Source of the DNA: Eledone cirrhosa
Taxonomy: Eukaryota
Reading direction: 5' to 3'
Assembly: GCA_964016885.1 (NCBI GenBank)
Contig: OZ024741.1
Span: 373,426,001 to 373,490,000 of the forward strand
Length of the DNA stretch: 64,000 nt
Shown here: piece by piece, positions 1-64,000 of the stretch
How positions within the stretch are numbered: the stretch's first letter is position 1
How the letters are laid out: each line of letters begins with the position of its first letter
Program-made: the position numbers and the translations under genes
The notes under the pieces: model-generated
The model's input: only the letters and a program-made list of their open reading frames with translations
Told to the model about the DNA's origin: nothing
Database searches by the model: none

Positions 1-299
1 CCTTTTCATTATTAAGCAGATATTTGAACTATAACTTAACTAGCGTTCTTACATAAAACTGTGATGAAAGATTTTAAATAAATACAAACATGTTAAAATA
101 AACAGTTACTTTTAGGTGGTTTGGTATCAAAAAGGTTAATGGAGGAATGGTTATGTAAAAGATGGCAATAAGAACAAGCTCTTTTTCTTTACAACCATGC
201 CACCAAGTATGTGATCTATCAAAATATACTTTAAAACTACATAAGGAAAAAAAAACACGCACACACAAACACACATACACATGCACACTTGCATATATA

Positions 300-465
300 T
301 TGTTTTATTCTTTTATTTCAGTCATTGGACTCCAATATTACTGAGGCACCGCTTTGAAGTGGTTTAGTCAGTCATATTGACCCCAGTACTCATTTCTTTC
401 AAGTCTGGTACTAATTTATTGATCTCTTTTTATTGAACTGCCAAGTTGTGGGACATAAACAAACA
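300..465 (-). mobile_element. Degenerate SINE remnant whose 3' tail resembles the CR1-group LINE 3' end
   Basis: ttttatttcagtcattggact...gaggcaccgc resembles the LINE end ttttacctgtttcagccatccggctgaggccatgctggggcaccgcc at 60352-60398; followed by the gaccccagtac...ggtact..ttattgat SINE body seen elsewhere. Confidence 0.5.
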
Positions 466-604
466 TATAAACAAATGATCAATCGAATTAATCAATCAAT
501 AAGTTCCCAGACCTCATTCACTTACTGAATTGGGTGGAACTTGTCAAATCAAACCAAGGAAATGATGTTTCCATTGGTCTTTCCATTGCTGATACTATCT
601 ATAT

Positions 605-701
605 GTTGCAATTCCTGGCAGAAAAAGCAATGTGAAATAAAGTTTCTTGCTCAAAACACACAATACATTGCCCGGTCTGGGAAATGAATTCTCAACCTCA
701 T
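605..701 (-). mobile_element. CORE-type SINE body, split by an RTE insertion (head continues at about 2331-2376)
   Basis: gcaatgtgaaataaagtttcttgctcaa...cccggtctgggaa is the reverse complement of the SINE at 28956; the sequence resumes after the RTE at acctcatgattgcaa. Confidence 0.6.
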
Positions 702-2330
702 CATTGTTTAACGTCTATCTTCCACGATAGCATGGGTTTAGATGGGAATTGTCCCACGTGAGGCAAGATTGGTTCTCTTGCTCGTATAGGACTGTCTGGC
801 GGGTTTTCTATGGCCGGATGCCCTTCCTAACACCACCCATGTTTACAGTGTGGACTGGGAGGTTTTTACTGTGTTACCTACACAGCCACATTACAGCGTG
901 GACTGTGTGTTTTTTAATTGTGACACCTACACAACCTTATTTATTTAGGACTGGATGTTGTGGGACCAACATAACTTTACAGAGAAAGGGGTGGTGTAGA
1001 TGAGGGTGAGGGTAGGGGTAGTGGGACGGGGGTCTATTTTTGGTTTGGAGGTGCCTACTGTCTGTGGGTTTCACTTTGTACTTAGGCAAGGTGGGTCTTC
1101 TGTATTACTACGTAGTGCCAAAGATCTCGGTCCAGTGACATTGTCTTGGAGAGGTGTAAGTGTGTAATGTCAGAATTTATCAAATCGTCCCAGGTTTTTC
1201 TGGGTCTGCCTACTCCGTAGCTTCCATCTATTTTGATCGCCTTGCACTTTTTTATACAGCTGTCATCTTTCATTCGCATCACGTGACCATACCAACGTAG
1301 TCTTCTCTCAAGTAAACAGCATCTGATCCCTCTTATTCCTAATTTCTCACTTAGTTCGTTTATGCTTTGCCGTTCATGTATATTACTATTACACATCCAC
1401 CGAAGCATGCAAGCTTCGTTCCTCTCCAGTCTGCGCAGATCCTCTGCACACAATGCCCAGGTCTCACTGCCATGTAACATTGCTGTTCGTATGCAGGCAT
1501 CATACAGTCTGCCTTCCATTTTTAGGGAGAAACCTTTAGCAGCCAATAGTGGTATAAGCTCTCTGAACTCCCGTTCTGACTCTGACTACTGTACTTTCAG
1601 AGCACCCAACTGCTGATTTTGTCACTGAGGTAACGGAAGGTATCCACTATTTCTATAGAACCATCTGGGCAATGGAAGGAGCTAGTATCCTGTGGGCACT
1701 TGCTACTACATATTGCACCTGAGCACCAGCCACATATAAAATCTATGTTCTTAGTTAGCTTACCTGTGATCCCACTACATCTTTTATGCACTCATACTTT
1801 GCATTTGGGACATAAAATGGAATTTCTGCCTACTCCTTTCCTACACACTGAGCATGGCCATTTCCCAGAGGGGACCAGTGCCCTATTTTCCTTCCTACAT
1901 ACTAGAACTTTAGTCTTAGACAAGTTAATTTTAAGGCCTTTTGATTCTCGGCCATGCTTCGAAGTTTGGAATTTCTTCTTTAGTTCAGCCATTGATTCAG
2001 TTATGAGCTTTAGATCATCTGCATATAGAAGTTCCCATGGGCAGCCGGTCTTGAACTCCTCTGTTATAGCCTGAAGGGCAATAATAAATAAGAGGGGGCT
2101 AAGGACAGAGACCTGATGAACAGCGACTTTTACGTTAAATTCTTCACTAGATTCGTTGTTAATTCTAACCTTGCTGACTGTTTCTTTATACATGGCTTGT
2201 ATAGCTCTCACGAGCCATTCATCAACACCTAGTTTTCTAAGAGCCCACCAGTTAATGGAGCGGGGGACTCTATCAAAGGCTTTCTCCAAGCCAACAAAAG
2301 CTAAGTATAGGGGTTTACTTTTAGCTAGGT
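702..2330 (-). mobile_element. RTE-clade LINE family A, 5'-truncated (RT C-half, PHD finger, thumb, about 380-bp 3'UTR)
   Basis: ORF pieces 1792-2337, 1597-1791 and 1082-1546 with [34 protein letters not shown]; flanked by candidate TSD ACCTCAT (695-701/2331-2337). Confidence 0.93.
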
Positions 2331-2453
2331 ACCTCATGATTGCAAATAGAATTCTCTAACCCATAGGCTATGCATGTACACACACACAAAGAGTGAATGT
2401 AAACACACACACATATATACATACATATATCATCATCATTACTATGTCCACTT

Positions 2454-2642
2454 GGCGGTGGATTGGCAGTATCGGTAGAGCGTTAGACACCATGCTTTGT
2501 AGCATAGAGTTATGAAACCTTTACGTTCTGAGTTCAAATCCCTCCGAGGTTAACTTTACCTTTCATCCTTACTGGGTCGATAAAATAAAGTACCAGTAAT
2601 GCACTGAGTAATTGCTGGCCTTGTGCCAAAAGTAGAAACAAT
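2454..2642 (+). mobile_element. tRNA-derived SINE (A box TGGCAGTATCGG, B box GAGTTCAAATCC, tcatcctt..gggtcgataaaataaagtaccag core)
   Basis: Near-identical to copies at 7173 and 39554; 11-bp TSD tatgtc(c/t)actt at 2443-2453/2643-2653. Confidence 0.88.
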
Positions 2643-2784
2643 TATGTCTACTTTTCCATGGTGACATGAGTTGGATAGGATATTTTAAGATAATATTTTA
2701 CAGCTGGCTGCCAACCAGCCCTTTCAATCATCTCTTATGACACACAGGGATATGGTGTATCAATTTGAAAAACCTGGTATACAC

Positions 2785-2925
2785 ACAGCTATCACACAGT
2801 TTCTGTCTATCAAATTTCGTTCACTAGACATTGGTCAACCTAGGTCTGTAGGAGACACTTGCCCACGCAGTGGGACTGAACTCAAAACTACATGGTTGCA
2901 AAACAAGTTCCTTATCCACATACCC
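2785..2925 (-). mobile_element. Second tRNA-derived CORE-type SINE family (octopus OR/OK-like)
   Basis: Reverse strand reads gagttcagtcccactgcgtgggcaagtgtctcctacagacc...tttgatagacagaaactg; related copies at about 26183-26335(+), 36760-36860(-), 38610-38755(+) and 40520-40675(-). Confidence 0.65.
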
Positions 2926-5111
2926 ATGTGCAGCACTTGCTGTCATGTATTCCATCATTACAGTGCAAAATGTTCTAATGAAATGACAATACATGGTGGC
3001 AGAAGTGGGAATGATTGCCTTAGGAATATATAGAAACAATAAGGATGATTAGAGAATATTCATACCTACCAATACAAAAGATATTGGTAGGACATACCAA
3101 TAAAAATATTCACCAAATTCCAAAATGATAGTAAAAAAAAGTGTGCACTAACCAATTGAAATATACATAAAAGTAAAAAAAAAGAAGAAAAAATTGTATT
3201 GTTGTGAAAGTCAGCCAACCAAGAAATGTGAACATCTAACCAACAGACATGGTGAAAAATATAACTTTTATGGATAAAGCTGTCTCAAAAACTACAACTA
3301 CTTCCTCTTGATAATAGACCAGAGATAGATGATGGAAAGAGTGGAGAGGTATGCATGCTGATGGTGTTCCCCTACTTTTCAGAACCTCATTCTCGTGGAC
3401 TTTAACCGTTTCATTACTGTATTTCTAAAGAAATTTTAATTAATTAATGAAGAACCTGGGAAGAATTTACTAAAATTAGAATTTCATTAAGATGGTACTT
3501 GTAACATAAAATTTTGAATAATTAATGAAGAATCTGGGAAGGATATACTAAAATTAGAATTTCATTCAAATAGTTTTTGTAACATAAAATGTTCTTACAA
3601 TCCTCTTTCCATAAAGACTTGTTACAGAGTGTGATTTTTAAAAAATGTTTGGTGTTGCTGCTACCACACACACACACTCTCCCCATACACATACCAAAAT
3701 ATACCACAGCTTTAGTATCATAGATGCAATAAAGTCATACTGCTATTTTGTACTTTGCCCAAATGTCTTGCTAGCATAGTTTCATGTGGTGGAGAACATT
3801 AAGAACTAATGCATACCTAGTTCCTATAACCCATTTCCATCACTAATAGATTCACGTTTGTAATATGGATTGCATTAACCTTTTCGATACCAGCCTGGTA
3901 CAAATCGGCTTTGGTTCAATGCAACAAAACCATCCATTTTAAAGGGTTCCTATTTAAATTAAACTCATAATTTTATATAAGAATCATATGTTAAGTTACT
4001 ATCTTAGTAATGAAATAATTAATGATTTTAGTTAATCCTTCAAAATTCTTCATTAATTAACTCTTAACACCCTGTAATGATTTAGCTGAATATATCTAAA
4101 AACATGTCTACTTGTGAAAACAGCATTAAGATAAAAGATTTTATTTTTAATGTGATACAGTCATAGTTCTGTTTTATAGTTTTTAAGAATGTCTTGTTGA
4201 TGTGTTTTCATGTGGGACAGGATATTAAGAGTTACCATATATACTCAAATATGAGCCAATCCAAATATTAATCTACCCCTCATTTTATGTCTGAAAAATT
4301 GGCAAATATCCAAACTCTGTTTATAAGCCAAGGCAGCTAATCAACACATTATGTTTAGATGGCGAGGTTTTGAAATTCTCATGAGCATAAGATATATTTA
4401 TGAAGTTTTAATATTTTGATGTTTAAAATGTTTTAAGTGTCATTTAAAGTATAGTTTCTGTTTCACAACTCCATTATGTGATGCTTTTTACCATTGTATC
4501 TGCTTTATAGTTTTAGCATGTTTTTCAAATTTTTGTTTACTTCCAGCCACTCATATGTTAGGAGTAGTTGAAAGTAAGAGATCGAATAAAAGAACTTTGT
4601 ACAGGCAGGGGGGTCATAGAGAAAAAGAGGGGGTGAGGTACAGCAGGTGAGAGTGAGGAAAAGAGTCAGAGAGTGAGAGAAGGGAGAGAGAGTGAAAGCA
4701 ATAAAACACAAGTTCAGAAATAAGATTTCAATCTTACAATAAATATTATGAAGTCAGACAAAAACAGACAATGCAGGTGTGAGTGTGTGTATGTGTGTGT
4801 ACACATATGCATGAATCTATGTATGTATGCATGCATATATGTATGTTTGTGCATGTGGGTGTATGGGATTTTTATGTGTTAAAGAATTCAAATTATAAAA
4901 ATTTGTTGGAAATATTTTCAAGGGAATGCATAACACTAATGATGATGTAGTAAAAACAAAAAAAAAACTGTTTCATTGTAAAATAATAACCACTACATGT
5001 ATTTTAGCACTTTGTTTAGATAGAATTTGAAGTTGGTGAAAAACAACAAGATATTGACTTGAATATAAGCCGACCCAATTTTACCTTTTTTTTGTTTGTT
5101 TTTGTTATATA

Positions 5112-6054
5112 TCTCTCTATATATAACATTCTTTGTCCGTCTGTCTGTTCCTATGCATTCTCAAATGGCTGAACCAAATCAAATCAAATTTTACAAGGTA
5201 ATAGTATTAGACCCCCGGGAGTGTCAACATGTAATTTTTATTTTCATTTGGATTAAAAAAATATAATATCTTATCTAAAATAACATTTCTATAATGAACT
5301 ATAGTATATCACCACCACCACGAGTCAATTGTGTATATGAGTGTGTATGTGTGTGTGTGTGTGTGTGTTTGCAAGTTCATTACTATGTAAGTTGCATAGA
5401 CATTATCTTCACACACAGACAATTAAACACACACACACATCTACACATACAGATACATATGTGATGACAGACAAGTGTGCACCAATGTATGTGTGTGTGT
5501 CTTAGTATATGTATATGATGTGACTGTGTGTGTGAGTGTATGTATGTGTGAGTGTATGTGTCTGAGTGTTTGTGAGAGTATGTGTCTGTTGTGAGTGTAT
5601 GTGTGATGATTTTTATTTTCATTTGCATTAAAATAATAGAAAACAACACCTTTGTCATATTTTGTATATGAATATATGTGTGTGTCTGTAAGTGTGTGTG
5701 CGCGTTCATTAGGTACGTGATAAATACACACACACATCTACACATAGTAGCAACTGACCAAAAATGAAGTGAAAAGCTATGCGTATGACTGCGTGAATGT
5801 ATGTCTGTGTGTGTCTGTCTGTCTTTGTATATGAATTTATTACACAAAAAATTACACAATGAATATTGATTACCCTGAGGTGCTTCAAGATTGACAGATT
5901 TTCATTTCTAAATTCTATTATCATTACAATTTTGATATTTTAAAAATAAAATATAGATATTTTGAAATAATTATGAGAGAAAAAAAAACATTTATTGTTT
6001 ACTAATCTGAATAAGAACAGCAGTAACCCGAGCAACGCCGGGTAATTCAGCTAG
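5112..6054 (+). mobile_element. Non-autonomous Helitron
   Basis: Starts A|TCtctctatatata...gtccgtctgtctg; ends with hairpin acccg-agcaacgc-cgggt (6026-6043) then CTAG|T; no TSD, inserted between A and T. Confidence 0.8.
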
Positions 6055-6188
6055 TCTCTTATATACAAGTATATATAGAAACTGAAATAGAGTATATTTC
6101 ATTAGGAACACACTCATAAAAGAAATAATGAATGCTTATGCATGGTCTGAAAACATCAAAGTATTCAGTCAAATTTAAAAAAACATTA

Positions 6189-6628
6189 TTAACTCTTTAG
6201 CATTTACATTACTCTATATATACACTATTATATTTGTGTGGTAAAGGCTTTATCTTAAGTAATTATCTCACATAATATCGAATGTACGAGATTTTGATAT
6301 CATTTATTTTGAGAACAATACCTTAACATCAGTATGAGCAGCTAGTTATAGCTGGTTTGAACAGAAAGAAGTGAGAGAATTCTGGCTGGATACAGCTGAT
6401 CTAACCCATTAGTATTTGCATAACTCTATATTTGCTACTGCATTTTTGTGGTAAAGGCTTTATCTTGCATAGATTATCTCACATAATATCGAATCTATGA
6501 GATTTTGATATTATTTGTTGAGAACAATACCTTAACATCAGTATGAGTGGCTAGTTACGGCTGGTTTGAACAGAAAGAGGTGAGAGAATTCTGGGCGGAT
6601 ACAGCCAGTTTAAATGCTAAAGAGCTAA
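6189..6628. mobile_element. TTAA-flanked (piggyBac-like) MITE with internal about 212-bp tandem duplication
   Basis: Inverted termini ttaactctttagcattta / taaatgctaaagagctaa; 6233-6396 is repeated at 6445-6605. Confidence 0.65.
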
Positions 6629-6814
6629 GCCATTAGCAAGAGTTCTATAAACCATGTGGGTAAACAGGACAGTAAAAAGACTTTGGTAAAGTTGAATGTT
6701 GTCTATTTAAATATCAATGATGGAATTTTGTTAGGTGGAAACAAGCTTTTGTACTTATAGGAACAAAAAATAATATACACACACACACACATATATAGCC
6801 TATGCGATGCAACC

Positions 6815-7376
6815 TACTCGGATAATCGTCCACCGCACCGCTTATTAATTTTTCAAAATTTTTCCAGCCCCCTGCTCTTATTCCAACCACCTCACTTATT
6901 AGATTTTCCTAATCTGTCTCTGGTGAAATTTTATTTTAAGTGGTAGCACTCCTGCAATAATTAATTTTCTCTAGACATTAAAAAACATTATACAAGACAA
7001 AAAAAAAGGACATAACAAGAAATCCCTTATGTTATGAAATAAATAGGATGGGTTGGAGTCTAAATGATACTAAACAATTATTCTGCTTTTTAGAAAAAAA
7101 AATCAAGGGAGTCACCCTAGAAAAATTATCGATTTTCTATCTTCCTTGCTTCTTCCCCACCCCTATTATTTAGGCGGTGGATTGGCAGTATCGGTAGAGA
7201 GTCGGACGCCATGCTTTCCAGCATAGTTACGTCCCTTTACGATCTGAGTTCAAATCCCGCCGAGGTTGACTTTGCCTTTCATCCTTACGGAGTCGATAAA
7301 ATAAAGTACCAGTAATGCACTGGGTAATTGTGGCCTTGTGCCTAAAGTAGAAACAATTATTTGGGACCTGAGAGTA
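6815..7376. mobile_element. TA-flanked Tc1/mariner-type MITE containing a SINE
   Basis: Termini tactc... / ...gggacctgagagta; flanks join to give cctatgcgatgcaaccTAgtagctga..., matching an uninterrupted copy at 8575-8640. Confidence 0.6.
7173..7360 (+). mobile_element. tRNA-derived SINE, same family as 2454
   Basis: Full head, core and tail gccttgtgcctaaagtagaaacaattat; ttattt on both sides. Confidence 0.88.
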
Positions 7377-7512
7377 GTAGCTGATCAGCTAAACCTACAT
7401 AGGTTTGAACTGTAAATTTCATATATATGTATATATATATATATATGTGTGTGTGTGTATTGAACAATGAAAATAATACAAAAGTCGAAATTAGGTTCTT
7501 AAATTAGTTCAA

Positions 7513-7625
7513 TGTTTTACGATCATTTCAGAGAGTTGATTGATCATGGTAGATCAATATATTGACTAATAGGTAATGGTTATGTCACTACCTATTGATC
7601 CAGCACACTGCTATCCTCAGAAACA
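7513..7625 (-). ncRNA. Type I hammerhead ribozyme with large branched stem II
   Basis: Minus strand: tgttt-CTGAGGA-[about 85 nt incl. 11-bp hairpin aataggtagtg/cattacctatt]-GAAA-tgatc-GTA-aaaca; stem I tgttt/aaaca, near-palindromic stem III ATGATCGT. Confidence 0.6.
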
Positions 7626-7649
7626 ATGACATATTAACAGGTAGTTACC

Positions 7650-7683
7650 AGTATATATATATATGTGTATGTATGTATATATG

Positions 7684-7742
<59 letters not shown>

Positions 7743-7753
7743 ATGTATGTATG

Positions 7754-7800
<47 letters not shown>

Positions 7801-7814
7801 ATGTATGTATTATG

Positions 7815-7846
<32 letters not shown>

Positions 7847-7888
7847 CGTGTGTATGTATGTATGTATGTATGTATGTATGTATATATA

Positions 7889-7925
<37 letters not shown>

Positions 7926-7970
7926 ATGTATGTATGTATATATATGTGTGTGCGTGTGTGTGTGTGTGTG
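7650..7970. repeat. Compound (TG)n/(TATG)n microsatellite
   Basis: Direct inspection; about 60-bp higher-order periodicity. Confidence 0.95.
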
Positions 7971-8504
7971 AGGTCGCTCTTGAGTGCTACTGGTAGCATG
8001 TAACCCAGTACAACCTGCCTCATGGTTGGGTCGTCGGCGACTAAACCGGCAACCCCACCAAGCTTGCTTGATGCGGAGGTGATATTTGGACACCCTGCGG
8101 GATGAAATACAAGACTCGGCAAAGGGCGGAGGAACTCGGCAGAGTCAACGGCCATCCAAATAGTATTTTTTTTTTTTTACCTTTGATGAAAGGTCCTCAA
8201 TTGTGACAACAATTGGGGACCTTTCATCACTAAGAGAAGGAAACTCTGAAAAAAACAAAAACCTCCTGCTTCGGAAGCATCCGATGATGTTGACCAGTTC
8301 TCCTTTTCGGTTAGTGTTTTCGATGCTCAGAGAGTGGGATTGGTCGAATGTAAGGCCTTTCCTCACTTAAAAAACCTTCAAAGCACAGCCATTGTTTGTT
8401 TAGGATCTGTTACAGGTTTGTGTGGCTGGGCGTAGCCTAAATGTGCACCAAACTCTATCATCTGACAAGCGATTGCAGTACTCTTAGCAGAGTTTGCAGC
8501 CACC

Positions 8505-8505
<1 letters not shown>
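7971..8505. other. Unclassified GC-richer repeat fragment between TG microsatellites, possibly an RTE 5' region; contains a 21-bp hairpin
   Basis: No credible ORF; hairpin at 8184-8229. Confidence 0.3.
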
Positions 8506-8552
<47 letters not shown>

Positions 8553-8639
8553 ATATATCTACACGGACATATATCCTATGAGATGCAACCCAGTAACTGA
8601 CTAGCTAAATCTACATAGGCGTGAACTGTAAATTTCATA

Positions 8640-8824
8640 TACATGCATATATATATATATATACATAGATATAGATATATATATAGACATATATATATAT
8701 ATATATATACATAGACATATATATATATATATATATATATACATAGACATATATATATATATATATATACATAGACATATATATATATATATACATAGAC
8801 ATATATATATATATATACATAGAC

Positions 8825-8867
<43 letters not shown>

Positions 8868-8902
8868 TATATACATAGACATATATATATATATACATAG
8901 AC

Positions 8903-8969
<67 letters not shown>

Positions 8970-9001
8970 GACATATATATATATATATATACATATATAT
9001 A

Positions 9002-9049
<48 letters not shown>

Positions 9050-9068
9050 GAGAGATAGAGAGAGAGAG
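8640..9068. repeat. (TA)n/catagacat microsatellite
   Basis: Direct inspection. Confidence 0.95.
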
Positions 9069-9913
9069 GACGAAACCCTGATTCCGTCAGGGAAATGGCC
9101 ATGTTCGATATGCAGAAAAGGAACTGGCATTAATTCTATAAAATGCACACACTGCAGATCCTGGGTACACAAGAGATGTAGCGGGATAGCAGGCAAACTA
9201 ACAGGTAGGGAGAAATATGTATGCAGTAGATGTACAGGGAAATTAGACAGTAGAAGTCGCACTGATAGACACATTTTTCAAATGCAAGAGGGCGCTATAG
9301 AAGTGGTGGATAGCTTCCGGTACCTAGGAGATCAGATTAGCATGGGAGGAGGGTGTTCCGAGGCCATAGTATCTAGAATAAGGACGGGTTGGAAGAAGTT
9401 TATGGAGCTGCTTCCTCTGTTGACGAAGAAGGGTTTCTCCCTGCGTACGAAAGGCCAGTTGTATGAGGAGCGCGATGCTGCATGGTAGTGAGACATGGGC
9501 AGCAACTGCAGAGGATATGCGACGGCTGGAGAGAAATGCGGCAAGCATGCTCCGTTGGATGAGCAGTGTAAATGTGCGTGAACGACCCAGCATAAATGTG
9601 TTGAGAGAGAAACTGTGTCTGAGAGGGATAGAATATAGTGTACGGGAGAGGAGACTGAGGTGGTATGGACATGTGATGCGCATGGAGGATGACCGATGGG
9701 TGAAGAAGTGCCAGGAATTGCCAGTTGAAGGAAGACGTGGTAGAGGTAGACCACGAAAAACATGGGCGGAGGTGGTGAGAACAGACCTCAGATCATTGAA
9801 GCTCACGGTGGAGATGACGAGGGACCGTGACGAGTGGAGAGATGCTGTGCTGAATAAGACCCGTCCCACCCTTGCAAGCAGGGAAAAGAGGACGTAAAAT
9901 GATGATGATGATG
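9069..9913 (+). mobile_element. RTE-clade LINE family C, 5'-truncated
   Basis: [43 protein letters not shown]; ORF stop is followed directly by the (GAT)n tail; near-identical to 22701-24210. Confidence 0.93.
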
Positions 9914-9937
9914 ATATATACATATATATACATATAC

Positions 9938-9968
<31 letters not shown>

Positions 9969-9969
<1 letters not shown>

Positions 9970-11660
9970 GGCGATGTTACTCCCCATTACACCTTATCGG
10001 ACATAACGTTTGGCGCTCCTGATGTCTTAGCGGCAATAAAGGAAATCAAGCATAATTCAGCAGTAGGTCCCGATAGGTTCCCTGCTTGTGTCTTGAAGGC
10101 GTGTCAACACCAACTTGCATCTCCTCTTGCCAATCTGTGGCGGAACTCACTGGATGCTGGATATGTGCCAGAAAACCTTCTAGCCCAGTCTGTTGTCCCA
10201 GTTTTCAAAAAAGGAAACAAATCCCTTGCCGTGAATTACCGTCCAATCTCACTCACCTCTCATATCATTAAGGTATTTGAGAGAGTGGTGAGATCGCGAA
10301 TGACCTACTTCCTTGAGAGTAACAATATGCTGAACTCCAACCAGCATAGATTCCGTAATGGAAGGGATTGCCTGACGCAGCTACTGCATCACTTTGATGT
10401 CATTTTGAGAGCCTTGGGAGAGGGTTCCAACACTGATGTTATCTACCTTGATTTCAGCAAGGCCTTTGACAGGGTTGATCACAACCTTCTACTGAGAAAG
10501 CTGTCCAATATTGGTGTCACTGGAAAGCTGCTGCAGTGGATCAAGAGCTTCCTGTCAAACAGAACCCAACTTGTTGTAGTCGAAGGAGTCAAATCCAGCC
10601 CAGCCAAAGTCAGTAGTGGGGTCCCACAAGGCACTGTGTTGGGCCCACTTCTCTTCATCACTGACATCATCAAACACAGCAACATTAGAATTTTCGCTGA
10701 TGATTCCAAGCTCCAGAAGGTCATCAATGGCGTGAATGACCGGATAAGCCTTCAGTCAGACCTACTGGCTGTTACCCAATGGGCGGAAAAGAACAACATG
10801 TTACTGAACGAAGACAAATTCGAACTGATCCACTTTGGAAAAGAGGATGCTCTGAAACTCCCGTACTCCCTTCCCTCCAGTGAAACTCTCGTCGCATCTA
10901 ACAACATCAGAGAGTAACCGTGGACAGCAACATAAGCTGGGCCACGCATATCAGCAGCAAAGTTGACATGGCCCGCAGAATGTGTTCCTGGATCCTCAGA
11001 ACCTTCTAGTCGAAAGATTCCCACACCATTATCCTTCTCTTCACCACTTTTGCCCGACCACACCTTGAATACTGTTGTCCACTGTGGTCTCCCCACACGA
11101 AACAAAGTATCATGAAACTTGAAGCTCCCCAAAGGGCAATCACGAAAAAGATAGCTGGCATGTCAGACCTTGACTACTGGGGTCGACTAGAAAAGCTGAA
11201 ACTTTACTCACTCCAACATCGCCGTGAGCGTTATATTATCTGCATGATGTGGAAAATGTTTCATCAGCACTGCCCAAATGATGTTGGCATCACCTTCAAA
11301 ATACACCCAAGGCTTGGGCCCCGTGCTATTCGTCCCAAACAAAAATCTAAATCGCAACTCATAACAACAATACGGCACAATTATTTCACCTCAATTGGCT
11401 CTGCTCTCTTCAACATCACACCAGGACACGTCAAAACAGAAACTGACCACACTAAATTCAAGAAGTCTTTGGACAAATTCCTCCAAGTAATCCCGGACAA
11501 ACCACCCACACCCGGATATGTCTCCGCAAACAGTAATTCTCTTCTTGAATGGGCCATGGTGCCCAAATCCTGAATTGAAAGACTTCGCCAGGTGGTGCTA
11601 TTAAGTTAGACATGGCCTGGGCCAATACTGGCCAAAACATTTCAAAGTAATTCAAAGTTA
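9969..11660 (+). mobile_element. CR1-group LINE, 5'-truncated, with stops and small deletions
   Basis: NYRPISLTS, YLDFSKAFDRV, SGVPQGTVLGPLLF, FADD, RPHLEYC, LYSLQHRRERY; tandem tail ttcaaagtaattcaaagtta. Confidence 0.9.
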
Positions 11661-11663
11661 TAC

Positions 11664-12664
11664 ATATCATCATCATCATCACCGTTTTATGTCCGTTCTT
11701 CCACGCTAGCGTGGGTTAGATGGGTTGTCCTGTTGTCGACAGTGTCTGGTCGGCTGACCATGCCTTGCTAATACAGGAACTGATCTGGCTTGATTTCTAC
11801 AGCTGGATGCCCTTCCTAACACCAACCTCATTTACAGTGAGTGCTGGGTGCTTTTTCGTGGCGCCTACACGTCCACTTTACAGTGTGGGCTGGGTGCTTT
11901 TTTGCCGTGGCACCTCCACGACCACCTTGTGGTGGGGGGTGTGGGGCATATTGTCTATATGCTTCAGCTTGTACCCATGGGCGGTCGGGTACTCTGTATT
12001 ACTGCGTGATGCCAGAAGTCACAGTCGTGTGTCATTGCCTTTGAGAGGTGTAATTGGGTAAGGTCGGCTTTTATCACCTCATCCCAGGTCATCTTGGGTC
12101 TCCCCACTCCGCGGTTTCCATCAACTTTTAGTGCTCTGCATCTTTTTATGCAGCTGTCATCCTTCATACGCATCACATGTCCATACCAGCACAACCGCCT
12201 CTCCTGCACACAGCATTGGATTCCTCTTATGCTCAGTCTCTCTCTCAATTCATTTATGCTTTGTCGTTCACGTATATTACTGTTACACATCCATCGGAGC
12301 ATGCAGGCTTCGTTTCTCTCTAATCTATGTAAGTCTTCCACCTTCAGCGCCCAGGTCTCACTACCATGCAACATTGCTGTTCGGATACACGCATCATACA
12401 GTCTGCCTTTCATTCTGAGGGAGAAGCCTTTTGCAGCTAGCAGTGGTAGTAGTTCCCTAAACTTCTTCCATCCCGATCTTACCTTAGTTATTGTACTTTC
12501 TGAACACCCACCTCCGCTGCTAATTCGGTCACCTAGGTAGCAGAAGCTGTCTACTGTTTCTACAGAGCCCTCCCAGAGATTGGTGGTACTTGTTTCCTGT
12601 GGCTGTTTGCTGCCTCAGCACAGCTGCATGTGAAGCCTACATTCTTAATTAAGCTTCCTGAGAT
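11664..12664 (-). mobile_element. RTE-clade LINE family B, 5'-truncated
   Basis: ORF 11964-12413 HGSETWALKVEDL; 3'UTR and (GAT)n tail; highly similar to 32404-33320 and 63100-64000. Confidence 0.93.
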
Positions 12665-17488
<4,824 letters not shown>

Positions 17489-17489
17489 G

Positions 17490-17995
17490 AAAAGTGTAAT
17501 TTACTACACAAAACGAAGGTTATAGAGAAAATTGAGGTTGGTAATGGCACATGGAATATATAAGAGACAGAATACTTTTTTGTGAAAAAACATATAATTT
17601 TATAAGGTAAGGAAATAATAAAGGGTATAAAAAATGATCGGTTTCGATGGGTCTGCAAAAGCCATCTTTTCAAATGTTGATTAATATTAAGAAAAATTAA
17701 TAATAAGAAGAGTTAAAATTTGAGATTTGAAAATTCAAGTATAAAATTCATTGTGGGATTTCACAGTAGTTTTTATCTTGGTAGCAGCTCGTTGACTGCT
17801 GGGTACCTCTCTGGTAGTGAATGAGAAGTTATTTGGGGGTGTGGGTTATTTTATAAAGGTCAAATTTAGCAATGGCCAGATGGCCAGCTGCTGGTCAGTG
17901 AGGGGGTGGAAGCAATATACATACATATATCTTCCTGTGGTAGGTAGGAGAGGGGAGATTGATAGAAAGGGATTTAGTGCACTTACACCTATATA
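17490..17995 (-). mobile_element. Degenerate Penelope-like element 3' end
   Basis: Minus strand YIGVS...PAVN remnants resembling a GIY-YIG C-terminus, followed by a hammerhead motif. Confidence 0.45.
17632..17678 (-). ncRNA. Minimal type I hammerhead, U3-A8 variant
   Basis: aacat-TTGAAAA-gatgg-cttttgcagac-ccatc-GAAA-ccg-ATC-atttt; one mismatch each in stem I and in the palindromic stem III. Confidence 0.55.
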
Positions 17996-18044
17996 TACAC
18001 ACATACCTTCATCCACACATACATACATATACATATACATACAC

Positions 18045-18099
<55 letters not shown>

Positions 18100-18214
18100 C
18101 ACACGTACATACACACTCACATACATATATATACACACACACATATATGCACATACACACACATATATATATATACACACACACACATATATATACATAC
18201 ACATACATCCAGAT

Positions 18215-18252
<38 letters not shown>

Positions 18253-18699
18253 GTACATACACATATATACACACATATACATACACATATATATACACAC
18301 ACACACCCACACATACCTACACACACACACACATATATATACATACACACATACAAACACACACACACACATATATACACATACATACACCCACACACAG
18401 AGAAATGGCCTCCAAATATATATATATACATACATACACATATATTTTTTCCATAATATAAGAAGTTAGGACAGTGAAATTAAAATACAAGTCATTCTGA
18501 TCACATTGAGTTCTTCATGTAGATTGGGCCCCGCAACCGACAGTGGTGAATTCTGTGTGCGCATATATATATAGATATATGTGTGCACGTGCAGGGTTTA
18601 ACATAGATGTGTTGGTCACACAAAGGCATGGTCTGTCAACGAATAAACCTGATTCTACAGAATTGGTCTCTGGTCTTTAATAGTAGTGATAATTATATA

Positions 18700-19028
18700 C
18701 ATGCACACATACAAACACATATATCTGTCACTCCGTGCGTATGTGTGTTTATATTTTATGACAATTCTATTGGGGTGATAACCCGTTTAGTTTTGGTTTA
18801 AATTTGTTAAGGAATAGATTTTCTTTGTTTATTCTTTGTTGCTGTGTGAACGAATCTGAGCACTTGTAGAAGGGGAAGATATATATATTGTTATACTTGG
18901 GGAGAGTCATATTTGCGTAATATTGCCAGAATTAATAACAGAACACACTCACTGTTTGGTTGGTTTTCGCTTCTCGCTGTCTTTTATATCTGCGATCTAA
19001 CTTACTCGGTCCTCAATGTTGCCATTGA

Positions 19029-19031
<3 letters not shown>
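18700..19031 (-). mobile_element. Penelope-like element fragment (GIY-YIG C-terminus plus shared UTR segment)
   Basis: Minus strand translates IFPFYKCSDSFTQQQRINKENLFLNKFKPKLN; 18890-19031 is highly similar to 54348-54492. Confidence 0.6.
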
Positions 19032-19112
<81 letters not shown>

Positions 19113-19132
19113 TATATATATATATATAGACA

Positions 19133-19232
<100 letters not shown>

Positions 19233-19239
19233 CATAGAC

Positions 19240-19270
<31 letters not shown>

Positions 19271-19350
19271 ATTAGTATATCTACCAACATATGTATACAG
19301 ATGTATACCCATGCTAGCAAATATATACATAGGAACTTAGCTGAGAATAG

Positions 19351-19432
19351 ACTCTCTGATGACGTAAGGACTTCTCTATAGTTGCATTGCGTAACTATAT
19401 TTATTCCCTTACAGAAACTAATTAGTAGGAGT
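19351..19432 (+). ncRNA. Type I hammerhead ribozyme, copy 1
   Basis: actct-CTGATGA-c-gtaagg...ccttac-a-GAAA-ctaatta-GTA-ggagt; palindromic stem III ACTAATTAGT; predicted cleavage after 19427. Confidence 0.82.
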
Positions 19433-19890
19433 GAACATTCTAGTAAGTAAGTTAATTTTTAATTTTTAAAATTTTCTTATTTTACGTCTTTCATATAATT
19501 GTTCTGCATCCCCCTGCATAGAACCACAAAGGTACTAAGACATAACATATATATTTGCTAGCATGGGTATACATCTGTATACATATGTTGGTAGATTTAC
19601 TAATTCTCTATATTTATCTCCAAATTATTTGTTGAGTAAAACTTGCCAAAATTTACTGATATGGTTCATGGTAGTAGTTAGGCTCTTGTCATAATACCAC
19701 CCCACTCCTCACTGATTCACCTCAGTGTCACGTGATTGATTCTTTAGAATTTGCCACTGACCAAGTAGTCAGTGAATTTTTTCAGTGCCCTGGAATTTAG
19801 TCCCCGCTAGCTTTATTCCATCCACTGAATTATTATTTTTATATGGGTTCCTAGTGTCCGCGCATTGCCTGGGAACTTAGCTGAGAATAG

Positions 19891-19972
19891 ACTCCCTGAT
19901 GACGTAAGGACTTCTCTATAGTTGCATTGCGTAACTATATTTATTCCCTTACAGAAACTAATTAGTAGGAGT
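19891..19972 (+). ncRNA. Type I hammerhead ribozyme, copy 2
   Basis: Same as copy 1 with perfect stem I actcc/ggagt; predicted cleavage after 19967. Confidence 0.85.
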
Positions 19973-20430
19973 GAACGTTCTAGTAAGTAAGTTAATTTTT
20001 AATTTTTAAAATTTTCTTATTTTACGTCTTTCATATAATTGTTCTGCATCCCCCTGCATAGAACCACAAAGGTACTAAGACATAACATATATATTTGCTA
20101 GCATGGGTATACATCTGTATACATATGTTGGTAGATATACTAATTCTCTATATTTATCTCCAAATTATTTGTTGAGTAAAACTTGCCAAAATTTACTGAT
20201 ATGGTTCATGGTAGTAGTTAGGCTCTTGTCATAATACCACCCCACTCCTCACTGATTCACCTCAGTGTCACGTATTTGATTCTTTAGAATTTGCCACTGA
20301 CCAAGTAGTCAGTGAATTTTTTCAGTGCCCTGGAATTTAGTCCCCGCTAGCTTTATTCCATCCACTGAATTATTATTTTTATATGGGTTCATAGTGTCCA
20401 CGCATTGCCTGGGAACTTAGCTGAGAATAG

Positions 20431-20512
20431 ACTCCCTGATGACGTAAGGACTTCTCTATAGTTGCATTGCGTAACTATATTTATTCCCTTACAGAAACTA
20501 ATTAGTAGGAGT
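20431..20512 (+). ncRNA. Type I hammerhead ribozyme, copy 3
   Basis: Same core; predicted cleavage after 20507. Confidence 0.85.
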
Positions 20513-20595
20513 GAAAATTTTAGTAAGTTAATTTTTAATTTTTAAAATTTTCTTATTTTACGTCTTTCATATATATATATATATATATACATATC

Positions 20596-20679
<84 letters not shown>

Positions 20680-20696
20680 CATATATATATATACAT

Positions 20697-20743
<47 letters not shown>

Positions 20744-20753
20744 TATATACATA

Positions 20754-20805
<52 letters not shown>

Positions 20806-21078
20806 GACATATATATATATATATATACATAGACATATATATATATATATATATACATAGACATATATATATGTATATATACATAGACATATATATATAT
20901 ATATATATATATTTATTAAAATAATAGATTAAAGTTTAATAAATATTTACTCTACGGTTCTTATATATTTGATATATATTTATCCTTATTGAGCCCTCTT
21001 TGGATTTTAATCTTCAAATTTATTATTATTACTATATATATACATATATACATAGACAGATATATATATATATACATA

Positions 21079-21115
<37 letters not shown>

Positions 21116-21119
<4 letters not shown>

Positions 21120-22273
21120 TCAGTGTGTAGGAAAGGAGTAGGTAGAAACTCCATTTTATGTCCCAAATGTAAAGTATGGGTGCATAAAAGATGTAGTGGG
21201 ATCACAGGTAAGCTAACTAAGAACATAGATTTTGTCTGTGGCTGGTGCTCTGGTGCAATAAGTAGCAGCAAGTGCCCACAGAATACTAGCTCATTCTATT
21301 GCACAGATGGTTCTATAGAAATAGTGGACATCTTCTGTTACTTGGGTTACAAAATCAGCAGTGGTGGAGGGTGCTCTGAAAGTACAGTAGCTAGAGTCAG
21401 AACTGGATGGAAAAAGTTCAGAGAGCTTATACCACTATTAGCAGCTAAAGGGTTCTCTCTAAAAATGAAAGGTAGGCTGTATGATGCCTGCATACGAACA
21501 GCAATGTTACATGGCAGTGAGACCTGGGCATTGTGTGCAGAGGATATACGCAGACTGGAGAGGAACGAAGCTTGCATGCTCCACTGGATGTGTAATAGTA
21601 ATATACGTGAACGGCAAAGCATAAACGGACTAAGGGAAAAATTAGAAATAAGAGGGATCAGATGTTGTTTACTCGAGAGAAGACTACGTTCGTATGGTCA
21701 CGTGATGCACATGAAAGACGACAGCTGTATAACAAAGTGCAGGGCGATAAAAATAGACGGTAGCCACGGAGTAGCCAGACCCAGAAAAACCTGGGACGAC
21801 TTGATAAATTCCGACCTCACACACCTACACCTCTCCAAGACAATGTCACTGGACCGAGATCTTTGGCGCTACACAGTAATACAGAAGACCCGCCTTACCT
21901 AAATACAAAGTGAAACCTACTACAGTCAGTAGGCATCTCTAACAAAAATACACCCCCGTCCCACTACCCCCACACCATCCACACCACCCCTTTCAATGTA
22001 AAGTTATGTTAGTACCACAACATCCAGCCCGAAACAAATGAGGTCGTGTAGGTGTCACAACAAAAAAAACACACAGTCCACGCTGTAATGTGGCCGTGTT
22101 GGTAGCACAATAAAAACCTCCCAGTCCACACTGTAAATGTGGTTGGTGTTAGGAAGGGCATCCAGCCGTAGAAAACCCGCCAGACAGTCCTATGCGAGCA
22201 AGACAACCACTCTTGCCTCAAGTGGGAAAACTCCCATCCAAACCCATGCAAGCGTGGAAGATGGACGTTAAAC

Positions 22274-22305
<32 letters not shown>
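21116..22305 (+). mobile_element. RTE family A, 5'-truncated
   Basis: [18 protein letters not shown]...HGSETWALCAED...; 3'UTR and (GAT)n tail; TA microsatellite flanks. Confidence 0.93.
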
Positions 22306-22700
22306 GACATATATATATATATATATATATACATAGACATATATATATATATATATACATAGACATATATATATATACATCGACATATGTATATATATAT
22401 ATATACATCGACATATATATATATATATATAACTTAGGACAATTTATGAAAATAGATCAATCGTTTGATATTAGTTGAAAGGAAAAGGAGAAAAAGAAGT
22501 CAGTTTTATGATGGTTTTGTTTTGTAACATTGAAATGAAAGGGATAATATGAAACTGTAATAACCTTCTTAAATTATTCATGAATCAATATTATATGATA
22601 CCAAATATGTTAGTACACACCGATTGATGCATGGTGTTTGTTTTCTATATTCACTTGTTCAAAACTGCAGACCTATCTAAATCCCATGCCAATGTGTGAG

Positions 22701-24210
22701 CATCATCATCATCATCATCATCATTTTACGTCCGCTTTTCCCTGCTTGCAAGGGTGGGACGGGTCTTATTCAGCACAGCATCTCTCCACTCGTCACGGTC
22801 CCTCGTCATCTCCACCGTGAGCTTCAATGATCTGAGGTCTGTTCTCACCACCTCCGCCCATGTTTTTCGTGGTCTACCTCTACCACGTCTTCCTTCAACT
22901 GGCATTTCCTGGCACTTCTTCACCCATCGGTCATCCTCCATGCGCATCACATGTCCATACCACCTCAGTCTCCTCTCCCGTACACTACATTCTATCCCTC
23001 TCAGACACAGTTTCTCTCTCAACACATTTATGCTGGGTCGTTCACGCACATTTACACTGCACATCCAACGGAGCATGCTTGCCTCATTTCTCTCCAGCCG
23101 TCGCATATCCTCTGCAGTTGCTGCCCATGTCTCACTACCATGCAGCATCGCGCTCCTCACACAGGCATCATACAACTGGCCTTTCATACGCAGGGAGAAA
23201 CCCTTCTTCGTCAACAGAGGAAGCAGCTCCCTAAACTTCTTCCAACCCATCCTTATTCTAGATACTATGGCCTCGGAACACCCTCCTCCCATGCTAATCT
23301 GATCTCCTAGGTACCGGAAGCTATCCACCACTTCTATAGCGCCCTCTTGCATTTGAAAAATGTGTCTATCAGTGCGATTTCTACTGTCTAATTTCCCTGT
23401 ACATCTACTGCATACATATTTCTCCCTACCTGTTAGTTTGCCTGCTATCCCGCTACATCTCTTGTGTACCCAGGATTTGCATTTTATAGAATTTATGCCA
23501 GTTCCTTTTCTGCATATCGAACATGGCCATTTCCCTGACGGAATCAGGGTTTTGTCCTCTTTTCTACTCATCAACACTTTTGTCTTAGCTAGATTCACCC
23601 TCAGTCCTCTTGCTTCCAACTGCTGTTTCCATAGCCAGAATTTATTCTCTAGCTCCTCTACTGATTCTGCTATAAGAACCAGATCGTCAGCATAGAGAAG
23701 TTCCCATGGACAGCCAGTCTTAAACTCCTCTGTTATGGCTTGGAGGACTATAATGAACAAGAGCGGGCTGAGGACCGAACCCTGATGTACTCCTACTTTT
23801 ATCTGGAATTCCTCACTAAACTCCATTCCTACCCTGACTTTACTGAGAGTACCTCTGTACAAAGTTTGCACTGTCCTCACAAGCCATTCCTCAACACCTA
23901 GCTTCCTTAGGGACCACCAGATGACAGATCGGGGTACCCTATCAAAGGCCTTCTCTAGGTCAACAAAGGCTAAGTATAGTGGCTTATTCTTCTCTAAGAA
24001 CCTCTCTTGCATTTGTCTCACCAAGAAGAGGGCATCTGTTGTACTCATCCCAGGCACAAAACCAAACTGCATCTCATCTAGTTTGACCCTTTCTCTAATT
24101 AGTTGTGCTAAAATCCTTTCTGCCACTTTCATAACCTGATCTATCAGTTTTATACCCCTATAATTGCTCCTCTCCAAAGCATCCCCTTTACCTTTGCAGC
24201 AATTTATGAG
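22701..24210 (-). mobile_element. RTE family C, 5'-truncated with open RT frame
   Basis: ORF 22726-24336 (real part from NCCKGKGD): [38 protein letters not shown]. Confidence 0.95.
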
Positions 24211-24399
24211 AATACTTATATATATATATATACATATGTATACATACAGATATACACACACATATATAAATATATATACACAGACATATATAAATGTGTG
24301 CACAAACATATACACACGTATTTTAGAGGCTTCCAAAACTACTATTTTTCACACACACACACATTACACACACACAGACACATACATACATTACACATA

Positions 24400-24520
24400 C
24401 ATCATCACCATCATTTTACGTCCACTTTTTTTCCCTGCTTGCAAGGGTGGGATGGGAACTGATTCTGGCTTGATTTCTACAGCTGGATGCCCTTCCTGAC
24501 ACCAACCTCATTTACAGTTA
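24400..24520 (-). mobile_element. Short RTE-tailed SINE 3' fragment
   Basis: Matches the 3' part of the SINE at 29170-29300. Confidence 0.75.
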
Positions 24521-24699
24521 GAAGGGGATTATATATATGTATGTATGTGTGTGTGTATATATATATATATATGAAGATGGATGTTAAACGACAATGAATG
24601 ATGATATATATATATGTGTGTATGTATTTGGATGATATATATATGTAGATATGTAGGGTATATGTATATACATATAAATATATATATATATTATGTTGA

Positions 24700-24932
24700 T
24701 ACCACAAAACATCCAGCCCACACTGTAAAGTGGTCGAGTAGGTGTCACGACAAAAAGCACCCAGCCCACACTATAAATGTGGTTGGCATTAGGAAGGGCA
24801 TCCAGCCGTAGAAAACCAGCCAGAAAAAGTCCTATATGAGTGAGACACAGTCACCCGACCTAACTTGCCTCTAAATGGAACAAACCCGTCTAACCCATGC
24901 TAGTGTGGAAGATAGACGTCAAACGATGATAA
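24700..24932 (+). mobile_element. RTE 3'UTR-like / SINE 3' module
   Basis: cccagcccacactgtaaagtgg repeats, ggttggcattaggaagggcatccagc, aacccatgctag...acgtcaaacgatgat. Confidence 0.7.
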
Positions 24933-25043
24933 TAATAGTTTTGCAAGAGATGTCAACATGAATGGACCTCTTATTTTTATCTAAAGACATTTTTTCCAAT
25001 TCCAACCCGCCCATCCTCTCAATCTATCTTATTTCTCATTCTT

Positions 25044-25079
25044 TCTTCTGATGAAGTACTAGCATCCGAAACGTTAAGA
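25044..25079 (+). ncRNA. Minimal Penelope-type hammerhead, stem II degraded
   Basis: tctt-CTGATGA-agtactagcatcc-GAAAC-GTT-aaga; palindrome AACGTT; stem I tctt/aaga. Confidence 0.55.
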
Positions 25080-26182
25080 CCCTCTTCCTGCTATATCAAA
25101 CATTATCCTAATATATCCCTTCCATATACTGTACCGATTATGTTGTTATTTCTGTTTACCTTTTACATACATATATATATATATTTATATACATACATAC
25201 ATAACTATATGCATATATACATACATATATGTACATACAGTGATATTGTATTTTCTTAAAGGTTTAATTTATTTCAAAAGATTTTGTTTTGCCTCACCTG
25301 TCGTCGACCAGCTCAGAACTGCTTTCAAATCTGTCTATGCTACAAGCTTATAGTCATTTGAACTGTAATATCATCCGAGATCTGTTTTTATTTATCTTCA
25401 GCAATGTTTTCAGCTTTCCCACAACAAAATTCCTGCCGTCCTAAACATCAGGTAGACATAATGACAGCTTGTAATCAAACAAGCAGAAATTGTAATCTCT
25501 GAAAACAGTAGCTTTACAATACATTCTTAAAGAAATGACACACTGGCATTTAGTCAATGATGTAAACAGCAGGCATTCTTCTTAAACAACAATTGTCAAA
25601 CACTTCTAAATGATGGAAATTGTCAGTTACCATATTTCTAATGAATGATGCTGATCATAATTTCCAGATAATTTTGAAAATATTTATGAATCTGAAGATA
25701 AGCTGATGTTTGGAACATAATGTAACAAAGGTTCTGGCATAAAATTAAGATTGATGGTTTTTAGATGAATATAAACACTTTAACACTTCCAATACCATAT
25801 TTTTTAATAAATGATAATTTGCTGATGATTTTCAGATGATTTTGAAAATAATCCAGAATTTAGAGATATTTAGTAAAATAACCTTTTAAAAAAGGTTCTG
25901 AAATGATAGGTTTTTAGATAGATATAAACATTTTAATACAAACAGTGTTGTATGATAGAACAAAGTGTAGCTTCAAGTAGTTTGGTATAATTTAAGATCA
26001 AACTGCCTGAAGCTACACTTGGTTTTAAAAACATTCTTGTTTTTAGATTTTATTTTGACTGTATTAACCTTAAGTTGAGCCCATGTCATAGCCCACTTCT
26101 TAACACAAAGAGAAACTCCAAGCTACAGGTGACTGTATAGGAGGGGTTAGTGTTTCTCCTAGTAGGTTAGATATTTGAACAT

Positions 26183-26335
26183 ATCATGGCTGAATGGTTA
26201 AGAAGTTCGCATAAGGTCATGGGTTCAATTCCACTGCATGGAATCTTAGGCAAATATCATTTACCATACCCTCAGGTCAACCCATGCCTTTTGAGTTAAA
26301 TTGGGTAGAGGGAAATTGCATGGAAGCCCATTGGA
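26183..26335 (+). mobile_element. OR/OK-like CORE SINE
   Basis: A box tggctgaatggtt, B box ggttcaattcc, ttaggcaaat..., gggtagagggaaattg. Confidence 0.65.
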
Positions 26336-27039
26336 TGGACTGCACCCATAATTCAAAGAGCTAGCCTTATCACAAACTGTCATGCTAAATCTCCCTTAGA
26401 ATTATGATATGAGTGTACATAATTGAAAGAGCCAGCCTTATCCCAAACTGTCATGCTGAATCATCATCTGTATTTTTACGGCCGTTTTTCTGCGCTTGCA
26501 TGGGTTGGACAGGTCCTTTTCAGAACATCATTTCTCCAGAATTATGATATGGGTACACATGTCAGTGGAATGTTCAAGCACTTACTAGTTAATTTCATTA
26601 GCAAGCTGTCCTTTTGATTGATCAAAGGGAACACTCATCGTTGAAACCTGCTGAGATCAATTCCAATTGGTTAGTCCATCAATCTTAAACTGAGAGTTGA
26701 ATTTCGTTAATTTATCTTTGTGAGACAGGTTAATATTTGTTGCATTAATTGATCTGTGTTTCATATTAGAATCATCTAAAGCAGTGATGGACAACATCTT
26801 TTCAGAAAGGGATCCACACAATTGATGAAGAAAACTTTATCAATCATCAAATATATATTTACTTGTGATTGCTTAATGCAACAAGGTAGGACACAAATAT
26901 TTTAACCCATTTGTTGTTATATTTCTAATAAGATACATTGTATTTGAATTAAATAGGGTAGAAGTATGTGGGGGGTATTAAAATTATTTCATTAATCAAA
27001 TGGATTTATAACATAAAAGGTTTTTATATATAATTGTGT

Positions 27040-28728
27040 CAGGTTTGTGTCAGGTAAAAGTAAAACAGACGCTCTTTTCATTGTAAGACAACTAAATGAG
27101 AAGTACCTAGCTAAAAGTAAACCCCTATACTTAGCTTTTGTTGACTTGGAGAAAACCTTTGACAGAGTACCCCGCTCGGTTAACTGGTGGCCCCTTAGAA
27201 AACTAGGTGTTGATGAATGGCTAAAGAAACAGTCAGCAAGGTTAGAATTAACAACGAATATAGTGAAGAGTTTAGCGTAAAAGTTGGTGTTCCTCAGGGC
27301 TCCGTCCTTAGCCCCCTACTATTTATTATTGCCCTTCAGGCTATAACAGAGGAGTTCAAGACCGGCTGCCCATGGGAACTTCTATACGCAGATGATCTAA
27401 CGCTCATAGCTGAATCAATGGCTGAACTAGAGAAGAAATTCCAAACATGGAAGCATGGCCTAGAATCAAAAGGCCTTAAAATTAACCTGTCTAAGACTAA
27501 AGTTCTAGTTTGTAGGAAGGAAAATAGGGCACTGGTCCCATCTGGGAAATGGCCATGCTCAGTGTGTAGGAAAGGAGTAGGCAGAAACTCCATTTTATGT
27601 CCCAAATGCAAAGTATGGGTGCATTAAAGATGTAGTGGGATCACAGGTAAGCTAATTAAGAATATAGATTTTATATGTGGCCGGTGCTCAGGTGCAATAA
27701 GTAGCAGCAAGTGCCCACAGAATACTAGCTCATTCCATTGCACAGATGGTTCTATAGAAATAGTGGACACCTTCCGTTACCTGGGTGACAAAATCAGCAG
27801 TGGTGGAGGGTGCTCTGAAAGTACAGTAGCTAGAGTCAGAACTGGATGGAAAAAGTTCAGAGAGCTTATACCACTATTGGCCGCTAAAGGGTTCTCTCTA
27901 AAAATGAAAGGCAGGCTGTATGATGCCTGCATACGAACAGCAATGCTACATGGCAGTGAGACTTGGGCGTTGTGTGCAGAGGATATACGCAGACTGGAGA
28001 GGAACGAAGCTTGCATGCTCTGTTGGATGTGTAATAGTAATATACGTGAACGGCAAAGCATAAATGAACTAAGGGAAAAATTAGGAATAAGAGGGATCAG
28101 ATGTTGTTTACTCGAGAGAAGACTACGTTGGTATGGTCACGTGATGCGCATGAAAGACGACAGCTGTATAACAAAGTGCAGGGCGATAAAAATAGACAGT
28201 AGCCACGGAGTAGGCAGACCCAGAAAAACCCGGGACGACTTGATAAATTCCGACCTCACACACTTACACCTCTCCAAGACAATGTCACTGGACCGAGATC
28301 TTTGGCGCTACACAGTAATACAGAAGACCAGCCTTGCCTAAGTACAAAGTGAAACCTACAGTCAGTAGGCACCTCTAACAAAAATACACCCCCGTCCCAC
28401 CACCCCCACGCCATCCACACCACCCCTTTCAATGTAAAGTTATGTTGGTACCACAACATCCAGTCCTAAATAAATGAGGTCGTGTAGGTGTCACGACAAA
28501 AAAACACACAGTCCACACTGTAATGTGGCCGTGTAGGTAACACGGTAAAAACCTCCCAGTCCGCACTGTAAACGTGGTTGGTGTTAGGAAGGGCATCCAG
28601 CTGTAGAAAACCCGCCAGACAGTCCTATGCGAGCAAGACAACCACTCTTGCCTCAAGTGGGGAAACTCCCGTCCAAACCCATGCAAGCGTGGAAGATGGA
28701 CGTTAAACGATGACGATGATGATGATGA
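27040..28728 (+). mobile_element. RTE family A, 5'-truncated, frameshifted
   Basis: ORFs 27047-27280, 27217-27627 and 27763-28341 with RT motifs; 3'UTR and (GAT)n tail. Confidence 0.94.
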
Positions 28729-28955
28729 ATTGTTGGAAGATTTTCAATTAAATAGATATTCTTTAAAGTGAGTGGTTTTGTTTCATAAAACCAGCGACAG
28801 TTTGGGGTCAGTTGGTATTAAAAGTGTTTAATTGAGAAATTAGTATCATCATCATTTCACACCCATTTTCTTCGTTGGCATGGATTGGACAATAATGCGC
28901 TATATGATGCATGTAAATTTAAAGCATTAGATGGTCTCTTATAGAAAATTTTTAT

Positions 28956-29300
28956 GGAGGCACATGGCTCAGTGGTTAGAGCATTGGCCTTGCAATCGAA
29001 AGGTTGTGAGTTCAATTCTCAGACCGGGTGATGTGTTGTTTCCTTGAGCAAGACACTTTATTTCACATTGCTCCAGTTTACTTAGCTGTAGAAATGAGAT
29101 GATAGGGACCAGGGTCCATATCATTCCATTGCAAAGTGAACGTGTAGGCGCCACGGCAAAAAACCACCCAGCACTCACTGTAAATGAGGTTGGTGTTAGG
29201 AAGGGCATCCAGCTGTAGAAATCAAGCCAAAATCAGTTCCCGTCCCACCCTTGCAAGCAGGGAAAAGTGGACGTAAAATGAAATGATGATGATGATGATG
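28956..29300 (+). mobile_element. Full-length tRNA/CORE SINE with RTE-derived body and tail
   Basis: A box tggctcagtggtt, B box gagttcaattc, CORE tccttgagcaagacact, then RTE-B 3'UTR segment, then RTE-C terminal cccacccttgcaagcagggaaaa..gacgtaaaatg(GAT)n. Confidence 0.85.
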
Positions 29301-29833
29301 ACTACCTTGGTCTTATGAAACTCATGAAGAACCATCAAAGCTTTGGTATGGTCCACCTAGACCACATTGTGTGTCACTAATTTCAAGCCTCCCTTCAGAT
29401 GCAATTATAGATGAAATTCTATCATGATATTTTTGTTTGTGATAGCAAAGTTAATGAAAATGATGACAAACTATTGTTTATACAAGAATTGTTTTGTATT
29501 TTGAGAAACTGTTTAGCAATAGAGCCTTAAGGGAACTCATTAACTGAAAGCATTATCAGAAATGTAAACAACTGAAACTCCACTCATTCTTGAAGCTAAT
29601 TTATTGCAACTCAGATACAGCCTGCTGATGATATCAATAATCCACCTGTTGTTGACATGTTCTTTCCTTAGACACCTCAAATTTCTATGACTGTGAGTCA
29701 AGAACCAGTGAAGTATCATAGTTCGAGTAACTCTTTATAACAAGTTATCACCTCTATATCTACTCTAATCTCCACCACATTAAGCTGTCATCTGAATGTA
29801 GTAGATGAAATTTACAATTTCCGCAATATTAAT

Positions 29834-29880
29834 TGTTTCTACTTTTGGCACAAGGCCAGCAATTACCCAGTTCATTACTG
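29834..29880 (-). mobile_element. 47-bp 5'-truncated SINE tail with perfect 16-bp TSD
   Basis: tttccgcaatattaat at 29818-29833 and 29881-29896. Confidence 0.85.
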
Positions 29881-30369
29881 TTTCCGCAATATTAATGTTT
29901 AATTTTTCTGTATTGTAATGTTAAATGATTGTATTTTATATCTTATACCACTTCTACCCAGGTTTCTCTTGGTCTTCATCTACTTATGATATCATATACT
30001 ATACAATATCACCCAAACAAGCAGTTAACTCAGCCAGTTAAAAGAGGCTCTCTTCCCCACCTATATGTGAGTAGGTGGGTTAATGAGCTGACAATACTCT
30101 ATCATTATCATAGCTAACATACATATCATGAACAGAGAAAGATTAATATTAACACTAGAGAAGCTAGATAGCAGGAAGGTAAACTAAAACAAACTTTATA
30201 ACAAAACCAGTGGTGTATGATGTTTACATTTTATAAGAATATCTCACCTATGTATTTTTTTATTATCTAGTATGCTGGTGGATATAGTCTACACCCCTCT
30301 TGTTTGAACCCCCCACCCCTCACTCCATCAATGCAACCTCGGTATGGCCAAGGACACACTGGCACACTA

Positions 30370-30860
30370 ATGTCATAATGCAGTAGTTCTGATACTATGA
30401 TAAAGTGCACCAAGCCCACTCTGCAAGGTGGTCGTGCTGGTGCCACAATAAAGAGCACCCAGTCCAGCTTGTAAAGTGGTAGTGTTTGTACTAAGTTGAA
30501 AAGCATCCAGTCCACCTTGAAAGGTTATCACCCAATATACACTGAAAGGTAATAGTGCTGGTGCCATGATAAAAAGCACACAGTCCACCCTGTAAGGTGA
30601 TAGTACTGGTGTCATGCTAAAAAGCACCCAGTCCACAATGTAAGGTGGTAGTGTCGGAGTCAAAATAAAATGCTCCCAGTACACACTGTAAAGAAATTGG
30701 CATTAGGAAGAACATCCTGATGTAGAAACCATGCCAAAAATGAAGCATACAAACAAGACAGTCACCTGATCAGTCTAGCCTCAATACTTGACAGCCTGTC
30801 TAATCCATGCAAGGTAGGAAAATAGACATCAAATGGAGGTGGTGATGATGTTGATGATGG
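30370..30860 (+). mobile_element. Old RTE-tailed element with about 7 tandem 45-48-bp units
   Basis: Repeated aaagcacccagtccac..tgtaaggtggtagtgctggtg, then ggcattaggaagaacatcc and an RTE-like end. Confidence 0.65.
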
Positions 30861-32403
30861 TGGCAGTAGTAGAGGTGGTGATGGTAATGTTAGCATACAA
30901 GCTGGTTAGATCTAGTATAAACTGAAAATGATACAAAAAAAATGAAAACACTACTTTGGTAAAATATTAATTGATACCTTCTATCATACTATGCCATGGA
31001 CTCTTAACACCTGATGGAGTGACAGAGGCACTGTTGTTACATACTTATCTTGAGGAGTTTAAACCTGGCAGAGCCCATCTCATCCCTAGGTCAGAACAAC
31101 AAAGAAAAGGTGAGAAAGAAGTGAAAAAGAGGGTACAGAGGAAGAATCAATCAATATAATACCAGTATTGAACTGGTTCTTTGTTTATTGACATTGAAGG
31201 GATGAAAGAGATTTGAACTCAGAATGCAGGGAGCCAGAACAAATACTGTTAATCATTCTATCTGACATTCCAACAACTCAGCCAATTTGCTGCCTCTTAT
31301 ATAATGTACAGGCTGTCTAATAGGTACAAAACCAGATTTACTTTGGGATGGGGGTGCAGCTGTTCAGGTTTGGTGAGCCTCTCATAACAATATACACACA
31401 CACGTATATACATGTGTGTGTGTGGGTGTGTGTGTGCATGCATATATATGTGTGTGTGTGTGCATGCATATATATGTGTGTGTGTGTGCATGCATATAAG
31501 TGTGTGCGTGTGTGCGTGTGCGTGCATATATGTGTATATATATTTGTGCAAGCAGGGAAAAAGCAGACGTATGATGATGAGGATGATGATGATGACACAC
31601 ACACATATATGCACACATCAGCAGGAAGAGAAAGAGAAGAAGACATATTCAGAGACAGGATTGGCTCTGTTTGAGAAGGGGGTTCAAGGCTTTTGCCCCC
31701 ACTGCCCCCAATAAAACCTGGCCCTGAACAAGTAAAATACTACTGGTTGATGTTATATCATACACGGCTGTCTAACAGGTAAAATACATTTAGTTGATAT
31801 GCAGTATCTTACACAAGCTGTCTAACAACCTGTCTGATATAATAATTACTGATGAATAAGTAGAAAGAGGAAATTAAATGTGGAACTTCTAATAAATAAA
31901 AATTGCTTTCTAAGGTACAGCAGCAGCCATTGAAGAAATCAGTGTGATTGGATTTTAAATAAGTTTTGATCCAGTCCCTCATTCATAGTTGCTAGTATAT
32001 TTGCACCTTGCAGGACTGCTAACAATGGAGCCTCAGTATAGTCACTCAATCTGCTAATGGAGCCTCAGTATAGTCACTCAATCTGCTAGAAACAGCAGCC
32101 AATGTCCCTCAAATCACACCAATATGTCTTTAAAAAATATAGGACTGGAAAGAAATGAAGCAACCATGCTTCGTTGGATGTGCAATGTAAGTGTGAGAGA
32201 AAAACAGAGTTTGGATGAGCTGAGGGAGAAGCTGGATTTAAGAGGAATCTGAGATGGTGCACAGAAGAGAAGACTGCATTGGAACAGACATGGATGACTG
32301 TAGGTTTCGCTTTGTACATAGGCAAGGCAGGTCTTCTGTATTACTGCGTAGTGCCAAAGCTCTCGGTCCAGTGACATTGTCTTAGAGAGGTGTAAGTGTG
32401 TAA

Positions 32404-33320
32404 ATCATCATCATCATCACCGTTTTACGTCCGTTCTTCCACGCTAGCATGGGTTAGACGGGTTGTCTTGTTGTGGGCAGTGTCTGGTCGGCTGACCATG
32501 CCTTGCTCATACAGGAACTGATTTGGCTTGATTTCTACAGCTGGATGCCCTTCCTAACACCAACCTCATTTACAGTGAGTGCTGGGTGCTTTTTCGTGGC
32601 GCCTACACGTCCACTTTACAGTGTGGGCTGGGAGCTTTTTTTGCCGTGGCACCTCCACGACCACCTTGCGGTGTGGGGGGGGGGGGGCATATTGTCTATA
32701 TGCTTCAGCTTGTACCCATGGGAGGTCGGGTACTCTGTATTACTGCATGACGCCAGAAGTCACGGTCGTGTGTCATTGTCTTTGAGAGGTGTAATTGGGT
32801 AAGGTCGGCTTTTATCACCTCATCCCAGGTCATCTTGGGTCTCCCCACTCCACGGTTTCCATCAACTTCTAGTGCTCTGCACCTTTTTATGCAGCTGTCA
32901 TCCTTCATACGCATCACATGTCCATACCAGCGCAACCGCCTCTCCTGCAAACAGCATTTGATTCCTCTTATGCTCAGTCTCTCTCTCAATTCATTTATGC
33001 TTTGTCGTTCACGTATATTACTGTTACACATCCATCGGAGCATGCAGGCTTCATTTCTCTCTAATCTACGTAAGTCTTCCACCTTCAGCGCCCAGGTCTC
33101 ACTACCATGCAACATCGCTGTTCGGATACACGCATCATACAGTCTGCCTTTCATTCTGAGGGAGAAGCTTTTTGCAGCTAGCAGTGGTAGTAGTTCCCTA
33201 AACTTCTTCCATCCCGTTCTTACCCTAGTTATTGTACTTTCTGAACACCCACCTCCGCTGCTAATTCGGTCACCTAGGTAGCAGAAGCTGTCTACTGTTT
33301 CTACAGGGCCCTCCCAGAGA
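32404..33320 (-). mobile_element. RTE family B, 5'-truncated (adjacent to RTE-A fragment 32318-32403 and an old + strand RTE fragment 32140-32300)
   Basis: ORF 32705-33154; 3'UTR; (GAT)n tail. Confidence 0.93.
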
Positions 33321-35649
33321 TATATATATATATTTCTGTGTGTATATGCTCTAGAAATGGTACACTGTATACCTGAGAGGCATATGAGACAATTAACAGA
33401 ATTGGTGTTCTTTGTCTAGTTATAAAATCTGGCCTCTTAAAGAACCCTGTGATAAATATGAAATCTGTCATGTGACCTGCAAGACTAGCCATGGCTTTAG
33501 CAGGGAAAATGGCCTTAAAATAATTGTTGGTTGATTTGGATAATGTAGTTTAAGATACACAGTTGAATAAAAGACTGGATGGTCTTAGCTGGAATGTCCT
33601 TGATATAATAATGATTTCTGACATTGGCACATGGCCAGCAATTTGTGAGGAGGGGAAAGCTGTTTATATCGACCCCCACTACTTTACTGATATTTCATCA
33701 TCCCCAGAAGGATGAAAAACATAATTGACCTCAGTAGGATTTGAACTCAGAACATAAAGAGTCATAACTAAATGATGCAAAGTATATTGTCTGATGCCCT
33801 AATGGTTCTGCCAATCTACCATCTTCATTGGGGTTATATAATAATAATAACATCCAGAACCTCTATTTGGTTCCATTCAAAGACTGATGAAAGCCTGGTT
33901 AACTATCATTTCATTTAAGTTCTCTAGAGAAATGCGCCAAGGATATGATAACCTATCTGTGCTGCAGCTTGTTCTAGCAAATAATCTTTTATCGCTATAT
34001 AGGCAGTATAGTGGATATATGCTTGGGTCCAAAACGACAAACAAAATCAATTTTGCACATAGCTTATTTGTTGAAAACCAGGAAATGTATGCCAAAAGCT
34101 ACAATGTAGCCAACTGAGCTAACTACAACCCATTCACTTGACATCAGAATGGAATTCAGTCACCATAGATATTCATATTTATAATATATTAAGCAAGGGG
34201 TACAAACTGGGAAGAAAATCTCACAGTCAATAAGCTGTCTATCAATCTGATTCTTAACAATAAGTGATACAAACACAGGGATAGACAAAAAACATATCCT
34301 ACATCAATAATTAAAGAGTTACTCTACTTTTCTTTTTCCTGTAACTCCTGAGCGAGTCATAGGGGCACCGTATTGACATACAGCGTTTTTAGGACATTTT
34401 AAAACCTGGTGGAGCCCATCTCCTCTCCAGGTCTGAATATAGTAGATTTCTTCCAGAGACGGATAGAGAGTGAGAAAATGGAAGTGAGAAAGAGACACAG
34501 AGGAAGAATTGGCCCCAGTACTAGACTGGTACTTTTTTTATTGACCTTATATGGATGAATGGCAAAGTTGACCTCAGCAGGATTTGAACTCAGAGAGCAG
34601 ATAACTGAAATGTATTCCACAAAAAATTCTAACTGACATTCTAACAACTTTGCCAATTCATTGCCTGTTACTATACTAACCCTCAAAAAAGTAACCAGAG
34701 CTGTAATTTTACAAAAAAAAACCACGCTCTTTAACCATTTTGGTTCTAAACCTGAAACTACCCTGGTTTTATGATATGAAACTGCTCATTTTAAAATGCT
34801 TATTTATATGTTAAAACCATCCATCATAATTTTATTTTATAAATTTTTGTTCAATGTTTAAATGTCAGTTTACCAATGAAAGTTATTTCATTAAATTTCT
34901 CCAAATGTTTTATTTTCAAAATTAATCGAAACATATAGGCAGTATATTTCATTAAAAATACAGTAATGAAAGAGTTGATATATTTAGTATCAGTATTCAA
35001 GTTACTTAGTTGAAGATTAAAGTAAATCTGGATTGGTGGAAATGTTAAATGAGATGTCTTGCAGTATTTGTTGTGGGTCTTTGTATTTTGTGTATTTTGG
35101 TTGTAGACTTAATCCAACTTACCACCACCTTCTGGTTCTTGGCTGTCTTTAGTGATCTCCAGTTTTAAAATAGTTCCCCCTCCACCCCATTTCTTCTAAT
35201 AATCTTGGGAGTCATGAAAAAATAACATCCAGGGGTTCCTTTTTCCTGACTAAGTGGTTACAAAAAATCAAAACAAACGAAAAACCTTTGAGTCTAATAT
35301 TAAAAGTCTCTATTATCAAGTGTGAACTTCTAAAAAAGACAAAATGAAAAAAGAAAAAAAAAATGACATTTACAGGCTTTTCCAGAAAACAACAGGAAAA
35401 TGTTTAATATCAATGCAGACAGATTTCATTGTCACAGAGTATCATGGAGATACCACCTGTTAAATAACAGAGAGGAAAAATCGATTCAATGAAGAGTGTT
35501 TTAAAATTAGAATATCATGTATAAGTTAGAAGCAAACTTCTAAAGATGCAGTCAAAGTGTGATGTGTCATGCAACCTCAGAAATGTTAAACAGATCCATT
35601 TTTATTGAGGTATGGAAAAAAATAATACACAGTACCAACAATATATTGT

Positions 35650-35933
35650 GGAGGTACGTGGCCTGGTGGAAAGGGTATTGGATTTATGGTCATAATGTCA
35701 TGGGTTCGATTCCATGATTGGGTTGTGTGTTGTGTTCTGTTCTTGAGCAAAACACTTCATTTCATATTGCTCCAGTGTACTCAACTGAAAATGGGTACCA
35801 GCAATATCTGGGGGTTTAATCCTGTGATAGACTGGCATCCTGCTCAGGGGGATGTTTTGTACTCTCAGTTGCTTAACACTACAGAAGCCGGGATAAGCAC
35901 TGGTCTGATGAGCCTCCGGTCTTGAGACAAGCA
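35650..35933 (+). mobile_element. tRNA/CORE SINE, third family
   Basis: A/B boxes, ttcttgagcaaaacactt CORE, cctgtgatagactggcatcc, ccgggataagcactgg.ctgatgagcc; homolog at 40885-41168(-). Confidence 0.8.
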
Positions 35934-38884
35934 AAAAATCAAAACAATATATATGTATGGATGTATATTCTGTAAGCTGGGCAGCTTTTGTAATCTATCT
36001 TAATGTATTTCTTGGTGTGTCCCATCATATATTCTAAGATATATTCATTTTTCTTCTATTCTTTATTCTGGTTTCATGCAGTCATGTTGGGCCACATTTT
36101 TTGTTAAAGTCTAGCATTCATTTAATCAAATTCTATTTATGACACCACATAAACAAATGGCACCAGTTGTTATGCAGTGCAAATTTAAATACACATGGAC
36201 ACACATACATTAGGTGGTTCAGTAGATTTGTGGCTTATAGCATTAATATAGATCCTGAGCCACCCATCTGTGAAACAGTCATAACTAAGTATAATCAATA
36301 CAGACCTTAATGTGAAACCTTGCTTTTTTTCTGTGTGTGTGTGTGTGTCTGTGTGTGTGTCTGTCTATGCGTGTGTGTGCGTGTGTGTCTGTCTATGTGT
36401 GTATGCGTGCGTGTGTGTGTGTGCGTGTGTGTGTGCGTGTGCGTGCGTGAGTGTGGTGTGTGAAAAGTAACCAGAAATAACAAAGCAAATGACAACACAA
36501 TGGAGAAATATATTAGTTTAACACTTGAAATAATATAGATAGATAGATAGATGCACACTCTGTAAAACAGTTGGCATTAGAAAGTACATCCAGTTGTAGA
36601 AACCATGCAAAATATTAAATGTATTGAGTGAGGCATAGCTTCCAACCCATCTGAGAGAACAATAACTCAGATAAATGGTTGAGAACAATCCATTCAACCC
36701 ATGCCTGTATGGGAAACAAACATAAAATGATAATAATGATGATGGGGATGTTACATCATGAGCTTTCACACAATTTCCATCTACCAAATATCACTCAAAA
36801 GTATTTGGTGAACCCAAAGCTATAGTTGAAGATACTTGCCCAAGTACTTCTTAACCATCTAGCCTGTGACCATATAGCCTGTGCTTATGAATTTTCACAA
36901 TTCAAGAATAAAAGATAGTTACAAAATATATTGTTAATAAAAAAGTTATTAATGCTTGAATGCCCTTAAGATTAACAGAAATGTTTGCTGTGCCATGATT
37001 CTGTGGAGAAAACAACACGTTATGGAAAAAAAAAATCAATGTTTCCTGAACCACTGCAGGGAGATTTTATAAAAACCCACTGCTTAACTCCATTTTATAG
37101 TAGCAAACAGCTGAAAAGAGATATCTTCCTCCGGATAAATGTCTGTTTATCTTAGAATTCCCAGAGGATATGGTATTCATTCCCATCAAATAAGGGAACT
37201 GAATTACAAATACACGACAAAACACCATCAGTAAATTTAAACTAAAAAAATTTAAATTGGTTATCTAATACTATATTTGTTCAACCAGCCCACTTCAACA
37301 CAGAATGTATATCATCCTATAATATAATCGAATTAAATGTATCATACGTACATATGTATGTGTGTGTACATGTATGTATGAGTATGTGTGTGCATGTATG
37401 TATGTGGGTAAATTTGACTATATACAATGTGTGTATGTGTGACTACAGGGAAAATATAGTCCTAGAGTACCACAATTAAGTCAGATGTAGAATTGCACCC
37501 TATACACACTGTAAAGTGGTTGGTGGTAGGAAGGGCATCCAGCTATAGAAAGCTTGCCTAACAAAGGGTTGGGAGGACCCTCAGTTGTGTCAAAGACATG
37601 AAAAACCTTTCTTGTGCACTCAATAGAACACGAGACCGTACATAAGATCAGCAGCCTCACTACAGTACTGACTAGATCTATGTAGAACCATCCAACCCTT
37701 GCTAGCAGGGAAATTTGACATTAAAACGATGATGATCATGATAATATAAAGCATATCAGTGAAACTTCATCTTTTTCTTCTTTTCCCACTTATTCCAGAA
37801 AGGGTCATGGGGAGAGAGTCCTTAGGTGTCCTTTCGAATGGGTCCTTTCAGAAGCAACCATCAACAAATGATCTGGCTGGATTCCCAAGCAAGACCAACC
37901 AAGCTTATCCAACCATTTTACTCATCATCTACCTCTGGGTCTCATGCCAGTTGGCTTTACCCATAAAATCAGTCCTGTGACTCCTTCCTGGGATATTCTA
38001 ATTACGTGTCTATAGTATCAGAGCTATGATCTTTTAATGTGAAAAATTATTACATGTAAATCCATACACCTGGTTGGTATAAACATCTGAGAAAGCAGAA
38101 CTAGTGTGGAAGCCAGTTATCCAGTACATGTAAAATTATTACTGAAAGTCATTGAAAAAGGTGATCAAATATGGACAGCTGATTTTTTATGTTTTATCAG
38201 TTCTTAAATCCTTTTTCAGGGACTTCAAAATTGGGAAGAGGGTTTATGATAACTTCACACATATATTTGTAATTATTGGTGCAATATGCAAGATACAGGA
38301 CCCCAGCCGATCTGGGAGGTCAGTAGCTCTGCTTGAGTAGTGACTCAGTCTGTGATAAACCATCCAAACTTTACTAGCAGGGAAAACAGACATCAAATGA
38401 TGGTGATGATGATAAAGTGAACTACTTTATGTTCTGGAAACCCAGTTTGTAAGTGGGACACTAAAATCATGCAGGTTTTCTCTAAAGTTTAGCATATGGC
38501 TCTACTACATAATTATTTTTGTTCAAATTACCAAGGAAAGAGCTTTACTTCTTAATTACTTTTTTCTTGGGGGAAATTTTTAAGCCAAAATTAAAAATAC
38601 ACACATCTGGTGCAGGCACGGGTGGTAAAGTAGCTTTCTCCACAACCATCTAGTTTTGGGTTCTATCCAACAGTATACTACATTGGGAAACTATCTTCCA
38701 CAACCCAATCTCTTGTAACCGTAATTGAAAGGAGAAAACTGTTTGAAACCTGTTGTGTGTGTGTGTGTGTGTGTGCATGTAAACACACACACACACACAC
38801 GCATATAGTGATTAATATATAAACATATATCACATCTGAGAGGGGATTTCATGAATAGCATGTGTGTGTAGTATGTGTGTATGT

Positions 38885-39250
38885 GTGTGTGTGTGTATAA
38901 TCATCATCATCATCATATATATATACATCATCATCACCATCATCATCATTTGTATGTGCATATCTTTGTATACAAGCATGAATTGGACAATACATATTTA
39001 GACCACACTCTATGACAGTGTGTGTGTGTGTGTGTGTGTATAATCATCATCATCATCATCATTTGTATGTGCATATCTTTGTATACAAGCATGAATTGGA
39101 CAATACATATTTAGACCACACTCTATGACAGTGTGTGTGTGTGTGTGTGTGTATAATCATCATCATCATCATCATTTGTATGTGCATATCTTTGTATACA
39201 AGCATGAATTGGACAATACATATTTAGACCACACTCTATGGCAGTGTGTG
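38885..39250. repeat. 113-bp tandem repeat x3 built from an RTE-like tail plus TG/CAT microsatellite
   Basis: gaccacactctatg at 39001, 39114 and 39227. Confidence 0.9.
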
Positions 39251-39553
39251 TTTATCTCTGTGTTTTGCTTAGCATTGGATGTAAGGCATCTCTAGCCCAT
39301 CCCTCTCCAGGTGTGAACACAGCCGATTTCTTCCAGAGAAGGATAGCGAGAGTAAGAGAATGGAAGTGAGAAAGAGATATAGAAGAAGAACTGAACCCAG
39401 TACTTGACTGGTACTTCTTTTTATTGACTTTGAAAGGGTGAAAGGTAGAGTTGAGTGTAGTAGAATTTGAACTGAGAGAGCAGAGAGTGAAACTAATACC
39501 ACACAGCATTCTATGCAACATTCTAATGACTGCCAATTTGCCGTATATATAAA

Positions 39554-39736
39554 GGGCGGTGGTTTCGCAGTATCGGTAGAGCATCGGACGCCATGCTTCC
39601 AGCATAGTTACGTCCCTTTACGGTCTGAGTTCAAATCCCAACGAAGTTAACTTTGCCTTTCATCCTTACGGGGTCGATAAAATAAAGTACCAGTAATGTA
39701 CTGGATAATTGCTGGCCTTGTGCCTATAGTAGAAAC

Positions 39737-39741
<5 letters not shown>
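39554..39741 (+). mobile_element. tRNA-derived SINE (family of 2454/7173), head-to-head with an older minus-strand copy at 39265-39545
   Basis: Sequence identity to the 7173 copy. Confidence 0.88.
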
Positions 39742-39777
<36 letters not shown>

Positions 39778-40142
39778 TACACATATATATGTATACATAT
39801 ATATACATGCACATAATACACAGTTACAAACATATACACACACACATATATATATATATATACACACACACACATATATGTATACATATATACATATATA
39901 CATGCACATAATACATAATACACATACATACACAGCTACAAACACATACACACACATATATATATATACACACACACACACACATATGCACAGACACACA
40001 CACACATATATATAATTTTAAAAAAACGATCAAGTTTCGTTTACAGGTATCTATATTTTTATTGTGCATTATTCACTGAATCACATATACTATTTATATA
40101 TATATATATATATATGTGTGTGCAACAGTTTGTATATATATA

Positions 40143-40174
<32 letters not shown>

Positions 40175-40884
40175 CAAACTGTCACACACTTACATACATC
40201 TAATTATTTTTGCATGTACACATATGCAGTATGCAAAGAAATGCAACTATGATCAATAGCCTATGGTGTTATGGGACTAACTAGAATCACTTATTCTGTG
40301 AAGCCTGCAGTGTTGTTGTCGTCGTTGCTTTTATTTTATCGATTAGTCAGGGTAAGAACAGTGCCTATGACCTTTTCTTGGGGGCTTTCAAGACTGGTAG
40401 GAAGAAACCTCCCTGTAAGAGGCAGAGCATTCCACAGACACTTGTAATCTTAACATAATTTTTAGGGAGATACAGCATGATGCAGTGTATGACAAGGCTG
40501 GTCCTTTGAATTACAGGTACAGTCCATCCGACAAGCTTCCAAGCAATTTCCATCTACCAAATTTCCCTCACTAGACATGGGCTGACCCAAAGCTATAGCA
40601 AATAACACTTTCCCAAGATGCAATACAGTGGGATTAAACCTGGGACGTAATGATTCCTAAGTGAACCCCTTAATGTTCCCATACTGCACCCACAGACTGG
40701 TTGGAGAAAGTAAAATATCCTCAAAGTGAAGACCTGGTCTAAATATTTGCAACAGAGCAGATCCCACTAAAGATGCCCAATAATTTGGTAGTGGTATTAA
40801 CTTTTTTTCATACCAAACTGCTTGAAACTGCCCCAATTTCTATGATACACAGCCGTTTATTTTAGTGTTTATATCTAAAAGCCT

Positions 40885-41168
40885 AAAGTCTGTCTCAAGC
40901 CCTCGAGGCTCATCAGGCCAGTGCTTATCCCGGTTTCAGTGGTGTAAAGCAACTGAGAGTACAAGACTCCCAGCTGGACAGGATGTCAGTTCATTGCAGG
41001 GTTAAACCCCCATCTGTTGCTGGTATTCATTTTAAGCTGAGTATACTGGAGCAACGTGAAATTAAATCTTTTTCTCAAAAACACAACACACAACCCAGTC
41101 TAGCAATCAAACCCACAACATTATGATAGTAAGTCCAACACCCTTACCACTGGGACACATGCTTTCCA
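40885..41168 (-). mobile_element. tRNA/CORE SINE inserted in a TTAA-type MITE (about 40797-41317)
   Basis: Reverse complement of the 35650 family. Confidence 0.78.
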
Positions 41169-41789
41169 TTATTATTTTATATAAAAACCTTTGTAAAATT
41201 ATGTTCCAAACACTAGCTTAATAATGAGAAATTCACCAAAATTCTTGATTATTTTCCAAACGATTTTAATGTTATAAACAGTGCATTTCAATAGAAATAT
41301 GTTAACAAAAGGGTTTGAATAGGTGTTCAATTAAGTCTACTACCCAAACAGGCCATGGTGAGATTTGAACTCAGAACACAAAGAACCAGAAGAAATATCA
41401 CAATGAATTTTATCCGATCCTATAACACTACTGTTAATATGGTATTATGGTATGGTCCTGTAAATCCTGATGGAGTCCTGGGGTGCCATAGAAGCATACA
41501 GCATTTCTTGACCATTTGTTATGGCAGAGCCTATCCCTCTCCAGGTCTGAATACAGCATATTTCTTTCAGGGAAGGATAGAAAGTGAGAGATAGGAAGGG
41601 GAAAAGAGATATAGAGAAAGAATCGACCCCCAGTACTAGACTGTTACTTTTTTTATGGACCTCGAAAGAATGAAATGCAAAGGTGATCTAAACAGGGTTT
41701 GAACTTAAGGATCAGAGAGCTGGAACAAGTACCACAAAGCATTCTATCCAACATTCTAATGACTGCCAATTCACCACCTTTCAATATTA

Positions 41790-42540
41790 TAGGACCAACT
41801 AAAATGACTTGTTCTCCATAGCTTGCAGAGTTTTAGGACGAACTATAATGACTTTCTCTCCATAATTTACAAAGGTATGCCACCAACTATAATGGGTTTC
41901 TCTCCATAATTTACAAAGGTATGCCACCAACTATAATGGGTTTCTCTCCATAATTTACAAAGGTATGCCACCAACTATAATGGGTTTCTCTCCATAATTT
42001 ACAAAGGTATGCCACCAACTATAATGGGTTTCTCTCCATATTCTATAGAGTAGTAAGACCAAGTAGAACGGCTTTCTCTCCAGAACTTACCGAGTTTTAG
42101 GACCAACTATATTGGCTTTCTCTCTCTAGTCTATTAAGGTATAAGACCAGCTAGGATGACTTTCTCTCTACAGTCTATTGAAGTATAGGACCAATGAGAA
42201 TTAGTTTCTCTTTCTTTTTATAATCTATAGAGTTACATGACCGAGAATGATTTTCTCTTTATAGTCAACAGGACCAGCTAGAATGACTTTTTTCCCACAT
42301 TCTATTGAAGTATAGGACTAACAACAATTAGTTTCACTCCACAGAATTATAGAACTGAGAATTATTTTCTCTTTATACTCTACAGGACCAACTAGAATGA
42401 CTAGTTCTTCGTAGTCTATAGAGTTTCAGGACCAACAAAAAATTACTTTCTTTTCCGTAGTCGACAGAGTTATAGAACCAACTAGAATGAGTTACTAACC
42501 ATAGCCTATAGAGGTATGCCATCAGCTAGAATGACTCACA
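41790..42540. repeat. 44-bp minisatellite, perfect core 41855-42040 with degenerate flanks
   Basis: Unit ccaactataatgggtttctctccataatttacaaaggtatgcca. Confidence 0.9.
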
Positions 42541-42828
42541 CTTCTCTATAAAATAGATGGAAATACGACTTTGATGGTGACCCAATAGCCAATTGTTTGT
42601 GTCTGTTAATTGAAGTTTACATATACATGTTTGTTTTAGAATTTACTAAATATAAAATTCTATAAATGCAGCTGAAAAATATATTTTTAGATATATATGA
42701 ATGTGTGGGTGTGTGTGTGTACAATACAAGCATGTCTCCGTAAAGGTGCATGTACCCCTGTATCTGTACATAGATCGTTGTGTGTGTGTATAAGTGATAT
42801 CTGTGAGTGTGTGTATATATATATATAT

Positions 42829-42875
<47 letters not shown>

Positions 42876-42925
42876 AACATATATATATATATAAACATAT
42901 ATATATATAAACATATATATATATA

Positions 42926-42996
<71 letters not shown>

Positions 42997-43025
42997 TTAT
43001 ATATATATATATGTTTATATATATT

Positions 43026-43058
<33 letters not shown>

Positions 43059-43149
43059 GTATTGAAGTTTCCGTTGAAAACAGAAAAAGTCATAGGAGTG
43101 AAGAGTATATATATATATATGTTTATATATATATATATATATATATGTT

Positions 43150-43191
<42 letters not shown>

Positions 43192-43917
43192 GGTGTGTAC
43201 ACACACCTGTATGTTTTAACATAGACATAGAATGAGAGAAGTGTTGATATAAGGAAGGAGAGGGATTCATAAAATGTAAATAAAATAAACAAATGTAAAT
43301 AAATATGATCAGTTTGTCTTCTCGGTTGTGGTAACTTATTTATAAAAGTTGTCATTCTGGTGGTAGTATACTATATAGGACTCCCTTCCTTATACTGCTG
43401 CTGATCTATATAATAGGGGGTATTTCATTGTAATAGTGGCTGTGGTTGTAGGACCCTTCATACTCTGATGATGTATATAACAGTGGCCGCAATGTATATA
43501 TCATAGGACCCCTCATATTGTACTGCTGTATGTAACAGTGGTTGTTTATTGTGATAGTGGTTGTAGTGTATATATCATAGGACCCTTCATTATAGTGCTG
43601 TTGTGTATAATAGAGATCTTTCAATGGTGTATAAAATAAGGGGCTATGGTGATTGTCGTAGATGTAAGACCCGTCATTATAGTACTGGTGTATGTAACAA
43701 GGATTTTTCATTATGATAGCGGTTGTGATGTTGTTGGTTGTTTGTATATATACATATATATACATATATATATATACATATATATACATATATACATATA
43801 TATATATACATATATATACATATATACATATATATACATATATACACATATATATACATATATATACATATATACACATATATATACATATATACACATA
43901 TATATATATATATATAT

Positions 43918-43948
<31 letters not shown>

Positions 43949-44103
43949 TACATATATACATATATATATACATATATACATATATATATACATATATACA
44001 TATATATATACATATATACATATATATATATATACATATATACATATATATATATATACATATATACATATATATATACATATATACACATATATATATA
44101 TAC

Positions 44104-44136
<33 letters not shown>

Positions 44137-44137
44137 C

Positions 44138-44206
<69 letters not shown>

Positions 44207-45297
44207 CATATATATATATACACATATATACATATATATATCTATATCTAACAGGACCCTTCGTATGTATTAGTGCTGGTGTATATGACATAGTGATAGT
44301 GGCTGTAGTGATGTCTATGTAACAGGACCCTTCATTAGAGTGTTGGTCTATATGACAATAAGTCTTATATTGTGATAGTGGTTGCGATGTTGTTGGTTGA
44401 GGTATATGGTATAGGACTCCTTTATTATAGTGCTGGTCTTTTTATAAGGGTCCTTTTATTATGATGGAAGCGATGGTGTTGAATGTATAGCAAGTTTCTT
44501 CATTGTAATGACAACAAGTATAATAGGTGAAGCAGGGTATTATGTTGTGATGGATATGGTAGTGTAGTGGTGGTGGTGTATAGTATAGGGTTGTTCATTA
44601 TAATGACAGCATATAAAATAGGGAGTCATATGTTGTAATGGCAGTGGAGATCTAGTGGAGTTGTGTGATATGTATAGCAGGGTTCTTCGTTGTAGTGATA
44701 ATTATATATAATAGGGGTTCTTATATTGTGATGGAGGGGTTGGTTTGTGTGTGTGTCTGTGTGTGCGTGTGTATACACACACAAAAGGGTTCTTCTTTGT
44801 AATGACAGTACATATAAGAGTAGGGGGTGCCTTTTGTTGTGATGGTGGTGGTTGTGTATATATTAGGGTCCTTTATTTTTGTGCTGACATATGAAATACA
44901 TGAGGTTCTTCCTCGTGGTGGTGTATGTAAGAGAGAGGGAGAACTCAGGAGGTAATAATATGTTTGTAAATGTGAGTAAACAATGTTGGAGTAAGGTGTG
45001 ACAGTGGCATTAGAGCTCGGCTGCATGTTGATGCACTGTCAAGTGATAATTTGGAAGCTTGCACTTAGCAGCAGGCATATTTGGAAGGAGTGAGAACAGG
45101 GTAAGGGGGGGGGGGGTGAGAAGAGGAAAGCAAGGTAAGAAAGGAAGGAAAGGAGGGAGAAAGGAAAGAGGGATAGATAGAGAGAGAAAGAGAGAATGTG
45201 CTGCTATAACATACACAGAACATGTATGATATGACAAAAACAAAAAGCATGCTATCTCCTGAAGAAAAAGTGATCAATGAAGAGGAAAAAAACTTAC

Positions 45298-45374
45298 CAA
45301 ATCCAGGAATGTCTTCTCCGGGCACTCAAGGACTCGTTACCTGGCACGGATAACATTGCTGTCCGTAGAGGCAT
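45298..45374 (-). CDS. PDE4: Probable first coding exon of a PDE4/dunce cAMP phosphodiesterase long isoform
   Basis: gccaaaATG; MPLRTAMLSVPGNESLSARRRHSWI+TG|gtaagt phase-2 donor; matches the RRHSWIC end of the unique first exon of vertebrate PDE4D3/PDE4B4; downstream exons not found in this window. Confidence 0.72.
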
Positions 45375-45905
45375 TTTGGCTTAGCTTGGGTCAGTAACAG
45401 TAACAAATCCACTCAGAAAAATGAAGGGGGGCTGGGGAGGGGGAGTTGAATAATATATTTTTCAATTTGTGCATGTAAAAGACCGCCTAATCTCAGTGAA
45501 ATTCTGAAATATGAGTAGTGGTCTAGTTTTGTGCAGGCAATCAATGCTTGGCAGCAGCAGCGGCAGCAGCAGTGGTAGCAGCAGCAGCAACAGCAGCAGC
45601 AATAACACTAGCTGCAGCAGCAGCAATACTAGCTGCAGCAGTAGTGCTTTGATGGATGCTGTAATTGTGCCCCATTCTCCTCTGGGTTAGTCTGCAATCC
45701 CATACCTCATTCACTCATTGATCCAATGGACCTGAATGAAGTGAACAAAGCAATCATTTGTCCATTATAGACAAAGTGAGTGTCACATGTGCTGAAAGCA
45801 TTCTGTGTGGCTGACATAGGACATTCAGATATTAAGATACTAATATATGTAGTATTCTCTCACAGTTGTGTCAGCCAATAGCCAACTACACTCTTAGTTG
45901 TTCCA
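45375..45905 (-). promoter_or_regulatory. Putative 5'UTR/promoter of that exon, with a (CTG)n tract
   Basis: Unique, TE-free sequence directly upstream of the ATG; interrupted CAG/CTG repeat at 45551-45645; CCAAT motif near 45875. Confidence 0.4.
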
Positions 45906-45939
45906 GTAGGTGTTTCGAAAATATATGATCAGTTTTATC

Positions 45940-45999
45940 ACATACACACATACACATACACATACTACATACATACACTTATACATACCACACTACAAC

Positions 46000-46068
<69 letters not shown>

Positions 46069-46707
46069 ACACTACAACACTTACATACATACATACACTT
46101 ATACATACCACACTGCAACATGTACATATATATACCACACTACAGCACATACATACACACATACATACCACACTGCAACATATACACATATACATACCAC
46201 ACTGCAACATGTACATATATATATACATACCACACTACAGCACATACATACATACATACCATACTACAGCACATACACACATACATACCACACTGCAACA
46301 TATACACATATACATACCACACTGCAACATGTACATATATATATACATACCACACTACAGCACATACATACATACATACCATACTACAGCACATACACAC
46401 ATACATACCACACTGCAACATATACACATATACATACCACACTGCAACATGTACATATATATATACATACCACACTACAGCACATACATACATACATACC
46501 ATACTACAGCACATACATACATACATACCATACTACAACATACATACATACATACATACATACATACATACATACATACCATACTACAACACTTACATAC
46601 ATACACACATATACATACCACACTATAACATATATATATACCACACTACAGCACATACATACCATACTACAACACTTACATACATACACACATATACATA
46701 CCACACT

Positions 46708-46773
<66 letters not shown>

Positions 46774-48830
46774 ACACTACAGCACATACATATATACTAT
46801 ACCCTATATATACACATACCACACTACACCACATACCACACAACACCACATACCACACTACACCACATACATACCACACTACACCACATACATACCACAC
46901 ATACACATACATACACACACATACACACACATACATACCACACCACATACCCACACATACATACACACATATACATACAACACTACATCACATACACACA
47001 CATACACACACACTGCACTACACCAAATACCCCCCACACACACACACTATACCACATACATATAAACACACACACATATATATACAGACCACTCTACACA
47101 CAGACACACCTCTTTGCATAGTCATACATCTCCACTCACACAAACACACACACATATTACACCACACACACTACATCACCACACACACATACACATACTA
47201 GACTAGACCATAAACACCACATACACACTAAGACACACACAAATTTACCACACCTCACATATTCACATGCCGCACCCACTATACCCACCATGTCACACAC
47301 ACTCACATACATCCCCCCCCCCACTATGTGCACATACTTCATACACAACACCACACACATAGCGTCACATACACACACATACCACATTATGGACACACAC
47401 ACACACACCCTATATACAACACATACACACCCTATATACAACACACACACATAGCGTCACATACACATACATACATACACATACCACATTATGGACATAC
47501 ACATACACACCATATATACAACACACACACACATATATGCTTATATATACCTCACCACACCTTCATATATACACATCATACACTACACCACACACACCAC
47601 AGACATACACATATACACACTACATATACACACTACATATACTATGTGTACATTACACATACATCACACCACCTAACTCACTACACACACACATCTACTA
47701 TACCATACACACACATACAACACTACACACAACTCACTACATACATATACACCTTATACATACCTACACTAAATTCATACACCTATCACATCACACATAC
47801 ATACACACATACACAGACAACACTTTACACAGACAACACTTTACACAGACAACACTTTACACAGACAACATATTACACAGACAACACATTACACAGGTAA
47901 CACATTACATAGACAACACATTACACAGGCAACACATTACACAGACAACACTTTATACAGACAACACATTACACAGGCAACACATTACACAGACAACACT
48001 TTACACAGACAACACATTACACAGGCAACACTTTACACAGACAACACATTACACACAACACATTACACAGGCAACACATTACACAGACAACACTTTACAC
48101 AGACAACACATTACACAGACAACACTTTACACAGACAACACATTACACAGACAACACATTACACAGGCAACACATTACACAGACAACACATTACACAGAC
48201 AACACATTACACAGACAACACATTACACAGACAACACATTACACAGGCAACACATTACACAGACAACACATTACACAGACAACACTTTACACAGACAACA
48301 CATTACACAGACAACACATTACACAGGCAACACATTACACAGACAACACTTTACACAGACAACACATTACACAGACAACACATTACACAGACAACACATT
48401 ACACAGACAACACATTACACAGACACATTATACAGACAACACATTACACAGACAACACATTACACAGGCAACACATTACACAGACAACGCATTACACAGG
48501 CAACACATTACACAGACAACACATTACACAGACAACATATTACACAGACAACACTTTACAGACATTACACAGACACATTACACAAACTACATTGCACATA
48601 TATACGCATTATACCTACTACATGCGCGTATACCTACCACATTACTACACACCATGTGCACATACACCCTACCACCTATCCACACACACACACCTACTAT
48701 ATCATGTATATGCACATTTCCCAAACTACACTACACATATATATACACACTACACATACTACTCTACAAGCACAACAGACTGCTCCACATACACACACAC
48801 ACCTACCACATGACGCATACACACTCTCCA
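45940..48830. repeat. CA-rich low-complexity block with a 120-bp tandem (about 46140-46520) and a 16-bp minisatellite (47811-48585)
   Basis: Identical lines at 46201/46321/46441; unit acagacaacac(a/t)ttac. Confidence 0.92.
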
Positions 48831-49069
48831 CACTCCACGCTGAATATTATTTTCAAGTATAGCTTTTGGTCTGGGGTGGAGGAGGGTGCAGGTGAACACA
48901 CGTATATGTTCATATCTCTATGTATGTGTATGAGCATATAACTATGAAGGTGTATGTATGCATGTATGTGTATATGCGTATGTGTTTATATGTATGTATG
49001 TGCACACGTGAGAGAGAAGTGATAGGTATATATCACTGTCTTTCTCATGAGAGAGAGAGTGGATGAAAA

Positions 49070-50185
<1,116 letters not shown>

Positions 50186-50464
50186 CAGTTACTAATATTT
50201 CTATACTACACAACTGTTGATATTGGGTAAATCTCTACACATTTGTCTCAGTTGAGACAAGGTATGGCGTGTTTCACTACAGCCACATAATCCCAATAAT
50301 AATAATAATGATTTCTTTATTTGCCAGAAGGGCAGCGTTGGAAGTGTCATTATAAAGACAAGTTACAACATAAAGGTGAGGGTTTATACAGAAATGAGGC
50401 ACGGGGGGGGGGGGGTAACCTGTATACATAGCATACTAATTATAGAAGACATTCAGTCCTAATT

Positions 50465-51830
50465 GAATTGGCAGAATTGTTAACACGTCAGATAGAATGC
50501 TTTACGTTATTCATCTCACCTCATTGTGTGCTCCGAGTTCAAATCCCGCTGAGGTCAATTTTGCCTTTCATCCTTTCGAGGTTGATAGAAAAAGTACCAG
50601 TCTAGTACTGGGGTCGATTCTTCCTCTATAGAAATAATCAGTTGTGTTCAGACCTGGAGGGGGTTGGGCTCCACCAGGTTTAAATGTGTCCTAGACATGC
50701 CACATGGCGATGCCTCTACAATTCCACAAGGAGTTATGGAATCTTTACCCTTTATCCGTCCTAATAATTGTTTCTACTTTTGACACAAGGCCAGCAATGA
50801 CCTCAGTGCATTACTGGTGCCTTATTTTATCGACCCTGTAAGGATGAAAGCAAAGTTAACCTCAGCGGGATATGAATTCAGATGGTAAAGGTCCATAACT
50901 ATGCTATGGCATCCGAACCTCTACCAATACTGCCAATCCACCACCCTAATATCGTTACAAAGCCAAAAACTCGTGGGAAGAGGGGAATTGAGTAAATTGA
51001 CCCCAGTGTGTTACTGGTAGTTTAGTTTATGGCCTTTAAATGGCTGAAAGGCAAAGCTAAGCTTGGCGGGATTTGAACTCACAACGTAAAGGGACATAAC
51101 TAAATACTGTAAAGCATTTTATCCGATGCTCTACCGATAATTTTTAATTTAGGCACAAGGATAGGAATTCGTGGGTAGGGAGGAATTGATTAAATTGTCC
51201 CCAATGCATTACTGGTAGTTTAGTTTATCGCCATCAAATGGATGAAAGGTAAAGCTAACCTTAGCAGGATTTGAAGTCAGAACATAAAGGGATGTAACTA
51301 TATGCTGCAAAGCATGTTGTCTCACACTACCAATACTGCCAATCCACTGCCCTAATAATAATAATGGGTTCTGATTTAGGCACAACAAGGCCAGCAATTT
51401 GTGGCGAGAGGGAAAATTGCTTAAATAAACCCTGTTACTTAACTAATACTATATTTTATTGACATCGAAAGGATGAAAGATAAAGTAGACATCGACGAGA
51501 TTTGAGCTCAGAATGTAAAAAGGTCCAAACCAAATACCACAAAGAATTGTCCAATACTTTAATGATTCTTCTATTAATTCACCAAACAAATAACAACAAT
51601 TATGAAGATTTCTAATTTAGGCCACAAGGCCAGCAATAATAGTTTCTGATTTAGGCATAAGGCCAGCAATAATGCTTTCTGATTTAGGCACAATACCAAC
51701 AATTTAAGGGGGGGGGGGGGGCAAATCGATTAAATTTACCATAGTGCATTACTGATACTTTTTTTATCGATGTAAGGAAGAAAGGCAAAGTTAACTTAAG
51801 CAGGATTTGAACTCAATGCCAGCAATTATA
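50465..51830. mobile_element. Cluster of about 6 SINEs of the 2454 family (one +, five - head-to-tail)
   Basis: Repeated ggcacaaggccagcaat...attactggt...ggatgaaaggcaaag..aacct..gcgggatttgaactcag. Confidence 0.85.
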
Positions 51831-52603
51831 ATAATAATGATACATTGATTATGAGATCTCATTGATATTGCATAAAATTACTGAATTTAAATTATATTAT
51901 CCTACATAATTGAATAATAAAAGGAAAAAGAATTAAAGCTGTTCTATAAAAAACAAAAGTTAAAAAGAAATAAAATATAAATTATTCTATAAAATTGTTA
52001 ATTTTTATTGGTTATTTTTATAGGTGGTACAGCTAATTCAAACTGTTCCATACTGCTCTTTATTTTATTTTTATTCTATCTATTTTCTTTTCTTTGTTTT
52101 CTACATTTCTTGTCTGGCAATTTTAACATTATTTTATTTTTATTTTATTCAGTTTGTTTGTTTTTTTTTCATTTTAACATGCAAGGACAGTAATAAGCTA
52201 AAGCCAATCTTTTGACATCTATCAGATAAGTTAAAAGTCAAATCATTTTCCAAAGGTTTTTTTTTTTTGTTATTTGTCTTTGTTCCAACATAATACTGAT
52301 GCAGTTTTATTGATAGAGAGAAAGCTGATAATCTAAATTTAGCCTGGAGTGCCATAACATTCCAGTAGTTGAGCTGACCATTACCTGGTAGTAAATGATA
52401 CTGTTATGCACCTCAAGCCTAAAAAATTGTTTACTTCTCCACACTGCACCTTTTTCTGTTGCTAACAAAACAACATGTCCTGAGGTATACTGGACATACG
52501 GTATTTATTCTTTTATTGGTTGTAAACACAAACACATATGCGTATGTATATATATACATATATATATATACACACACACACACATATAGATATATATATA
52601 TAT

Positions 52604-52672
<69 letters not shown>

Positions 52673-52695
52673 CACACACACACACATATATATAT

Positions 52696-52732
<37 letters not shown>

Positions 52733-52773
52733 CATATATACACACATATATATATATATATATATACATATAT

Positions 52774-52808
<35 letters not shown>

Positions 52809-52815
52809 CATATAT

Positions 52816-52857
<42 letters not shown>

Positions 52858-53143
52858 AAGGTATATATTGAGTTAGGAACTCAAAATAGTGTCTTACAAT
52901 AAAATTAACTTTGCGAAACAACAACAAGTTGTCTAGGTAATTGGTAGTTACCACAATTCCGGTTTGTATTTATTTTCTTATTGAGACAAGGGAACCCAAT
53001 TGTCTATAGTTAGGATTCTTTTACCCTTAGCGAATCAGGTCCCTTACGATTTGAACACATATATGTGTATGTCTGTGTTCGCTTTTCTTTTATATTCTGT
53101 TATAATACATAACATATATATATGCATATATATATATACATAT

Positions 53144-53174
<31 letters not shown>

Positions 53175-53296
53175 GATATACATATACAAATATACATACA
53201 TATATATATACATATACATACATATATATATATACATATACATACATATATATATACATATACATACATATATATATATATACATATACATACACT

Positions 53297-54003
53297 ATAT
53301 AATATACGTGAACGGCAAAGCATAAACGAACTAAGGAAAAAATTAGAAATAAGAGGGATCAGATGTTGTTTACTCGAGAGAAGGCTACGTTGGTATGGAC
53401 ACGTGATGCGCATGAAAGTCGATAGCTGTATAACAGAGTGCAGGACAATAAAGATAGACGGTAGCCAAGGAATAGGCAGACCTAGAAAAACCTGGGACGA
53501 GCTGATAAACTCCGACCTCACACACTTACACCTCTCCAAGACAATGTCACTGGACCGAGACCTTTAGCGGTACTCAGTAACAGAGAAGACCCGCCTTACC
53601 TAAATACAAAGTAAAACCTACTACAGCCAGTAGGCATCTCTAACAAAATACACCCCGTCCCACCACCACCACCCCCACTCCATCCACACCACCCCGTTCT
53701 ATGTAAAAGTTATGTTGGTGCCGCGCCATCGAGGCCGAAACAAATGAGATCGTGTAGGTGTCACGACAAAAAAACACACAGTCCACGCTGTAATGTGGCC
53801 GTGTAGGCAACACGGTAAAAACCTCCCAGACCCACACTGTAAATGTGGTTGGTGTTAGGAAGGGCATCCAACTGTAGAAAACCTGCCAGACTGTCCTATG
53901 CGAGCAAGACAATCACTCTTGCCTCAAGTGGGAAAACCCCCGTCCAAACCCATGCAAGCGTGGAACACGGACGTTAAACGTTGATGATGATGATGATGAT
54001 GAT
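53297..54003 (+). mobile_element. RTE family A 3' fragment
   Basis: [11 protein letters not shown]...RLRWYGHV; 3'UTR; (GAT)n tail. Confidence 0.92.
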
Positions 54004-54011
54004 ACACATAC

Positions 54012-54044
<33 letters not shown>

Positions 54045-54061
54045 CATACATATACACATAC

Positions 54062-54100
<39 letters not shown>

Positions 54101-54144
54101 CATACATATACACATACATATATATATATATACATACACATACA

Positions 54145-54185
<41 letters not shown>

Positions 54186-54192
54186 GTATACA

Positions 54193-54230
<38 letters not shown>

Positions 54231-54239
54231 CATATATAT

Positions 54240-54270
<31 letters not shown>

Positions 54271-54540
54271 CATACATATATATATATATATACATACATA
54301 TATATATATACATACATACATACATATATATATATATACATACATATATACTTGGGGAGGGTCATATTTGTGTAATATTGCCAGAATTAATAACAGAACA
54401 TACTCACTCTTTGGTTGGTTCTCGCTTCTCGCTTCTGTGTCTTTTATATCGGTAATCTAACTTACTCAGTCCTCAATGTTGCCATTGACTGACCGACGGT
54501 CAAAAATAATACAGATACTATATAGACACAAACACATATA

Positions 54541-54596
54541 TATAGTTTATCATAAATCTTTCGTTGCACATCTGCAACATCGTCAGTGGTGCTATA
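54541..54596 (-). ncRNA. Type I hammerhead in the Penelope 3' region
   Basis: tatagcacca-CTGACGA-t-gttgca-gatg-tgcaac-GAAA-gat-TTA-tgataaactata. Confidence 0.7.
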
Positions 54597-54801
54597 TTTT
54601 CCTCCTGTTGTATTGTATGTCTACGCCATTTTTATTCAGTCTGTCTATATATTTATTTATTTATTTGCTTGTTTGTTTATTTTATTTTTTGCGCATGCGT
54701 TTGCGTGTGTGTAGAGTGTTTTGTTTGCTGTGTGATGGGTGACTAGTGTGTGTTTATGTGCTTGTATTTATTTATTTATTTATTTTATTTTATTTACTTA
54801 T

Positions 54802-55356
54802 TTATACTTCTCTTAGGTCACTGTTGTTTGTTTTGGTGTTGTTGTTATTCCATTCATTCTTTCTGTTTAGCCTTGGTCTTCTAATTTCTATTTCACTGGC
54901 CTCTCTGATTTGCCTATCTGCTGGGTCATTTCTATGTTTAGATATTATTCTAATTTCTATGTTGTCTATGTTACCGTCATGTTGTTGTCTAGCAAGTTCG
55001 TATAGTACTGACCCGTTTTTTCGTCCTTTTAGTTCCCCCCAGTGTTGGTCTATCCTTTCACCTATGCTACGAGCTGTCTCACCTATGTATGTTGTTGTCA
55101 TGTTTCTGCAAGTACGCTCTGTACATCTTATGCTATAGACTACGTTTCTAGTTTTACAGTTTATCTGGAGGTTCACCTTACATATGATACATTTCCTATT
55201 GGTACAGTGGGGTTTCTTAAAAGGGTAGGTTTTGCTGATCAGGGATTTTATGGTGGTTCCTGGCTTTTCTACCACCTTTATTTTTAAGTGGGTCTTTCTC
55301 AGGGCCTTTCTACACTGGTTAGCTAATTTCCCTCCAGGGGTAGCGTCCACAAACAT
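54802..55356 (-). pseudogene. 5'-truncated Penelope GIY-YIG endonuclease domain
   Basis: CTNRKCIIC..CKTRNVVYSIRC...YIGETARSIGERIDQH...REASEI..RPRLN; Cys-rich linker before VVY-YIG. Confidence 0.88.
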
Positions 55357-55459
55357 GACACTCTGGTATCTTATACTTCTCCATGGCTCCTTCGTATATA
55401 CATATATTTATATACATATATATATATATACATATATATATATACATATATTTATATAC

Positions 55460-55542
<83 letters not shown>

Positions 55543-55543
55543 C

Positions 55544-55576
<33 letters not shown>

Positions 55577-55614
55577 GATGTGAGAAAAACCACAGACCCT
55601 CCATCTCAACTCTA

Positions 55615-55650
55615 CTTTTGAAAAGCAGAAGAACTGCGAAACCGGTAAAG
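55615..55650 (+). ncRNA. Minimal type I hammerhead, U3-A8 variant
   Basis: ctt-TTGAAAA-gcag-aagaa-ctgc-GAAA-ccg-GTA-aag; palindromic stem III ACCGGT. Confidence 0.68.
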
Positions 55651-55923
55651 GAACCAAATAAATATATATATATTTTTTTTTTAAATAAGACTCCAGTTGC
55701 ATTTTCGATTTCATCTCTTTTTCTTTATACATTCACTCGTGTAGGACACCTCGGTTATTTTTCATTTTGTAAAAAAAACTCACTTTCTAATACATATATA
55801 TATATATATACACATATACATATATATATATATACATATATATACATTTATGTATATACATATATATATATATACATATATATATTTATATACATATATA
55901 TATACATATATATATTTATATAC

Positions 55924-55972
<49 letters not shown>

Positions 55973-56019
55973 CATATACACATATACATATATATACATA
56001 TACATATATATACATATAC

Positions 56020-56412
56020 ATCATCATCATCATCATCATCATCAGGTTTAGCGTCCGTGTTCCACGCTTGCATGGGTTTGGACGGGGGTTTTCCCACTTG
56101 AGGCAAGAGTGGTTGTCTTGCTCGCATAGGACTGTCTGGCGGGTTTTCTACAGTTGGATGCCCTTCCTAACACCAACCACATTTACAGTGTGAGGCTGGG
56201 AGGTTTTTACCGTGTTGCCTACACGGCCACATTACAGCGTGGACTGTCTGGCAGGTTTTCTACAGCTGGATGCCCTTCCTAACACCAACCACATTTACAG
56301 TGTGGGGCTGGGAGGTTTTTACCGTGTTGCCTACACGGCCACATTTACAGCGTGGACTGTGTGTTTTTTTGTCGTGACACCTACACGATCTCATTTGTTT
56401 CGGCCTGGATGT
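56020..56412 (-). mobile_element. RTE family A 3'UTR-only copy with internal about 113-bp duplication
   Basis: ggactgtctggc...ttacagcgt occurs twice; similar copy at 59197-59510. Confidence 0.85.
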
Positions 56413-56764
56413 TATATATACATATACATATATATACATATACATATATATACATATATATATATTTACATATATATATACATATACATATATATATACA
56501 TATATATATACATATATATACACATACACATATATATATATATCTACATACATATATATACATATATATATATATCTACATATATATATATATCTACATA
56601 TATATATATATATCTACATATATATATATATCTACATACATTTATATATCTACATACATATATAAATCTACATACATATATATATATATACATATATATA
56701 TACATATATATATATTTATACATATATATTTATATACATACATATACATATACATACATATATA

Positions 56765-56942
56765 TATATCTATCTATCTATCTAAGGCGGGGAAAATTCC
56801 TGAGATCCATGGACGAGTTCCCTCCAGCGGTCTCTGTCCCTCATTATCGCTGCCATGTCCTGCGTCTCCAACAGACCAGTGTCTGACCTTAGGGCATCAA
56901 CATACGTCAACCTTGGTCTTCCTCTTCCAGTGTGTCCATGTA
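56765..56942 (-). mobile_element. 3' end of a fourth RTE-like LINE family (D) with (TAGA)n tail
   Basis: [23 protein letters not shown]...[11 protein letters not shown]. Confidence 0.8.
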
Positions 56943-56985
56943 TACATATATATACATATACATATATATACATATATATATATGA

Positions 56986-57487
56986 ATTGAAATTTCCGTT
57001 GAAAACAGAAAAGGTCATAGAAGTGAAGAGTGCTCTATGTAAATACCCGCAAAGAGTAAAAGATATGACCGCCTTTGAATTACTTACATAGAGCACTCTT
57101 CACTTCTATGACCTTTTCTGTTTTCAACGGAAATTTCAATACTTATACAGCTCCCAAGGGAATGATCGCAGCATATTCTACATCTTTATGAGATTGGCAC
57201 CTTCCAGCCCTTTTAAAGTCGAGCACTCTTCAGTCATAGGATTTTAAACCAATACTGAACATGGATAGATACCCTTTGGACTACTCTGTAAAGAATATCC
57301 CAACACCTTCTAACACTCTCTACACGAAAATACTGATAGACAAAGTAGAGAAGGTTGTTAAAAGAATGAGATGGAAAGCTTTGATTCTCGATGGACAATT
57401 TAACACGGATTCTACGGAATATTTTGACATCAAAACTCATAAATACCCGCAAAGAGTAAAAGATATAACCGCCTTTGAATTAACTTG
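56986..57487 (+). mobile_element. Penelope-like 5' fragment with terminal inversion and 400-bp spaced direct repeat
   Basis: ORF 57261-57488 YSVKNIPTPS..LIDKVEKVVKRMRWKA resembles PLE ORF N-termini; 57-bp inverted repeat 56986-57042/57084-57140. Confidence 0.6.
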
Positions 57488-57583
57488 AAAGATTATTATA
57501 TATTTCATATTCTAATTCATTTGTCTATATCTTTTTTTTGATTTTCTTGACGAGATTTTCCAAGTATTTACCCATGTTTTATA

Positions 57584-57660
57584 TTGCCTCGTCTGACGAA
57601 CGAATGAAGACGCTTCTTTCATATGCATCCTCATTCGGGAAACCTCTGGTAATGAGGTAA
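57584..57660 (+). ncRNA. Type I hammerhead ribozyme
   Basis: ttgcctcgt-CTGACGA-a-cgaatga...tcattcg-g-GAAA-cc-tct-g-GTA-atgaggtaa; 9-bp stem I, 7-bp stem II, 3-bp stem III; predicted cleavage after 57651. Confidence 0.82.
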
Positions 57661-57698
57661 TTATATTGTATTGATTTTTATACATTACATATATATAT

Positions 57699-57736
<38 letters not shown>

Positions 57737-57742
57737 ATATAT

Positions 57743-57780
<38 letters not shown>

Positions 57781-57804
57781 ATATACATATATACATATAT
57801 ATAC

Positions 57805-57950
57805 AAAAAAGCACCCAGCACTCAGTGTAAATGAGGTTGGTGTTAGGAAGAGCATCCAGCTGTAGAAATCAAGCCGGAATCAGTTCCCGTTCCACCTCTG
57901 CAAGCAGGGAAAAAGCGGACGTAAAATGAAATGATGATGAAAATGATGAA
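57805..57950 (+). mobile_element. 3' fragment of the RTE-tailed SINE
   Basis: Matches 29160-29295. Confidence 0.8.
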
Positions 57951-58073
57951 TGATACATATATATACATATATATACATATATACATATATATATATACAT
58001 ATATATACATACATACATATATATAAATATATACATATATATACATACATACATATATATACATACATACACA

Positions 58074-58105
<32 letters not shown>

Positions 58106-58116
58106 CATATATATAC

Positions 58117-58147
<31 letters not shown>

Positions 58148-58158
58148 CATATATATAC

Positions 58159-58189
<31 letters not shown>

Positions 58190-58388
58190 CATACATATAC
58201 ATATATATACATATATACATATATATACATATATATATACATATATATACATACATACATATATATACATATATATATATATATATACATATATATACAT
58301 ATATATACATAAATATATATATACATATATATATACATATATATACATATATATATATATACATATATATACATATATATATATATAC

Positions 58389-58421
<33 letters not shown>

Positions 58422-58646
58422 CATATATATACATATATATATACATATATATACATATATATACATATATATATATACATATATATATACATATATATAT
58501 ACATATATATATAAACATATATATACATATATAGATATATACATATATATACATATATATATATATACATATATATACATATATATATATATATATACAT
58601 ATATATACATATATATATACATATATATACATATATATATATATAC

Positions 58647-58687
<41 letters not shown>

Positions 58688-58702
58688 TACATATATATAT
58701 AC

Positions 58703-58733
<31 letters not shown>

Positions 58734-58750
58734 CACATATATATATATAT

Positions 58751-58789
<39 letters not shown>

Positions 58790-58812
58790 TATATACACAT
58801 ATATATATATAT

Positions 58813-58843
<31 letters not shown>

Positions 58844-58862
58844 AACACATATATATATATAT

Positions 58863-58903
<41 letters not shown>

Positions 58904-58932
58904 TACATATATAAACACATATATATATATAT

Positions 58933-58969
<37 letters not shown>

Positions 58970-59046
58970 CATATATACATATATATATACACATATATAT
59001 ATATATATATACATATATACATATATACATATATATATATATATAC

Positions 59047-59099
<53 letters not shown>

Positions 59100-59154
59100 C
59101 ATATATACATATATACATACATATATATATATATATATATACATATATACATAT

Positions 59155-59185
<31 letters not shown>

Positions 59186-59196
59186 CATATATGTAT
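57951..59196. repeat. (TA)n/(TACA) microsatellite
   Basis: Direct inspection. Confidence 0.95.
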
Positions 59197-59641
59197 ATCA
59201 TCATCATCATCATCATCAACGTTTAACGTCCGTGTTCCACGCTTGCATGGGTTTGGACGGGGGTAGTCCCACTTGAGGCAAGAGTGATTGTCTTGCTCGC
59301 ATAGGACTGTCTGGCAGGTTTTCTACAGTTGGATGCCCTTCCTAACACCAACCACATTTACAGTGTGGGTCTGGGAGGTTTTTACCGTGTTGCCTACACG
59401 GCCACATTACAGCGTGGACTGTGTGTGTTTTTTTTTTGTCGTGACACCTACACGATCTCATTTGTTTCGGCCTATGGCGCGGCACCAACATAACTTTACA
59501 TAGAACGGGGTTAACACCGTATGGCATAAATTCAGGCTGTTCTGTTTGTTGACAAACAAACGAACAAAGCTGCGTTATAATAAACGTCGGCTAAACTGAT
59601 GCGTGCATATATGTATGTGTACCTGTATGAATATATGTATA

Positions 59642-59715
<74 letters not shown>

Positions 59716-59924
59716 TGCTACTGTACGTCTGTATACATATATGTATGTACGTATACATACATACTTACATTTAAGTAAGTGCCATACTAAGAGTGAGAAA
59801 TGAAATTTCGTTTTCATTTTTTTTCAACTTATATACATATACATATATATATATACATATATATATATACATATATATATATACATATATATACATATAT
59901 ATATATATACATATATATATATAC

Positions 59925-59955
<31 letters not shown>

Positions 59956-60240
59956 CATATATATATACATAAACATATATATATACATATATATATATAC
60001 ATATATACATATATATATATACATATATATATATACATATATATATATACATATATATATATACATATATATATATACATATACATATATACATATATAT
60101 ATACATATATATATATACATATATACATATATATATATACATATATATATATATACATATATATATATACATATATATATATACATATATATATATACAT
60201 ATATATATATACATATATATATATACATATATATATATAC

Positions 60241-60273
<33 letters not shown>

Positions 60274-60274
60274 C

Positions 60275-60337
<63 letters not shown>

Positions 60338-60338
60338 T

Positions 60339-61356
60339 ACTCTTTTACTCTTTTACCTGTTTCAGCCATCCGGCTGAGGCCATGCTGGGGCACCGCCCTT
60401 GTTGCTACACATCTTATCTCCACCCTGTATAGGTTGGCCACTGGTGTAAGAGGGAGTTTGTTGCTGCTGCCCTTAGGTTTCCCTCGTGTCTTGCTGTGGG
60501 CTCATCCGGGATCCTGGATAACAAGGTGTCGAGATGTTTTTTGAAGACATCCACTTCCATGTCATGCAAATCTCTCAGATCCCTCGGCAGCCTGTTGAAG
60601 AGTTGAGGGCCCTTGAATCCCAGGCTATTGCAATACCTGCTCCTTATTCTAGATGTGGAAGACGAGACCTTTGGCACCACACAGTGACGTCCTGTTCGAC
60701 GGTTGGTCCAGCTCCCAATGCCAAAGTTTGGTGCTAGTCCCTCCAGGATTTTCCACATGTAGATCACTGCGTATCTCTCCCGTCTTCGCTCCAAGGAGTA
60801 GAGGTTCAGTTACTTTATCCTCTCCCAGTAGCTTGTCTCCCTCATCTTGGCAATTCTCTTGGTGTAGCTTCGCTCGATTGCCTCAAGCTCCGTGGTTAGT
60901 TTGACACTATGGGGTGACCACAACTGGGAGCAGTAGTCCAGGAGGCTTAGGACAAATGTCCTCCATAGTGTCAACATGGTGTCTCGGTCACTTGTCCAGA
61001 AAGTCCTCAAGATCCAGCCAGCGAGTTGTCTGCCCATTGTCGCCACTTTCATGATGTGTGAAGAAAAAGATGCATCATTGCTCATGTCTATGCCCAGGTC
61101 TCGCATTGATTTTGACACGGGGATATCGGTCCCTCCTGGTCCTGTGTAGTTGTGTTCCACTATATTTGTGTTTGCAGGTTTGTTTGGAGGTTTGTATTGT
61201 AGGGCTTGGAATTTGCCAGCATTAAACTGCATGTTGTTTTCTTCCGCCCATTTGTATATGGCATCCAGATCCTGCTGTAAAAGGGCAGCGTCAGCCGGGT
61301 TTTTGATTGCCTGTGCTACCTTATTGACATCAGCATAGCTAGTGAGGGATGTTGTT
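60339..61356 (-). mobile_element. Second CR1-group LINE family, 3' fragment
   Basis: SYADVNK (YADD mutated), [30 protein letters not shown]; tail gtaaaagagtaaaagag. Confidence 0.9.
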
Positions 61357-61366
61357 GTATACATAC

Positions 61367-61399
<33 letters not shown>

Positions 61400-61422
61400 C
61401 ATATATATATACATATATATAC

Positions 61423-61457
<35 letters not shown>

Positions 61458-61554
61458 CATACATATATATATATATATATATACATACATACATACATAT
61501 ATATATATACATATATATATATATACATATATACATATATATATACATACATAT

Positions 61555-61585
<31 letters not shown>

Positions 61586-61654
61586 CATATATATATACAT
61601 ATATATATACATATATATATACATATATATATACATATATATATACATATACAG

Positions 61655-64000
61655 ATAGAGACATTTAACGTAGAAGAGAACTGGGAGTTCCTAAAAAATA
61701 ACTTACTAGAGGCGACGGATGAGGTTTGTGGCTGGAGTAAGACCTCAAGCAGGAGGAGAGTGACTTGGTGGTGGAACAATAAGGTAGATGAAGCAGTCAA
61801 GGCCAAGAGACAGGCATGGAAAGAATGGAAGAACGGGGGGAGCAGGGTACATTACATAGAGACCAAGAGGGAAGCTAGGCGACAAGTATACTTAGCTAGG
61901 AGGGAAGCAGAGGATAGAAAATTCAAGCATGTTTTACAACGTGAGGACCAGAAACAAGAGGTATTCAAGATTGCGAGGCAGTGTGTCAGAGATAGTTGTG
62001 ATGTCATTGGAGAGAAGTGTATCCGGAATGATAAAGGTGAGCTTGCCCTCACAAGTGCTGAGAAGAAAGATGCATGGAAGAGTCATTATGATAGATTACT
62101 AAATGAGGAGAATGCATGGGAAGAAGAGACCCTACCCCACGTAGACCCTATAGAGGGACCAGCAGTACAAGTCAGCGGCAGCGTAGTAAGTAAGGCAATC
62201 AGAGATATGAAGATAGGGAAGGCAACCGGTCCATCGGGTATAGCTGCCGAGATGCTGAAGGCATCTGGGTCTGTAGGTCACACTATAACCACACGTATCG
62301 TTAACCAGGTAATACTAGAGGGGGCCATACCAAAAGATTGGTGCAGTAGCATCATTGTCAACTGCTACAAAGGTAAAGGCGATGCACTAGATAGAGGAAA
62401 CTATAGAGGTATAAAGTTGATGGACCAGGTCATGAAAGTAACAGAAAGAGTTATAGCACAGCTGATTAGGGACCGGGTGAATATAGACGAGATGCAATTT
62501 GGGTTTGTTCCAGGGAAAGGCACCACTGATGCGCTCTTCCTTGTGAGGCAATTACAGGAAAAGTACCTAGCTAAAAGTAAGCCACTCTACTTGGCATTTG
62601 TCGACCTTGAGAAAGCCTTTGACAGAGTTCCACGTGCAGTAATCTGGTGGGCTCTTAGAAAACTAGGAGTAGATGAATGGCTTGTGAAAGCGGTACAAGC
62701 CATGTATAGGGGAGCAGTCAGCAAAGTTAGGATTGGCAATGAGTATAGCGAGGAATTTAGCGTACAGGTTGGGGTCCACCAGGGCTCTGTTCTTAGCCCT
62801 CTCCTGTTCATCATAGTCCTGCAGGCAATAACGGAGGAGTTTAAGACCGGATGCCCATGGGAACTCCTGTATGCTGATGACCTCGCACTCATAGCTGAAT
62901 CTATGGTAGAACTAGAGAATAAATTCCAAACCTGGAAGCAGGGACTAGAGAGAAAGGGCCTCAAAGTCAACATGACAAAGACTAAGGTCCTTATAAGTAG
63001 ACGAGAAAACAGAACCCAGATCCCCTCAGGGAAATGGCCTTGCTCAGTATGTAGGAAAGGTGTAGGTAGGAACTCCATCCTTTGCCCCAAATGCAAACAA
63101 TGGGTACACAAGAGATGTAGCGGGATCTCAGGAAGCTTAATTAAGAATGTAGGATTCACATGCAGCAGCTGTTGCTGAAACAGCAAGCAAACAGCCACAG
63201 GAAACAAGTACCACCAATCTCTGGGAGGGCCCTGTAGAAACAGTAGACAGCTTCTGCTACCTAGGTGACCGAATTAGCAACGGAGGTGGGTGCTCAGAAA
63301 GTACAATAACTAGGGTAAGAACGGGATGGAAGAAGTTTAGGGAACTACTACCACTGCTAGCTGCAAAAGGCTTCTCCCTCAGAATGAAAGGCAGACTGTA
63401 TGATGCGTGTATCCGAACAGCGATGTTGCATGGTAGTGAGACCTGGGCGCTGAAGGTGGAAGACTTACGTAGATTAGAGAGAAACGAAGCCTGCATGCTC
63501 CGATGGATGTGTAACAGTAATATACGTGAACGACAAAGCATAAATGAATTGAGAGAGAGACTGAGCATAAGAGGAATCAAATGCTGCGTGCAGGAGAGGC
63601 GGTTACGCTGGTATGGACATGTGATGCGTATGAAGGATGACAGCTGCATAAAAAGGTGCAGAGCACTAGAAGTTGATGGAAACCGCGGAGTGGGGAGACC
63701 CAAGATGACTTGGGATGAGGTGATAAAAGCCGACCTTACCCAACTACACCTCTCAAAGTCAATGACACACGACCGTGACTTCTGGCGTCACGCAGTAATA
63801 CAGGGTACCCGACCTCCCATGGGTACATGCTGAAGCATATAAACAATATGCCCCCCCCCCCACCGCAAGGTGGTCGTGGAGGTGCCACGGCAAAAAAGCA
63901 CCCAGCCCACACTGTAAAGTGGACGTGTAGGCGCCACGAAAAAGCACCCAGCACTCACTGTAAATGAGGTTGGTGTTAGGAAGGGCATCCAGCTGTAGAA
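61655..64000 (+). mobile_element. RTE family B, longest copy (linker, full RT, PHD, thumb, 3'UTR; no APE domain; frameshift near 63170)
   Basis: [37 protein letters not shown]; ORF 63384-63833; runs off the window end. Confidence 0.95.

Follow-up and report, generated by a model that had tools for sequence, protein, structure and literature searches.

The 64,000-nt window (the whole stretch of DNA analysed; C2:373,426,001-373,490,000, C2 being the contig that carries it) lies in a single PDE4 (dunce) locus, the exons of which are ordered on the C2 minus strand and span 1.165 Mb (Table 1). The window holds one alternative first exon of this gene. Its 77-nt coding part starts with an ATG at 45374, runs for 25 codons ending in RRRHSWI and closes with TG; on re-reading the window letters, the coordinates, the reading frame and the donor TG/GTAAGT were as an earlier note on this DNA had given them. 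The same note had called the ATG a good Kozak start, which is true of the A at -3, but not of the C at +4. As it had anticipated for a PDE4 gene, UCR1, UCR2 and catalytic exons were found downstream on the minus strand.

Table 1. Features of the window (positions without prefix) and of the surrounding PDE4 locus (C2 positions)
Feature	Position	Strand	Remark
First exon ending RRHTLANV	C2 373.913 Mb (373,912,826-373,912,911)	minus	441 kb upstream of the 45298..45374 exon
RRHSWI(C) first exon	C2 373.471 Mb	minus	
Another first exon	C2 373.226 Mb	minus	
Common FDVENG...RRESF (UCR1a) exon	C2:373,078,485-373,078,309	minus	
Short-form first exon, STSALR...YSFW	C2 373.037 Mb (373,037,3xx)	minus	
UCR exons	C2 372.89-372.82 Mb	minus	
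Catalytic and final exons	C2 down to 372.748 Mb	minus	
First 45.3 kb of the 392,812-nt intron ending at the common FDVENG exon (C2:373,078,485)	1..45297	minus	LINE-like fragments, microsatellites
Splice donor GTAAGT, phase 2	45292..45297	minus	Unaligned contig ends start exactly at 45298
Coding part, alternative first exon of PDE4/dunce long form	45298..45374	minus	25 codons + 2 nt, Cys finished by next exon; junction in relatives' contigs, 4 of 8 runs
W-I-C tail, likely partner-binding residues	45298..45305	minus	Conserved beyond PKA consensus
RRHS, PKA consensus site, Ser23; positional equivalent of PDE4D3 Ser13	45306..45317	minus	Putative phosphorylation site
LSVP, L-x-V-P, candidate calcineurin docking site	45342..45353	minus	Residues 8-11, 11 residues before the RRHS serine
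Probable 5' UTR part of the exon	45375..45934	minus	Upstream limit approximate; relatives' contigs
Presumed promoter region of the exon and intron of the RRHTLANV-start isoform	45935..64000	minus	RRHTLANV to common-exon splicing per octopus RefSeq models

We searched the 3.0-Gb genome with the degenerate pattern RRHSWI+TG/GTRAG and obtained a single match, the exon itself, and none with the reversed control. Therefore, the exon is not a chance occurrence. Across all six frames of the window, RRxSW has a single occurrence. When 15 octopod PDE4 isoforms were compared with the window, a significant match was observed at this exon alone, and no further octopod PDE4 exon lies within the 64,000 nt. 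The 25 encoded residues are residues 6-30 of PDE4 isoform X4 of Octopus bimaculoides (RefSeq XP_014768220.1), residues 5-30 of which match the window at 100%, and in that protein they are joined to the same FDVENG exon. XP_014768220.1 is an automated model, a functional study of which was not found, and it starts five codons earlier than the Eledone exon. This earlier start is ruled out in Eledone because an in-frame TAA lies three codons upstream of the ATG. The exon is real, of a known type and already annotated in O. bimaculoides.

The earlier note had also put at least 45 kb of the window into a dunce intron. Intron it is, but this intron is 392,812 nt long and the entire window lies inside the gene. 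In the genome, the FDVENG pattern has three other matches (C1, C11 and C22), and RRESF adjoins the C2 match alone. This common exon is identical to that of Octopus proteins; differences from the Octopus sequences compared were seen in the short-form exon and in the UTR. Within the window, LINE-like reverse-transcriptase fragments occur on both strands (1000-2400, 9000-12600, 21000-24400, 27000-28400, 32700-33400 and 60400-63900), interrupted by long TA-rich microsatellites.

Other parts of the locus and of the genome deserve mention. RRHTLANVR marks a second deeply conserved first exon, of phase 2 and with an RRxT site, which is common to octopod, abalone, Lineus, crustaceans and insects including D. 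melanogaster dunce. We do not claim its homology to the vertebrate RRFTVAHTC exons, as that pair scored 17 and fell outside the best 25 pairs of the comparison described below. The short-form first exon STSALR...YSFW is kept in octopods, abalone and Lineus, and in the Octopus models the UCR1a exon may be separated from the exon that follows by two micro-exons of 7 residues each, both optional. Elsewhere, C23:4,795,000-4,885,000 carries a tandem cluster of eight phosphodiesterase domains, each uninterrupted, in open frames of 818-1,671 codons and with 26-35% identity to PDE4; from its sequence, this cluster reads as an intronless PDE expansion.

The splicing of the exon was followed in contigs from 8 of the 24 listed runs, all from related species, none registered as RNA and all presumed to be of RNA origin, which were aligned to the window. 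An exact join of 45298 to the FDVENG exon, the junction that the earlier note had named as a check, was present in four of the eight (X1, X2, X8 and X9, from four studies and with three organism codes). Beyond 45298, the X8 and X9 contigs match the first bases of the common exon exactly, and those of X1 and X2 match them except for a single synonymous base; the far side extends for 225 letters in X9 and for 29 in X1, X2 and X8, the latter being below the 31-letter threshold for bridging. Contigs of X16 and X21 end at 45298 and are accompanied by unspliced ones, those of X3 cover upstream sequence only and none of the coding part, and X4 had no contig on the exon region. The phase-2 donor fits the acceptor of the common exon, so that TG + T make up the Cys of the product RRHSWIC-FDVENG. 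The coding differences listed among the relatives (45345, 45348 and 45357) are all synonymous third-position changes, as read by eye; in the UTR, each contig has ∼15 substitutions and ∼20 gap positions. In related species, the exon is thus joined by splicing to the common UCR1 exon, which lies 393 kb away.

Upstream of the ATG, the contigs run unbroken over 45298-45546 in X2, X8, X9, X16 and X21, X21 extends to 45764, and X3 covers 45630-45934 only. This sequence probably belongs to the 5' UTR of a promoter-bearing first exon. We consider it unlikely that the exon is instead internal, behind an unseen non-coding first exon, although contigs cannot reveal transcription starts and the UTR would contain up to 11 upstream ATGs (11 between 45934 and 45375, none of which reads into the exon). 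Against an internal position, the contigs are colinear with the genome for 170-390 nt before the ATG, where no splice joint was reported, and in vertebrates each 5' exon of a long form has a promoter of its own according to the available part of PMC2929239. A bacterial promoter scan scored at chance and is irrelevant here. The probable UTR includes a CTG/GCT-rich repeat (45547-45625), through which a 44-codon alanine-rich frame runs from an upstream ATG at 45675. On the intronic side, an 81-base block ∼210 nt past the donor (45010-45090) has 3 differences in the X16 contig, in which the sequence between the donor and the block is replaced; this block may possibly be a conserved non-coding element.

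Next, we surveyed the occurrence of the RRHSWIC end in other animals. In a protein search with the common exon (best 120 of 3,379 matches), RRHSWI[CG] stood just before FDVENG in at least nine arthropod proteins. A profile of motif plus common exon (best 120 of 4,161 matches, a selected list and not a frequency) gave an RRHS-type end in 81 of the 82 new proteins listed. Among the matches listed, vertebrate PDE4D (from fish, frogs and birds), PDE4B (from bear, birds and fish) and PDE4C (from shark, frogs, fish and echidna, in which RRHSCI[CG] is frequent) have an RRHSWIC-type end adjoining the common exon, and such an end is present also in amphioxus, Mytilus, Lineus, sea spider, tick, amphipod, mayfly and other insects; in these vertebrate and invertebrate proteins, the motif sits directly before FD[VIL][ED][ND]G. 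RRHSWIC itself was found in 17 of 18 distinct invertebrate segments and 25 of 39 vertebrate ones. The vertebrate PDE4D3 start and a 17-residue vertebrate PDE4B start, which we take to be PDE4B4, end with it at the common exon, as does the octopod exon. The arthropod dunce isoforms (RRHSWIC[S/G]) share with the octopod the motif, an upstream L-x-[VI]-P and the position before FDVENG, but their N-termini are longer and a further residue precedes the common exon.

The motif may not be ubiquitous: among the isoforms listed, which for most clusters are a part only, 4 of 10 protostome isoform clusters have it (octopus, Lineus, tick and mayfly), and the abalone, crab, two prawn, cockroach/termite and thrips clusters do not. 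A cluster search at 50% identity, in which isoforms are collapsed, recovered it in 2 of 135 new proteins, both of invertebrate type. The matches listed included no cnidarian, echinoderm, hemichordate, annelid, nematode or PDE4A version, and the Drosophila proteins retrieved, long isoform-I types only, had no RRHSWIC-type end. A homologue search with residues 8-47 of XP_014768220.1 returned eight candidates and no match; among PDB chains, the best long-form match begins at residue 58, so the start segment is uncovered.

We compared first exons anchored at the junction with the common exon. Among 6,942 invertebrate × vertebrate pairs of first-exon families, the RRHSWIC pair scored best (39; next score 26, mean -1.8, sd 6.4), with the qualification that many families in this null are mispredicted intron read-throughs and that the vertebrate side was picked with a profile built on the motif. 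The likeness of vertebrate and protostome exons consists of seven residues and their position; nothing upstream of the motif aligns, and the vertebrate PDE4D3 start also differs from the octopod one in having no L-x-[VI]-P. These seven residues could have arisen twice, through convergent evolution of a PKA site close to that junction, RRx[ST] being found near the 3' end of numerous PDE4 first exons that are unrelated. Such a history would be favoured by Johnson et al. (2010; PMC2929239): in the part of their study available, PDE4D3 is found in mammals only, PDE4B5/PDE4D6 are the exception in sharing starts, and long-form starts arose independently in each gene, by drift. Convergence is, however, very improbable in our estimate. 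H, W, I and C are unnecessary for PKA, the pair ranks first of the 6,942, and octopod, mussel, amphioxus and three vertebrate paralogues have the same end at the junction. Nor is the Cys a mere by-product of the donor consensus, because in arthropods and Lineus it is kept off the junction, followed by 1-2 more residues.

Shared bilaterian ancestry of the RRHSWIC exon is, on the other hand, highly probable, as vertebrate 4B/4C/4D, amphioxus, mussel, nemertean and arthropods have the same end at the common exon. The proposal that the exon predates the protostome/deuterostome split thus gains support, on the strength of seven residues and their position, from amphioxus and three protostome phyla. 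For this exon, our sequence comparisons contradict PMC2929239 as far as its available text goes. The stretch is an octopod PDE4/dunce alternative N-terminal exon, and we consider it likely that it came from a bilaterian exon which also gave rise to the PDE4D3-, PDE4B4- and PDE4C-type starts.

RRxS followed by a hydrophobic residue is the PKA consensus, and the RRHS of the octopod exon conforms to it. Its vertebrate counterpart had been equated with Ser13 of PDE4D3, and this numbering held: the two serines are at 13 and 54 in all three vertebrate PDE4D proteins checked, in agreement with the PKA sites Ser13 and Ser54 named in the available part of PMC7770493, and the RRHS/RRES serines are at 14/56 in two further vertebrate proteins. 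RRxS/T is also treated as a PKA site in the accessible text of PMC13022171. In what is available of PMC7770493, Ser13 phosphorylation is reported to enhance binding of PDE4D3 to mAKAP, and PDE4D3 is doubted as a native mAKAP partner in heart. In the available parts of other sources, PDE4D3 is reported in RyR2 and AKAP9 complexes (PMC11281825), and in nematodes PDE-4 and the RyR homologue are reported to co-precipitate (PMC9113742); the available part of PMC7291338 lists PDE4B4 as a long form and holds nothing more on it.

In an AlphaFold model (30 sequences), residues 1-111 have pLDDT <50 and are predicted to be disordered, as expected for linear motifs. As H, W, I and C exceed the PKA consensus and the Cys survives off the junction, a binding partner is suggested. 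In the mechanism that we propose, the exon would equip the long form with a disordered segment that serves as an address tag. The RRHS serine would be phosphorylated by PKA, and H-S-W-I-C would then alter how tightly an anchoring partner is bound, in the manner of Ser13 for PDE4D3/mAKAP. The phosphorylated tag would recruit the enzyme to sites of a fresh rise in cAMP. By analogy, we regard such PKA-dependent recruitment via an anchoring partner as reasonably likely.

Upstream of the RRHS serine, protostome exons have a further element. L-x-[VI]-P was present 10-16 residues before the serine in 16 of 17 distinct protostome segments (LxVP in 13, LxIP in 3) from molluscs, a nemertean, chelicerates, a crustacean and insects, compared with 4 of 168 other invertebrate first-exon ends (shuffle mean 0.56, maximum 4); the 17 segments are related rather than independent, 10 being named insects or beetle-like, and a Fisher P thus overstates the enrichment. 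It was present in none of 54 vertebrate segments and not in the one from amphioxus. The P-to-S spacing is at least 9 residues in 13 of the 16 (octopod 11, Mytilus 9). Calcineurin docks on LxVP with at least 9 residues to the phosphosite, as in PKA-RII (PMC3582496, available part), and TAK1 has LxVP plus RRRS (PMC13022171, likewise). The octopod layout resembles PKA-RII (LDVP...RRVS, spacing 9) and TAK1 (LDVP...RRRS, spacing 13) in having LxVP and then a PKA serine, in a disordered region; LSVP lies where pLDDT is <50. These two proteins are, however, unrelated to PDE4, and the octopod Ala-Met flank is outside the strict definition of the motif. That definition, a polar-hydrophobic [NQDESRTH][YTDFILV] flank in the accessible part of PMC5156906, fits 3 of the 17 protostome segments and does not fit the octopod AMLSVP. 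A narrow pattern search of XP_014768220.1 found no PxIxIT-like site, which is not required in all substrates. Because of the flank and the missing PxIxIT-like site, we have not filed the octopod LSVP as a calcineurin substrate.

Two readings of this element were weighed, in both of which the exon is real and ancestral. One, to which we give close to an even chance, takes L-x-[VI]-P as a hydrophobic anchor, either for a membrane or for a different partner, that corresponds to the M/L-x-V/L-N/S of vertebrates at similar distance. It accords with the small number of strict calcineurin motifs, with an upstream [LM]-x-[VIL]-x, without the proline, in 37 of the 54 vertebrate segments, and with the hydrophobic binding of membranes by the N-terminal 16-20 residues of an Aplysia long form (PMC4580752, a text that does not settle the isoform type). 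It accounts less well for the retention of L and P across molluscs, nemertean and arthropods while the flanks vary, and for the spacing of mostly at least 9 residues; moreover, the PKA-RII site itself has Asp before Leu (PMC3582496, in its available part). In the other reading, the upstream L-x-V-P of protostomes would dock Ca2+-activated calcineurin, which would strip the RRHS phosphate and so reset the PKA site. Argued from analogy, this docking is a tentative proposal, plausible at somewhat less than an even chance. At the same tentative level, the bilaterian ancestor may have had a PDE4D3-type isoform, the protostome first exon being a PKA-on/calcineurin-off cassette built like the PKA-RII peptide, of which vertebrates kept the PKA half and lost the dock.

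The deep ancestry of the exon is apparently unpublished. The literature within our scope, from which subscription papers (including the primary Aplysia PDE4, PDE4B4 and Ser13 studies) are excluded, contained no invertebrate D3-type exon and no PDE4 LxVP site, and the portions available of bioRxiv 10.64898/2025.11.29.691281, PMC13095499 and PMC6567041 held nothing on the RRHSWIC motif. The sole evolutionary study found, PMC2929239, treats the starts, in its available part, as late, mostly mammalian and independent inventions; its supplements, outside this scope, may show the likeness of D3 and B4. What is new here is the distribution of the motif across bilaterians and three vertebrate paralogues, together with an LxVP-like motif confined to protostomes.

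The isoform-specific starts of PDE4 determine where cAMP is degraded. The retention of a phospho-motif of seven residues at a single junction, across protostomes, amphioxus and three vertebrate paralogues, implies an equally old binding partner, and beetles or molluscs could be used as models for PDE4D3-type regulation. If LxVP docks calcineurin, calcium would be tied directly to the positioning of a learning-and-memory enzyme; and if the cassette is true, one dunce isoform of molluscs and arthropods would act directly as a switch for coincident calcium and cAMP.
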